This document shows, in pieces, positions 1 to 57,449 of a DNA stretch of 57,449 nucleotides (position 1 is its first letter; each line of letters opens with the position of its first letter). The position numbers were made by a program, and so were the translations under genes. The stretch is from Treponema sp. (GTDB taxonomy: Bacteria > Spirochaetota > Spirochaetia > Treponematales > Breznakiellaceae). The notes under the pieces were generated by a model that saw nothing but the letters and a program-made list of their open reading frames with translations, was not told the origin of the DNA and ran no database searches. Location: the NCBI GenBank assembly GCA_031259215.1, contig JAIRLU010000125.1, forward strand, positions 1-57,449, given 5' to 3'.

Positions 1-1
1 T

Positions 2-755
2 TATCATGGTATTAGCGCCTGTAAAATGTCCGCATCGCGGAACCGACAAGGTAAAGAAGAACGGAACAGCCAAGAATGGAAAACAACGCTTTTTGTGTTG
101 CAATGAAACGTGCCGGCATAAGACCTTTGTTGAGCATTATACCTACAACCCATAGGATCCAACTATCCGTTCACGCATATTTTTTCGATAGTCAACGGGA
201 GCGGAACGCGGGCAACAGCCAGAACCCTCGGGATAGCCAAAGACATCGTTACCGACGCGTTGAGGAGTATAGAAACATTGGTATGGTATGTCAATTAGGA
301 TTACCAAAACAGTCACCGGAACGGCGATATTACGGCTGAGTTTATGCCGGCTAATGGGGTCGAAACGGACGAAATGTGGGGTTTTGTCGGGGACAAATCT
401 CATCAGTATTGGCTTTGGGTGGGCAATAGACCATAATTCAGGTGAGCCTTTGGCATTTCATTTCGGCACAGGGGAACCTGAAAACCTGGATGAACTTTGA
501 TCGTTCCGGTCGCCGTTTGCTATAAAGATAGTATACTCCGATACTAATTACGCATACCAGTCACGTATTACGAACAGCGAAGTAGACACGGGCAAAGAAA
601 ACAGACAACAGATAGAGAGAAACCACCTGTCGTTACGGACGTGGTGTTCCCGATTAGTGAGAAAGGGCATTGGTTTTTCCAAAGACCATCGTATGCACAA
701 AATCGTTGTAGCTCTTGTTATTAACTTGTGGTTTTTCCAGCGAATTATTTGGTAA
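2..755 (+). pseudogene. IS1-family transposase remnant with InsA-like zinc-finger/HTH and InsB-like catalytic parts. It is broken by stops and frame changes.
   Basis: Manual three-frame reading. Frame 3 gives VKCPHRGTDKVKKNGTAKNGKQRFLCCNETCRHKTF (InsA-type finger, first Cys pair damaged), followed by a stop. Other frames give ARTLGIAKDIVTDALRSIE and VETDEMWGFVGDKSHQYWLWWAIDHNSGEPLAFHFG (ORF 288..500). A further piece reads VYSDTNYAYQSRI..TGKENRQQIERNHLSLRTWCSRLVRKGIGFSKDHRMHKIVVALVINLWF and ends at TAA 753..755. Confidence 0.7.
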
Positions 756-816
756 ACAACATCTTTCGCCCACTACCATATTTTTTAAGGTTTTTTGTAT
801 ACAATCCGAAAATATG

Positions 817-1017
817 CATATGGAAGGATATACGGCCTCTGAAATGGCTGAAATACTTAATTTGCCCCTTAAAACGGTAAAATTACGATTGTTCCGTAAA
901 GGCTTAAAACCAAAAACTCATGAATCGTTGTATGATAAATCCGCACTAGACACAATTCGCGAAGCCCCAATGGGCCGCCCGCCTAAAGCGAAGCAACCGG
1001 AACCCAAAAAATCCTAA
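817..1017 (+). CDS. Small helix-turn-helix DNA-binding protein (sigma-70 region-4-like HTH) with a basic tail.
   Basis: Inner Met of ORF 715..1017. The sequence GYTASEMAEILNLPLKTVKLRLFRKG resembles region-4 / excisionase-type HTH motifs. The C-terminal PMGRPPKAKQPEPKKS is basic. Confidence 0.4.
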   Translation, partial: HMEGYTASEMAEILNLPLKTVKLRLFRKGLKPKTHESLYDKSALDTIREAPMGRPPKAKQPEPKKS

Positions 1018-1077
1018 AAAACAGCCCCTCAAAAAATTTGAAATGTTTTTGAAAAATTGTTTGAATATACAATATAA

Positions 1078-1275
1078 ATGTTGTATATTGGAAGCATCAC
1101 GGCGAAGGAGATTATGGATACCCTCAAAGCCAACGGCTGGACCCTTGACCGTGTCAAAGATTCCCATTATGTGTTTGTCAAATCCGGTTGCCGCCCGGTT
1201 TCGGTTCCCTTTCACGGAAACAGGGACATCGGAAACTTCCCTGCCAGAATTTTGAAAGAAGCCGGTATTACATAA
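1078..1275 (+). CDS. hicA: HicA-family toxin (mRNA interferase) of a type II TA system.
   Basis: 65 aa. Motifs are KEIMDTLKANGWTLDRVKDSHYVFVK...VPFHGNRDIGNFPARILKEAGI, the YcfA/HicA pattern including the catalytic His. The gene lies 12 nt upstream of hicB. Confidence 0.85.
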   Translation: MLYIGSITAKEIMDTLKANGWTLDRVKDSHYVFVKSGCRPVSVPFHGNRDIGNFPARILKEAGIT

Positions 1276-1287
1276 GAGGAGGCCTCT

Positions 1288-1689
1288 GTGGTTTATAACT
1301 GCGTTATCGAAAAGGAAGGAGATGAGTACATTGTCCAGTTTCCGGATATGCCTAACATTGTTACCTGTGGATTTACCCAGGAGGAAGCTCTGGCCATGGC
1401 GAAAGAAGCTCTTGACAGCTGCCTTGAAGCCGATATTTCCCAGGGTGGTCTCATCCCACCCCCGGCTTTTACAGAGGGATACCCTATAACTGTTGCAAGC
1501 CATATTGCTTTGTCCCTCAGGCTCCGTGAACTGCGGGGCGAACAAAGCCAAACCGATATTGCCCGCAAATTGGGACTTTCCTATCAGGCCTACCAGCGTC
1601 TTGAGAATCCCCGAAAGGCAAACCCCACGGTCAAGACCCTTGAGCGAATCGCCCATGTCTATGGCCGGGAATTGAGTATCTCTATCTAA
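1288..1689 (+). CDS. hicB: HicB-family antitoxin with a C-terminal XRE-type HTH.
   Basis: GTG start preceded by AGAGGAGG. The N-terminal YNCVIEKEGDEYIVQFPDMPNIVTCGFTQEEALAMAKEAL matches the HicB fold pattern. The C-terminal LRELRGEQSQTDIARKLGLSYQAYQRLENP is an XRE-type HTH. Confidence 0.85.
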   Translation: MVYNCVIEKEGDEYIVQFPDMPNIVTCGFTQEEALAMAKEALDSCLEADISQGGLIPPPAFTEGYPITVASHIALSLRLRELRGEQSQTDIARKLGLSYQAYQRLENPRKANPTVKTLERIAHVYGRELSISI

Positions 1690-1776
1690 AGCCTGGATCG
1701 TTCCTGCTCTTGAAGCCATCTGTAAAGGTCGTCTCAAGCAGGAATAGCTCATGCTGTGTCCCCACTTTCCTTGGAT

Positions 1777-2990
1777 TTAATCTTGCCGATTCTCATGTCG
1801 GTAATCATAGCTTTGACCTTGTAATAATCTGCTCCTACCTCTGTCCCGAATCGTTTTGTCGGTGGCATACAGATAACACTTCGTTGTCTTGAGATCCGAA
1901 TGTCTAAGGATATCCTGGATATACCGGAGCGAGACCCCGTGCTCTTCCAGAATCAATGCCAGCGAGCGTCGGCTGCTATGTGGCACAATCTGCCGGCCTT
2001 TCAGCTCTATCCCCGCCCGGATAAGCCACTTTTTGAACCGTCCCTTGATCCAGGAAGGACCAGGAGTAGTCCCATCCTTGAACGAGAACACGAACTCGTG
2101 CTGACCGTGCTCATTCCAGAGGTTTTTGATCGCCTCCTGCAGCACTTTATCAAACGGAGCAACCCGTTCCCGCTTTCCCTTCGGTGAACCAAGTACCCGG
2201 TTTCTGCGATCAAAATTCTGCCATGCCCGGCATACGATAATTTTCGGTGTACACCAATCCAGTCGCCGCAGTCCAGCAAGGAACATTGCCCCGCAGACAG
2301 CTATGTCCATGGTATCACATAACACTCCCGGGGAAAACAGCTTGATGACTTCGACTTCCAGTAAAGTGTCTCGATCCTGGTGGTGGATGTTTTTGGGCGG
2401 ATCAATACTTTGGAAAGGGTTATACCAAAACGGACGTTCCCGAACGTAGACCTTGAACGCCTTGCGGACGAACTACATACCCTTATCAAAAATATCCGTA
2501 CCAGTCATTTTTTGGCTTTGGCCTTTAACCGGCTTCCCTGTAATTCCCGCATACCCATCCGATTTATAAATTGCAATACGTCGGTAACTTCTACCTAAGC
2601 CATCATCAGATCCATGAAGGGATGTCCTTGATATGGGTGTCGAGCAAGCTTTTATACCGGTCCACAGACTGCACGGAATAGGGCCGGTTTTTGGCAATAT
2701 TCAGCGCCGCTTTCGGACTTTCGATGATGGATGTGAACCAACGAAACCATTCGCCAACCAAAACATTTCCCTTGGTGAAGGCTGTCTGGCAGTCAGAGTT
2801 CTTGAGAAAGGCAATGAGCGCCAGCTTCAGCCGCAGCTCTGGTCCGTGGATTATCAGCTCCACCGAAAAATTCTGGAAGCTCTTGCGCTGCCATTCCCGA
2901 CAGACCCGAACAGGAAGCCCAGACCGTGGATTGATGGTAAGAAGGAAGGTTTTCGATCCCTTCCGCTGCTGGATTACATAAAGTTTCTGA
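1777..2990 (-). pseudogene. Tyrosine recombinase (phage-type integrase) pseudogene. The catalytic domain is readable and the N-terminal half is broken.
   Basis: The C-terminal frame (1777..~2470) carries GLRRLDW, HSSRRS and ILRHSDLKTTKCYLYAT (R..HxxR..H..Y). An in-frame TAG lies at 2473..2475. The N-terminal SAM-like part (YSVQSVDRYKSLLDTHIKD, ORF 2606..2863, open upstream to ~2990) is in another frame. Confidence 0.75.
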
Positions 2991-3114
2991 GGGCGTGACG
3001 TTTTTTTCTCCTAAAAGAGAAAAATACCTGCACAATAAGTACACGGTTTCACGCCTTTCAAGTATCAACAAAAATCTTATATCTATAATTCCTTATATTA
3101 TAAAGAATTATGTA

Positions 3115-3188
3115 TGGGCCTTCCTGGACTTGAACCAGGGACCTACGGATTATGAGTCCGCAGCTCTAACCAACTGAGCTAAAGGCCC
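3115..3188 (-). tRNA. tRNA with anticodon CAT: elongator Met or lysidine-modified Ile2, not distinguishable by eye.
   Basis: The reverse complement folds as a 74-nt cloverleaf: GGGCCTT TA GCTC AGTTGGTTA GAGC T GCGGA CTCATAA TCCGT AGGTC CCTGG TTCAAGT CCAGG AAGGCCC A. No CCA is encoded. Confidence 0.9.
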
Positions 3189-3480
3189 CCATACAGAGAA
3201 TTAAAATATACTTCATTATATATAAAAAAGTCAAGCCCCCGCGTTGCACTATCAACGACCAATAGAAATGTTACATCAAGCGGCGGTGGTCCTCGGCTGT
3301 TTGACCCCCTGCTTTGGCAGTATCTCCTTGATTTTGAGCGGCTTCCTTTTGCTTGCGCCGATTCCAAACGATAAAGAGTTCCAGCCCTGTTCCGTCCGAT
3401 ACACCCTATCCCTAAGTAAGGGGGATTGAAAAAGCAGGTTCTCCCGGTATTCATTCGACCACGCCATCTGTTTCCTCTGC

Positions 3481-3562
3481 CGCAGGATAAACGCATAGCA
3501 ATTCCTGTTTGTTAATTCGTTATACAGTAAAGAATTAGCAAATCCTATGCGTTTATCCTGCG
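3481..3562. repeat. Perfect 18-bp inverted repeat with a 46-nt spacer, located upstream of clpS.
   Basis: CGCAGGATAAACGCATAG (3481..3498) is the exact reverse complement of CTATGCGTTTATCCTGCG (3545..3562). Confidence 0.9.
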
Positions 3563-3609
3563 TTGATGTTACTATTGTGTTTTTACCCGGTTTCGGGTAT
3601 GCTAGAATT

Positions 3610-3921
3610 ATGTCTTTACATACCAAGAATGGTACGTTATTTGCCACCAAAAAGGCGGAAAAATTCAAGGAACCAGAAGAATTCCGGGTGATATTGTGCA
3701 ATGATCATTATACCACTATGGATTTTGTGGTGGAAATTTTGATCGCCGTGTTCCATAAAGATCACCTTGAGGCTAATCGTATCATGTTGGAGGTACACCG
3801 AAAAGGACGAGGTGTGGTAGGACAATACCCCTGGGATATAGCCAAAACCAAGGCCCAACAGGTACATATCTTGGCCCAGCAGCATGAATTTCCTCTCCGA
3901 TGTCTTGTAGAACCCCTGTAA
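3610..3921 (+). CDS. clpS: ATP-dependent Clp protease adaptor ClpS.
   Basis: FRVILCNDHYTTMDFVVEILIAVFHKDHLEANRIMLEVHRKGRGVVGQYPWDIAKTKAQQV is the ClpS core. The start is placed at the inner Met (MSLHTKNG), because the longer ORF begins inside the 18-bp repeat arm. Confidence 0.85.
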   Translation: MSLHTKNGTLFATKKAEKFKEPEEFRVILCNDHYTTMDFVVEILIAVFHKDHLEANRIMLEVHRKGRGVVGQYPWDIAKTKAQQVHILAQQHEFPLRCLVEPL

Positions 3922-4098
3922 GGGAAAGACCGGTTCATATCTGAGGGTGCTATGATCCTATCAGTCTGTTGGGGTGTTTAAGTAAGCCCCGCTCCCCTGA
4001 GTGGTAGGAAGTATAAGTCAAGGTCTTGTACCGGTTGTATCTAGGTAGAAGGGGCATAGGGCCTCAGTGGACGTTAGCCTGCCTTCTTGGAGGTATTT

Positions 4099-4210
4099 GA
4101 CTTGTTCGATAACCTGGTTGGTTCTCGAACAAGTCTTGCAAAATGCTCCGCATTTTGCTGTTTTTTATCGGAATTTGTTCAAAAACTTCAGTTTTTGAAC
4201 AACTCTATTG
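4099..4210 (+). repeat. Composite three-hairpin repeat, copy A.
   Basis: Hairpin 1: 4099..4109 pairs with 4125..4135 (11 bp), loop TAACCTGGTTGGTTC. Hairpin 2: 4138..4146 pairs with 4150..4158 (9 bp), followed by TGTTTTTT. Hairpin 3: 4175..4186 pairs with 4191..4202 (12 bp). The copy ends in CTCTATTG. Confidence 0.9.
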
Positions 4211-4503
4211 TATGCCCTAGGGTTTTCGATTTCCCGATTTTAATTCGACCAAACAAAATTGGATAAAATTAAGGACATCCGTAACTATGTAACAGTTACT
4301 TGTTTATAATATCAGAACATAATCACCATGATATTGTATATTTTGATTGAACCCTCTTTAGATGTACTTGTATGGAATAAAGAATTTAGGAAATACAAAT
4401 TTACCATAAAACTCATAGTGTTTTATTAGATTTAGTATTATAATTTAATTAGTAGTATTTTTTAACGTAAAGAGCTGGTCCATGCTCTGAGTAGGGAGTA
4501 AAA

Positions 4504-7011
4504 ATGAAAATCAGCGGCCATGTACAGGCCATTATAAACGCCGCCTATCATGAGGCTAAAGTGCGTAATCATGAGTACCTGACGCCGGAACATATACTAT
4601 ATGCAGCATTAGCCTTTGATGAAGTCCAGGGTATCCTGTCCGCTTGTGGTGCCAATCTGGATATGCTTAAAGATGGTATGGAAAATTATTTTAAGCAGAA
4701 AGTCCCCAGTATCGGTGATACCGAGCCAACCCAAACCGTGGGATTTCAGAGTGTCATTGAACGAGCCGTGCTCCAAAGCCAGGCTTCTCAGAAACATATC
4801 TTAGATGTGGCAGATATTCTTGTATCCCTGTATGATGAAGAACAAAATTATTGCGCCTATTATTTACGTAAACTGGGGGTTAAACGCTTTGAACTCCTTA
4901 ATGTCCTTTCTCATGGATTCGATGGAGAGCGGCCTTTTCTCTTTAATAAAATGAACGGCAGTGGGCTACAAGAGAGAAAAGAGGATGCGCTTGATGAGGA
5001 AGGAACAGATCCGACTCAAAAAACCAAAGCGAATAAACGGAGTGCCCTAGAACGATATGCTACGGAACTTACTGCCCTGGCCAAGGAGCATAAGCTTGAA
5101 CCGGTTATAGGCAGAGAAATGGAGTTAGACCGGACCGTCCAAGTGCTTTGCAGGCGGCTTAAGAATAATCCCGTGCATGTAGGGGATTCAGGGGTGGGAA
5201 AAACCGCCATCACCGAAGGCCTTGCCCAGCGTATTGTCACGGGGAATGTACCGCCTACCCTCACGAATTTTTCTATCTTTTCCTTGGACATGGGCGCCCT
5301 GGTGGCCGGGACCAAATACCGGGGGGATTTCGAAGAACGGATCAAGCGGGTCATTGAGGAGATACTAAAAAAAGAACGGGCTATCCTTTTTATCGATGAA
5401 ATTCATACCCTCGTAGGGGCGGGGTCTGTTTCAGGAGGGGCTTTGGATGCGTCTAATCTCCTCAAACCAGCTCTTACCTCCGGGAAAATCCGCTGTATTG
5501 GTTCTACCACCCACGAAGAATACAGTAAATTTTTTGATAAGGATCGGGCCTTGTCACGGAGGTTTCAGAAGATCGATATCAATGAACCCAGTGAGCATGA
5601 TGCCATAGCTATCCTCCAGGGACTTAAATCAAAATACGAGGAGTACCATAAGGTTCGTTACAGTGATGAAGCGGTGGAAGGGGCGGTGCGGCTCTCTGCG
5701 CAGTTTATCACCGAACGGCGGCTGCCGGACAAAGCCATTGATGTGATCGATGAAGCCGGTGCCTTTGCCCGGATAGCGGCTTTTAAGCAGAGCGAACAAC
5801 AACGGTTGTTGTATAAAGAGGAGGTAGATCTAGGCAATAAAAATAGCTTATCAAAAAAATTCGCGTTTTTTTTTGATAAGCATGACAAGACAGAGAAAAT
5901 TGAGAAAATAGAAAAGCCCTTGTCTTCTGAAGCAGAGGCTGATAGTCTGGCGCAGGGGGTCTCAGTTCAAGAGGGAACGGTAGAAAGTATTGATATTGGG
6001 CTTCCTCTGATTGAATCGGTGGTTTCCCGGATAGCCCGGATACCGGAGCGGTCCGTAGGAGAAAATGAGAAGGATAAACTTCGCAATCTGGAAGAGCGGC
6101 TCAGAAGGCGGATCTTTGGTCAGGACGAGGCAATTACCATGGTGGTTAAGGCGGTGAAGCGGTCCCGGGCTGGTTTTAGAGCTGAGGGTAAACCCGTGGC
6201 GAATTTTCTTTTTGTAGGCCCTACGGGGGTGGGGAAAACTGAATTAGCCCGAAGCCTTGCCCAGGTGTTGGGGGTTTCCATGCATCGCTTTGATATGAGT
6301 GAATATCAGGAAAAGCATACCATTTCGAGGCTCATCGGTTCTCCTCCTGGTTATGTGGGGTATGAAGAAGGGGGTCTCTTGACCGATGCCATACGGAAGC
6401 AGCCTCATAGTGTGGTCCTTTTAGATGAAATAGAAAAAGCCAACCCGGATATTTATAACATCCTCCTGCAGATCATGGACTATGCCACCCTTACAGACAA
6501 TAACGGCAGGAAAGCGGATTTTCGGAATGTGGTACTCATTATGACCAGCAACGCTGGCGCCCGGGATATTGGTAAGAACCTCATCGGATTTGGGGAGCGG
6601 AGCATTGATGCTTCAGTGGTGGATGGTGCAGTAGAGAAAACCTTTACTCCAGAATTTAGGAACCGTCTGGATGGAGTGGTACGATTCAGTCACCTTTCCC
6701 GGGAAATCATGACATCCATTGTACGCAAAGAATTGGAACTCTTCAAAACGCAATTGGCAGAGAAAAAGGTCACCGTGGAAGTTACCGATACCTGTGTAGA
6801 CCATCTTACCACCGATGGGTACAGCCGAGAATTCGGCGCTCGCAATGTAGGTCGGGTTATTGAGGATAAGATCAAATCCTTCTTTGTGGATGAAGTCCTT
6901 TTCGGCCGCCTTGCAGAAGGGGGAAGCGCCCGGGTTGACTGGACCGAAGGTGCATATCAGATTACCGTGCTTGAGGCTACCAAAACTTTGAAGGTCCTCA
7001 CCCATTCCTAA
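4504..7011 (+). CDS. clpA: ATP-dependent Clp protease ATP-binding subunit ClpA.
   Basis: 835 aa with a Clp_N repeat and two AAA+ modules (GDSGVGKTAI, GPTGVGKTELA). It follows clpS and precedes aat. RBS is GGGAG. Confidence 0.9.
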   Translation: MKISGHVQAIINAAYHEAKVRNHEYLTPEHILYAALAFDEVQGILSACGANLDMLKDGMENYFKQKVPSIGDTEPTQTVGFQSVIERAVLQSQASQKHILDVADILVSLYDEEQNYCAYYLRKLGVKRFELLNVLSHGFDGERPFLFNKMNGSGLQERKEDALDEEGTDPTQKTKANKRSALERYATELTALAKEHKLEPVIGREMELDRTVQVLCRRLKNNPVHVGDSGVGKTAITEGLAQRIVTGNVPPTLTNFSIFSLDMGALVAGTKYRGDFEERIKRVIEEILKKERAILFIDEIHTLVGAGSVSGGALDASNLLKPALTSGKIRCIGSTTHEEYSKFFDKDRALSRRFQKIDINEPSEHDAIAILQGLKSKYEEYHKVRYSDEAVEGAVRLSAQFITERRLPDKAIDVIDEAGAFARIAAFKQSEQQRLLYKEEVDLGNKNSLSKKFAFFFDKHDKTEKIEKIEKPLSSEAEADSLAQGVSVQEGTVESIDIGLPLIESVVSRIARIPERSVGENEKDKLRNLEERLRRRIFGQDEAITMVVKAVKRSRAGFRAEGKPVANFLFVGPTGVGKTELARSLAQVLGVSMHRFDMSEYQEKHTISRLIGSPPGYVGYEEGGLLTDAIRKQPHSVVLLDEIEKANPDIYNILLQIMDYATLTDNNGRKADFRNVVLIMTSNAGARDIGKNLIGFGERSIDASVVDGAVEKTFTPEFRNRLDGVVRFSHLSREIMTSIVRKELELFKTQLAEKKVTVEVTDTCVDHLTTDGYSREFGARNVGRVIEDKIKSFFVDEVLFGRLAEGGSARVDWTEGAYQITVLEATKTLKVLTHS

Positions 7012-7039
7012 ACGCCAAGGGAGGGGTCGAATTTCCGGT

Positions 7040-7816
7040 GTGGATCCTTATTTTCCCTATCTTAGCGAATACGAACGGTATCCTTTTCCTGAGCCGGATG
7101 TATATCTTTGTTGGAATAATAGTATTATCGCCGTAGGAGGTAACCTCTCACCAGGGATGCTCCTTTCCGCCTATGAGCAGGGTATATTTCCCTGGTATAA
7201 TCCAGAAGACCCCATCCTATGGCAGTCTCCGGATCCTCGGATGATCCTCTTTCCAGAAAAGCTCCATATTGGAACTTCTATGAAAAAGGTCTTAAAAAAA
7301 AGATGTTTTGAATTTGCAGTGGACAGGGATTTTACAGGAGTCATACGGGGGTGTGCAGAGATGTTCAGACCAGATCAAGAAGGTACCTGGATTAGCGAGG
7401 ATATCATCGCCGCCTATACGGAACTGCACCGTTTGGGGTGGGCTCATTCTGCGGAAAGCTACCAGCAGGGAGAACTGGTGGGAGGGTGTTACGGTATACG
7501 CCTGGGGAAGGTCTTCTTTGGAGAATCTATGTTTGCCAAGCAATCCAATGCTTCCAAGGCAGCCTTTCTTTCCCTGGCCCAGCGGCTTTTTGCCGATGGG
7601 GTTGCTTTTATTGACTGTCAGGTCTACACCAATCACCTCGCAAGCCTGGGTGCGGAAACCATGAGCCGTAAGGCATTTTTACAACTCCTTAAGGAAACCC
7701 TTGCCTCTCGTCGGCAGATACCGTATACCGGGGATGCTCAGGCCTTTTATACCCAATCAGACGGTATAGATCGGCGGGGAAGCTGGACCTTCACCGCTCT
7801 TGCTGCCCCTGTATGA
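7040..7816 (+). CDS. aat: Leucyl/phenylalanyl-tRNA--protein transferase.
   Basis: GTG start. Motifs GGNLSPGMLLSAYEQGIFPWYNPEDPILWQSPDPRMILFPEKLHI and GESMFAKQSNASKAAF match the Aat family. The N-degron context with clpSA supports the call. Confidence 0.8.
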   Translation: MDPYFPYLSEYERYPFPEPDVYLCWNNSIIAVGGNLSPGMLLSAYEQGIFPWYNPEDPILWQSPDPRMILFPEKLHIGTSMKKVLKKRCFEFAVDRDFTGVIRGCAEMFRPDQEGTWISEDIIAAYTELHRLGWAHSAESYQQGELVGGCYGIRLGKVFFGESMFAKQSNASKAAFLSLAQRLFADGVAFIDCQVYTNHLASLGAETMSRKAFLQLLKETLASRRQIPYTGDAQAFYTQSDGIDRRGSWTFTALAAPV

Positions 7817-7964
7817 GAGTATAGGACCCTATCTCTCAAAGTAATGCTGTTCCCTACCGTTAGGATAAAAAGCATAGAAAAATTGTAGGAAATCAGAATG
7901 CATGCTTTCCTATGAAATAGGTGGTTTTTGTTGTAAATACAACCGACACGTTATAGTCAAAAAA

Positions 7965-8098
7965 GTATAGAGGTTTTTCCAAAATTAAAGGTTTTGGAAA
8001 GGTTACGCTGGATTTATGGGAAGAAACGGGCTGCAGCCCGCTTTTTCAAGAGCCTTTTCTATTGGACCAAAAGTCCGCACTAACCGAGTTTGGGGAAA
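7965..8098 (-). repeat. Composite three-hairpin repeat, copy D (reverse orientation, more degenerate).
   Basis: The reverse complement shows the loop motif AACTCGGTTAGTG and a central CGGGC-TGCA-GCCCG hairpin followed by TTTCTT. Hairpin 3 is TTTCCAAAA/TTTTGGAAA. The copy ends in CCTCTATAC. Confidence 0.6.
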
Positions 8099-8200
8099 TG
8101 TTCTCTATAAACCCTATTTTTGCTATTAGCACTGAGCTACACAAGCATCAGGTGATGTTTGAGATTCCCCTAGTTTTAGAAAAGATCTTTCGAGGTGGAC

Positions 8201-8281
8201 ATGGTACATATCACCATAAATGAAGCCCGATGTACTGGCTGTGGCTTATGTGCAGAGGCATGCCATGAGGCAGCGAATTGA
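8201..8281 (+). pseudogene. Truncated 4Fe-4S ferredoxin-like relic. Decayed sequence probably continues to ~8428.
   Basis: ATG 8201 gives MVHITINEARCTGCGLCAEACHEAAN followed by TGA at 8279..8281. This is one CxxCxxCxxxC cluster motif and then multiple stops in all frames. A possible second-cluster trace (CSKACVP) lies in another frame. Confidence 0.45.
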
Positions 8282-8428
8282 AGGCGAAATGCTGAATGAG
8301 TGAAACCAACGCCTCCAGCTTTAACTGGGGGCAAGTACTTCTTTGCTGATTACTATGGGATCGAGAAGTACACCCTTCTGAATCGTGCTCCAAGGCTTGT
8401 GTACCCCTCGCCTCCCTTGGTTTAAAAA

Positions 8429-9214
8429 CTACAGTTCAAGATATGAATCCGCGTACAGGTTCTGATTCATGATGATATCCGCGGACTTGATCGTTTCCAT
8501 AAGCCGCAGGTCGCAGGGATTCACGATGGCAGAGGTAAAGCCGCATTTAATCGCCATAGCTAACATGACCGAATCCATTATGGGTCGGATATGCTTAGGC
8601 ATCATGTTAGAAACATTGGAAAGGCCTCCAGAGGAATTTAAATCCATATCCCTGAGCTGGCTGATGAAATCAAGGACTTCCACCTGTTTATCCTGCATTC
8701 CCTTAATAACCAGGAACAAGGGGTCAAACCAAATATCCTTGGGATCCATTCCCAAGTTCATACCATGTTCAAGCATCTCCTGACAGTAGGTCATGCGCTC
8801 TTCATTACTTGAAGGGACTCCCTGTTTTGCACAGAGGGCAATGACGATGGCATCATTGGCTGCCGCAAGGTCGATATAGGAGATACGATCCCCTGCATCT
8901 GCGGAATTGACAATCGGCTTACCCTTGGAACGGTTATATACCGAAATCCCCGCTTCAATAGCTTTTTTATTTGCCGTATCCAACGAAAGGGGAATATTGT
9001 CAAATTCACTTTGGATCAGTTGAACCGCCCACTTCATAAGTTCTACCCCGGTCTTCTCTGCCGGCCCGATATTGACATCAATATAGGTGGCCCCCGCCTC
9101 AATCTGTTCCTTCGCCCGTTTCAGGATAGGCGCAGGATCGTGGGCCTCCATAGCAGCACGAATTACCGGCGAAATACAGTGAATTCGCTCACCAATAGTA
9201 ATAAATTTACCCAT
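8429..9214 (-). CDS. acsE: Methyltetrahydrofolate:corrinoid iron-sulfur protein methyltransferase (AcsE).
   Basis: Pterin-binding fold motifs (IGERIHCISP, YIDVNIGP, SLDT, NSA). It is the last gene of the acs operon. The start is placed at MGKFITIG, with GGAGG 8 nt upstream. Confidence 0.85.
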   Translation of the reverse strand: MGKFITIGERIHCISPVIRAAMEAHDPAPILKRAKEQIEAGATYIDVNIGPAEKTGVELMKWAVQLIQSEFDNIPLSLDTANKKAIEAGISVYNRSKGKPIVNSADAGDRISYIDLAAANDAIVIALCAKQGVPSSNEERMTYCQEMLEHGMNLGMDPKDIWFDPLFLVIKGMQDKQVEVLDFISQLRDMDLNSSGGLSNVSNMMPKHIRPIMDSVMLAMAIKCGFTSAIVNPCDLRLMETIKSADIIMNQNLYADSYLEL

Positions 9215-9303
9215 AGCTATAACTCCTCCATAAATATAATATAAAACCCTAGGAGGGGTTTGAAACTCGTACAAAACTCCGATGTTCCAACCCCCTAGAC
9301 TTA

Positions 9304-10638
9304 TTAAGAGACTTTAAGTTCCTTAAGGAATTTGACCGATGCCACCGCTTCATTCGGCCCCACGATGATCTTCCATCCAGGCAGACTCTCTTCCAATTCG
9401 CCTTTAAGCACCGCTACCTTACCGGGAATGATGAGGTTGCGACTCTTGAGCTTACCTTCAATCCCTGCTTCTTTGAAGAACCGGGCGATGGAACTCGCTG
9501 AAAGCTTACCCGCGGCCCAGGAGGTAAGTACAGAATACCCCCCTGCATCGGAAATAAGCAGATTTACCGGTACCCCGGAACGCTCCAACTCCCCGGAAAC
9601 CACAAAATAGGTGAGGGCGAAGTCCACCGTGGTAGCACACACTGCATTTTCGTCCGCGCCGTTTAAAGGATATATTCCCGGTTCAACTTTCATGGGCTTC
9701 TGGGGGTCAGTGAAGATATTCTGCCGCAAGCCATAAAGGGGCAGGGCCTGGGCATAACTCATACCGCTCATAATGATGATGGAACCGTATTTTAAGGTGA
9801 AAAGGGATGCAAGAGCGGCCTGCATAACACTGTCTCCCGGAGCCAACTTCGCGACATTGACGATAGAAGGATACCCAAAGACCCGATCTTGATCCTTGAG
9901 AGCCGCACGACGGATCTGGACTGCGTTGGCAAAGGCCTCTTTCACCGAAGAATACCCCACATCAATGATCAAATTCTTATTTCCCAGTCCTTCAATAGCC
10001 GCGACCGTATCGTAGATCCCGTCCAAACTTGTACCGCTAACCCCTAAGACGACACCAAATTCCGTAGCCAGGGCACTCATCTCCTTATAATTGGATTCAT
10101 TGGCCCCATTGAGAATAGGCTTGCCCGCCTTGGTGAGTTCCAAAGCCTCCCGGGCTACAGCCAGATCGGAAACTTCCAGAATCAGGGTACGTTCTACGGT
10201 GAGGGCTTTCTTAACCGCTTCGAGGAACTGGTCCTTATTCCCGGTGTATTCCACATTGACCAGTTCCACATACATGCGTTCTCCGATACGCACATAATCC
10301 ACGATCTTAAGTTCCGATAGGGATTGGTCTACACAGTCAGAACACAGGGTTACGCCATAAAGACTCTTGGAAACAAAGGTTTTCTCGTGCCTAAAGAGAA
10401 CCGTTTCTCCGCCTAGGGTGTATTCAGCATTACCTACACCAAATTTAACGGTCTTCATGGGCGGTGCAGTGGCTTCACCCAGTTTTGCCAATGCTTCCGG
10501 GGACATGTGGGTACATTTATCTAAGGGAATCGCACCTTGGGCGACCTTCATGGCAAAGGCCATACAGGTCGGGCTACCGCATTCTTTACAATTCGTTTTA
10601 GGGGTGAACTTAAATATATCAAGTCCTTTAAGTGCCAT
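9304..10638 (-). CDS. acsC: Corrinoid iron-sulfur protein, large subunit (AcsC).
   Basis: 444 aa. The N-terminal CKECGSPTCMAFAMKVAQG...DKC is the [4Fe-4S] motif typical of CFeSP gamma. It is adjacent to acsD and acsE. Confidence 0.85.
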   Translation of the reverse strand: MALKGLDIFKFTPKTNCKECGSPTCMAFAMKVAQGAIPLDKCTHMSPEALAKLGEATAPPMKTVKFGVGNAEYTLGGETVLFRHEKTFVSKSLYGVTLCSDCVDQSLSELKIVDYVRIGERMYVELVNVEYTGNKDQFLEAVKKALTVERTLILEVSDLAVAREALELTKAGKPILNGANESNYKEMSALATEFGVVLGVSGTSLDGIYDTVAAIEGLGNKNLIIDVGYSSVKEAFANAVQIRRAALKDQDRVFGYPSIVNVAKLAPGDSVMQAALASLFTLKYGSIIIMSGMSYAQALPLYGLRQNIFTDPQKPMKVEPGIYPLNGADENAVCATTVDFALTYFVVSGELERSGVPVNLLISDAGGYSVLTSWAAGKLSASSIARFFKEAGIEGKLKSRNLIIPGKVAVLKGELEESLPGWKIIVGPNEAVASVKFLKELKVS

Positions 10639-10666
10639 AGATTACTCTCCTTTCTCCATATCCAGT

Positions 10667-11611
10667 TTAGATGATACTGGCCACAAACTTCGAAATGGTA
10701 GCCACCGAAACAGGATGCCTCAAGATAACCGCATTCGAACCTGCGGCAATGTCCGCAGCCGCAGTAACCACTTCCATATCAATACCCCGCTGTTCTTGGG
10801 GTCCCCAACCGGCCGGAGCATCACTCTCGGTTTTCTGAGCTTCCCCAACTGCCCATGCCTGCTCTGAAACCGGCGTGATGATCGGAATCTGTAGCTTGAC
10901 ATCGTTTTGGGCAAGAGCCGCTGCCTTGACCCGATCCAGGGTAGAGGCGATATATTCGTATCCATACCCTGCCGCCGCAGATCCTACGTTCATAGTTACA
11001 TTTCCCAGATCAATACCAAGCTGGGAAATAACCACATTGAGTTGCTTAGCTAGATTGATATCCACCGCAGACTCCGCTCCGATTTTTTGTCCATAGGCCT
11101 GGACCGCTGCAACTGCTATAGCCTTGTGGTTTTCTTCCTTAGCGGAAAGTAAGAGCACGTTCTTCCCCTCCAAGGCCTCTGCGATCTTGGGGAAAAGCTT
11201 GCCATCTTTTTCCACATTCTTACTTCCTTGAATAACCAAGGGCAAAGTAACCTTTTCGGCAACTTCTTTACATAGGGTTACGCAATCTTCAATCGCTTTG
11301 TCCATACCGTTAGGGTCGGCACTTTCCAAGGACAACACCACAAAATCAGCCCCGGGCATCTCACAAGCCCGTTTTGCTACTTCGGGAATACTTTCCGCTC
11401 CCTTATAGAACTCGGCAATACCGGGTATGTCCCTGTTTGGACCCTGATCAGAGACTTCCACTCCCACTTTCGGTGGATTCTTGATAGCCTCATCAAAACT
11501 GTACAAGGGAAGTACTTTTTCACCGCCAAAGGTGACAGTCTTATCACCCGTACCTATCACTACCTCTTTGATGGGTGCCGTGAATTTTTGCGGAACACGT
11601 TTAAATGGCAT
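10667..11611 (-). CDS. acsD: Corrinoid iron-sulfur protein, small subunit (AcsD).
   Basis: 314 aa TIM-barrel-like protein, called from its size and from its position between acsB and acsC. Confidence 0.8.
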   Translation of the reverse strand: MPFKRVPQKFTAPIKEVVIGTGDKTVTFGGEKVLPLYSFDEAIKNPPKVGVEVSDQGPNRDIPGIAEFYKGAESIPEVAKRACEMPGADFVVLSLESADPNGMDKAIEDCVTLCKEVAEKVTLPLVIQGSKNVEKDGKLFPKIAEALEGKNVLLLSAKEENHKAIAVAAVQAYGQKIGAESAVDINLAKQLNVVISQLGIDLGNVTMNVGSAAAGYGYEYIASTLDRVKAAALAQNDVKLQIPIITPVSEQAWAVGEAQKTESDAPAGWGPQEQRGIDMEVVTAAADIAAGSNAVILRHPVSVATISKFVASII

Positions 11612-11807
11612 AACGGTTTCCTCCTTTAATAATTTAGTAAAACAATCAACTTATCCGGTATCGCCTAAGGGCTACCGGTAAAACACCTCTCTACGATACT
11701 TTATTACCTAATAAGGAGCCTTTTCAAAAATCAATGAGAGCAGACCTGTGGTCCATGAAAAAACTATGGAAAAATCACCAAAAACACTGATTTTTCCTTT
11801 ATATCTA

Positions 11808-11947
11808 AGCCAGTTTCAAAACTCGGTTAGTAGGGAAACGTTGTTTCCGATGAAACTGGCTTCCAAAAAAGCGGTCTAAAGCCTGCTTTTTCACTTACAT
11901 TTAAACTTACTGCTTCAAAACTTGGGATTTTGAAACAGCCTCTAAGG
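11808..11947 (+). repeat. Composite three-hairpin repeat, copy E, located inside the acsB-acsD spacer.
   Basis: Hairpin 1: AGCCAGTTTCA (11808..11818) pairs with TGAAACTGGCT (11851..11861), with loop motif AACTCGGTTAGTA and a nested GGAAA/TTTCC hairpin. The central hairpin is AAAAAAGCGG..CCTGCTTTTT. Hairpin 3 spans 11910..11938. A TCTAAG direct repeat occurs at both edges (11804..11809 and 11941..11946). Confidence 0.85.
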
Positions 11948-12096
11948 ACAAAGATAATACTACCTGTAACCTCCCATACTCCTCGGATAATGCTCTGTAG
12001 AGAGATATAACCTAAACTACATCTCTCTACATTACTGCTCTTTACAAACCAGGCTAGAAGTACATTGCCCGCAGGGATTATCCCTTGAAAACAGGC

Positions 12097-14226
12097 TTAC
12101 AACAGGGGCTCAAGGTTCAACACCGGATGCTGTTTTTCACTCAAGAAGGTAACCAGAGTTTCAGCATCCTCAGATACGGTTTCATCGGCGATCATGGAGG
12201 TATAATCCTCGATCCCATAGAGTTCTTTTGCCGTAGTATTGAGTTTGGTACTCACAAACTCCTTGAGCGCCTTAGGCATCCACACGATACGAGCAGGACC
12301 TCCTTCAGCTTTCATGAACTTCTTGGAAGAGATGAACTGCTTACCATGTCCCATGAAACCAGGGGTCTGCACCCCACCACCGGTCATGGAAGCCATCTCC
12401 GAGAAGGTCATCCCCAGAGGGGTCATCCCCGCATGCTCCCGGTTGACAATAACCACCCCATTGGTAGATGGCTCAATACCACAGATACACTCAAAACAAC
12501 CGCAACTGGTCATAGGATCCTGCAATATGGAATAGAGGGTAACCTGCTCCAGGGAGCCATGTGAAGCGCTCTTTACCACTTCATTGACATCTTCCCAGAT
12601 ACCCAGGTTGTCATCTACCACTCGTTGCTTTGTAACGACCTGACAAGGACCGTTCGGATCAAGCTCGTTGGTAGCCTTTGCATCAAGCCAAGATACAGCA
12701 CCACACAATCCCAGCCGTTCAGGGGTAACGATACAAACATGAGACGGAGAGAAGGACTGACAGAGGATACAGTCATAAAAGACCTCCACACTCTCGTCCG
12801 TCAATGACTTGAGCCGAGCATCCCGCACCTCATAGACCTTATTTACATCCGCCCGCAATCGTTTGAGATCTTCCGGTTTCGTGTAGATTTTAACCTGACA
12901 CTTATCCACCACTGCCTCGTAGTCACTCTTTACCTTAGCATAGAGCACTTCCCCAATATGTTTTGCCCTGAACCCAGCTTCAAAAGCAACCTTACTCACC
13001 CGGATACGGATAAGATCCCGTTGACCGGTGTGCATAACCCCTTCAATACAGTTGAGGAAGTTATGGAACTTCCGCTCAAACACCGGTTCAAAGTCGCTCT
13101 GCATATTTTTACCTGCTACTTCGACTATGTAGGCCAAAGCAAAACGACTACCTGCCGGGACACTGTCGATATCCGGACCGATAAGCTCAATGGAGTGATC
13201 CTCCACTTCATTAGGCTCCAACGTACGGACCCACTCGAAACAATCCAGCCGGGAACCGTCAATATCCACCTGCATATCGTTTCTACGGATGATCTCTCCC
13301 TCAAAGGCAGTAGAAAAAGCCACCGGAATATCGATCTTCGTAATCTTGAGCTTAATATCCCGGGCTTCCAAAGAGGTCTCAATAAAGTCCTTGGTGTCTT
13401 GCTGAATGATGAGGCTCTTGGGAACCGGCCACATATCCTTGGTATCGTTAGTAATGACCGGGAAGCCCATAGCAATGGCACCACCACCGCACCCAACCAC
13501 GATATCCGGTACCGGTGCAAAGGCATTCACAAAGGCCCGGATACGATGGAAGGTATAATGGTCGAACCCTTCCTGATCACCCGGTTGAACCGCACCAAAA
13601 ATCATAGCTGCCCGGTTTACCAGAGATATGATGTGAGCTACCGCCCAGATATCCGGTCCCACCGGGACAACCCGAACCGGGAACCCCATGTTCAGCTTCA
13701 TGCGCTTGGCCTGGTCAATGACACCGCCGATAAGAAAGACGAATATAGCCCGGGACTGATACCCTTTGATGAGTTCCGCCGCCTCTTCGTCCGAAGGAGC
13801 GGGGCCGATGATCACCACAAATCCAGGAATGTCGCCGGTAACCAAAGGAACCCCTAATTCACGGACCTCTGCATCGGACATGTGTCCCCAGTACTCATCT
13901 CCATAGGGCTTATCGCTGCGGGCGTATTTACACGCCTCAATGACTTCCGCAGCGAGGACGGTTCCAAACCCAGATTTGAAGACATCCCCCAAGCGCTGTT
14001 CATGAGGCATCCAGGCCTTTACTTCAGGAAAACAGGCCTTGAGTTCCCCCAGGGTAGTTACCTTCTTGGAAAGGTAGGTTAAATGGTTGGCGAGAAAATA
14101 CGCGGTGTTCGGCATGGTAATAGGGGCTGCCTCACCGAGCTCCTTCACGGTCTCGTTCAACGTCTTCTCAGCGATGGCATACATCTCGTCAACACCATCA
14201 AAAACTCTATTAAAAAGCAATTTCAT
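12097..14226 (-). CDS. acsB: CO-methylating acetyl-CoA synthase (ACS catalytic subunit, AcsB).
   Basis: 709 aa. A-cluster motifs are CILCQSFSPSHVCIVTPERLGLCGAVSWLDAKA and TSCGCFECI. Confidence 0.9.
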   Translation of the reverse strand: MKLLFNRVFDGVDEMYAIAEKTLNETVKELGEAAPITMPNTAYFLANHLTYLSKKVTTLGELKACFPEVKAWMPHEQRLGDVFKSGFGTVLAAEVIEACKYARSDKPYGDEYWGHMSDAEVRELGVPLVTGDIPGFVVIIGPAPSDEEAAELIKGYQSRAIFVFLIGGVIDQAKRMKLNMGFPVRVVPVGPDIWAVAHIISLVNRAAMIFGAVQPGDQEGFDHYTFHRIRAFVNAFAPVPDIVVGCGGGAIAMGFPVITNDTKDMWPVPKSLIIQQDTKDFIETSLEARDIKLKITKIDIPVAFSTAFEGEIIRRNDMQVDIDGSRLDCFEWVRTLEPNEVEDHSIELIGPDIDSVPAGSRFALAYIVEVAGKNMQSDFEPVFERKFHNFLNCIEGVMHTGQRDLIRIRVSKVAFEAGFRAKHIGEVLYAKVKSDYEAVVDKCQVKIYTKPEDLKRLRADVNKVYEVRDARLKSLTDESVEVFYDCILCQSFSPSHVCIVTPERLGLCGAVSWLDAKATNELDPNGPCQVVTKQRVVDDNLGIWEDVNEVVKSASHGSLEQVTLYSILQDPMTSCGCFECICGIEPSTNGVVIVNREHAGMTPLGMTFSEMASMTGGGVQTPGFMGHGKQFISSKKFMKAEGGPARIVWMPKALKEFVSTKLNTTAKELYGIEDYTSMIADETVSEDAETLVTFLSEKQHPVLNLEPLL

Positions 14227-14246
14227 TGAAAACTCTCCTATAGTAA

Positions 14247-15020
14247 TTATGTGGAAAAATCGATACGCTCTTTGATCCTCCGGATCTCCTGTCGGGCACC
14301 TTCACTGGTGTCGAAGGGCGAAACGCCTTTTCTATCGGCGCTGATCACATCATCGCTATAGCTGATAAAGCCAAAAAGATCCTCCGGGGGTATACTATTC
14401 TTGAGGAATTCCTCATCCTCTCTCCCGCGAACTTTGTTCGCGACTACGCTTACCTTTTTCACACCCAGATCCGCTGCAAGAGCTTTTACCTTGTGATAGG
14501 TCTGTATGCTTCTCGCTCCCGGTTCAATAACCGTAATGAAGCGATCCACCATACTAGCGGTACCCCGTCCAAGGTGCTCGAGCCCTGCCTCCATGTCCAT
14601 AATGACCACATCATCCCGCTGTACCACGAGATGAGAAATCACTCGCTTGAGTACCACATGCTCAGGGCACACGCAACCGCCGCCGCCGGTTTCCACGGTA
14701 CCCATAATAAGCAGTTTTACACCGTTCTTTTCTTTAGAAAACCGATCCGGTATATCACTGACATGGGGATTTATTTTAAAAAACTTACCAAAAGTATCAT
14801 TGGTAGACCCGGTTCGCTCAGCGATGAGTTCACTCATCTTAGAAACTGGGGTGATCTCCTCCACTTCTCCTTCGCTGAAGCCCAGGGCTAAACCGAGATT
14901 CGCGTCCGGGTCTACATCAACCGCAAGCACCGTCCGACCTTCCGTCGCATAGAGACGGGCAAGCACTGCGGCAAGGGTTGTTTTTCCTACCCCACCTTTT
15001 CCGGTGATTGCGATTTTCAT
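14247..15020 (-). CDS. cooC: CODH/ACS nickel-insertion ATPase (CooC/AcsF family).
   Basis: The deviant Walker A GKGGVGKTT, the CxC motif GGGCVCPEH, and the position between cooS and acsB. Confidence 0.85.
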   Translation of the reverse strand: MKIAITGKGGVGKTTLAAVLARLYATEGRTVLAVDVDPDANLGLALGFSEGEVEEITPVSKMSELIAERTGSTNDTFGKFFKINPHVSDIPDRFSKEKNGVKLLIMGTVETGGGGCVCPEHVVLKRVISHLVVQRDDVVIMDMEAGLEHLGRGTASMVDRFITVIEPGARSIQTYHKVKALAADLGVKKVSVVANKVRGREDEEFLKNSIPPEDLFGFISYSDDVISADRKGVSPFDTSEGARQEIRRIKERIDFST

Positions 15021-15022
15021 AC

Positions 15023-16918
15023 TTAGATACCCAACCCCGCACGCTTTGCCTCAAGGCCCTCAAGAATGCTTTTCACCAGTTCATGAGGATCCTTGTTGAT
15101 GATATATCCTGCACCGACGATGTTACGGGTTCCCTGGGTGATGAGTTCCATCATTTGGCTACTTCCTTTAACCTGAGGTTCGATACCCAAGTACACATCA
15201 ATTCCTGTAGACACCACGTAATTAGCTATGGAGACCGCTTTCTCACTCATCCATTCAGGAGCACATCCCACCACCGGTATCTCAGTGGTCTTCACGCCCC
15301 AGTCTTTGGCAATCCCCGTGGCAAGGAGCATCATCCGGCTTATGTCCACGCACGCACCCATGTGCAGAATCGGCGGTATATCAACCAATTCGCATACCCG
15401 CCGCAAGCCCGCTCCACACACATACTTGGCATCTTTATTAAGGAGTCCCGCTTTAGTAGCCAGCTGCGCCGCACAACCGGTAGCAACGATCAACACATCG
15501 TTCTGCAACAACTCCTTCATAATTTCAAAATGAGAGTAGTCCGGCCGTACCCGAGGGTTGTTACAACCCACGATGGCTACTGCACCCCGCAAAACCCCCG
15601 CCTTGATTGCATCAATGGCCGGCCTATACGACCCGATCTCGTCCACATGGCTATTAGTTACCCCGTCAAGGTGCTTGATGATCTGCTCGTTAGGGTAGCC
15701 CACCACCGCGGTCTGCTTGGTACCGGGGATAAAGACCTTTGACGTATCCCGGTTGGGATAATTATCAATCGCCATTTTGATGAGGTCCTTGGCCTGATCA
15801 AAGGCGGTTTCCGGTTTAAATTCCACATAAATAGAACCGGGAATCCGGGCAATCGGAGAACTGGTAACAAATTTGGTGTGGAAACACTCGCTTAAAGGAG
15901 CCAGGGCAGGGAATATACACTGCACATCCACGCACATCATCTCCACCGCACCGGTTAAGACCGCGTTTTCCTGTTGGAGGAAGTTTCCTGCCATACGGAC
16001 CCCGTGACGCATGGCCACTTCATTAGCGGTACAACAAAGACCAACGATGTTGATACCCTTGGCGCCTTTTGTTTTCGCATAATCCACCAGTTCTTTTATC
16101 TCTGCAGCGGTTACCACCATTTCAGAGAAAGCCGGATCATGACCATGCACCACAATGTTGACCATCTCTTTTTCAAGAACCCCTAAATTTCCTTCAGTAG
16201 TCCGTACCGTAGGAGTTCCAAAGAGGATATCCGTTATTTCCGTACCCAGCATCGAACCGCCCCAGCCATTGGAAAGACTGGTCCGTAACCCCTGTCTCAC
16301 TAAGGCTTCAGGGTCCGCACTGTTTCCCATGTGGGTCATGTGCAAAGTAGTGGCAATTTCCCGGTCAATAGCTCGAGGCTCAATGCCCTGTTCCCGCCAT
16401 ACCTGCTGCCGTTCTTCAGTAGCCCGCTTAATAAACCGCTGCGTCCCCGAAGGCTTGCCGAATTCCATAAGACCGATTTCAGCGACTTCATGGGCAATGT
16501 CATAAATATCCTTGCCCTCTGTTTCTACCCCATACTCCCGTGCTAACCGTATAAGCTTCTGGTCATCCCGCACCTGGTAATTCCCGCCTGCCTTTGTACC
16601 GTGCAGTATATGCAGAATCTCCCGGGCATGATCCGAGTGGGCTGACGTACCCGCCGCAATAGTACGGGCATAATTCCGTGCCGCAATTGCATGAGCGTCT
16701 GCCCCGCAAATCCCCCGAGAAGCCTTGGGAGTAATACGGCATGGACCCATCGAACAATTTTTGCAACAGATCCCATCTTCGCCAAATTTACAGTGGGGTG
16801 TCTGCTTTTTGTTACGATCCTCCCATGTTTCTGCGCAAACGGAACAGGCTATTTCCTTGAGTTTAGCGGTATCTGCCTCCATTTGCTCAATAGAGGTTAA
16901 ATCTTCCAGCGTTTTCAA
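15023..16918 (-). CDS. cooS: Anaerobic carbon-monoxide dehydrogenase catalytic subunit (CooS/AcsA).
   Basis: 631 aa. N-terminal Cys clusters are CKFGEDGICCKNCSMGPCRI. The TTG start has AGGAGAGGAGAA 8 nt upstream. Confidence 0.9.
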   Translation of the reverse strand: MKTLEDLTSIEQMEADTAKLKEIACSVCAETWEDRNKKQTPHCKFGEDGICCKNCSMGPCRITPKASRGICGADAHAIAARNYARTIAAGTSAHSDHAREILHILHGTKAGGNYQVRDDQKLIRLAREYGVETEGKDIYDIAHEVAEIGLMEFGKPSGTQRFIKRATEERQQVWREQGIEPRAIDREIATTLHMTHMGNSADPEALVRQGLRTSLSNGWGGSMLGTEITDILFGTPTVRTTEGNLGVLEKEMVNIVVHGHDPAFSEMVVTAAEIKELVDYAKTKGAKGINIVGLCCTANEVAMRHGVRMAGNFLQQENAVLTGAVEMMCVDVQCIFPALAPLSECFHTKFVTSSPIARIPGSIYVEFKPETAFDQAKDLIKMAIDNYPNRDTSKVFIPGTKQTAVVGYPNEQIIKHLDGVTNSHVDEIGSYRPAIDAIKAGVLRGAVAIVGCNNPRVRPDYSHFEIMKELLQNDVLIVATGCAAQLATKAGLLNKDAKYVCGAGLRRVCELVDIPPILHMGACVDISRMMLLATGIAKDWGVKTTEIPVVGCAPEWMSEKAVSIANYVVSTGIDVYLGIEPQVKGSSQMMELITQGTRNIVGAGYIINKDPHELVKSILEGLEAKRAGLGI

Positions 16919-17395
16919 AATTATGGTTCTCCTCTCCTATGTGTGCCTTCAGGCACCACGTCAATTTAAACGGCTAAAGAGTCAACGACCCATTCTCCGT
17001 AAACCTTTACGGCTTCAACCGTATTGTTAGTCCGCACGCCGGCGCTTACCTATTTTATACACCTCCCGCTAGATCTAGCACTCTTCAACAGGTCGTATAT
17101 GTTTTTATGTCTGCCCTCTCGTTAGGAGGAAACCCATCAAAAACAACATCCCACCCGCTGTCTTTTGTTATATTTTTGATATCACGCCGCCGCCCTATAA
17201 GGAGAGGCCGGAATCAGATCGCTTATCCATCCCGGCTTCATCCTCCCTCAGTCATTGTACATCAATGTCAACATATAAAATTATACTACTTTACCTTGTT
17301 TAAAACCACAAGGATCGGGGTTAAGCTTGTGTCATCCCCTTACTCCATCCTATATACCCCAATCTTCATACATTGACATTCCTACTACAAACGTA

Positions 17396-18250
17396 TCAAC
17401 TGCTCTCCTGAGCCGCTCGGATCACATGATTTATCAGCATACAATTCGTTACCGAGCCAACACCGCCTGGTACCGGGCTAATAGCCTCCACCAAAGGCTC
17501 TACCTCAGCGAACTTCACATCACCACAGGTCCCCTTACTACCATCGGGTTTCGGATTGACCCCTACATCCACCACCACCTGACCGGCCCGGAAGGATTCT
17601 TTTCCCACACTCTCAGCCCGTCCCATGGCAACCACTACGATATCCGCCTCCCGGATCACCGAAGCCATATCCTTGGTTTTTGAATGACAGATCGTTACGG
17701 TTCCGTTCTTTTTCAAGAGCAAGAGGGATACGGGTTTACCGATTACCGTACTCCGGCCAACCACCACTACCCGTTTTCCGGCAGGATCGATCTGGTAATG
17801 CTCAAGGAGCTTGATAACCGATTCTGCGGTACATGGGGCATACCCCTGATTCGTATCGGAATATATGCCTGCCATGGAACCATCGGTAATACCATCCATA
17901 TCCTTCTTCGGCAACAAAGCCGCCCGAGCCGCATTGTCATCAATATGCTTGGGTAAAGGACGAAAAAGCAACACCCCATGTACAGTCGGGTCTTCATTCG
18001 CATCCCGGATGACATCCAACAATGCCTGTTGGGTGGTATCTTCAGGCAGCCGGTAGTTCTTTACGACCGCCCCAACCTCCTCACAGCGCTTGGTTGCCCC
18101 TTTTTCATAAGAAATATCAGGGCCTTTTTCACCAACCCGGATAATGCCCAAGGTAGGCGTGATCCCTTTAGCCTTCAACCCCTCCACATCCCGTTTCATG
18201 GACACGGTCAAGGCCTCGGCTACTTCCTTTCCACTCAACAACTTTGCCAT
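17396..18250 (-). CDS. folD: Bifunctional methylene-THF dehydrogenase / methenyl-THF cyclohydrolase.
   Basis: 284 aa with motifs PTLGIIRVGE..SYEKG, GVLLFRPLP and VVVVGRSTVIGKPVSLLL. Confidence 0.9.
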   Translation of the reverse strand: MAKLLSGKEVAEALTVSMKRDVEGLKAKGITPTLGIIRVGEKGPDISYEKGATKRCEEVGAVVKNYRLPEDTTQQALLDVIRDANEDPTVHGVLLFRPLPKHIDDNAARAALLPKKDMDGITDGSMAGIYSDTNQGYAPCTAESVIKLLEHYQIDPAGKRVVVVGRSTVIGKPVSLLLLKKNGTVTICHSKTKDMASVIREADIVVVAMGRAESVGKESFRAGQVVVDVGVNPKPDGSKGTCGDVKFAEVEPLVEAISPVPGGVGSVTNCMLINHVIRAAQESS

Positions 18251-18294
18251 TATTGTTTCCCCTCAATTAAGCTCCTTGTACCCCTTGACCCCAT

Positions 18295-18930
18295 TTAGCT
18301 GGGTTTTAATTGGTCTTTAACACCGGTAAAGATCCTATCCGCCAAGGGCTCATACTCAGCAAGTAACGCATCGGTTTCCCGGTTAATCTGCTCCGCATAG
18401 ACCCGGTCTTTCATGGCCTTGGTATTGATGTACACATTGAGACTTGCCCCCGCCAAGGCCGCCTTACAGAACAACACCCCTACTCCGGCGTCACTAACCG
18501 CAAGGCGGCTGCCTTTAGCGGCATATTCTTCCTGCAAGCGAATCGCTTCGGCACATTTCTTCATGATTTCCAAGGGTACACCGCAAGCCGACTTTAGCGC
18601 AGCCTCCATAACCCGATCCTTTTCCCCCTTCTCCGCATCAGTGTTTTGAGGAAGTCCATAGGCCCGAGAAAGAGGTTCAAATTCCTCTGCGTCTTTTTGC
18701 ACCAACTCAAGCAGCTCCCGCTGCAAACGGTCCGCCTCTTGTTGCAGGCGCACCATATCCGCTTCCACATCGGCGTATTTCTTCTTACCGATGGTAAGGG
18801 AACCCACCATGTTTCCCAGGGCGGTTCCAACCGCGCCCACCAGAGCCGAAGCACCGCCGCCGCCCGGCACCGGCGCCTTACTACCCAGGACAGAAACAAA
18901 TTCCGCACAGCTCTTATCGGTTAAACTCAT
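18295..18930 (-). CDS. fchA: Cyclodeaminase/cyclohydrolase-family protein (FchA-like methenyl-THF cyclohydrolase).
   Basis: FTCD_C-type motif FVSVLGSKAPVPGGGGASALVGAVGTALGNMVGSLTIGKKKY. The start is placed at ATG 18930, with GAGGGGG 8 nt upstream. Confidence 0.75.
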   Translation of the reverse strand: MSLTDKSCAEFVSVLGSKAPVPGGGGASALVGAVGTALGNMVGSLTIGKKKYADVEADMVRLQQEADRLQRELLELVQKDAEEFEPLSRAYGLPQNTDAEKGEKDRVMEAALKSACGVPLEIMKKCAEAIRLQEEYAAKGSRLAVSDAGVGVLFCKAALAGASLNVYINTKAMKDRVYAEQINRETDALLAEYEPLADRIFTGVKDQLKPS

Positions 18931-18957
18931 CTTTGAAACCACCCCCTCTTTTTTAGT

Positions 18958-20697
18958 TTAAAATAGACCGGAAATCTTGCCCGTGTTGTCAACATCAATC
19001 TTCTGGGCGGCCGGCTCTTTCGAAAGGCCCGGCATCGTCATGATTTCGCCGGTGAGCGCAACAATGAAGCCCGCGCCTGCGGAAATCTTGATGTTGCGGA
19101 CGGTGAGCGTCCAATCATTCGGCGCACCGCGCACAGTCGGATCATCGGTGAAGCTGTATTGCGTCTTTGCCATACAAATCGGCACTTTATCCATGCCGAG
19201 TTTTTCGAGCTGGGCGATCTGCTTTTGCGCGTTGGCCAGGATGTTCACGTCCTTCGCATGGTAAACCTTCTTCGCTATCGCTTCGATCTTCTCTTTGATG
19301 CTCATGTTGACATCATAACAGAACTTGAACTGGTTCGGCTGTTCGCACACGCGCACGACTTCTTCGGCGAGATTCTTGCCGCCTTCGCCACCCTTCGCCC
19401 AAACTTCTGAGAGAACAACATTCGCGCCCTTCTCTTTGCATTTCTTCTCGATAAGTTCCAGTTCGGCTTTGGTGTCGGCGGGGAACGCGTTGATGGCAAC
19501 CACCGCTTGTACACCGAAAACTTCCTTCATATTGGTGATGTGCTGAAGAAGGTTCGGGAGGCCCTTATCGAGGGCGTCAAGGTTTTCCTTGTTGAGGTCG
19601 GCTTTGGCAACGCCACCGTGGTGCTTGAGCGCGCGGGCCGTGGCAACAATGATGACGCAGTTAGGCTTGAGACCGGCGAAACGGGCCTTGATGTCGAGGA
19701 ATTTTTCCGCGCCAAGGTCGCCGCCGAAGCCGCCTTCGGTAACGACGTAGCCATCTTTGCCAGCGAGTTTTAGGGCAAGGCGGGTAGCCATGATCGAGTT
19801 ACAACCGTGGGCAATATTCGCAAACGGGCCACCGTGAATGAACGCGGGGGTACCCTCGAGGGTCTGCACGAGGTTCGGCTTGAGGGCATCCTTGAGAAGG
19901 GCAGCCATCGCGCCATGAGCCTTGAGCTGGGATGCGGTAACCGGTTTTTCCGAGCCGTCCGACTGCTTGCCGTAGGTATAGCCAACGATGATGCGTCCCA
20001 GCCGCGCCTTGAGGTCGTCGATGTCCGAAGCCAGGCAGAGGATAGCCATAATTTCGGAAGCGACCGTTATGTCGTAGCCGTCTTCGCGGGGAGAGCCGTT
20101 TGCCTTGCCGCCCAGGCCGTCAACGATGAAACGCAGTTGCCTGTCGTTCATATCAACGCAACGGCGCCAGATAATTTTGCGGGGGTCAAGGTTGAGTTCG
20201 TTCCCGTGGTAGATGTGCGCGTCAATCATCGCCGCGAGGAGGTTGTTCGCCGCGCCAACTGCATGGAAGTCGCCGGTGAAGTGCAGATTGATGTCTTCCA
20301 TCGGGATGACCTGCGCCCAGCCGCCGCCCGCCGCGCCGCCCTTTACGCCGAATACCGGCCCGAGAGAGGGCTCGCGGAGCGCGACGATGACCTTTTTGCC
20401 GATTTTGGCCAAGCCGTCGGAAACGCCGACAGTCGTCGTTGTTTTGCCTTCGCCCGCCGGCGTTGGGGTAATGGCCGTCACAAGAATGAGCTTCGCATCG
20501 GGGTCTTTTTCGTGCTTGGCAAGGTAGTTGTAGTCAACTTTCGCCTTGTAGTAGCCGATGGGCTCAAGGTATTCTTCGGGAATACCAAGCCTCTTGGCAA
20601 CGTCAAAAATTTTGTCGGTATGTGCGGGATAAACCTGCTGCGCAATGTCGATATCCGATGGGTTTGGAACTCTCTTTACTCCATCTCCTGTCATAGT
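18958..20697 (-). CDS. fhs: Formate--tetrahydrofolate ligase.
   Basis: Motifs [23 protein letters not shown] and [13 protein letters not shown]. The start is at MTGDG, with AGGAGA 6 nt upstream. The gene is noticeably GC-rich at third codon positions. Confidence 0.9.
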
Positions 20698-20769
20698 ATA
20701 TCTCCTGAAAATAAGTTTTTGATAAATATCAACCGCTACGAACATCTGTTCACAGCGGTTTAATATATC

Positions 20770-21759
20770 CTAGAAAAAATTACCGAGTTCGATAGTCGGG
20801 CGGCGATGAACGGTATCCTTGCCTTCCGGCGATGGGCGAAGCCCTGACCATTCAACGATGTCAGCGGCATCGGCAGCCTTGTTCAGCGTGTAGAGGTGAA
20901 TGCCTTGCACATCGCAACACATAAACTTGTGAATCTGATTCACGGTCCATTCCTTGCCGGCTTTTCTGAAGTCATCGGCGTATTGCTTTGCCACTTCAGG
21001 GGACGCTCCGCGGGGAGCGGTGTACTTACCGATGATGGCGGCGAGGCTACGCGGAATGGCACTTTCGTTCGGAATCATCGTAAGGGCCGAAATGTTCGGA
21101 CCGCCTTCGGTGAAACGCGCGTTGAGGGCCGGCATAACGCCCAACACTACCGGTAGATGGAAACCGGCGTGGCGAAGCTGCTTAATCCACTTCTCGTAGG
21201 TTTCCACATCGTGGCAGGTTTGCGCGAGGCAGAATTCCGCTCCAGCATCTTGCTTTATACGCATAAAGGCCATATCCGACCAAGGGCTTCGCGCATCGGT
21301 GTGAATTTCAGGGTCGCCCGCACAGGCGATGCAGTAATTGGGGTGTTTCTTGTGAATATAGTCCACCAGCTGGCTGGCATAATGGAAGGTGCCGCCCGTC
21401 TTGACATCCGGCTTGCCTGTCGTCGGGTCGATACGGTAGTCGCCGCGGAGAGCCAGTATGTTCTCGAGTCCGTGAGAGGCATACTCTTTAAGGTTGTCGT
21501 CGATGCTCTTCTCAGTCTCCATAATACAGGTGTAGTGCGTCATGCAATTGATGTCCTGTTTTTGGACGTAGGAACAAACTTCCACGCTCTTACCCTTGTT
21601 GGTGCCGCCCGCGCCATAGGTGCAACTGATGAAATCCGGGTTGTACTTCTTGCAAATGTCGATTTCTTTCTGCAACTTGGGTACACCATCGTCCTCTTTT
21701 GGGGGAAACACCTCAAATGACACCGTCATTCTCTTCTTTAGGATTTCTGCTATTCGCAT
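20770..21759 (-). CDS. metF: Methylenetetrahydrofolate reductase, copy 1. It is the higher-GC copy and has internal and C-terminal extensions.
   Basis: Motifs SFEVFPPK, FISCTYGAGG, LALRGD and QDAGAEF. The start is at MRIAEILKK, with GGAGG 4 nt upstream. Confidence 0.85.
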   Translation of the reverse strand: MRIAEILKKRMTVSFEVFPPKEDDGVPKLQKEIDICKKYNPDFISCTYGAGGTNKGKSVEVCSYVQKQDINCMTHYTCIMETEKSIDDNLKEYASHGLENILALRGDYRIDPTTGKPDVKTGGTFHYASQLVDYIHKKHPNYCIACAGDPEIHTDARSPWSDMAFMRIKQDAGAEFCLAQTCHDVETYEKWIKQLRHAGFHLPVVLGVMPALNARFTEGGPNISALTMIPNESAIPRSLAAIIGKYTAPRGASPEVAKQYADDFRKAGKEWTVNQIHKFMCCDVQGIHLYTLNKAADAADIVEWSGLRPSPEGKDTVHRRPTIELGNFF

Positions 21760-21906
21760 ATAACCTCCATGCCGTTTGCACACGCTGGGCAAACGTAGAT
21801 TCGGCCCAGTCGAATCTATTTTATTTTTAAAACCGTAAGTGGAAACTCCCCTTATTTTCGGTCTTGATTTAATATATCAGAAAAAAATCACCTTGTCAAA
21901 ATCTTT

Positions 21907-21996
21907 TTACAACTTGGGAACACCATCCTCCTCCTTCAGAGGGAATACCTCAAAGGAAAACATCATTCTCTTCTTGAGAATCTCTGTGATTTTCAT
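21907..21996 (-). pseudogene. 5' stump of a metF gene: 29 codons followed by TAA.
   Basis: MKITEILKKRMMFSFEVFPLKEEDGVPKL-stop, with GGAGG 5 nt upstream. It aligns with the first 29 residues of metF copy 1. Nucleotide similarity continues about 20 nt past the stop. Confidence 0.75.
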
Positions 21997-22279
21997 CAAT
22001 ACCTCCACACTTTTTTGCACGATTCGTTCGGAATCACTTTATTATACCAGTAGAAATATGCTATGTCAACAAAAATTATTTAAAAAATTAAAATCACCTC
22101 CCCCTCATACCTATTCGGTTACTCCTATAACCATATTCACCGGCAAAAAGCACTAAAAAACATACACCCGGGCACCCTAGGCACTCCAATAGAAGTGGAA
22201 AATTTCCCCAGACCCTCTCCCGTTCAGATACCGGAATCACCCTCCTTCCTTGAGCACGATCATCATCAAAATTGTATTG

Positions 22280-23146
22280 CTACTGTTTCTGAACTTTAAT
22301 ACCCGAGGCAAGTACAATCTTTGATACATCTTCGTATTTATTCAATGTAAAGATGTGGATTCCATTAGCACCGGCGTTTATGTATCGGTACAATTGCTCC
22401 ACCGTGTACTCAATGCCGGCCTTCTTGAAGCTTTCCGAATCATCTCCATATTTTCCCATAATAGCCGCCAGTTCTTGCGGAATCGAACAGCCTTTGGCAA
22501 TGGTCATACGGATGACCGGATCTTTAACCAGAATCGGCATAAGCCCCACGACAAACGGAACCGTTACTCCTGCCTTGCGGGCACGCTCGGCAAAGCGCGC
22601 ATACGCATCTACATCATGGCAGAGCTGCAGCATGATGAATTCCGCCCCCGCGTCTTGTTTGCTCCGCAGGTGAACCATATCCGACTCAAAACTGGATGCC
22701 AAGATGTGCTTTTCCGGATACCCTGCGGCCGCAAGACACACATGGGGAAATTCCGCTTTCAGGAAGGTAATCAGCTTATCCGCATGATCAAAATCACCGC
22801 CTGTACCCTGCTGCCCCTTCGGGAAATCTCCCCGCATGGCCAGTATGTTCTCAACACCTATATGGGTATACTCGTTAATGATCGTTTTAATGTCACTACA
22901 GGTATTACCGATACAGGTAAAATGGGTTATGATTTCATGGCCGCTCTTCTTGACCGATTCACAAACTTCCTTACTACGTCCCTTGGTCGTACCACCGGCG
23001 CCATAGGTACAACTTATAAAGTCAGGTTCAAAACGATAGAGTTCAGAGAGCGTCTTCAATAACGGCTCCATGGGCTGATCGTTTTTAGGGGGGAAAACTT
23101 CAAAGGAAAAACTCAACCGTTCTTTAAAGATCTCAGAGATTTTCAA
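22280..23146 (-). CDS. metF: Methylenetetrahydrofolate reductase, copy 2 (lower-GC copy).
   Basis: Motifs SFEVFPPK, FISCTYGAGG, LAMRGD and QDAGAEF. The likely start is TTG at 23146 (LKISEIFKE), with AGGAGG 4 nt upstream, rather than ATG at 23164. Confidence 0.85.
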   Translation of the reverse strand: MKISEIFKERLSFSFEVFPPKNDQPMEPLLKTLSELYRFEPDFISCTYGAGGTTKGRSKEVCESVKKSGHEIITHFTCIGNTCSDIKTIINEYTHIGVENILAMRGDFPKGQQGTGGDFDHADKLITFLKAEFPHVCLAAAGYPEKHILASSFESDMVHLRSKQDAGAEFIMLQLCHDVDAYARFAERARKAGVTVPFVVGLMPILVKDPVIRMTIAKGCSIPQELAAIMGKYGDDSESFKKAGIEYTVEQLYRYINAGANGIHIFTLNKYEDVSKIVLASGIKVQKQ

Positions 23147-23334
23147 GTGGCCTCCTAGCTGCATAAATCGAATTTACCGGTACCCCCAATCTGATCCATA
23201 ATGACAACGATTCAGTATCGTACCGAATTAAAAATATAGAAATAATACTCTATGGCTGCTGCCATTTGAACATACCCCTGTCCTTAATGAGCGCATTATT
23301 ATAATCGAACAGGAAATACCGTAATATTAAATCT

Positions 23335-23362
23335 AGTATATCCTATAACGGATCTTTGTCAA
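23335..23362 (-). promoter_or_regulatory. Sigma-70-type promoter for the metF...folD (Wood-Ljungdahl methyl-branch) transcription unit.
   Basis: Minus-sense sequence is TTGACA, a 16-nt spacer (aagatccgttatagga), then TATACT. It lies about 180 nt upstream of the metF copy 2 start. Confidence 0.45.
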
Positions 23363-23640
23363 GCAAAATTTTTTGGTAAATCTACCGCACCTGTGCATAA
23401 CATCCTGAATTGAGCCCTATCAACGCTATAAATAAATTTTTATAGGTATCTACTTCATGGAAATACGCTTATTTATGCCTTCTCTATAACCCCATAGACC
23501 CCCAGAATTAAGAGTATAGTGATTTTTACGGCCTTTTTAATAAAATCCCTGAATAATTTGATACACAGATCGGATAATAGGCAAAAAATAGCAATTTTTA
23601 TACTTGATACTGGATTAAATAAATATCTATATATAAATTT

Positions 23641-24462
23641 TTATAGCCTTTGAATCGTATAATGCCGAGGTTCCGCTGAGACCGGATCGTAAAACCTAAT
23701 CCCTTCAGCCATGAGGCCCAATACCGGAAACTCCTGCTCCTCCCCATAAACCCTATCAGAACCAGGGTTCCAATGGGGAATAGCATCCCTCCTTACGCCT
23801 CCATACAGGGTATCATTGAGTAGAGGATACCCGATCCATGCCAGATGGCAGCGGATCTGGTGCCGAAACCCTCGTTTAATCCGCAGCCGAAAATAGGTGT
23901 CCTCTACAGAAAGGTTCTTGTGTACAATAATTTCCGTTACATAAGGGATCCCCTGGTCCAGGGCGCGGATCTTCTTACGCTTCCCCGGTTTCCTCAGCAA
24001 GTTTGAACCATCCCAAACCGGGAATACCACCGGCCGCACCGCTTTTCTCCCCGGACCATAGGGTCGAAAACCACTGGCAATGATGCAGGAGTCCAAACCA
24101 CCGGAAAAGGCTTGGGGAAAGCCTGGAAGCAGGCCCGCTCTTTTCGTCGCTCGCGCACCGTATTCCTTGATAATATACCCCCTTTCCTGTTGGGCCAAGA
24201 GGACCTCTAGGGCGCTCTGCGTCTTCGCCACGAGGACCAGACCCTGAGTTTCATAATCAAGGCGATGGACTATACCCCCTTCCCACGGATGCTTCCCTTG
24301 CACGTTAAGCACCGGAGGAAAAAGATTTCCGTACCACTCCAGAAGACTTGGTTCATGTCCAGCTTTTCCCGCATATTTCTTCAAGGGCACCGTGTGTACC
24401 CGGGGGGGCTTAAACAGCACCGCATAAGCCGGGGTTTCATCCACTACCGAAGGATTACGCAT
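23641..24462 (-). CDS. RluA-family pseudouridine synthase.
   Basis: Catalytic motif HRLDYETQGLVLVAKT, together with the C-terminal HQIRCHLAWIGYPLLND. Confidence 0.75.
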   Translation of the reverse strand: MRNPSVVDETPAYAVLFKPPRVHTVPLKKYAGKAGHEPSLLEWYGNLFPPVLNVQGKHPWEGGIVHRLDYETQGLVLVAKTQSALEVLLAQQERGYIIKEYGARATKRAGLLPGFPQAFSGGLDSCIIASGFRPYGPGRKAVRPVVFPVWDGSNLLRKPGKRKKIRALDQGIPYVTEIIVHKNLSVEDTYFRLRIKRGFRHQIRCHLAWIGYPLLNDTLYGGVRRDAIPHWNPGSDRVYGEEQEFPVLGLMAEGIRFYDPVSAEPRHYTIQRL

Positions 24463-24558
24463 ACCCTCATTATACGTAACGCTCCTATCCGCAACTATAC
24501 CAAATCACCTGGTACCAGTAGAGTACTGTTCCAGCGACTAATCCGTCCTTCCCGGTCT

Positions 24559-26004
24559 TTACCGTCTCCAGTATTCTGGAGAAAACAGCACCAACACGGT
24601 CCAGAGTTCCAGTCGTCCAGAAATCATCACAAAAGAGAAAACCCACTTGATATGATCCGGGAAGGCCCCGTAATGACGGCTGGGCCCAATCGCGCCGAAA
24701 CCGACCCCGATGTTCCCTGTAACCGAGAGGGCCGCGCTGAAGGCAGAGAACAGATCCGTCCCAGAAGCCGCGGTTATGAGGGTAGTGGCGGCAATCACTA
24801 GAAAATAGAGAAACGCAAAGCCCGCAACCCCGTAGACGACATCCTTACGGCCCACCTTGCGGTTAAGCTGTACACTGAAAATGCCCTGGGGATAGATGAG
24901 TTGCCGCAGTTCATTGCCGGCCTGTTTCCAGAGCACCACATGGCGTATCACTTTGAGACCTCCCGCAGTAGAACCAGAACAGCCCCCGATGAACATGAGG
25001 ATGAAAAGAACCCCCTGGGCAAGGGAAGGCCAAGTTTCGTAATCAGTAACGATTGCTCCAGTGGTGGAAAGGATCGAAACCACCTGATAGATCCCGTATC
25101 GAGCAGCCCTGCCTAGGGAACCGTAGACCTCCAAAAGGCTTCCCGTAATCAGCCCAGAAGCAATAATAAAAATACACAGGTAAGCCCGGCCTTCGGAATT
25201 ACGCCACAGATCCGTGAATTTACCCCTGAGAAGCCGCACATAGAGGTTAAAATTAAACCCTGCTAGAAACATGAATACCGTGGAAACGAGATCGATGAAA
25301 GGTGAATCATAAAAACTGATACCCTTATTTTTCGTACTCACTCCTCCAGAAGCCATGGTCGTAAAGGCATGACAGAGCGCATCGAAGCCCTTCATACCCC
25401 CTAAGCAGTAGAGCAGGAATAGGATCACCGTGAGACCGCAGTAAACCAGCCAGAGCATCTTGGCGGTGGCAGTGATCTTGGGGGTGATCTTCTCTTTCTC
25501 CGGCCCCGGAGTTTCGGCCTTGATGAGTTGAAACCCTCCGACCCCGAGGAGCGGCATGAGGGCCACGGTGAGTAGGATGATCCCCATACCGCCGAACCAG
25601 TGGGTGGTACTCCGCCAAAAGAGGAGCGCTCTTGGCAGGGATTCCACCTCGGATAGAGTACTCGCCCCGGTGGTGGCGAAGCCGCAGGCGCTCTCAAAAA
25701 CCGCATCAACGAAACTAAAGCCCACCCCGGAAAGATAATAGGGAAGGGCCCCCAGAAGACTTATCCCAATCCAGGTGAGGAAAACCAGGAGGAATCCATC
25801 CTGGGGACCAAAACGGAAGGGTGTTTTTTTGAAAGACCAGAGGGCAGGTACGGCGAAAACAAGCGTAATACCCATGGGAATGGCAAAGGCCCGTATCAGC
25901 AGGAATTCACCGGCAGCCAAGGCTATACCAAAGGCCGGAAGCAGCATAGGAACTGCAATACCCATGGTGAGGGCAATGATACGAAGCATCATCAACCATT
26001 TCAT
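24559..26004 (-). CDS. trkH: TrkH/KtrB-family potassium uptake membrane protein.
   Basis: A polytopic protein with repeated pore-loop motifs (GFATTGAS, TTMASGGVST, STTGA, GGCSGSTAGGLK). The start is placed at the inner Met (MKWLMML). Confidence 0.8.
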   Translation of the reverse strand: MKWLMMLRIIALTMGIAVPMLLPAFGIALAAGEFLLIRAFAIPMGITLVFAVPALWSFKKTPFRFGPQDGFLLVFLTWIGISLLGALPYYLSGVGFSFVDAVFESACGFATTGASTLSEVESLPRALLFWRSTTHWFGGMGIILLTVALMPLLGVGGFQLIKAETPGPEKEKITPKITATAKMLWLVYCGLTVILFLLYCLGGMKGFDALCHAFTTMASGGVSTKNKGISFYDSPFIDLVSTVFMFLAGFNFNLYVRLLRGKFTDLWRNSEGRAYLCIFIIASGLITGSLLEVYGSLGRAARYGIYQVVSILSTTGAIVTDYETWPSLAQGVLFILMFIGGCSGSTAGGLKVIRHVVLWKQAGNELRQLIYPQGIFSVQLNRKVGRKDVVYGVAGFAFLYFLVIAATTLITAASGTDLFSAFSAALSVTGNIGVGFGAIGPSRHYGAFPDHIKWVFSFVMISGRLELWTVLVLFSPEYWRR

Positions 26005-26145
26005 ATACTGACTATAGCATACCCTTTGTTTAAGAAGGTATAGGGATATCCTGCATGATGGAGTACCATACACGACCACCGTACGTGGTACTACAAAAAG
26101 GCTCGTATCCAGTCTATGATTGGCTCTACAGTAAGGATGGAGCAC

Positions 26146-26781
26146 ATGATTGAACTAGTGGCTTTTTTAGGAAACCCGGGCAGGGAATATGCACAAAACC
26201 GACATAATGCAGGACGCTTGCTTGCAGAAGCCCTTCCTTTTTCTGCAGCTTTACCGTGGCAGAAAAAGTACAAAGGAATGTACACGAGCATAGAAGGAAA
26301 TATGCTACTGGCCTATCAAAAGGAGGTATCGGTACCGGTATCCCAGGAGGAACAAGCCATTCCCGGTACGATACATCTACTTTTACCTGAAACCTATATG
26401 AATCTCTCCGGGGATTCGGTGTATGCTGCAGCTTCTTTTTTTAAGGTTCCCGTAAGGAATATCCTCGTGGTTCATGACGAGTTAGAGTTACCCTTGGGAA
26501 CCGCGGCATATAAGTTTTCCGGTGGATTAGGAGGCCACAACGGTCTCCGTTCCATGAAGGCCAATTTCGTCACCGGAGATTTCTGGCGGTTTCGCCTCGG
26601 CATCGGCCGCCCACCCCATGCTGATGTGGATATAGCGGATTGGGTGCTTTCGGATTTTAGCCCAGATGAAAAATCAATTTTTGCACGAGTCCTGGACTCC
26701 TGTACCCACGCACTGATTCAGGCCTTGGTGCATGGGCCAGAATCCCTCCTCCCGGAATGGAACAAGAAACAACTCCTATGA
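26146..26781 (+). CDS. pth: Peptidyl-tRNA hydrolase.
   Basis: Motifs LVAFLGNPGREYAQNRHNAG, TYMNLSG and GGHNGLRS. There is an insertion of about 30 aa after the first third. The start is placed at MIELVAF. Confidence 0.85.
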   Translation: MIELVAFLGNPGREYAQNRHNAGRLLAEALPFSAALPWQKKYKGMYTSIEGNMLLAYQKEVSVPVSQEEQAIPGTIHLLLPETYMNLSGDSVYAAASFFKVPVRNILVVHDELELPLGTAAYKFSGGLGGHNGLRSMKANFVTGDFWRFRLGIGRPPHADVDIADWVLSDFSPDEKSIFARVLDSCTHALIQALVHGPESLLPEWNKKQLL

Positions 26782-27306
26782 GCTATTGGGTATACGGTAC
26801 AGAACCGGTGGAGGGGCTGGCTCCTCCACCTCTTCCTGACCATGCTTCACTCCAGGATCAGCATCTTTTTCGTGTACTCTCCGCTGAACCTGGGAACTCC
26901 CTACTTCGTCGAGAATGTTAGTTTCTTCTCCAAGCTGAAACTGACGGTATTCCGCTTCCTGGTGTTCCCGAACCTTAGCTATGATCTTACGATCCCGGGA
27001 TGCGGCAAGATACACCTCCCGGGCCTCCTCAACCTTGCGTTTTGCCTGAGCAGCATCCTCTAGAAGACGGTTTTTGGTGCTCTCCAGCCTTTGTATGTAC
27101 CGGTCAAAGGCCACAATCTCCGCGGTGCCACGACCCGCGCGGCCCTGTTCATTCCCAATCCGGATCCGTTCTGCTGCGAGAGCTCCGATCCCCTGCTCAA
27201 TTTGCGTAAGGGCCCCTATCGCTCTACCCAATTCAAGCTTAGTCTCTTGCTCCTGGTATTCCCGAAGCACCAACACCTTCTGCAGTCCAAAGTGGAAACG
27301 CCTCAT
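26776..27306 (-). CDS. fliJ: Flagellar export chaperone FliJ.
   Basis: Coiled-coil protein with FGLQKVLVLREYQEQE at the N-terminus. It follows fliI. Confidence 0.7.
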   Translation of the reverse strand: MRRFHFGLQKVLVLREYQEQETKLELGRAIGALTQIEQGIGALAAERIRIGNEQGRAGRGTAEIVAFDRYIQRLESTKNRLLEDAAQAKRKVEEAREVYLAASRDRKIIAKVREHQEAEYRQFQLGEETNILDEVGSSQVQRRVHEKDADPGVKHGQEEVEEPAPPPVLYRIPNSS

Positions 27307-27319
27307 ACTTTACCACCGC

Positions 27320-28771
27320 CTACCTGGCGTTATTCCTGGTAGTACCTGCTTCCGCCCCCTCTGTTTCATCAAAAAAGGGATCCCCCTCCTGGTTTGCCCG
27401 TAAAAAATCCGCTGCCCCGGTGGCTTTTTGATAGACCTGCATCTCTTCATCCGGTATGGTACTGCCGGAAATCCCGGCCATCATTTTGAGGGTTTCTGCA
27501 ATCGTGGATTTCTCATCCACTCCCTGGATGAGAAATTCCTCGATAGCTCCATGCTTCATGATCGCATCATCAATAGCAGGATTTGAACCGGTATGATAGG
27601 CCCCCACATTGATGAGGTCCTCGTTTTCTGCATAAAGCGCCATGAACCGCCTGAGGGCCCCGGCCGCTTTATTGGTAAAGGGCCCTGAAACCATCGGTGC
27701 AAGACGGGAGACACTGGCAAGCACGTCAATAGCCGGATAATGATAGGCCTGGGCAAGGGACCGGGAGAGGACAATATGTCCATCCAGGATTCCCCGCACC
27801 GTATCGGCTACGGGTTCATCCATATCATCTCCATCTACCAGGACCGTATAAAATCCGGTGATGGTTCCCTTTTCCGCAGTACCGCATCGTTCCAGGAGCT
27901 TAGGCATTTGGTCAAACATACTGGGGGTATAGCCCCTGGTGGCAGGAGGTTCCCCTATGGCCAGTCCTATTTCCCGTTGAGCCCGGGCAAACCGGGTAAC
28001 TGAATCAAAGAGGAGCATCACATCCAGGCCCTGATCCCGGAAGTATTCGGCTACTGCCGTAGCTACATAGGCTCCCCGCAGGCGCGCCAAGGGGGGAGAA
28101 TTGGAGGGACTCACCACGATGACACTCCGGGCAAAGCCTTCAGGGCCGAGATCGTTTTCGATAAAGTCATTAACTTCCCGTCCCCGTTCACCGATAAGGG
28201 CAACCACGTTTACATCTGCATTAGTATTTCGGGCGATCATCCCCAAGAGCGTCGATTTTCCCACCCCAGATCCGGCAAAAATACCCAGTCGCTGCCCTTG
28301 ACCCACTGCTAAAACTCCGTCGATGGCTCGCACCCCGGTACAAATCCGCTTGGTTACCCGTCTGCGCTTGAGCGGATCCGGCGCCTGAGCCATAGCGGGA
28401 TAATACTGAATTGCCTTAATGCCCCCTCTACCGTCAATCGGCTTACCCTGAGAATCCAAAATCCGGCCTAATAATGCGTTGGAAACCGGCACTTCCAGGG
28501 TCCTGCCTGAGGCAATGACCCGGTTTCCCACCTCAATTCCGTCAGTGTCCTGATATGCCATGAGCTGGACCGTTTTATCCCGGAGCCCTACCACCTCTGA
28601 CAGGATCACCCCTGGTCCCTTAGGAGCTTCAATACGACACAGTTCTCCCATGACCCCCACAGGCCCCCGGCTTTCAATGAGGAGCCCTTGAACCTTAGTA
28701 ACATGGCCCACATATTTGATCGTATCGACCTGTTCAGTCGCTTCACGGTATTTGGAGATAAGGGTTTCCAT
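27320..28771 (-). CDS. fliI: Flagellum-specific ATPase FliI.
   Basis: F1-ATPase-like protein with Walker A GSGVGKSTLLGMI and Walker B MLLFDSVTRFA. Confidence 0.9.
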   Translation of the reverse strand: METLISKYREATEQVDTIKYVGHVTKVQGLLIESRGPVGVMGELCRIEAPKGPGVILSEVVGLRDKTVQLMAYQDTDGIEVGNRVIASGRTLEVPVSNALLGRILDSQGKPIDGRGGIKAIQYYPAMAQAPDPLKRRRVTKRICTGVRAIDGVLAVGQGQRLGIFAGSGVGKSTLLGMIARNTNADVNVVALIGERGREVNDFIENDLGPEGFARSVIVVSPSNSPPLARLRGAYVATAVAEYFRDQGLDVMLLFDSVTRFARAQREIGLAIGEPPATRGYTPSMFDQMPKLLERCGTAEKGTITGFYTVLVDGDDMDEPVADTVRGILDGHIVLSRSLAQAYHYPAIDVLASVSRLAPMVSGPFTNKAAGALRRFMALYAENEDLINVGAYHTGSNPAIDDAIMKHGAIEEFLIQGVDEKSTIAETLKMMAGISGSTIPDEEMQVYQKATGAADFLRANQEGDPFFDETEGAEAGTTRNNAR

Positions 28772-28776
28772 GGACC

Positions 28777-29730
28777 CTAAACCCCTGCTTTCCCAAGCTG
28801 CGTCCCGGATTTGAGGATAGGTTTCATGGGGGTCATTTCCAAAATCTTCGTTTCTAATTCCGCAAGCTGACTGGCAATCCGGGCATCAATATCACCAAAA
28901 TCAGTCTCGATGATACAGCCGCCTTGATCAACCGAAGAATCTTCCTGAACCTGAATATGCTGTCCCCCTTCCAGGGTCTGAATAAAATCCTGGATGTGTT
29001 CGGTAGTCAATTGCAGATCCGCCGTATGCACTCTGATGATGACATCCCCCCGGCCTTTCACTTTCCGCAGCGCCTCTTTCGCATTGGCGATGACCACCTC
29101 TTGGGTCTGCTCGGAAATGATCTTAACCACTTTCCGGGAAATGAGGAGGACCAAATCCACGATCTGCTGCTCTGTTTCAATAAGAATTGCCGACCGCTTG
29201 TCCTGAGCCCGCTCAAGGACCGTCTGGATTCTCTGAATAAGCCGATCTACTTCGGCCTTGCCTTCTTTAAATCCTGCTTCTTTGCCTAAAAGTAAGCCCT
29301 CTTGTTCCGCTTCTTTCCGATGGGTCTCAATGGCAGTCTGGGCAGCAGTCTCCATATCTTGAGATCTTCGCCGACCTTCCGCAAGCATACGTTCCGCTGA
29401 TAGTTTGGCGTCTTTTTGCAGGGCCTGGGCTTGTTCAGTTCCCCGACGCACTGCCTCCGCCGCAGCTTCTTCGGCATCCTTAATAATCTGCTCTGCTGCT
29501 ACCTTGGCGGATAAGACCATCGTATCCCGCTCTGCAATCCATTGACTCTTAAAAAGTTCTGCTTCCCGACGAATATCTTCTACGGTAGGACCGTCGTATT
29601 GCTCTACCTCCAAGGGCTCTACCGCATCATCCTCTTGAATCAGCCCTTCTGAAACGGTAGTGGGAGGCTCTATCAACATTTTAGTATCATTGATAATAAT
29701 CTCATCGGATCTAAAAATCACTCTTGACAT
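28777..29730 (-). CDS. fliH: Flagellar assembly protein FliH.
   Basis: Charged coiled-coil centre with a FliH C-terminal domain (VIIRVHTADL..GGCIIETDFGDIDARI). The start is placed at MSRVIF. Confidence 0.75.
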   Translation of the reverse strand: MSRVIFRSDEIIINDTKMLIEPPTTVSEGLIQEDDAVEPLEVEQYDGPTVEDIRREAELFKSQWIAERDTMVLSAKVAAEQIIKDAEEAAAEAVRRGTEQAQALQKDAKLSAERMLAEGRRRSQDMETAAQTAIETHRKEAEQEGLLLGKEAGFKEGKAEVDRLIQRIQTVLERAQDKRSAILIETEQQIVDLVLLISRKVVKIISEQTQEVVIANAKEALRKVKGRGDVIIRVHTADLQLTTEHIQDFIQTLEGGQHIQVQEDSSVDQGGCIIETDFGDIDARIASQLAELETKILEMTPMKPILKSGTQLGKAGV

Positions 29731-30017
29731 GGACCCTACCTCATGCATGGGTAAAAATTTATAGTACAGGCATTTGCAAAATATCCAATTTGGCAAACCT
29801 AACCGTATACCAAGGATCTACCATCGGGATCCTTTAAGGTACTTACATAACGGCTATGCTCCCGGGAATACGCCCTTTTTCGAAAAACCCCCAGCCGCCT
29901 ACCCTTTGGGTACTTCCTCGTTCTTATAGCCTCATATACAACAAGGCAATCACCCGTGCAAAAACCCGGAATTCGCTCGTTATGTGGATAGGTAAGAGAA
30001 CTACATCCCGCTGGCTC

Positions 30018-31064
30018 CTAGACCACCAATTCGTCTTCCCCTGCTCGGGCAATGACGATCTCTCCACTCTCTTCCAGCCGTCGGATAATCGATACGATCT
30101 TCTGCTGGGCTTCTTCCACGTCCTTTAACCGAACCGGGCCCATATAGTCCATATCTTCCTTGAGCATCCCTGCGGCACGCTTACTCATGTTCCGGAAGAT
30201 CTTATCCTGCACTTCCGCATCCACCGACTTTAATGCCTTAGCCAACTCTCCAGAATCCACTTCCCGCAAAATCTTCTGAATAGATTTGTCGTCGATCATC
30301 ACAATATCTTCGAACACAAACATCCGCTTCTTGATCTCTTCAGCCAGTTCCGGATCTTCCCCTTCCAAGGCTTCAATGATCTGTTTTTCCGATGTTCTAT
30401 CCACCAGGTTAAGGATCTCCACGATACTTTCAACTCCTCCGGCAGCGGTGTAGTCTTCACTGGACAGGGTGGAAAGCTTCTTTTCCAGCACCCGCTCTAC
30501 CTCCCGCAGGACTTCAGGACTGGTCCGGTCCATGGTGGCGATACGCCGAGCTACATCGCTTTGCATTTCATGGGGAAGATTCTGGATTATCACCGAAGCC
30601 TTATTCGGTTCCAAATACGCCACAATAAGGGCAATAGTCTGGGGGTGTTCTTGTTGAATAAAATTAAGGAGATGCGCCGGATCCGTACGGCGTATAAAAT
30701 CAAAGGGCCGCACCTGCAAGCTCGATGTAAGGCGGTTAATGATATCTACCGCCTTCTGGCTTCCCAGGGCTTTTTCCAAGAGTTCCCTCGCATAATCAAT
30801 ACCACCGGTGGTGATAAATTGATTTGCCATCATGAGTTCCTGAAACTCTTGCAAAATAGCGTCTTTTCGTTCAGACTCTACGGTTTCGAGTCGGGCAATC
30901 TCAAAGGTAAGGGTTTCAATTTCATCTTCTCGTAAATACTTAAATATTTCAGAGGATACCTCAGCACCTATAGATACCAAGAAAATAGCAGCCTTCTGCC
31001 TACCGGTAATATCTTTCGGCCCCTTTTTCTTACCCGCGCCATCGGAACCCGGTGATTTTGCCAT
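30018..31064 (-). CDS. fliG: Flagellar motor switch protein FliG.
   Basis: 348 aa with motifs GRQKAAIFLVSIG, EHPQTIALIVAYL and MFVFEDI. Confidence 0.9.
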   Translation of the reverse strand: MAKSPGSDGAGKKKGPKDITGRQKAAIFLVSIGAEVSSEIFKYLREDEIETLTFEIARLETVESERKDAILQEFQELMMANQFITTGGIDYARELLEKALGSQKAVDIINRLTSSLQVRPFDFIRRTDPAHLLNFIQQEHPQTIALIVAYLEPNKASVIIQNLPHEMQSDVARRIATMDRTSPEVLREVERVLEKKLSTLSSEDYTAAGGVESIVEILNLVDRTSEKQIIEALEGEDPELAEEIKKRMFVFEDIVMIDDKSIQKILREVDSGELAKALKSVDAEVQDKIFRNMSKRAAGMLKEDMDYMGPVRLKDVEEAQQKIVSIIRRLEESGEIVIARAGEDELVV

Positions 31065-31068
31065 TGCC

Positions 31069-32775
31069 TTATTCCTCCAAAAGCCAGGTTCTTAAAAGCT
31101 GTGCCACATCCTCAGGGTGGTTTTTAGCTACATCGGCAACACTTTCATGTAATTCCATACGGACTCGTTCTTCATTAGACATAGGGAGTTCTGCTCCTTC
31201 CTGCTCTGCTTGCATCAGCGCACTATCCCGCATTTCTTGTTCCCGTCTAGTACGCTCCGCCTCTTCCAAAATCCGTTTTCGCTCGAGTCTCCGGGCTAGG
31301 ATCCGGAATACGATAAATCCCATGAGCAGTAAGACAAATCCCCCCAGCGCTATCAAAAGGATGGATTGTAACTGCTTTTGCTTAAAAAAAGCGGTGTCTT
31401 CTTCGGCAAATTGCTTGGTTCGATCAAAGCCAATATTTTGTACGGTTACTGAGTCTCCCCGAGCCGCATTATACCCGATGGCATTCTGAATCCACGCCTG
31501 GGTCGCCCGAAGATCCTCCGGGGATATGGGGGTATATTCCCGTTCAATGGAACCGTCAGCAAGCACCACAGGATTTCGCTTTTCATCATAGTTCATTTGC
31601 CAAGTTCCATCAATATTAACCGAAACCGTAACCCGGTCTATCCTCGGGCTCCGTTCTTCCTGGATAGAACGCTTATTGATTTCTTCATTATCGACCAGGG
31701 TTTCCTGGGTAACCTCCCCGTAAAGGTTTGACATATCCCGAAAGGCCGGAGCAGTCTGACCTTCAACCCCTGGGGGGCCTTCCGGCGTGAACCCGGTACC
31801 CTTCCAGGTGGTACTGGAAGTGGTTTTAGACCGGGTAACCGAAGGAACGATCTCCGAATCATCATAAGAAGACCCGGGAGTCCGGGGCCGTATGGTAGTG
31901 GGAAAGAATTCTTCGGTACTGATAGCTTTTCTCGACAGATCCATCTCGATCTTAATATTAAGGTCTCGAACCCGATCCGCGGTAAAGGTGTCTTGAAGGG
32001 ATTTAAGGATAACTGCCCGGTACTGGGCTTCTAAGGTTCGAATCATCTTGTTCCCTCGCTCAATGAAACTCAAGCGATCCAATTCAGCCTGGCCGGTAAA
32101 GTCATTGAGCACGATCCCGTTTTGATCGGTAATAACGATGGTATCATCCTGGAGACCGGCTACCGCAAATTTGAGCAGCTTCTGAATCCCTTCGATCTTT
32201 TTACGGTTTTGGGTAATATCACTGCCCAATCGAGGAGTAATGATCACACTCGCGGTTACCGGGTTCTGTTCTGAGGCAAACAAGGTCCGTTCAGGCATTA
32301 CCAAGGTAACATTGGCATTATCCACATCATCTAAAGCCCGAATATGCTCAGTAACCATCTGGGTAATGGCCCGTTGGAGGTTCACGTTACGCTCAAAATC
32401 GGTGATGGTCCATCGTTCCCGGTCGAACAACTCCCAAGGACTGGTTCCCGAAGGGATCAGGTCCTCCCGAACCAAAATAGCCCGCATACGCCGGGCAGTG
32501 GGGTCATCAGGAACCATGATAATCCCCGTAGAAGATACCGATGTTTTAACCCCTTCTTCGTTTATTCTCGTAAGGATTCGATTCCGGGCGCCTTCATCCA
32601 ACACCGGGGCGTCAATAACCGGGACCATAGTAGGAGCCGCAGATACAGAAAAGAGCGCAATGATCCCAGCAATAGCTGCTACACAAATCCCCAAAAGTAT
32701 GAGTTTCTGTAATAAGGACCATTTACCCCATAGTTTCTGTATCTGTCCTACAATTTTCTTGATCCACTCGCCCAT
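31069..32775 (-). CDS. fliF: Flagellar M-ring protein FliF.
   Basis: 568 aa with an N-terminal TM segment, a YscJ/FliF domain and a second TM segment near residue 470. Confidence 0.9.
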   Translation of the reverse strand: MGEWIKKIVGQIQKLWGKWSLLQKLILLGICVAAIAGIIALFSVSAAPTMVPVIDAPVLDEGARNRILTRINEEGVKTSVSSTGIIMVPDDPTARRMRAILVREDLIPSGTSPWELFDRERWTITDFERNVNLQRAITQMVTEHIRALDDVDNANVTLVMPERTLFASEQNPVTASVIITPRLGSDITQNRKKIEGIQKLLKFAVAGLQDDTIVITDQNGIVLNDFTGQAELDRLSFIERGNKMIRTLEAQYRAVILKSLQDTFTADRVRDLNIKIEMDLSRKAISTEEFFPTTIRPRTPGSSYDDSEIVPSVTRSKTTSSTTWKGTGFTPEGPPGVEGQTAPAFRDMSNLYGEVTQETLVDNEEINKRSIQEERSPRIDRVTVSVNIDGTWQMNYDEKRNPVVLADGSIEREYTPISPEDLRATQAWIQNAIGYNAARGDSVTVQNIGFDRTKQFAEEDTAFFKQKQLQSILLIALGGFVLLLMGFIVFRILARRLERKRILEEAERTRREQEMRDSALMQAEQEGAELPMSNEERVRMELHESVADVAKNHPEDVAQLLRTWLLEE

Positions 32776-32870
32776 ATCCCCCCCGACATATTGTTATCCC
32801 TCTTTTTCCTTACCTTACCTTATGAGACCGCTGCTCTTGCGAAGGCCATTTATCATACCTGTGCATAACC

Positions 32871-33242
32871 TTATCGTGTATTGATAAGATCTTTCCAGCC
32901 CTGGACCAAGCGGTTCAACAGGGTTCTGGAAATATTTAAAGACATAGAAGCCTTTGCCTGGGCAATGGTAATATCATGCACATCCACTGAACCCGGTTCC
33001 GTAATAGCAGTTTGTATCAGATCACTGGCTCGTTGCTGATCCCCTGAAACCCGATCTAAAGCCCGGAGCATCGCATCTTCAAAACTCCCTGAACGAAGAA
33101 CCGATTCCGCGCCAATCTTATCCCCCAAGGACGCCAATGCCTCCCCACGAGCAGTACCCGATGCAGGAACTATATGCTTAGGATGGGTTACCTGCAGGGG
33201 GATAGTATCAATTCCTATCAGGTGAGGTACGCCGATACTCAT
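32871..33242 (-). CDS. fliE: Flagellar hook-basal body complex protein FliE.
   Basis: 123 aa. The C-terminal VHDITIAQAKASMSLNISRTLLNRLVQGWKDL is FliE-like. It sits between flgC and fliF. Confidence 0.8.
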   Translation of the reverse strand: MSIGVPHLIGIDTIPLQVTHPKHIVPASGTARGEALASLGDKIGAESVLRSGSFEDAMLRALDRVSGDQQRASDLIQTAITEPGSVDVHDITIAQAKASMSLNISRTLLNRLVQGWKDLINTR

Positions 33243-33245
33243 CCA

Positions 33246-33707
33246 TTACCTCCCCCCTATGTCCAAAGCCCGCTGAAACATGGTCTTAGAACCGTCAATG
33301 ATGGACGCATTCGCCTCATAGGCACGGGATGCGGCAATCATATCCACCATTTCCGTAACAATATCTACGTTCGGCATCTCCACATAGCCTTCCTGGGGAC
33401 CTGAGGTAATGGCATCAGGGTGGGTCGGATCATACACTAACCTGTTTTTAGTAGTAAAATCTTTTTGTATCTCTACTACCCGCACTCCCTGTCCTGGGCC
33501 GTTATCCATCATATCCGGGAGAAAAGGAGAACGCCAGTAAGGTCCCTCGGTTTTGGGTCGCATGATGACTCGGCTTCGCCGATAAGGCCCCCCTTCAGTA
33601 GTACGGGTGGTGGAAGCATTGGCAATATTATCGGCAATCACATCGGCAATAAGCCGTTGGGCACTCATGCCGGTAGAGGCTATTTGTATCGAATTAAAGA
33701 TTCCCAT
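33246..33707 (-). CDS. flgC: Flagellar basal-body rod protein FlgC.
   Basis: IASTGMSAQRLIADVIADNIANASTT, together with the C-terminal EMPNVDIVTEMVDMIAASRAYEAN. Confidence 0.9.
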   Translation of the reverse strand: MGIFNSIQIASTGMSAQRLIADVIADNIANASTTRTTEGGPYRRSRVIMRPKTEGPYWRSPFLPDMMDNGPGQGVRVVEIQKDFTTKNRLVYDPTHPDAITSGPQEGYVEMPNVDIVTEMVDMIAASRAYEANASIIDGSKTMFQRALDIGGR

Positions 33708-33717
33708 ACTCCATACC

Positions 33718-34137
33718 TTACCTTAAGACCATCGTAATTTGACTGAACTCAAAAGATTCCCCCTGGGCTAAGAGGGTATATAAAAGCTGATTTTCTACGG
33801 CTCGCATGATCTCCTGCTCCGGATCCACGTTATTTCCATTATTTTTAGAGGTACTTACATAATCGAGAACCCGCCGCGGCTGCACCTCTTGATAATCTCG
33901 TTTGCGCCAATTACTTATATGCCGAGGATCGGTTTGGGTTAATTCCAAACTAGGTCGCTGTTTTTCAGTGTCTAGCGCTCGTTTCAGTTCACTTTCAAAA
34001 CTTAGATCCGACCGTTTGAACCCTGGAACCGTGGCGTTAGCCAGATTATTGGCAATCACATCCCGACGTATGAGACTCGCATCCATAGCACGATGGACCA
34101 AGTCTACGGTTCGAGAAAAATTATTTTCCATACCCAT
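33718..34137 (-). CDS. flgB: Flagellar basal-body rod protein FlgB.
   Basis: The motif RRDVIANNLANATVPGFKR and its position as first gene of the rod operon. Confidence 0.9.
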   Translation of the reverse strand: MGMENNFSRTVDLVHRAMDASLIRRDVIANNLANATVPGFKRSDLSFESELKRALDTEKQRPSLELTQTDPRHISNWRKRDYQEVQPRRVLDYVSTSKNNGNNVDPEQEIMRAVENQLLYTLLAQGESFEFSQITMVLR

Positions 34138-34167
34138 TCCTAACCCCCCTGTATATCATCGGCATGT

Positions 34168-34196
34168 TTTATATAAAAGTTAGCACTATCATGTAA
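34168..34196 (-). promoter_or_regulatory. Candidate sigma-70-type promoter of the flgB operon.
   Basis: Minus-sense sequence is TTACAT, a 17-nt spacer (gatagtgctaactttta), then TATAAA. It lies about 30 nt upstream of the flgB start. Confidence 0.35.
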
Positions 34197-34271
34197 GGTT
34201 CCTTCCTTGCGCTGGAGTCTGCTGAGGTCTATCGGGCTTCATAATCTGTATCATGACATGGCGTAGCGGCG

Positions 34272-35885
34272 TTACAAGATATACCGGCCTAAATCATGAT
34301 CCATGACCAAATTAGTAAGCTTTTCGTTGACATAGGTCTCGGTAATAGCTACCTTCGTCGGGGCAATATCCGGAGCCTCGAAGGAGAGCTCCTCTAAGAG
34401 GGCTTCCATGATGGTATGGAGCCTCCGGGCGCCGATGTTTTCCAGCCGGGAATTGACCTCCGCAGCCAAGGCTGCAAGGCGCTCTATCGCATCAGGAGTA
34501 AAAGTGATGTCCACCTGCTCGGTCCCTAAGAGATCCATGTACTGTTTGGTCAGGGCATTTTTAGGTTCCGTCAAGATCCGAAGGAAATCCTCCTTCCCCA
34601 AGGAATCTAACTCAACCCGCAAGGGGAAACGGCCTTGAAGCTCAGGAATTAAATCCGAAGGTTTACTGACATTAAAAGCACCCGCAGCCACAAAAAGAAT
34701 GTGATCCGTATTAACCGGTCCCCACTTGGTATTCACCGTAGCCCCTTCCACAATGGGCAGGATGTCCCGTTGTACCCCTTCCCGGGATACGTCAGGACCG
34801 CCTCCCCCCCGTTCACCTTTGACCGCGATCTTGTCAATCTCGTCAATAAAGACGATCCCGGTCTCTTCCACCCGCTGCCGGGCTTCGTCGCTCACCCGAT
34901 CCCGATCGATGAGTTTTTCCGATTCCTCTGCCTTGAGAATCTCCCGGGCCCGGCTTACGGTAAGGAGTTTTTTCTTTTTACTACCTCCGAAAAAACCGGC
35001 GATCCCTGAAAGGCTGGACTCTAGATCTTCTAAGCTCCCGCCCATCATCTCAAAAGTCGGAAACTGGGGGTTCTGGGTTACGGTAATTTCCACGATCTTG
35101 TCCTCCAGTTTGCCTTCCCGGAGCATCGTCCTGAACTTTTCTCGCGTAGAAACATCTTTTCCCGAAAGGGTTTCCTCTGGGGCTTGATCTTCCTGAACCG
35201 CATCTTTCGCCTCCTGGTCTTCAACCTCTTCCGTGCTCGTTTCCCCGCTGTCTTGGGTGTTCCGAAAAAGCGAAGGGATGCCCACCTGAATAGCCGCTCC
35301 CATGAGGGAAGGCCCATTTCCGCCATTGGTATCAGGAATGGAAAAGGTTCCCATAGGCCTCACCACAGGCCGGGCTTGGGGCTTAGGCTCTTTACGCTTC
35401 TTACCGGTTCCCGGCAACAGGAGGTCCAACAAGGCCTCTTCCGCCCGTTTCTCTGCTTCCAGGGTTACGGACTCTTGCATCTCCTGTTTCACCATCTGGA
35501 TCCCTGCGGCCATGAGATCCCGGATCATAGACTCCACGTCCCGACCCACATAGCCCACCTCAGTGTACTTGGTAGCCTCCACTTTAATAAAGGGAGAGCC
35601 CGCGAGTTTAGCCAGCCGCCGGGCGATCTCGGTCTTACCCACCCCGGTGGGACCAATCATCAGTATGTTCTTAGGGGCAATATCTTCCCGTATATCACTT
35701 TCCAGCTTGAGGCGGCGGATCCGGTTCCGTAAGGCCACGGCCACGGCGCGCTTGGCCTTTTTCTGCCCCACGATATACTTATCTAACTCAGCGACAATCT
35801 CCCGGGGAGTAAGACGATCCAAGTTTTTTTCACTGTTTTTCTTGACAAACAGGTCATGTTTCTTGTTGATAGGTTGACTACTCAT
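34272..35885 (-). CDS. hslU: ATP-dependent protease ATPase subunit HslU, with an enlarged I-domain.
   Basis: Motifs TPREIVAELDKYIVGQ, GPTGVGKTEIARRLA and IVFIDEIDK. It is about 90 aa longer than the usual ~445 aa because of an acidic, low-complexity insertion. Confidence 0.9.
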   Translation of the reverse strand: MSSQPINKKHDLFVKKNSEKNLDRLTPREIVAELDKYIVGQKKAKRAVAVALRNRIRRLKLESDIREDIAPKNILMIGPTGVGKTEIARRLAKLAGSPFIKVEATKYTEVGYVGRDVESMIRDLMAAGIQMVKQEMQESVTLEAEKRAEEALLDLLLPGTGKKRKEPKPQARPVVRPMGTFSIPDTNGGNGPSLMGAAIQVGIPSLFRNTQDSGETSTEEVEDQEAKDAVQEDQAPEETLSGKDVSTREKFRTMLREGKLEDKIVEITVTQNPQFPTFEMMGGSLEDLESSLSGIAGFFGGSKKKKLLTVSRAREILKAEESEKLIDRDRVSDEARQRVEETGIVFIDEIDKIAVKGERGGGGPDVSREGVQRDILPIVEGATVNTKWGPVNTDHILFVAAGAFNVSKPSDLIPELQGRFPLRVELDSLGKEDFLRILTEPKNALTKQYMDLLGTEQVDITFTPDAIERLAALAAEVNSRLENIGARRLHTIMEALLEELSFEAPDIAPTKVAITETYVNEKLTNLVMDHDLGRYIL

Positions 35886-35898
35886 ATATTTCTCCTCA

Positions 35899-36447
35899 TT
35901 ACGCTAACTCCTCCAGGGTCGTGTGTCCATTCGTATAGATACAGATCGTTCCCGCGATGGCAAGACTCTTTTCCGCGATTTCTCGCGCGGAAAAGGAACT
36001 GCCTTCTAAGTAGGCCAAAGCCGCGGCATAGGCATAGTTGCCTCCCGACCCTATGGCCAGGGCGTCTTCCGCAGGCTCAATCACATCTCCGGTGCCTGAT
36101 ATAAGCAGGGTTTTGTGAATGTCCGCCACCAAAAGCAAGGCTTCAAGCCGCCTAAGGGACCGGTCGGTACGCCAATCCTTGGCCAGTTCTACTGCGGCCC
36201 GGGCCAGATCCCCGGAATACTCCTTGAGCTTGGTTTCGAAACGGTCGAAAAGGGTGAAGGCGTCGGCAGTGGCCCCGGCGAATCCGCACAGGACTTTGCC
36301 GTCCATGAGCCGTCGTACCTTGCGGGCGTTGTTTTTCATCACCGTTTCACCCATGGTTATCTGTCCATCCCCGGCCATAGCAACCTTGCCGTCTTTGCGT
36401 ACCACCAGTACGGTAGTGCTTCGAATCTTATGCGTATGTTCTTTCAT
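35899..36447 (-). CDS. hslV: ATP-dependent protease subunit HslV.
   Basis: [22 protein letters not shown]...[11 protein letters not shown]. The start is uncertain, with ATG at either 36447 or 36465. Confidence 0.85.
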
Positions 36448-36472
36448 TATCGTTCTTTTCCTCATAATGTCT

Positions 36473-37453
36473 TTATCCTGTACCCCGGTTATCCCCCATC
36501 GGACCTTCCGGCGCAGAGGGTGCGTTTCCGGATTGCTTGCTGCCATGGGGATGAGCCTGGGCATAGACGGCTTTTAAGCGTTCCATGTTCACATGGGTAT
36601 ACCGCTGGGTAGTGGCGATACTCTCATGGCCTAAAAGGGCTTGTACCACCCGGACATCACAACCCGCGTTTACCAGATGCGCCGCAAAGCTATGGCGCAA
36701 GGCATGGGGATGCAGAGGCTTCTGCAATCCTGATCGCTGGGCATACTGGTTGATGATCCACCGCACCCCGCTCACCGATAAACCTTCCCCTTTCTGGTTG
36801 AGGAAGAGCCGGTCCTTAGGGTTTTCCCGGGGCAACTTTTTTTCCCGGATGGGCAGATAGGCTTTTAAGGCCTGCACCGCTTCACCGGAAAAAAATACGT
36901 ACCGTTCTTTATCCCCCTTCCCAATGATCCGGGCGCTGCTCAAGTCCGCGGCCAAGCGCCCCACCCCCAGGGACGCCACTTCGGATATCCTAAGGCCCCC
37001 GGAATACATGGTTAAAAGCAGCGCCTTATCCCGCACCGGCCACAGGATCTGGGCATGATCCGGAAGGGCGGCAAAGGCGGCCATCTCCTCCACCCAGAGA
37101 AAGACCGGCAAGGGTTTCGGGGCCTTCAAAGAGGATACCAACTCGGTGGGATTATCCTTGCGGTACCCAAACCGAACCAGCCACCGGTAAAAGCCGCGCA
37201 GCGAAGCCAGGGCGCGATTCACCGTTACCACCGCCTTATCCTCAGCACTTATAGCCACCATGAAGCGCTGTACCTCCTGGCGGGTCGCCTTTTCGGCAAC
37301 AATTCCCTGTTTTTGGCAATACCCGGCAAAGCGGGCTATATCCAGCCGGTATGCCTCGAGGGTCCGCGCCGCCATACCCCGCACCGAAGCCAGGTACGCC
37401 AGGTAACGCTCCATTACCGGCGGAAGGGGGGGGCGCTCCCGCTTATTCGCCAT
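36473..37453 (-). CDS. xerC: XerC/CodV-type tyrosine recombinase.
   Basis: Motifs [18 protein letters not shown] and [16 protein letters not shown]. It lies upstream of hslVU, as in the codV-clpQY arrangement. Confidence 0.75.
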
Positions 37454-39728
37454 GATTCTGTCCCTCTAGTGCTTCTTCATAGACCAGCTCATCCAGCGAA
37501 TCGTCGCTGGAATGGAGATAATCACAGGCCGGGTTGATACAGGCCTTGTGGGAGCCGTTTTTCTTGTCGTATTTTTCTACCATAAACTGTCCGCACTTGG
37601 GACAATTCTGGTTGATCGGTTTAAAGTGGCTGATAAAGTCGCACTCAGGATAGTTGGTACACCCATAGAATTCCTTGCCCCGCTTCTTGGTCTTCCGGGC
37701 CACAATATCACCGCCGCAGCGAGGACACTTTGCCAAGGGTAAGGATTTGGTATGCCGGCATTCTGGAAACCCCGTACAGGCGAGGAAGAACCCGAAGCGA
37801 CCCAGCTTTTTCACCAGGGGCCTTCCGCAGGCATCACACACCTGATCCGTTACTTCGTCTAGGCTGCCTTTGAAGGATTCCAGGGTTTTCCCCACCTCTT
37901 CAAGTCTATCCTTAAAAGGATCATAGAATTCCCGGATCATGTCGGGCCAGCGGAGCTGTTGTTCTTCCACCGCATCAAGCTTGTTTTCCATAGAGGCGGT
38001 GAAGGTCGTATCCACCACCTCAGGAAAATATTCCACCAACATATCGCAGATAAGCCTCCCCAAGATCGTGGGGACCAGCTGCTTATTGGACCGGGTTACA
38101 TAGTACCGATCCAACAATACCGAGATGGTAGGCGCATAGGTGGAAGGCCGTCCGATTCCTTTTTCTTCCAGGGTCTTCACTATGGAAGCGTCGGTATACC
38201 GGGTCGGTCCCTGGGTAAAGTGCTGTTCAGGATAGAACACATCTATGATCACCGGATCTCCAACCTTGAGGGAAGGATACCCATATCCCCGTTCTTCCCT
38301 GGAAGGAAGGAGCTTCATCACCATATAAAATCCTTTTTCTATGATTTTAGTTCCGGAGATTCTAAATATCCCTGCTCCTGCCTGAATATCGGTACTCACG
38401 GTCCGGGTTTTCGCGGCCTTCATTTGGCTTGACACGAAGCGTTCCCAAATAAGGGTGTAGAGCCGGAGTTGATCCCGGGAGAGATGCTCCTTTACCTCAT
38501 CAGCCGTATACCGTACATAGGTGGGCCTGATGGCTTCATGGGCATCTTGGGCCTTTTTCCCCAAGGTGTATTCTACGGCCTTTTCTGGCAGCTCCTGGGG
38601 ATACTGCTCGTGGATCCACGCTCGGACCTCCTCTAAGGCGATCTGAGATATGCGCACCGAATCGGTACGCATATAGGTGATAAGCCCCACCCGGGAAGCG
38701 CCGATATTCACCCCTTCATAGAGCTGTTGGGCCACTTGCATGGTTTTTTTGCTGGTAAATCCCAGACGGTTCGCAGCGGTCTGCTGCAGTTGGGAAGTCG
38801 TAAAGGGAGGTTTGGGCCGTATGGTTTTATCAATTTCCCGAATATCTGAAACCTTACAATCTACCCCGGTGATCTGATCGATGATCTCCTGGACCGCAGC
38901 TTGTTTTTTTAATTCGGGTTTATTCCCCTGCCACAGTACCAGCTGCGCGGTAAACCTGGACCTTCCCACCATAAAATCCGCTTCCAGGGTCCAGTATTCT
39001 TCGGGAATAAAGGACTCAAGCTCTTTTTCCCGTTCACAGATGAGCCGTAACGCCACCGACTGTACCCGTCCTGCAGAAAGCCCGTTTTTTACCTTCTTCC
39101 AGAGCAGGGGGGAAAGGTTATACCCCACCAGCCGGTCCAGGACCCGCCGGGCCTTCTGGGCATTTACCTTGGCCTCGTCAATGGATCCGGGATGAGCCAC
39201 CGCATCCTTAATGGCCACCGGGGTAATCTCATTGAAGGCGATGCGCTGAATAGGCACCTTATCGGCCTTGGCATTGATAGCCTTACGCAGGTGCCATGCA
39301 ATGGCCTCCCCTTCACGGTCATTATCACTGGCCAGGAGTACGATATCTGACTTCTTGGCATCCCCCTGGAGTTCCTTGAGAATTTTTGCCCTTCCCCGGA
39401 CCGTGATGTATTCAGGTTCAAAATCATGGGCCACATCAATGGCTAAACGGGATTTGGGGAGGTCGATGAGGTGTCCCATGGAGGCTTTTACCGTATAAGA
39501 AGCGCCCAAATACTTTTCAATGGTCTTTGCCTTAGCCGGAGACTCCACAATCACGAGAATCTTTTTCTTCTTTTTTTCCTGGGGCTTTTTTTTCTTACGT
39601 TCTGTAACCGGTTTATCCTCTCGGGTTGTATCCCTGTCCCTATTCTCCACCGTACCGCCCTGGGGTACTCCTGATTGTTTGCGTTTTTTTCCCGGAGGGG
39701 AAAAGGGTTTGTCGGTTTCTACAGTCAT
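37443..39728 (-). CDS. topA: DNA topoisomerase I.
   Basis: A Toprim domain (ILVIVESPAKAKTIEKYLG), the active-site region (YMRTDS) and C-terminal CxxC zinc ribbons. The N-terminal extension is Lys-rich. The start is ATG 39728, with a possible alternative TTG at 39755. Confidence 0.9.
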   Translation of the reverse strand: MTVETDKPFSPPGKKRKQSGVPQGGTVENRDRDTTREDKPVTERKKKKPQEKKKKKILVIVESPAKAKTIEKYLGASYTVKASMGHLIDLPKSRLAIDVAHDFEPEYITVRGRAKILKELQGDAKKSDIVLLASDNDREGEAIAWHLRKAINAKADKVPIQRIAFNEITPVAIKDAVAHPGSIDEAKVNAQKARRVLDRLVGYNLSPLLWKKVKNGLSAGRVQSVALRLICEREKELESFIPEEYWTLEADFMVGRSRFTAQLVLWQGNKPELKKQAAVQEIIDQITGVDCKVSDIREIDKTIRPKPPFTTSQLQQTAANRLGFTSKKTMQVAQQLYEGVNIGASRVGLITYMRTDSVRISQIALEEVRAWIHEQYPQELPEKAVEYTLGKKAQDAHEAIRPTYVRYTADEVKEHLSRDQLRLYTLIWERFVSSQMKAAKTRTVSTDIQAGAGIFRISGTKIIEKGFYMVMKLLPSREERGYGYPSLKVGDPVIIDVFYPEQHFTQGPTRYTDASIVKTLEEKGIGRPSTYAPTISVLLDRYYVTRSNKQLVPTILGRLICDMLVEYFPEVVDTTFTASMENKLDAVEEQQLRWPDMIREFYDPFKDRLEEVGKTLESFKGSLDEVTDQVCDACGRPLVKKLGRFGFFLACTGFPECRHTKSLPLAKCPRCGGDIVARKTKKRGKEFYGCTNYPECDFISHFKPINQNCPKCGQFMVEKYDKKNGSHKACINPACDYLHSSDDSLDELVYEEALEGQNHGE

Positions 39729-39735
39729 CGTGTAC

Positions 39736-40710
39736 TCACCGATCCTCGTACCCAAGATGTAAGGTATGCGCGAGAGAAGCCGCCCATGCGGAAACGCTGA
39801 ATTCCCCTTCCCGTGGGGGTTCTCCCGGTGCTTCCGTGGGGGTAATGCCCCATTCCTTGAGGATTTCTGCCGCAGAGGAGATCACCTGCGCCCCTTCTGC
39901 GGCGAGTTTTCGGGTCCCTGCCCCCTGGAGAGAGGCGATTCCTGCAGAAGCCACCCAGAGGTCTCGACCCTGTTCCAGAACAAAACGAGCGGTGATGAGG
40001 GCCCCAGAAGATTCTGGAGCTTCCACAACCACGGTTCCCCGGGCAAGGGCGGAGATGATCCGGTTTCGGGCAGGAAAATGCCATTTCCGCGGGGTGGTTC
40101 CCGGAGGATATTCGCTCAGCAAGACCCCTCCCTGTTCAATGATACGCCGGGCCAGGAGCCGATTCCCCGCAGGGTACACTTCATCCAAGCCCGAACCCAA
40201 CACCGCGATAGTAGGCGCGCCGCCGTCGCTGTTTCCCCGATGAGCCATCCCGTCAATACCCAAGGCAAGTCCTGCAATCACCGGAATCCCCGCATGGCCG
40301 AGGGTCTTGGCCATATCGTATGCCTGGGTCAGGGCTGCCGCAGAAGGATGCCGGGTTCCTACAATGCCCACTATGGGTAGCTCAGGATTGGGGAGCTGTC
40401 CCCGATAAAACAGTATAGCCGGAGGGTCATAGATCTCCCGAAGCAGCGGCGGATATGAGGGGCTCACATAGGAAACATAGCCAATACCCCGCATGCGGGC
40501 TACTGTGGCATCCCGTTCTGCCTGGGCGTACACCGCCTCCAGATCCCAAGGCTGCGTCAGAGAACGGCCTATCAAGGTTTCTATCGCTTTTTTGGAAAGT
40601 CCCCACAAATCCGCTTCCTCCTTACAGTGGATGCAGATCCGTACCCGTTCAGCAGGAGTAAGCCGGGGAATTCGTCCTATCATTACATCCACTAAGCCTC
40701 GATCAGCCAT
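39736..40710 (-). CDS. dprA: DNA-processing protein DprA (Smf).
   Basis: IVGIVGTRHPSAAALTQAYDMAKTLGHAGIPVIAGLALGIDGMAHRG matches the Rossmann-like DprA core. Confidence 0.85.
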   Translation of the reverse strand: MADRGLVDVMIGRIPRLTPAERVRICIHCKEEADLWGLSKKAIETLIGRSLTQPWDLEAVYAQAERDATVARMRGIGYVSYVSPSYPPLLREIYDPPAILFYRGQLPNPELPIVGIVGTRHPSAAALTQAYDMAKTLGHAGIPVIAGLALGIDGMAHRGNSDGGAPTIAVLGSGLDEVYPAGNRLLARRIIEQGGVLLSEYPPGTTPRKWHFPARNRIISALARGTVVVEAPESSGALITARFVLEQGRDLWVASAGIASLQGAGTRKLAAEGAQVISSAAEILKEWGITPTEAPGEPPREGEFSVSAWAASLAHTLHLGYEDR

Positions 40711-41473
40711 AGAGTAACCCTAGCACCACCGCTTTATTCTGTTCTGCATCGGAACGCTTCTTGGGATCCTTGGTAATCTGGAGAATTCGGTCATAGAGGT
40801 CTACTGCACCATCATACCGGTTGGTCATATAATAAGCCCGTGCCAAGATAAACATACCATCCACCTCATTTTTCGCCAGTTCCACATACCGTTCCAAGTG
40901 GGGAATGGCCTCTTCAGGACGGTTAAGCTCGAACACATACAATATCCCCAAGCCATACCGGGGCCGAGCATACCGGTCGTCCAACTCAATAGCCCTGAGA
41001 AAGGCCCCCTCTGCAAGCTCAAAATAGCGTATCCGCCGGTTATCACCCCCTCCGATCTCCGGACTACCATAGGAGGCTTTCGCCATAATCCCTGCGGAAA
41101 GTCCCCGTAGGTAATGGGGGGTCGGATCCGCAGGCGTATAGTAAATAGCCCGTTCCAGGGCATCCAAAGCTTCACCGTGCAGACCCCGGTCCTGTAAACG
41201 GGTAGCCAAAATTTTCCAATACACTCCGGTCTGGGCAGCATCTTTTACATGTTGTTCAACCTTTGCTTCATAGAGGGCTATGGCCTCCCGCAGCCTCTCG
41301 ATAGTCGTCGGCGGGCCTCCTCCCGGAGGCCCGAGTTCGGCAATCCGGGTCGCCAAGGTATCTCGGAACCGATACTTCCGGTATATATGGATACCAAGCA
41401 CCAGGGTCCCTATTACCAGAATCACGACCATACCGATCACCGCATCTTTTTTAATTTTCATACCATACCTCAT
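40703..41473 (-). CDS. Membrane-anchored tetratricopeptide-repeat protein.
   Basis: An N-terminal TM segment (VIGMVVILVIGTLVLGIHIY), followed by TPR-like A/Y/L periodic repeats. Confidence 0.6.
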   Translation of the reverse strand: MRYGMKIKKDAVIGMVVILVIGTLVLGIHIYRKYRFRDTLATRIAELGPPGGGPPTTIERLREAIALYEAKVEQHVKDAAQTGVYWKILATRLQDRGLHGEALDALERAIYYTPADPTPHYLRGLSAGIMAKASYGSPEIGGGDNRRIRYFELAEGAFLRAIELDDRYARPRYGLGILYVFELNRPEEAIPHLERYVELAKNEVDGMFILARAYYMTNRYDGAVDLYDRILQITKDPKKRSDAEQNKAVVLGLLYG

Positions 41474-42402
41474 CCCCTATCTTCAGGATCACTTCGATAC
41501 CTACCAGCTGCCCATAACTTCGGCATATAGTGCCGATGCTGTTCCTTAAGCAGAGAACCATCCACATGGGTATAGATTTGGGTGGTGGTCAAATCCGCAT
41601 GGCCTAAAAGTTCCTGTACCGACCGCAGATCCGCACCACCTGCCAATAAGTCGGTGGCAAAGGTGTGCCGTAAGGTATGAAGCTTGGAACTCACTCCCAC
41701 AGGAACCGTAGTGTGGGCATAGGTCTTCCACATCCCCTTCCGAGAAAGCCGCCTGCCGATCCTGCTGATAAACAGGGCGGAACTCTGCTTGGAACCGGCA
41801 AGCTGTGGCCGAGCTTCCATTATGTAGCGTTTTAACCAGGACGCAGCCTCCTCCCCAAAGATGGCGAATCGCTCTTTGTTTCCTTTTCCCCGGACAATAA
41901 TGAGCCCTTCAGAAAACATAATATCCCGTAGATTCAGGGAAACCGCCTCTGAAACCCGTAAACCTGCAGAATAGATAAGCTCATAGAGGGCTCGATTCCG
42001 CAATCCCCAGGGAGTACTGGTATCAATCAGTCCCAGCACCTGCTCCACCGATTCCCGGGTAAGTACCGGGGGCAGCCGGATCCCCCATCGGGGAGATTCC
42101 AGGATACCTGCCGGGTTATCGGTCCTGATATGCTCATCTATGATAAAACGAAAAAAAGAACGAAGCCCGGCGATGATTTTAGCGGTAGTTCGGGACCCGA
42201 TACGGTCTTGGGTACGGCGCCGTTCCAAGTAACGAACCAGTGTCAGGGTATCTACCGTTTCAAGACATACCTGGGTTTCGGTAAGCCAGTCCAAAAAGAG
42301 ACGAATCTCTCCGGTATAGGTTGCAACGGTGAGGGGTGCCCGGTGTTCTCCGTGGATAAGTCGGGAATAATACTGTTCCAGGAGATCCTGTGGATGTACC
42401 AC
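41470..42402 (-). CDS. xerD: XerD-type tyrosine recombinase.
   Basis: Motifs AGLRVSE, HTLRHTFATDLL and LLGHADLTTTQIYTHV. Confidence 0.75.
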   Translation of the reverse strand: MVHPQDLLEQYYSRLIHGEHRAPLTVATYTGEIRLFLDWLTETQVCLETVDTLTLVRYLERRRTQDRIGSRTTAKIIAGLRSFFRFIIDEHIRTDNPAGILESPRWGIRLPPVLTRESVEQVLGLIDTSTPWGLRNRALYELIYSAGLRVSEAVSLNLRDIMFSEGLIIVRGKGNKERFAIFGEEAASWLKRYIMEARPQLAGSKQSSALFISRIGRRLSRKGMWKTYAHTTVPVGVSSKLHTLRHTFATDLLAGGADLRSVQELLGHADLTTTQIYTHVDGSLLKEQHRHYMPKLWAAGRYRSDPEDRG

Positions 42403-42404
42403 CC

Positions 42405-43622
42405 CTATGCTTCCTTACCGGCCCCTGATACGGAGGCATCTCTATGAAGGTTGCTGTACTTCCGATCCCGGATTACCGTGGGAACCTCCAGATCATCCTC
42501 CTGATAACTACTATTCCGGGAGGAAATAAATTCCGTCCGTTTGGTCCGTTCCCGGATCTTTTCCCATTCATTAATATCAATGAAATCACTTTCCGCAGGC
42601 TTAACCGGTTCCCGGACCGGTCCCTTTTGGGGGGACTTTACGGCTTCCGTTTGAAAGCCGGTGGCAATAACCGTGACCCGTAACTTATCTTCCAGCGCGG
42701 TGTCAAGGGTTGACCCTACAATAATCACCGCTTCTGAATCAGCCTTTGCCGTAATAAGATTGACCACTTCCTGAAATTCAACGAGGGAAAAATCCTCGCC
42801 CCCGGAAACATTCACCAAGATCCGGGTGGCCCCTTCAATAGCGGTATCTTCCAAGAGGGGATTATCCACCGCTGCAGTGGCTGCTTCTGAGGCTCGATTA
42901 TCCCCGCTCCCATAACCTATGCCCATGAGGGCATCTCCCTGACCTTGAATAATCGCTTCTACATCGGCAAAGTCAATGTTAATAAGCCCGGTTTGATTCA
43001 CCAGATCCGAGATACCTTGTACTCCTTGCCGGAGTACATCATCAGCCTTGAGAAACGCCTCGGTGATGGGGGTTCGCCGCTCCACAATATTAAGGAGATG
43101 TTGATTAGGGATGATGATAAGGGTGTCCACTGCTTCCCGGAGTTTGGTAATCCCCGCCTCGGCCAGACGCATCCTGAAACGACCCTCAAACTCAAAGGGT
43201 TTGGTTACTACCCCCACGGTCAGGGCCCCGCACTCTTTGGCGATCCGAGCGATGACCGGTGCGGATCCCGTCCCCGTCCCGCCGCCCATGCCTGCGGTTA
43301 CGAAGACCATATTGGACCCTTTGAGGACTTCGGCGATCATCTCTTGGTCGTCATTGGCCGCCTTTTCACCGATCTCCGGTTTTCCTCCCGCCCCTCGGCC
43401 TCCGGTGAATTTAGCGCCGATCTGCAATTTCTTGTTAGCCTTGCATTTATTCAGATCCTGCACATCCGTATTGACGGCGATAAATTCCACTCCCTGTAAA
43501 CCACAGCTAATCATACGGTTTACGGCGTTAGAACCGCCACCACCGGTACCGATGACCTTAATGATCGCCGGACTTGGGTTTGTTAGTTTTTCATCATGCA
43601 CTTCAATATTCATAAAATTCAT
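42405..43622 (-). CDS. ftsZ: Cell division GTPase FtsZ.
   Basis: Motifs [24 protein letters not shown] and NVDFADV-like. The start is placed at MNFMNIE. Confidence 0.9.
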
Positions 43623-43711
43623 ACATCCCTCCCAAATCACCCTTTTGATTTTTTATTTATAACTATAGTACGAAGTCTAGACACCAAATGAGTCTAGTAC
43701 AACCCGTTACC

Positions 43712-44953
43712 CTAAAAAAACTCATTCTTGAACCAGTCGATGATGCGCCGCACCTTAGTGGGCCGCCCTTTGTCTCGACCATGGAGTTCTCCTCCCCGTT
43801 CAGGAGTATTCCTGCGCTCCCGATCATCCCCTTCCAACACGAGTCCCACAGCAGTAGCATAGATAGGACTGCGGTAGTCTTCCACCAAGCCTCCCACGGG
43901 AAGGGGGCTCCCTATTCTTACCGGTAACTTAAAGATATGAGCAGCTAATTCTGCAGCCCCCAAGAGCTGGGCTCCCCCGCCGGTCAAGACAATACCTCCG
44001 CCCAAAGGTCTTGAAAGGGAAAGTTTATCCAACTTATCCTTGACCATCTTGAAAATCTCCTCCATTCTGGGCCGGATGATCGCCAGGATCTGGGATTTTG
44101 GTATGGGCATCGGAGGCCGCCCCCCGACTCCCGGGACAATCACCTCTTCATCCTCTTCAAACAAGCCTTCCCAACAGCATCCCGTATCAATTTTAATCCG
44201 CTCTGCCGTTTCAAAAGAGATATTCTTCACCTTAGATATATCACTGGTGATCATCCCTCCTCCGGCAGGAATGGTAACATTTGAATAGGGGGCTCCATCG
44301 GCATAGACCAGTACATCCGTGGTCCCTCCCCCAAGGTCAAGCAGGGCCACGCCGATCTCTTTCTCCTCCAGGGTCAGTACGGACCTGCTCGCCGCCAAGG
44401 ACTGGAGGATGAGATCATTCACAATGAACCCTGCCCGGTTTACGCATTTTATCAAATTCTGAGCACTCGTTACTGAACAGGTAATGATATGTACCTCTGC
44501 TTCGAGACGCACCCCAATCATGTCCAGGGGATCCCGGATACCCCGCTGATCGTCTACGATATAACTCTGCGGAATCACCTCAAGGACCTGCCGATCCATG
44601 GGAATAACCACTGCTCGGGCCGCTTCCAGGACCCGATTGATATCCTCTTGACCGATCTCCCGAGTCTCCCGGGCTTTTCCGGTAACCGCCACCACCCCTC
44701 GAGAATTGATCCCATCGATATGGTTACCCCCGATTCCGGTCCAGCATACCTCAACTTCCCGGCCGCTCATCATTTCTGCTGCCTCAATAGCGGCAGCAAC
44801 CGACCGGAGGGTAGCCTCAATATTGACCACCACCCCTTTTCGCAGTCCTGTGGACGGACATACCCCCACACCGGTAATTTCGAGAATGCCATGTTCATTA
44901 CGCTCGCCAATCACGGCGCAGGCCTTAGTCGTCCCTATATCGAGGCCGACCAC
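43712..44953 (-). CDS. ftsA: Cell division protein FtsA.
   Basis: Actin-fold motifs (VGLDIGTTK, DLGGGTTD, GGGAQL). The start is GTG. Confidence 0.9.
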   Translation of the reverse strand: MVGLDIGTTKACAVIGERNEHGILEITGVGVCPSTGLRKGVVVNIEATLRSVAAAIEAAEMMSGREVEVCWTGIGGNHIDGINSRGVVAVTGKARETREIGQEDINRVLEAARAVVIPMDRQVLEVIPQSYIVDDQRGIRDPLDMIGVRLEAEVHIITCSVTSAQNLIKCVNRAGFIVNDLILQSLAASRSVLTLEEKEIGVALLDLGGGTTDVLVYADGAPYSNVTIPAGGGMITSDISKVKNISFETAERIKIDTGCCWEGLFEEDEEVIVPGVGGRPPMPIPKSQILAIIRPRMEEIFKMVKDKLDKLSLSRPLGGGIVLTGGGAQLLGAAELAAHIFKLPVRIGSPLPVGGLVEDYRSPIYATAVGLVLEGDDRERRNTPERGGELHGRDKGRPTKVRRIIDWFKNEFF

Positions 44954-44963
44954 TAATCCATCA

Positions 44964-45830
44964 TTAGCCAGAAGATGCCCCCTTTATCGTATAGGATGCC
45001 GTACCAGTTCTAAAATCGATCTCCTCAATTTTGGCGCCTTTTGAAACACATACATCTACCACTAACAATACATAGCGAAGCATGCTTTCATTTAAATCCG
45101 ATCCCAATCGAATCCTCACAGGATTGTGAACAGGATAGAGGATAACATCATAACTGTCAAAGGCCTTCCGGGTTAGGGTGATCTCCGAAATAGCCGCCAA
45201 CAGTTCCGGAGCAGCCTCCTGTATGCGGGCAAGATTGGACAACAACGCCCTGGGCATGAGAGGAAGCTGCATCCCTACGAAGGGCTGTTCCGTGAGCAGC
45301 CCGGTTATAATCGGTATGGATAGGGAGGCAGCGGTTTCCTGGGCTTCATACCCGATCTTGAAGACCACCCCCCGATGGTCAAAAAAGACAGGGTATACCT
45401 TGCCGTTTACCATCACAAAGGACAAGGCCACTGCTTTACGGCCTTCTAACACTATCCGTACCGAATTGGGGAAACCCTTAATCACCTTGGCAGAGGCTAC
45501 GGTCGATAGGGCCTTCAAATAGGCTTCCGCTCTCCGGGAATTCACCGATATATAGGAGGATCGTCGGGTGATTCCCGCTTGTTTAAGCACCATGGCTACA
45601 TCCAATTCCGGCATTCCTGTTACTTCTATTCGGGACAAAGGCAGACACGGATTAACCACCAAGAGTAAGAGCAACTCCCCGCCGATGATGGCCACAATAA
45701 CGATGATGATCCATTTCAGGGCCTTTTCTATGAGAGAGGTATCTGCCGATTCATCCGCTGCTGTTTCTATATCATCGGATAAGAAGTCAGGGGATAATAT
45801 ATCTTCGGTAAAAATATTATCATCGGACAT
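44964..45830 (-). CDS. ftsQ: FtsQ-like cell division protein (single TM segment plus POTRA).
   Basis: A TM segment (WIIIVIVAIIGGELLLLLVV) followed by a POTRA-like IEVTG region. It sits between ftsW and ftsA. The start is uncertain (45830 or 45854). Confidence 0.65.
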   Translation of the reverse strand: MSDDNIFTEDILSPDFLSDDIETAADESADTSLIEKALKWIIIVIVAIIGGELLLLLVVNPCLPLSRIEVTGMPELDVAMVLKQAGITRRSSYISVNSRRAEAYLKALSTVASAKVIKGFPNSVRIVLEGRKAVALSFVMVNGKVYPVFFDHRGVVFKIGYEAQETAASLSIPIITGLLTEQPFVGMQLPLMPRALLSNLARIQEAAPELLAAISEITLTRKAFDSYDVILYPVHNPVRIRLGSDLNESMLRYVLLVVDVCVSKGAKIEEIDFRTGTASYTIKGASSG

Positions 45831-47034
45831 GGGATACCTCAGGATCACCGGCATACCAGCTTTCCGGTCTGGCAGTGTATTTCATGGTCGAAGGACCAAA
45901 GGTCTTTGGTCCTTCCCGGGACCGGGAAATATTGACGATGATCCCTGCCCCAATGAGGGTAGTTATCAGGGACGAACCTCCGGCAGAAAAAAACGGCAAG
46001 GGAATCCCCGTAGCAGGGATTGACCCGGAAACCACCGCAATATTTACCAGGGCCTGAAACACGATCATGGTAACCAGCCCAAAGGCCAAAAGCCGGCGAT
46101 AGACCCCCTCGGCCCGCATAGCCGCCCGGTATCCTCGAACAGCAAAAACCCCAAAGAGCAGCACAAAGAACAAGATCCCTAAAAAACCCATCTCCTCCGC
46201 AAAGGAGGAAAAAATAAAATCTGATTGAACTTCAGGGACTCCGGCAAATTTTCGTATCCCATGCCCTATCCCTTTACCCCAGAATCCGCCGGATGCAATG
46301 GTGGTAATAGAAGCCCGAACCTGATACCCGGCGCCATGAGGTTCCCAGGTTGGATTAAGATAGCTGATAATCCGCCTAAACCGGTGTTCCTTCGTTAATA
46401 TCAACAGCAGGGCAAAAGGCAGGAACATGAAGAGCCCGCTGAGGAAGTAACGATATTTCACTCCTGCCATATAAAAAATCAGCACCCCATTCATCGCAAT
46501 GAATGCGGCAGTGGAAAAGTTGTTTTGCCAAGAAATTAATATAATGAACACCGCGGTAATACAAAAGGGCGGCAAAATACCCTTCGTTAACGAATGAATC
46601 TGCTCCTGCTTCTTATCGAAAATGTGGGCCAAATACAGGGGCAACACCAGCTTGACCAGTTCTGACGGCTGAAAGGTCTCGGAACCGATACGGAACCATC
46701 GGGAAGCGCCATTTTTCGTTACGCCCACCACCGGCAGCAGGGGAAGGATACAGAGTATAATCGTTCCCAGGACTGCAATCACCGGCAATCGATAGTCCCG
46801 TATCCAATCCAGATTAATCCGGGAAGTTACCAAGAACAGCACCAGCCCGGCTCCCAAAAAGAAGATCTGCCGGGATATTAGGTACAACCCGTTTTCAAAG
46901 AACCGTTCTGCGTATACATAAGAGGAAGAATAGAGGGTTACCATCCCCATGCCGGTAAGGAGGAAGATACTGGCAACCAAAATATGATCGGTATGGACCC
47001 GACGCGCTGTTTTTTCAACCGTAAAGCGATACAT
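45820..47034 (-). CDS. ftsW: SEDS-family peptidoglycan polymerase FtsW.
   Basis: A polytopic protein with motifs GASRWF..FQPSELVKL and IPATGIPLPFFSAGGSS. The dcw context supports the call. Confidence 0.85.
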   Translation of the reverse strand: MYRFTVEKTARRVHTDHILVASIFLLTGMGMVTLYSSSYVYAERFFENGLYLISRQIFFLGAGLVLFLVTSRINLDWIRDYRLPVIAVLGTIILCILPLLPVVGVTKNGASRWFRIGSETFQPSELVKLVLPLYLAHIFDKKQEQIHSLTKGILPPFCITAVFIILISWQNNFSTAAFIAMNGVLIFYMAGVKYRYFLSGLFMFLPFALLLILTKEHRFRRIISYLNPTWEPHGAGYQVRASITTIASGGFWGKGIGHGIRKFAGVPEVQSDFIFSSFAEEMGFLGILFFVLLFGVFAVRGYRAAMRAEGVYRRLLAFGLVTMIVFQALVNIAVVSGSIPATGIPLPFFSAGGSSLITTLIGAGIIVNISRSREGPKTFGPSTMKYTARPESWYAGDPEVSHVR

Positions 47035-47082
47035 AGGTTCTCTTCATTACTCCCTCGTGTGCCCCGGGCTTTTGCTTCATTG

Positions 47083-47193
47083 GACTTGTTCGATAACCTG
47101 GTTGGTTATCTCACAAGTCTTGCAAAATGCTCCGCATTTTGCTGTTTTTATCGGAATTTGTTCAAAAACTGAAGTTTTTGAACAACTCTATTG
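47083..47193 (+). repeat. Composite three-hairpin repeat, copy B. It lies between mraY and ftsW and overlaps the mraY stop codon.
   Basis: Nearly identical to copy A. Hairpin 1 is partly degraded (7 bp plus 2 bp). The central hairpin GCAAAATGC-tcc-GCATTTTGC is followed by TGTTTTT. Hairpin 3 is 12 bp with loop TGAA, where copy A has TTCA. Confidence 0.9.
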
Positions 47194-48267
47194 AATCTTC
47201 AACGTTGATACGGCAATGATGGCAAACAGCCCTCCCAAGATCCAAAACCGGATAACCACCTTGGTTTCCGCCCATCCGGATAATTCAAAGTGATGGTGCA
47301 GCGGAGCCATCTTAAACACCCGCTTCTTCCGCAGTTTATAAGAAATTACCTGGATGATTACCGAGGCAATTTCCAAAATAAAGACCCCTCCAATAATGAG
47401 AATCAGGATTTCCTTCTTAATAATCAAAGAGACAACCGCCGTAACCCCTCCCAAGGGGAGGCTCCCTACATCTCCCATGAAGACATCCGCCGGATGGGCA
47501 TTGAACCAGAGAAACCCGATACAGGCCCCCACTGCAGCGAGGCAGAAAACCGTCAATTCTCCTCCTCCGGTAATATAGGGGATCCCCAGGTAAGAGGAAT
47601 AATCCGCCCGCCCTGAAAGATAGGTAAGGATCCCTAAAGTAATAAATACCAGAATAAGGAGTCCCGCTGCAAGCCCATCAAGCCCATCAGAAAAATTCAC
47701 CGCATTGGATTCCCCCACGATAAGGAGTATCCCAAAAGGTATCCACAAGACCCCCAGATCCACTACAGGATTCTTGAAAAACGGAATATACAGGGCGGTG
47801 ATCCCCTCTTCCCCTGAAAAATACAGGAAAAGTACCACCCCAATGGCCACCGCAAACTGACCTGCCAGTTTTGCCCAGGCCGGTAAGCCTGCGGAATTAT
47901 GCCGCCGGACCTTGAGAAAATCGTCCATGAAACCGATGAATCCTAAAGCCACCAATGCCCCGCCGGTAAGCCACACCTTAGCATTTTTAAAATCCTGCCA
48001 CAAGAGCATCGAACAAATCATGGAAAAGATAATCAGGATCCCCCCCATAGTAGGAGTACCGGTTTTTTTCAAATGACTCTCAGGACCATCTTCCCGAACT
48101 GCTTGGCCTATCTTGAGTTTTTGAAGGGCTGCGATTATCCGGGGGCCCAAGATAAAACAGATGAGCAAGGTGGTTAAGGCCGCATAGGCGCCGCGGAATG
48201 AGAGGTACTGAAACACATTAAGAGGGGTGAAATATCTAACCAAGGGATAAATGAATTCCAGAAACAC
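47188..48267 (-). CDS. mraY: Phospho-N-acetylmuramoyl-pentapeptide transferase.
   Basis: 359 aa with motifs TPTMGG, NAVNFSDGLDGLA and MGDVGSLPLGG. Confidence 0.9.
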   Translation of the reverse strand: MFLEFIYPLVRYFTPLNVFQYLSFRGAYAALTTLLICFILGPRIIAALQKLKIGQAVREDGPESHLKKTGTPTMGGILIIFSMICSMLLWQDFKNAKVWLTGGALVALGFIGFMDDFLKVRRHNSAGLPAWAKLAGQFAVAIGVVLFLYFSGEEGITALYIPFFKNPVVDLGVLWIPFGILLIVGESNAVNFSDGLDGLAAGLLILVFITLGILTYLSGRADYSSYLGIPYITGGGELTVFCLAAVGACIGFLWFNAHPADVFMGDVGSLPLGGVTAVVSLIIKKEILILIIGGVFILEIASVIIQVISYKLRKKRVFKMAPLHHHFELSGWAETKVVIRFWILGGLFAIIAVSTLKIQ

Positions 48268-49797
48268 CTACACGCCTCCTGCTACCCTTTCATCGACCTT
48301 TACCGCATAAGCGCCCGTCACCACAGGGGTGAGTCTTTCCAATCCACAGGCCCGGGAACCCTTTAACAGGACCAGATCACCAGGCTGGATCTGGTCCGCC
48401 AGTACCTGGGATAAAGAAGTGAGACTATCGGTATAATAGAAACCTACCCTACCCGCTTCTCCTTGCCCGTTCCTCCTAAGGGCCTGTTCCAAGGCCGCTA
48501 CAGCCCCTCGGGTTTCGGATCCCACAAAACAGATCCAATCCGCCTTGGATGCTGCTAAGACCCGGCCAATTTCTGCATGAGCCTCCAGGGAAGCGCTTCC
48601 CAGTTCCAGCATAGAGCCGATTACATAAATCCGCCGTCCTTGCCAGTCAAGGTTATCGCAGAACCCAATAGCTTCCTGCATGGATTCAGGGCTGGCATTA
48701 TAACAATCCCGAATCACCGTAACCGGCCCACGGAGAATCTCACTCCGGCCAAAGAGAGCCTGTACCGATTCCAGTCCTCCTCGTATTGCCTGGGAACTGA
48801 CCGGGACTTCCTGGGCTATGGCAAGGGCTGCTAAGAGGTTCCGGATGTTATGCTTGCCTGAAAGCGGACAGTGAACCGGCATATCTTCCCACCGGAGGTC
48901 AATGCCCTCAAGACCTCGATCATGGAGATCCGCTAATTCCCTGAATACCTGAGGGCCATAGAAACACACCGTTCCCTTGATACCTGCAGCAAGAAAATCC
49001 CTATGAGGATCATCCTCCGGGATTAAGGCCCGTTCATTACCAGAAAACGCAGAAAAGATCCTCTTTTTTTCTTGAGCAATAGCCTGTTTACTACCGAGTA
49101 TGCCGATATGAGCGGATCCAATATTGGTAATCAGGGCGATATGAGGTTTAAGGACCTGGGCCAGTTCCCCTATCTCCCCTGGCCGGTTCATACCCATTTC
49201 AAAGATCCCCACCTGGTGATGGGGACGAACCTTAAAAACCGACAGGGGAAGTCCGGTCTCTGAATTCAGATTGCCTTGGTTCATCACCACCGACCGTTCC
49301 CGACCGATTATCGCCGCAGCAATCTCCTTGGTGGTGGTCTTTCCCGATGAACCGGTAATGCCGATTCGGAGCAACCGAGGGAACTGGGCCAGGTAGTACG
49401 CTGCGGCTTGCTGCAGGCCTCCCAGGGTATCTTCTACCACCAAGAGCACACCCTGGGCTTCCTGGGCGCGCTGCACGATCTCTAAGGCAGGATCTTCAAT
49501 GCGAGATCGGGCCACCATAGCCGCCTTGGCCCCTGCGGCAAACGCCGCCCCTACATACCGATGTCCATCCTGGACCGTACCTACCAGGGCGACAAAAAGG
49601 GCCCCCGGTACCACCTGCCGAGAATCAATACATACCGATGAACAAGCTGCTCCATGGATCGGATCTAGGGTTTCTTGAAAGGAGATGAGTTGTGCCCCCA
49701 GGGCCTTGGATACATCAGCCCAAGGGATCCCCATCCCCGGGTCCTTTGAGACCCGGTCTTCCCGCTTTTGTCCTGTCTCCCTCTGAGGATTATCCAT
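48268..49797 (-). CDS. murF: UDP-MurNAc-tripeptide--D-Ala-D-Ala ligase.
   Basis: ITGSSGKTTTKE plus the Mur ligase middle and C-terminal domains. The start is at MDNPQ and overlaps the end of ftsL. Confidence 0.8.
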   Translation of the reverse strand: MDNPQRETGQKREDRVSKDPGMGIPWADVSKALGAQLISFQETLDPIHGAACSSVCIDSRQVVPGALFVALVGTVQDGHRYVGAAFAAGAKAAMVARSRIEDPALEIVQRAQEAQGVLLVVEDTLGGLQQAAAYYLAQFPRLLRIGITGSSGKTTTKEIAAAIIGRERSVVMNQGNLNSETGLPLSVFKVRPHHQVGIFEMGMNRPGEIGELAQVLKPHIALITNIGSAHIGILGSKQAIAQEKKRIFSAFSGNERALIPEDDPHRDFLAAGIKGTVCFYGPQVFRELADLHDRGLEGIDLRWEDMPVHCPLSGKHNIRNLLAALAIAQEVPVSSQAIRGGLESVQALFGRSEILRGPVTVIRDCYNASPESMQEAIGFCDNLDWQGRRIYVIGSMLELGSASLEAHAEIGRVLAASKADWICFVGSETRGAVAALEQALRRNGQGEAGRVGFYYTDSLTSLSQVLADQIQPGDLVLLKGSRACGLERLTPVVTGAYAVKVDERVAGGV

Positions 49798-50083
49798 CAA
49801 GGCTCTTGCTCCCTTCAATTCGAATCTGCAATACATGTTCCGGATGTATTTTTGATAAACCTAATTCATTCTTAGCGATCTTTTCTATTCTCCCTGGGGA
49901 TGAAAGTACGGCAATTCCTGCAATAAGACTCTTATTGTTTTCTATCCATTCTACTTGATCCACTTCCAGTTGTCCCACTTGCCGTTCTAAAGCCGCATAC
50001 CGGGAGGATTGCCATGCCGTAATACCTAACAGCAGCGGGATGGTAAGAACCATAAAATATAAAAGTACCAGCTGCCCTTTCAC
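49790..50083 (-). CDS. ftsL: FtsL-like small bitopic division protein.
   Basis: 97 aa with one TM segment (LVLLYFMVLTIPLLLGI) followed by a coiled region. It sits between rsmH and murF. The start is GTG. Confidence 0.55.
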   Translation of the reverse strand: MKGQLVLLYFMVLTIPLLLGITAWQSSRYAALERQVGQLEVDQVEWIENNKSLIAGIAVLSSPGRIEKIAKNELGLSKIHPEHVLQIRIEGSKSLDG

Positions 50084-50113
50084 TGCATCTCCTTATACGG
50101 AAGGCCTACATCC

Positions 50114-51049
50114 TCATCCATCTACTACTTTTTCCGCTATCCGAAGCCGAGCGCTTCGAGAGGACGGGTTATTGCGTAGTTCCAGCGCTCCCGGGGTAAT
50201 ACCCTTTCGATACGGCACATTAACACGTTTACCGCTCCTTTTATATTCATATATCGGTTGATTCTGAGAACTAGTATAATCCGTGCCCTTTTCCCGAAAG
50301 AAATGCTTCACGATCCGATCTTCCAAGGAATGAAAGGTGATGACCCCCATCCGGCCTCCGGGTTTAAGCATCTCTAAAGCCCTTTTAAGAAGTTCTTGCA
50401 GATGGGTAAGCTCTCCATTGACCGCGATACGCAGCGCCTGAAAGGTCCTGGTGGCAGGATGAATACTTCCCCGGTACCGCAATGGCAGTGCCCGAGCTAT
50501 AATGTCCGCCAGGGCCCCAGACCGGCTTATCCTTCCCCTGGACTTAGCCTCGGTAATACTGCGGGCGATCCGTCTTGCATACCGTTCTTCTCCATAGGTA
50601 TACAGCAAATCTGCTAACGCTTTTTCGGAGAGACCCGCTATGAGTTCTGCTGCATCCGGGCCCTGGGTCCTGTCGATCCGCATATCCAGAACTTCGTCCC
50701 GCAGGAAACTAAACCCCCGGGATCCTTTCTCGTAATGATACCGACTGACCCCCAAATCAATGAGTATGGTATCCGGCTTTTCATTTGAGGAATCGGCAAA
50801 GAAATCATGAGACCATCCGGTATACCAATGGACCCGTTCCCCAAATACCTTAAGCCGCTTCTTAGCTACCTCCTGTATTTCCTGATCTGCATCAATACCA
50901 ATAAGCCGTAAATCGGGAAATCGGGATAAAAACGCATAACTATGCCCTCCTTCCCCCACGGTCGCATCGATCATCAACTCCCCCGGCTGCCGAGGAGCAA
51001 GCAATTGCAAGGTCTCTTCCAACAAAACCGGAGTATGAACGATTTCCAT
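50114..51049 (-). CDS. rsmH: 16S rRNA (cytosine1402-N4)-methyltransferase RsmH (MraW).
   Basis: Motifs HTPVLLEE, DATVGEGGHS, DLGVS and ITFHSLEDRIVK. Confidence 0.9.
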   Translation of the reverse strand: MEIVHTPVLLEETLQLLAPRQPGELMIDATVGEGGHSYAFLSRFPDLRLIGIDADQEIQEVAKKRLKVFGERVHWYTGWSHDFFADSSNEKPDTILIDLGVSRYHYEKGSRGFSFLRDEVLDMRIDRTQGPDAAELIAGLSEKALADLLYTYGEERYARRIARSITEAKSRGRISRSGALADIIARALPLRYRGSIHPATRTFQALRIAVNGELTHLQELLKRALEMLKPGGRMGVITFHSLEDRIVKHFFREKGTDYTSSQNQPIYEYKRSGKRVNVPYRKGITPGALELRNNPSSRSARLRIAEKVVDG

Positions 51050-51064
51050 AGACGCTATTCCTGT

Positions 51065-51220
51065 TTAAACTCGGTCGTTCATGTATACGTTATACCCGGT
51101 AAACCCTTGAACACTCCAAAAAATCACTTGTACGGTAATAAAGTATAGATACATGTCTATAAAATACCATGCTTGATAGATAGTTTCAATTCCTTTGACC
51201 GGCATCCACATGTTTTCCAT
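51065..51220 (-). CDS. Candidate 51-aa hydrophobic mini-protein, below the size cutoff of the ORF track.
   Basis: AAGGAGG lies 5 nt before the ATG at 51220. The translation is MENMWMPVKGIETIYQAWYFIDMYLYFITVQVIFWSVQGFTGYNVYMNDRV, with TAA at 51065..51067. The ORF ends 15 nt before the rsmH start. Confidence 0.3.
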   Translation of the reverse strand: MENMWMPVKGIETIYQAWYFIDMYLYFITVQVIFWSVQGFTGYNVYMNDRV

Positions 51221-51315
51221 AGGTCCTCCTTGCAGACGGACTGGCAGGCGTACCGTTTTTTTACGGCCACAGTATCTTTACCTGTTTTCTCTGTATTACG
51301 TAAGATGTACATGTA

Positions 51316-51376
51316 ACGCATGAAGCACTTTAGGCTTGCGGGAGGCTCCTCCACCCCACCAAAGTGCTTCATGCGT
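51316..51376. repeat. Perfect 16-bp inverted repeat with a 29-nt spacer.
   Basis: ACGCATGAAGCACTTT (51316..51331) is the exact reverse complement of AAAGTGCTTCATGCGT (51361..51376). Confidence 0.9.
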
Positions 51377-51401
51377 CACGACTCGTCGAGCTCAGATTAA
51401 C

Positions 51402-51510
51402 TGAGGCTTTTTCAAAACCTAGGTTCATTTTGAAAAACCAGAGAATGATTTTTCCTTTACCCCTCAGGTTGGGCTTTCAAAATACAACCTTTTGAAAAAG
51501 CCTCAATTAT
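51402..51510 (+). repeat. Composite hairpin repeat, copy F. It is a divergent member and lacks a clear central hairpin.
   Basis: The terminal inverted repeat is perfect over 16 bp: TGAGGCTTTTTCAAAA (51402..51417) against TTTTGAAAAAGCCTCA (51490..51505). The hairpin-1 loop is CCTAGGTTCA. Hairpin 3 spans 51472..51502. Confidence 0.7.
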
Positions 51511-51590
51511 TACCTACGTATTATGCTTAATCTATATATTCATTCAGCCCAGGGACTCCGTCAAGGCCCTTATTAAAAAAATGGATATTG

Positions 51591-51723
51591 GACTTGTTCG
51601 AGAACCCGGTTGGTTCTCGAACAGGTCTCCAAAAAACGTGGATTTCTTAATAAAATCCACGTTTTTTATCGTTTTTTAAGCGGAACTTGTTCGGAAACTG
51701 AGGTTTCCGAACAACTCTATTAT
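51591..51723 (+). repeat. Composite three-hairpin repeat, copy C.
   Basis: Hairpin 1: 51591..51602 pairs with 51616..51627 (12 bp including one G-U), loop AACCCGGTTGGTT. The central hairpin is AAAAAACGTGGATTT / AAATCCACGTTTTTT (15 bp). Hairpin 3: 51687..51698 pairs with 51703..51714 (12 bp). Confidence 0.9.
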
Positions 51724-51769
51724 CGAGTATCTCAAGGGATTTCCTTGTATTCCCCCTGTAGACTGGGGT

Positions 51770-52522
51770 ATGCTTTTTCCTATGCATCCCTATGAAAATG
51801 AGTGGATTCCCCTTAAGGGATATGATAATCCTATCGGGACAGTACGAGAAAGCAGCCTCCATCGGGATCTCAAAATCCACTATACGGGGAAAGGAGGTAT
51901 AATCGAGGTGAGCACCGGGTATAAGGGAAAGTACGTCTGTGATGGGATAACCAAAACCGGGGAGATCATCGAGGTACAAATCGGGAGCTTCGGGCCCCTC
52001 AAGGATAAGGTTACCCATATTGCCCCCATGAACCCGATCCGGATCATCCATCCGATTATCATGCAAAAATACATCGAAGTCTATGATGCTGAAAACACCT
52101 GGTGCTATAGCCGGAAAAGCCCGCGGAAAGGCACTATCTGGGACCTCTTCACGTCCCTGGTTTACGCTCCGGAAATACCCCTCATACCTAGATTAACCAT
52201 AGAACTTGCTATGGTGGTGATAAAACAACAGCGGCGACAAGACGGATGGGGTTCTTGGCGTCGTAAAGGGATCAGCATCATTGATACCCAGCTTATTGCC
52301 GTTCAGGATTCGCGTATTCTTTCAGGGAAGGATGATTATACTATTTTTCTCCCCTTCCTGGCACTTGAACCCTTCACGTCTCGAGATTTAGGAAACATTG
52401 CTAGGATCACCCCTTCCTTGGCTCGCAAAACCCTCTATGTCCTTACCAGGTTAGGAATCGTGAAAAGATTGGCTAAAAAAGGCAATGCCCTGCTGTATAC
52501 CCGGATCAGACCCAAACCTTAG
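51770..52522 (+). CDS. Uncharacterised protein: a putative PD-(D/E)XK (CoiA-like) nuclease core with a C-terminal winged-helix domain.
   Basis: ESSLHRDLKIHY...VCDGITKTGEIIEVQIGSF..LKDK resembles the H..D..ExQ/K nuclease signature. The C-terminal FTSRDLGNIARITPSLARKTLYVLTRLGIVKRL looks like a MarR-type wHTH. Confidence 0.35.
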   Translation: MLFPMHPYENEWIPLKGYDNPIGTVRESSLHRDLKIHYTGKGGIIEVSTGYKGKYVCDGITKTGEIIEVQIGSFGPLKDKVTHIAPMNPIRIIHPIIMQKYIEVYDAENTWCYSRKSPRKGTIWDLFTSLVYAPEIPLIPRLTIELAMVVIKQQRRQDGWGSWRRKGISIIDTQLIAVQDSRILSGKDDYTIFLPFLALEPFTSRDLGNIARITPSLARKTLYVLTRLGIVKRLAKKGNALLYTRIRPKP

Positions 52523-52679
52523 CACTACAGCAAGGACTTATAGAGAAAGAAGACACTTCTATAAAGCAGATTGTGGAGTATTCTTTAGCTGATTGTAATG
52601 CATTAAAAAGACTTTAAAACAACTGGTATTTTTTATTTGTATACTTCTCAGGGGGGAGGATGGGGTTGTTTTACCGCAT

Positions 52680-52728
52680 AAAAAAGGGATAGGGATAGGG
52701 TGAATACTTTCACTCCTTTCCCTATCCC
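52680..52728 (-). terminator. Rho-independent terminator downstream of the flaA pair.
   Basis: Long imperfect hairpin: GGGATAGGGA (52686..52695) pairs with TCCCTATCCC (52719..52728), plus inner pairs. In minus sense it is followed by TTTTTT (plus-strand A-run 52680..52685). Confidence 0.6.
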
Positions 52729-52772
52729 TCCTCATTCAAAGAACCAATACCAACTCTTTCAACTTCCCGGTT

Positions 52773-53501
52773 CTACCAGGCGTCGGCCATATCATCCGGG
52801 TCTCGGTTGTTCTCAGGGAATAGGTCCGTAACGGCCCGGAGATCATCCAAATAAAAATAGTACGTCCCCACTGCTTCCGCAGGATCGCAATCGACCCTGA
52901 ACCCGGTAACCTTAATACCCAGATAGTTATTATAATGATAATTCCGCTGAACAATACCGCCTTTTCCATCATACGCTTGGGGAGGAATCGCCACGGTCAG
53001 TTTTTTCCATCCCTGGAAATTCAATTTCCCCATAGAGAGCTCAAAAGGACGACCCAGAGAATCCTGGATAAGGATCTTTAATTCATGATTAAAGTTCCGT
53101 CCCACTGCCCATACGGAAATAGTCTTGGTTATCCCCTCAATGGGAATAGGCCGTAAGGGGGTCAAGGTAAAACTGACATGTCCTCGATGGAGGAAATCAA
53201 CCCGGGTACCCAATACATGTTGATCGGGAATATCCATTCCCTCTTCTTCCGGTAAAGGCTCTTTCCCTGCCGGAGCTCCTTCAAAAAGCCGAGAACTGAT
53301 AAATCCGTTATCCACAGAAATGGTAGGCCGCCAATACCCATCATGTTCGAATTTATCAACCGAAACCTCTTTCAGGTTCTGTTGAGCCGCATCAATCCCG
53401 ATCCGACTCGGATCCGTGGAACCAACCGCCTCGTCCTGAGTCTGAGCAAACAACGCCCCACTCAACAAAAAACACAAGGCTATACCGCTTAATCGCTTCA
53501 T
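52773..53501 (-). CDS. flaA: Flagellar filament outer-layer (sheath) protein, FlaA family, paralogue 2.
   Basis: A signal peptide, then VLGTRVDF, PIEGITKTISVWAVGRNFNHELKILIQDSLG, GKLNFQGWKKLTVAIP and YYFYLDDLRAVTD. This is the FlaA family pattern. Confidence 0.7.
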   Translation of the reverse strand: MKRLSGIALCFLLSGALFAQTQDEAVGSTDPSRIGIDAAQQNLKEVSVDKFEHDGYWRPTISVDNGFISSRLFEGAPAGKEPLPEEEGMDIPDQHVLGTRVDFLHRGHVSFTLTPLRPIPIEGITKTISVWAVGRNFNHELKILIQDSLGRPFELSMGKLNFQGWKKLTVAIPPQAYDGKGGIVQRNYHYNNYLGIKVTGFRVDCDPAEAVGTYYFYLDDLRAVTDLFPENNRDPDDMADAW

Positions 53502-54250
53502 TAAAGACCTCCCTCACTATTCCACAATTCCTGCACCCGAGCAGGATTTGCCAGCTCATCACCGTCATAAGGTGCCTCAAAGGTATCGGTAAGCACCTTG
53601 AGCTGATCAAAATAAATATAGAAATTATCTACTTGTTCAGTAGGCGCCGTCCATATCCGGAATTTAACAAAGGTTAAGGAAGCAAGCCGTGGGAGTACCC
53701 GTTTAGCCTGGGGGAAATTCTTGGGTATGGCAACTTGCAAATTTTTCCACCCCTGATAGGCAATAGATCCCAAATCAACCGTATGAATTACCCCCTGATA
53801 ATCTCGCAGATAGGCTTCTATGTGGTAATTAAGATTGGATCCCCATACCCACATATCCAGATATCGAACCCGGCCAGGAATAGGAATTTCAACGGGTCCT
53901 CCATCTTCCTCACCTGCGTTTACCGGATACACATCAATCCAGTTATATCCCCGGCGATCAAAACGACCCCAAATACCAAGACTCTTAAGATCTGCCCCAT
54001 CCGGATTAGACCCAAAAAGTGCTGCAGGCCATGTAGCAACATACGTTACCTTAGGGAATGAGTCTTCATCGGTCTTGGTGGCGAATTTACTAGCCTCAAG
54101 CTTCCAGTCATACAGAGACTCATCATTTTGATCAAACGTCTCCAAAATCCTGGACTCAAGAGCCACCGCCTGCTCATCACCAAAAGCTGATAATACTGCT
54201 ATACATGCCAAAAAAATTAAGCAAATAGCCCTGAAACTACCATGTTTCAT
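53501..54250 (-). CDS. flaA: Flagellar filament outer-layer (sheath) protein, FlaA family, paralogue 1.
   Basis: A signal peptide, then SLGIWGRFDRRGYNWIDVYP, PGRVRYLDMWVWGSNLNYHIEAYLRDYQG, YQGWKNLQVAIP and FYIYFDQLKVLTD. Its stop overlaps the next gene's start (TAATG). Confidence 0.75.
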   Translation of the reverse strand: MKHGSFRAICLIFLACIAVLSAFGDEQAVALESRILETFDQNDESLYDWKLEASKFATKTDEDSFPKVTYVATWPAALFGSNPDGADLKSLGIWGRFDRRGYNWIDVYPVNAGEEDGGPVEIPIPGRVRYLDMWVWGSNLNYHIEAYLRDYQGVIHTVDLGSIAYQGWKNLQVAIPKNFPQAKRVLPRLASLTFVKFRIWTAPTEQVDNFYIYFDQLKVLTDTFEAPYDGDELANPARVQELWNSEGGL

Positions 54251-54293
54251 CCTATACTCCTTTTCAATGTAGGGAACTTTAAGATCAAATAAT

Positions 54294-54322
54294 AGTATAC
54301 TTACTTATGAGACCTTTGTCAA
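54294..54322 (-). promoter_or_regulatory. Sigma-70-type promoter of the flaA pair.
   Basis: Minus-sense sequence is TTGACA, a 17-nt spacer (aaggtctcataagtaag), then TATACT. It lies about 45 nt upstream of the ATG at 54250. Confidence 0.45.
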
Positions 54323-54372
54323 ACCTCTCCAAGTATATATCATATTAATCCTCTTATGCAATAGTTTTTAAA

Positions 54373-55290
54373 TTAAAGTATACTCCTTAAAAGCACTTTT
54401 TTCAAACGGCCTAAAACCTCTTTATCCGCTATTCGCTTCCCTGGAAACATCCAGTCCGAAGGAACATCGGCTCCTTGCCTCCCCGGTATCATGGCTATCG
54501 TCTTCCCCGCCACTGCCCAGGGAGAATCATCAACCACTAGTTTTACTGCCCTTGAGGTTAAATCCGGATCAATCCAGGAAAAGAGAATAACCGGTATCTC
54601 CAGATTCCGTTCAAGAAAGAAGGTCCCTTGCCCTTGCATAACTACGCAAGAAATATTTTGTATAGTATCGGCATAATCTTGTTTTATATTGAGATATTTT
54701 GGCTCTTTGGTAAATCCCTGTTCCCGAAGCCCCATACTAAAGGCTTCCCGGTATTCAGCGGAAATGCCTTCATGCTGAAAAAACAGGATCTCCCCCTGAG
54801 TAAGGGGATCTCCATCCTTTGAACCCTCATGTTGGGCAATAATGCCGGCACAGAGCCCTGCCCGGTACAGATCCAACCTGGTATCGGTCCCCACGAAGAT
54901 CCCTCCAGGGACCTGGGGATCCCGGTTCCGGGCTCCCAAGATAAAGACCGGTACCTGGGGAAATTGAGCTATATACCGTTCAGCCCCTTCATAATACCGG
55001 TAGGGGAACAATACTCCATAGGGGGCGCTATGGGCTTCCTCTACCGCAAACACCACCATATCCGGACCGGCGTTTTCTCCGATAAGCACCGGCTTAATCT
55101 GCCGCATCATCCTGAGGGTGGTTTCGAGGCGTTTTATCCCGGCCCTTCGAAGACCATACAGGGCATTAAAGGGGGCATCCGTAACGAACAACACCGGCGC
55201 CCGGAACCAAAAGACACCGGTCAGGAGGCCCGCCAGCAAGAGCCCCACACCCAAAACAAGGTATCGTTTTCTGAATCTTGGACTACCCAT
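54373..55290 (-). CDS. Hypothetical membrane-anchored protein.
   Basis: 305 aa with an N-terminal TM segment (YLVLGVGLLLAGLLTGVFWF). No motif that I can name. Confidence 0.5.
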   Translation of the reverse strand: MGSPRFRKRYLVLGVGLLLAGLLTGVFWFRAPVLFVTDAPFNALYGLRRAGIKRLETTLRMMRQIKPVLIGENAGPDMVVFAVEEAHSAPYGVLFPYRYYEGAERYIAQFPQVPVFILGARNRDPQVPGGIFVGTDTRLDLYRAGLCAGIIAQHEGSKDGDPLTQGEILFFQHEGISAEYREAFSMGLREQGFTKEPKYLNIKQDYADTIQNISCVVMQGQGTFFLERNLEIPVILFSWIDPDLTSRAVKLVVDDSPWAVAGKTIAMIPGRQGADVPSDWMFPGKRIADKEVLGRLKKVLLRSIL

Positions 55291-55403
55291 ACTTAAACCA
55301 TACTAGGCGCAGGGAAGTCTGTAAAGGAGGTGCATTGCCGCATACTGCTTTTCTAGCCGAAAAGGAGGAAACCCTCCGCTTGACCACAAAACCACCCATC
55401 ATG

Positions 55404-56132
55404 CTCTAAACTTGACCCATATTTGTATTTATTGCCTTCTAGGACAGACTTTTCCCCAAGGAGTTTGCTCTTGGGGACAAACAGGGGAACCGCTACAGAA
55501 CACGGGCGAATTGGCGCTCCTTATCCGGGTGTCGGCACAAGGGGAAGCGGAAAGGGGAGCAGAAAAGCGGTTTGGGCCTCCGCTTCCCCATAAGGGGGTC
55601 TGACCCTTACGGCCAGTCTGACCCTCATGTCCCTATCCTCCCCTCCAAGCTCCGCTTCAGGCGGTTCCCCTTCGAGTATCCACGACCCATAGCGGTCTCC
55701 CCAGATATGCCCTTCCCGCCCTTGGGCACGGTTGTACCGCTGGGCAAACACCTGTTTCAGCCATTTCATGATAACCGGAAGTTCCATGCCCTTCGCAGGC
55801 TTGATATAAAACGTAAGCCTGTCGTCCCCAAGACGCAAGCCCCGAATCTCGAAAACAAACCGCCCTTTCGTCTCATGGAAGACCGTGGCCAACATCTCCA
55901 AAGCCCGAGGGTTACGGAACAGGGGTTCCCGGTTGTTGATAGGGGTGTGGATTTCGTACCATACTCCTTGTTTGAGCAAACGTAATGGTCTCATAGAGTA
56001 TAGTAGGGATGGACCAGGGATTTTGCTTTACGAGGGTTGCCGGGAAACGAGCAATCTCCGAACCAATGCTTCTCCCAATACCCCTTACCATTTTTGTGGG
56101 TCAAGTTTAGACCCCGAGGGGATTCCTTGGGG
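55404..56132 (-). mobile_element. IS200-like unit of about 730 bp: a single Y1-transposase-like gene between similar subterminal hairpins.
   Basis: The hairpin CCCCAAGG-7nt-TCTTGGGG (55454..55476) and the hairpin CCCCGAGG-5nt-CCTTGGGG (56112..56132) lie on the same strand at either side. In addition there is a 14-bp inverted pair, CTAAACTTGACCCA (55406..55419) and TGGGTCAAGTTTAG (56097..56110). Confidence 0.5.
55521..55994 (-). CDS. Y1 (IS200/IS605 TnpA / RAYT-like) transposase homologue. The HUH motif is apparently not conserved.
   Basis: 157 aa. GVWYEIHTPINNREPLF and GHIWGDRYGSWIL resemble the RAYT/TnpA N-terminal strand and the Tyr motif. The position expected for HUH reads DDRLTFYIKP. 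Confidence 0.5.
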   Translation of the reverse strand: MRPLRLLKQGVWYEIHTPINNREPLFRNPRALEMLATVFHETKGRFVFEIRGLRLGDDRLTFYIKPAKGMELPVIMKWLKQVFAQRYNRAQGREGHIWGDRYGSWILEGEPPEAELGGEDRDMRVRLAVRVRPPYGEAEAQTAFLLPFPLPLVPTPG

Positions 56133-56456
56133 AGGCGGGAAAATCTCATTCCTGCCTTGCTAGAAACCCTCGGACTTCCAGCCCTCTAAAAAAGAAACCG
56201 ACCCAGATGATACGCGGAACGCGCTAGCTTATAACCCCGCTCACCGGTGGCGTGCCGGAAACATAGGGCCTTATACGGGGTCGTGTGGATGTTATACCGC
56301 CGATATGGAACCTTACAGTGCCGTGAACAGCGGGGCATTGAAGATTTCTCCTTGAATTTTTTGCGTATGGGGGAGAACAAATCCCCCGCACCCCCAGGTT
56401 TTTACGCCCAAAGGCCGGGGAATTACTCCATAGCGATTAAATGGTTTCACCGGTGC

Positions 56457-56484
56457 TTGACAAAAGTAAAAAAATACATAAACT
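56457..56484 (+). promoter_or_regulatory. Candidate sigma-70-type promoter of the DTD2-like gene.
   Basis: TTGACA, a 16-nt spacer, then TAAACT. The RBS is GGAGA, 8 nt before the ATG at 56506. Confidence 0.35.
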
Positions 56485-56505
56485 TAAAATCTGGAGAAAT
56501 AGTAT

Positions 56506-57378
56506 ATGAACAAAGCTGTTTATTTTTTTTGTATGGACGAAACTATTGACCCGGTTGCCTCAAAAGTATTTAATGTTATTGAAAGCAATAATAGAGTATC
56601 GGAGGCCCATATAAAAATAGATGGTTTTCCCGTATTAGAATTGAATAACAGTAACTGTTTTCAATTTGTTCGGCTGCATGATGTTTTAAGTCATAATTAT
56701 ATAAAATATTTACCCTTGCTCAATAAATATTTTAATGACTTCCATGTTTCCGGTATTGTCAATTGGCATGAAGGGATAAACGCACCGGATAGAATATTAA
56801 CGGTACATTCAACCGGGGATATTCCATCTGGTTATTTTAGCAAATCAAATCCACGTTATTTCAAAAATTTAATCTGTACCCTCGAACAAAATCGCATTAA
56901 ATATGGACTGGACAGTTTCAGAGTTATGACTGAGGCGACACATTGGTCTGGAATACCATATAAACAATCACCGGAATTGATAACAAAATATAATGTACCC
57001 ATATATGATATTGAAATTGGCAGTACAATAGAAAGCTGGAATAATGAAAGGGCAATAAAAATATTATCTGAAACATTATTTGAAGTATTCAAAGAAAATA
57101 TGCAATTAAAGAATTTATTGTGTGTTGGAGGAATACACTTTGAAGAATCATATTCAAATAGTATACTGGAAAAAGAAAATGGGATTTCAATTGGGCATAT
57201 TTTGGCAAATCAATGGATCGTAGAAAATTATGCCGGTGAAAATGGATCGGAAAAGTTAAATAAATGCATAGAAAGTATTGTTGGCGGTATAAATGGAATT
57301 ATATATCATGATAATTTAAAGGGAGAATATAAACAGCGTAACCGTTCACGGATCAGACCGCGAGATTTATGGAATTAG
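56506..57378 (+). CDS. Homologue of archaeal/plant-type D-aminoacyl-tRNA deacylase (DTD2 fold), encoded in a low-GC islet.
   Basis: From memory of Pyrococcus DTD2, three blocks match. LTVHSTGD corresponds to LTTHVTGN. EATHWSG..VPIYDIEIGSTIESWNNERA corresponds to [40 protein letters not shown] corresponds to IGGGHY..LAFGHIL. The gene is much more A/T-rich than its neighbours. Confidence 0.5.
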   Translation: MNKAVYFFCMDETIDPVASKVFNVIESNNRVSEAHIKIDGFPVLELNNSNCFQFVRLHDVLSHNYIKYLPLLNKYFNDFHVSGIVNWHEGINAPDRILTVHSTGDIPSGYFSKSNPRYFKNLICTLEQNRIKYGLDSFRVMTEATHWSGIPYKQSPELITKYNVPIYDIEIGSTIESWNNERAIKILSETLFEVFKENMQLKNLLCVGGIHFEESYSNSILEKENGISIGHILANQWIVENYAGENGSEKLNKCIESIVGGINGIIYHDNLKGEYKQRNRSRIRPRDLWN

Positions 57379-57449
57379 GAGGTATATCCAGACCAAAATA
57401 AGCGGACAGACATTCTTTGAGATACTTCATTACGGATATTTTCTGTATG

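Follow-up and report, generated by a model that had tools for sequence, protein, structure and literature searches.

Three-hairpin intergenic repeats of termite-gut treponemes as a probable family of non-autonomous transposable elements

The three-hairpin repeats found in this DNA most probably belong to a family of non-autonomous transposable elements (MITEs) that is abundant in termite-gut treponemes; we put the probability of this reading at about 0.88. Judged by target-site duplications, empty sites, presence/absence differences and derivatives combined, the family is active now or was active until recently. It is an example of selfish DNA of a well-known type, new in itself, and not a new RNA gene. 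An earlier note on the sequence had offered three identities for the repeats: a MITE-like mobile element, a structured RNA module, and a substrate of a Y1 transposase. The first is supported by the target-site duplications, the empty and filled sites, the high copy number and the deletion and cargo derivatives that are described below; the second is not supported as the main identity, and the third is disfavoured. The placement of the repeats outside REP/BIME, ERIC, Correia, BOX and RUP is reasonable, and a literature search on the topic and on sequence strings revealed no account of the repeat family. Spirochaetes including Treponema carry on average about 145 conserved MITEs per genome according to a 2024 survey (PMC11602168). 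The MITE richness of the group is therefore known in bulk, and the present family is apparently undescribed.

Copies, spread and hairpin architecture

The window, by which we mean the whole stretch of 57,449 nt that was analysed, contains all six copies (A to F) that had been listed before, and they share the common three-hairpin plan; their bounds are refined here. The window comes from a termite-gut treponeme that is uncultured and acetogenic. It carries a Wood-Ljungdahl gene cluster, and its MraY protein is 96% identical to a protein of a Treponema MAG and shares 80-83% identity with its counterparts in Breznakiella, Leadbettera and T. primitia. A repeat search clusters copies A, B and C as a single clear subfamily. 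The AACTCGGTTAGT motif is common to D, E and A-C, and the pattern AACYYGGTTRGT has 5 matches in the window against 0.06 expected. Copy F counts as a degenerate member. It is recovered at E 1e-19 by an nhmmer profile of the six copies, a circular value as F itself is in the build; the same profile finds no seventh copy in the window. Two subfamilies are distinguished by their ends, which are RGACTTGTTC...GAACAACTCT (RGAC...CTCT) for subfamily 1 (A, B, C type) and GAGSYTGTTCC...GGAACAGCCTC (GAG...CTC) for subfamily 2 (D, E, F type). Copies are 100-136 nt long, with a mode of 119 in subfamily 2. No ORF spanning any copy is found, and the elements have no coding capacity.

All three subfamily-1 copies of the window are on the plus strand. 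Copy A (4098..4206) lies in the clpS-clpA spacer in sense orientation, between ATT at 4095-4097 and ATT at 4207-4209. It consists of hairpin 1 (4099-4135), a terminator-like hairpin (4138-4158) with a T-run to 4166, and hairpin 3 (4175-4202). Copy B (47082..47189) is placed in the mraY-ftsW spacer, antisense to the dcw operon, with the duplication ATT(G) at 47079-47082 and 47190-47193. It abuts mraY, and the CTA at its end provides the mraY stop codon TAG. Copy C (51590..51719) is located upstream of the ORF at 51770-52522 and was placed upstream of rsmH; it is flanked by ATT at 51587-51589 and 51720-51722, and its central hairpin spans 51631-51667.

The subfamily-2 copies are more varied. Copy D (7970..8105, minus strand) has GAG...CTC ends and lies after acsE, between it and aat, with the duplication TATA at 8106-8109 and 7966-7969. 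Copy E (11810..11942, plus strand) has a degenerate left end and is found in the acsB-acsD spacer of the Wood-Ljungdahl cluster, with TAAG at 11806-11809 and 11943-11946. Copy F (51403..51504, plus strand), upstream of rsmH, is old and degenerate. It is without the exact loop motif and without a good central hairpin, and its flanks AACT/AATT match at 3 of 4 positions. Its terminal inverted repeats pair at 16/16 positions, as had been read from the sequence. The claim that all six copies are intergenic holds. The short direct repeats previously seen around some copies are real and arose by duplication of the target site, which was ATT(G) in A-C, TATA in D and TAAG in E. In the TCTAAG that had been given for both sides of E, TAAG is the duplication, and the TC on the right-hand side is the element's own end.

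Further copies, which the note had proposed to look for, exist in large numbers. A scan of genomes, one per species, with a degenerate pattern made of the loop motif and the right end found at least 91 stretches in about 45 assemblies, nearly all of them termite-gut Treponema/Spirochaetaceae MAGs. Many of the matches lie at contig ends, so the family breaks metagenome assemblies. With nhmmer, about 111 full copies and additional truncated forms were found on these loci. A metagenome scan with the subfamily-2 left end as query gave at least 120 stretches, whose contigs carry JGI/Ga names and are taken as JGI termite-gut metagenomes. No copies were found in the phage genomes and viral contigs scanned. 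A plasmid search gave a single diverged copy, flanked by ATT, on a plasmid of Treponema saccharophilum, and no annotated transposase was found in the first 50 kb of that plasmid. The family is a major repeat of termite-gut treponemes, and its copies are useful as strain markers.

The plan of the element is a left hairpin, a terminator-like hairpin, a short linker and a right hairpin. Each end module is a hairpin formed by the outer terminal inverted repeat and its internal inverted copy. Predicted RNA folds of the window copies reproduce the three hairpins, with z-scores between -6.7 and -8.9 in A-C and between -2.6 and -2.8 in D and E; copy F folds as a single long hairpin. The stem of hairpin 1 had been given as 11-12 bp, which is too short for A-C, where the real stem extends to about 16 bp. 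Similarly, the AAC-YY-GGTT-RGT motif that was described as its loop is conserved, but in A-C most of it is paired, as AACC/GGTT around a loop of 5 nt. This 5-nt loop is CGGTT in most members and of CTGGT type in A and B. Across the family a CGGTT pentaloop is found in 86/98 copies, never inverted, on top of a covarying AACY/RGTT stem whose closing pair alternates between C:G and T:A. The loop of hairpin 3, on the other hand, flips between TGAA and TTCA, as had been noted for A and B. With stems that differ between the subfamilies, the CGGTT loop is the best-conserved feature of the element, and we read it as a cis-acting site that is probably required for propagation.

The covariation of the stems, claimed earlier from pairs compensated between copies A and C (TTGTTCAAAAAC/GTTTTTGAACAA versus TTGTTCGGAAAC/GTTTCCGAACAA, confirmed by reading the sequence), is strong in the whole family. 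Among 55 distinct sequences of hairpin 1, 91.8% of cells pair, and 11 of the 16 pairs are changed on both sides (102 cells), a number matched by none of 500 shuffles. In slid controls the pairing drops to 23-44%. For hairpin 3 of subfamily 1, 96.5% of cells pair and 4/12 pairs are changed on both sides. The mismatches in hairpin 1 are G:T in 30 cases and A:C in 29, and this equality implies that selection for pairing does not act on one transcribed strand. In its pairing, hairpin 1 looks more like a DNA palindrome, which might serve as a dimer-bound duplex or fold in either strand, than like a single RNA transcript.

The central hairpin is more stable than -8 kcal/mol in 94/99 copies, and at least 4 T are found in the 8 nt past the stem in 67/99. 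Its sequences are of unrelated types, even between otherwise similar copies; the linker is conserved within subfamilies. The description of this hairpin as terminator-like is borne out for A, B and C, which pass a terminator scan on the plus strand. Copy D passes on the plus strand only, which is antisense to D; on its own strand the T-run is weak.

Target-site duplications, empty sites and neighbouring genes

Insertion of the elements by a staggered cut, with duplication of the target, took place. Subfamily-2 copies in genomes have identical flanking 4-mers in 11 of 12 cases against 1.5 expected, and none of 2000 shuffles reaches 11. The independent metagenome set gives 32 of 42, where 2.6 are expected and 5000 shuffles reached at most 9. 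The duplicated 4-mer differs from copy to copy (AATT, AAAT, ACTT, TGTC, CTGT and others), with a consensus of about A-N-W-T. For subfamily 1, identical flanking 3-mers are observed in 54/68 copies against 30 expected (0/2000 shuffles), and these are ATT, AAT, ACT, AGT or ATC. The apparent length of the duplication is about 3 bp for subfamily 1 versus 4 bp for subfamily 2.

Comparison of strains reveals both empty and filled sites, as the note had suggested looking for. The mraY-ftsW spacer occupied by copy B is empty in three relatives, L092, L093 and L094 (MraY 96%, 94% and 87% identical), where ATTCAATGAAG is uninterrupted and the mraY-ftsW gap is 33-67 nt. The window reads ATTCAAT / AGAGTTGTTC...GAACAAGTC / CAATGAAG at the same place. 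MraY is unchanged by the insertion, because the old stop TGA now lies past copy B and the end of copy B gives TAG. In L031 a filled site is found, in which a copy with AATG/AATG flanks disrupts a RayT-like gene that is intact in the window. The closest relatives of the window lack A, B and D and share C, E and F. In particular, A and D are missing from the close relative L097, in which E is present; a short remnant of E is left in L099 and L100, and E is missing in L098. The spacer of L092 that corresponds to copy C holds two copies. Between strains that are nearly identical, the family marks genome change of very recent date.

Several derivatives of the full element are observed. Deletion forms consist of hairpin 1 and the terminator only, and solo hairpin-1 and solo hairpin-3 forms of about 40-45 nt occur as well, many with their own duplications. 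In the solo palindromes of about 45 nt, just 5 nt separate the two ends. The 3' arm of many solo hairpins is of the hairpin-3 type (GCCTC), which fits a deletion by slippage in a full copy, whose 3' arms are direct repeats of each other. One copy of 1,172 bp, at 3283-4454 of L219, has family ends and a 4-bp duplication, AAAT, and carries as passengers an XRE-type regulator (assigned by eye) and a lipoprotein gene, with no transposase.

In the family as a whole the copies are almost always intergenic; 3 lie within ORFs, and these ORFs are doubtful by eye. Both neighbouring genes were called for 68 copies, of which 23 have both genes antisense and 17 both sense to the element, 17 lie between divergent genes and 11 between convergent ones. 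Orientation relative to flanking genes is unbiased among these 68 (23 versus 17 in tandem contexts), and no bias against copies within tandem gene pairs is seen. The terminator strand is directed toward the upstream gene in 28 of the 68. With no bias toward facing the upstream gene, the terminator looks like baggage and not like the reason for the persistence of the copies. No consistent promoter is carried by the copies. Each copy brings an intrinsic terminator, so copies may alter operon expression. They are found within essential or signature operons, namely clpS-clpA, the cell-division cluster dcw and, in these acetogens, the acetyl-CoA synthase cluster.

The proposed mechanism and its alternatives

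In the mechanism that we propose, a transposase would recognise the ends of the element and insert it at A/T-rich sites (A-N-W-T) with a 3-4-bp staggered cut, which would give the duplication. No copy encodes such an enzyme, and we infer that it acts in trans. Both the GAG/GGA termini and the length of the duplication point to an IS5-type DDE transposase as the most likely enzyme. This assignment is a guess as to the family, since the element-bearing loci searched, about 1.3 Mb in all, yielded neither an autonomous element with matching ends nor a transposase. The arms presumably stay complementary because only copies with an intact palindrome would propagate further. The effects on the host would be by-products of landing in spacers: a terminator and stable hairpins are brought in, and stop codons are rebuilt, as in mraY.

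The search for the enzyme included an end-pair search for inverted ends separated by 0.3-5 kb, run both with a duplication required and without this demand, which returned only pairs of separate MITEs and the one cargo copy. All-versus-all clustering of ORFs for multi-copy proteins gave only ABC transporters, sensor proteins and similar. The truncated copies examined contain a reverse-transcriptase-like ORF in L067 (by eye), a lipoprotein-like ORF in L045, and others. A small ORF in L045 that resembles an IS630 N-terminus is without Pfam support and was rejected. The region 2558-4410 of L053 resembled a long element and was set aside as it encodes ordinary proteins.

The MITE reading has its complications. 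The most conserved feature of the element is a hairpin loop, which is not obviously needed by an ordinary transposase that binds double-stranded ends. The 5-nt gap in the solo palindromes is awkward for a classical synaptic complex; the solo forms may be slippage deletions. The unequal duplication length of the two subfamilies and the failure to find a transposase in the loci searched also count against the reading. With their hairpin ends, invariant loop, 45-nt solo forms and missing transposase, these repeats are a system for asking how tiny palindromic elements mobilise.

A first alternative concerns the unit of movement. Two independently mobile hairpins of about 45 nt could together mobilise a captured host terminator, in the manner of a composite transposon. 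The solo elements of both hairpin types with their own duplications, the unrelated central hairpins of otherwise similar copies, the resemblance of the hairpin-3 arms to the hairpin-1 arms of the same copy, and the capacity of the same ends to carry 1 kb of passenger DNA are all consistent with it. However, the GCCTC 3' arms of many solo forms fit slippage deletion and not an independent origin, and a linker conserved within subfamilies also speaks against it. We regard this composite origin as a serious possibility, though one well short of even odds. It is a refinement of the MITE explanation and not an alternative to mobility.

Two further alternatives involve a Y1 transposase, for which there is a candidate family. 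The window encodes a Y1_Tnp/RayT-like protein at 55521-55994 on the minus strand (31.8 bits). At least 1288 proteins make up its family, and the source-named ones among the 120 matches listed are all from Treponema or Spirochaetaceae. In 13 aligned members, the stretch DDWLTFYIKP, which we read as the site of the HUH motif, is without conserved histidines, and the tyrosine in GHIWGDRYGS is invariant. A PDB sequence search with the RayT-like protein gave nothing significant. The RayT-like genes are bordered by an inverted repeat of their own, formed by TGTGGGTCAAGTTTAG, a small hairpin and GGCGGGG. Gene-less pairs of this TGTGGGTCAAGTTTAG-type repeat are present in one MAG. The leader just upstream of RayT-like genes has 20 bases (TTAGCGGAATTTGTTCGGAA) in common with the linker and hairpin 3 of subfamily 1, and its hairpin is similar too. 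In the roughly 1.3 Mb of element-bearing DNA, the sole RayT-like gene is the one that an element disrupted.

The folded hairpin itself could be the mobile unit, moved by a hairpin- or cruciform-recognising transposition system that is possibly derived from Y1 and yet makes target duplications. This idea draws on the never-flipped CGGTT loop, the covarying stems, the solo forms of about 45 nt with 4-bp duplications and the lack of a nearby DDE transposase. It also draws on the 20-nt identity with the RayT leader and on the expansion of a RayT-like family whose aligned members are without the HUH histidines. We consider it improbable.

In its classical form the Y1 idea takes the repeats for hairpin elements, either REP/REPIN-like or derived from IS200/IS605, that a Y1 (HUH) transposase of the RayT-like family moves as single-stranded DNA; in our judgement this is quite unlikely. 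The hairpins at both ends with their covarying stems, the conserved loop of fixed orientation, the greatly expanded RayT-like family represented in the window and the 20-base identity with its leader would suit such a mechanism. Against it stand the true target duplications of variable sequence, with duplication of the bases of the empty site, the clear terminal inverted repeats and the absence of an orientation bias to flanking genes. To our knowledge, target-site duplications are made by no known Y1 transposition. Furthermore, the RayT-like genes carry a different flanking repeat and are unlinked to the three-hairpin elements, and the 13 aligned members have no conserved histidines at the presumed HUH site. 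A classical Y1 mechanism is thus disfavoured by the duplications together with the inverted ends and the unbiased orientation.

Rfam was searched at gathering and E-value thresholds with the window and three further loci, and no relevant ncRNA family was found. The sole match in the whole window is a tRNA-Met; for copy A the best sub-threshold hit is VrrA, at 21 bits versus a gathering score of 50 (E 0.36), and the elements in L031, L073 and L006 overlap no match save a chance hairpin match. That the copies are mainly functional RNA or regulatory modules (sRNA genes, or portable terminator or mRNA-stabiliser cassettes) kept by host selection, with mobility secondary, is very improbable: the nearly universal terminator-like hairpin, the very stable folds, the strong stem covariation and the loop kept across subfamilies would agree with it, but no Rfam family matches, copies lie in either orientation with no preference for the upstream gene, copy B is antisense within the dcw operon, G:T equals A:C among the mismatches so that no single transcribed strand appears to be under selection, no promoter is consistently carried, and near-identical genomes differ in which copies they carry, some copies having decayed to remnants.

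Comparison with known systems

The repeat family works like bacterial MITEs, and it is separate from Correia, RUP, SPRITE, mobile insertion cassettes, REP/RAYT, IS200/IS605 derivatives and the families in Rfam. Mobile insertion cassettes, which have IS ends and passenger genes and no transposase, are matched by the single cargo copy in L219, whereas the typical member of the present family carries no genes. SPRITE is likewise an interspersed repeat, of about 105 nt, with an intrinsic-terminator-like structure; by comparison with its description, the family here is set apart by hairpin ends made of inverted repeats and by the duplications and empty sites demonstrated for it.

Elements of the REP/BIME/REPIN type are also short intergenic hairpin repeats in inverted pairs, and RayT-like genes exist in the same genomes as our repeats. 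REPs are without terminal inverted repeats or duplications and flank their RAYT gene. Unlike them, the elements described here make duplications and are unlinked to the RayT-like genes. The IS200/IS605-derived (PATE-like) elements are without inverted repeats or duplication, have a fixed target tetranucleotide 5' of the left end and show a strand bias, whereas the present elements have inverted repeats and variable duplications and no orientation bias.

The likeness to Correia/NEMIS of Neisseria and RUP of Streptococcus pneumoniae is closer. These are also non-coding elements of about 100-150 bp with terminal inverted repeats and target-site duplications, present in many intergenic copies with insertion polymorphism, stable hairpins and a possible effect on transcription of neighbours. 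Correia and RUP elements duplicate TA and have long simple inverted repeats. In contrast, the family here makes 3-4-bp duplications, often without TA (AATT, AAAT, ACTT, CTGT), and has a hairpin at each end, a near-invariant CGGTT loop, a terminator in the middle of the element and a different host clade. Its sequence showed no similarity to those elements, and none was to be expected.

Duplications of 3-4 bp are given for the IS1031 and IS5 groups in the ISfinder tables. The IS5 family and its MITEs, as well as PIF/Harbinger-Tourist elements, resemble the present family in their short duplications, in the GAG/GG termini and in a TTGTT core. The canonical Harbinger duplication is 3 bp, and Harbinger and IS5 are related (PMC12730594). 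The end of IS903, a confirmed member of the IS5 family, is GGCTTTGTTGAA and agrees with GGACTTGTTCGA and GAGCTTGTTCCA of the present elements at 7-8 of 12 bases, a similarity that could be due to chance. Hairpin ends and a conserved loop are atypical for IS5, and both are features of the family described here.

A RayT-like gene unit with its own flanking repeats

A Y1_Tnp/RayT-like gene encoding 157 aa, of the protein family weighed as the rival mobilising enzyme of the three-hairpin element (the MITE), lies on the minus strand of the window at 55521-55994. The gene is bracketed by 15-nt inverted repeats (TCTAAACTTGACCCA and TGGGTCAAGTTTAGA), which delimit a unit of 707 bp (55405-56111). RayT-like homologues in L221-L223, loci from other genomes or metagenomes, are bracketed by the same flanking repeat, and pairs of this repeat are also found without the gene in L032, L063 and L065. 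The protein family comprises at least 1288 members; among the 120 matches listed, those with a named source belong without exception to Treponema or Spirochaetaceae. In an alignment of 13 members the histidines are not conserved at the HUH position as placed by reading (DDWLTFYIKP), and one tyrosine is invariant.

Between the segment immediately upstream of RayT-like genes and the linker plus hairpin 3 of the MITE, 20 bases are identical (TTAGCGGAATTTGTTCGGAA), and the hairpins of the two regions are similar. The upstream segments compared are those at L223 2918-2956 and at about 2925-2960 of L221, and an example of the MITE copies, belonging to subfamily 1 (the type of copies A, B and C), is found at L017 1533-1661.

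Genomic surroundings of the MITE copies

The clpS-clpA spacer of the window, which holds copy A, is about 425 nt longer than that of the close relative L097. Only about 110 nt of this excess comes from copy A, and further stretches lie on both sides of it (3916-4098 and 4211-4345). The extra piece upstream of copy A folds strongly (-58.9 kcal/mol); no Rfam match was found for it, nor any further copy in the window and loci L001-L100. Copies D and E lie inside or beside a Wood-Ljungdahl cluster (acsE, acsC, acsD, acsB, cooC, cooS and folD; 8429-18250), whose presence marks the source of the window as a homoacetogenic termite-gut treponeme.

Two element-bearing contigs, L013 and L039, are binned as Bacteroidales (Proteiniphilum, Tannerellaceae). 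Since the ORFs of L013 cluster with those of L032, a Spirochaetaceae locus, mis-binning seems more likely than transfer.

Other possible mobile elements

A short phage-integrase-family ORF (182 aa; 1777-2325), matching only the C-terminal part of the Pfam domain, and an unknown ORF of 268 aa adjoin a tRNA-Met gene (3115-3188, minus strand), and the whole region (946-3188) is possibly the remnant of an integrated element. In L053, perfect 35-nt inverted repeats separated by 733 nt (4625-5357) may represent another small mobile element; they bear no relation to the MITE family. The gene set at L067 2886-4596 resembles by eye a diversity-generating retroelement: one gene may encode a target of the FGE-sulfatase/C-type-lectin type and another an HRDC-like accessory protein, and a reverse-transcriptase-like ORF is truncated by a partial MITE copy consisting of hairpin 1 and the terminator (4552-4629).

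Nested and cargo-carrying derivatives

In MAG Iy174_bin21, the 3' arm of hairpin 1 is interrupted in several MITE copies by the same nested insert (CTGCTAAGCTGCGGTTAGCGCTGGTTAAAGTCCAACGGGCTTTAACCGCC, about 50 nt), which may be another tiny hairpin element. Copies with this insertion are located at L005 230-399 and 4855-4979, L017 3121-3264 and L045 5418-5552. A 1,172-bp element at L219 3283-4454 has both MITE ends and a 4-bp duplication, and carries an HTH gene (96 aa, XRE-type by eye) together with a lipoprotein gene (191 aa). This element is a cargo-carrying, MIC-like derivative of the MITE.
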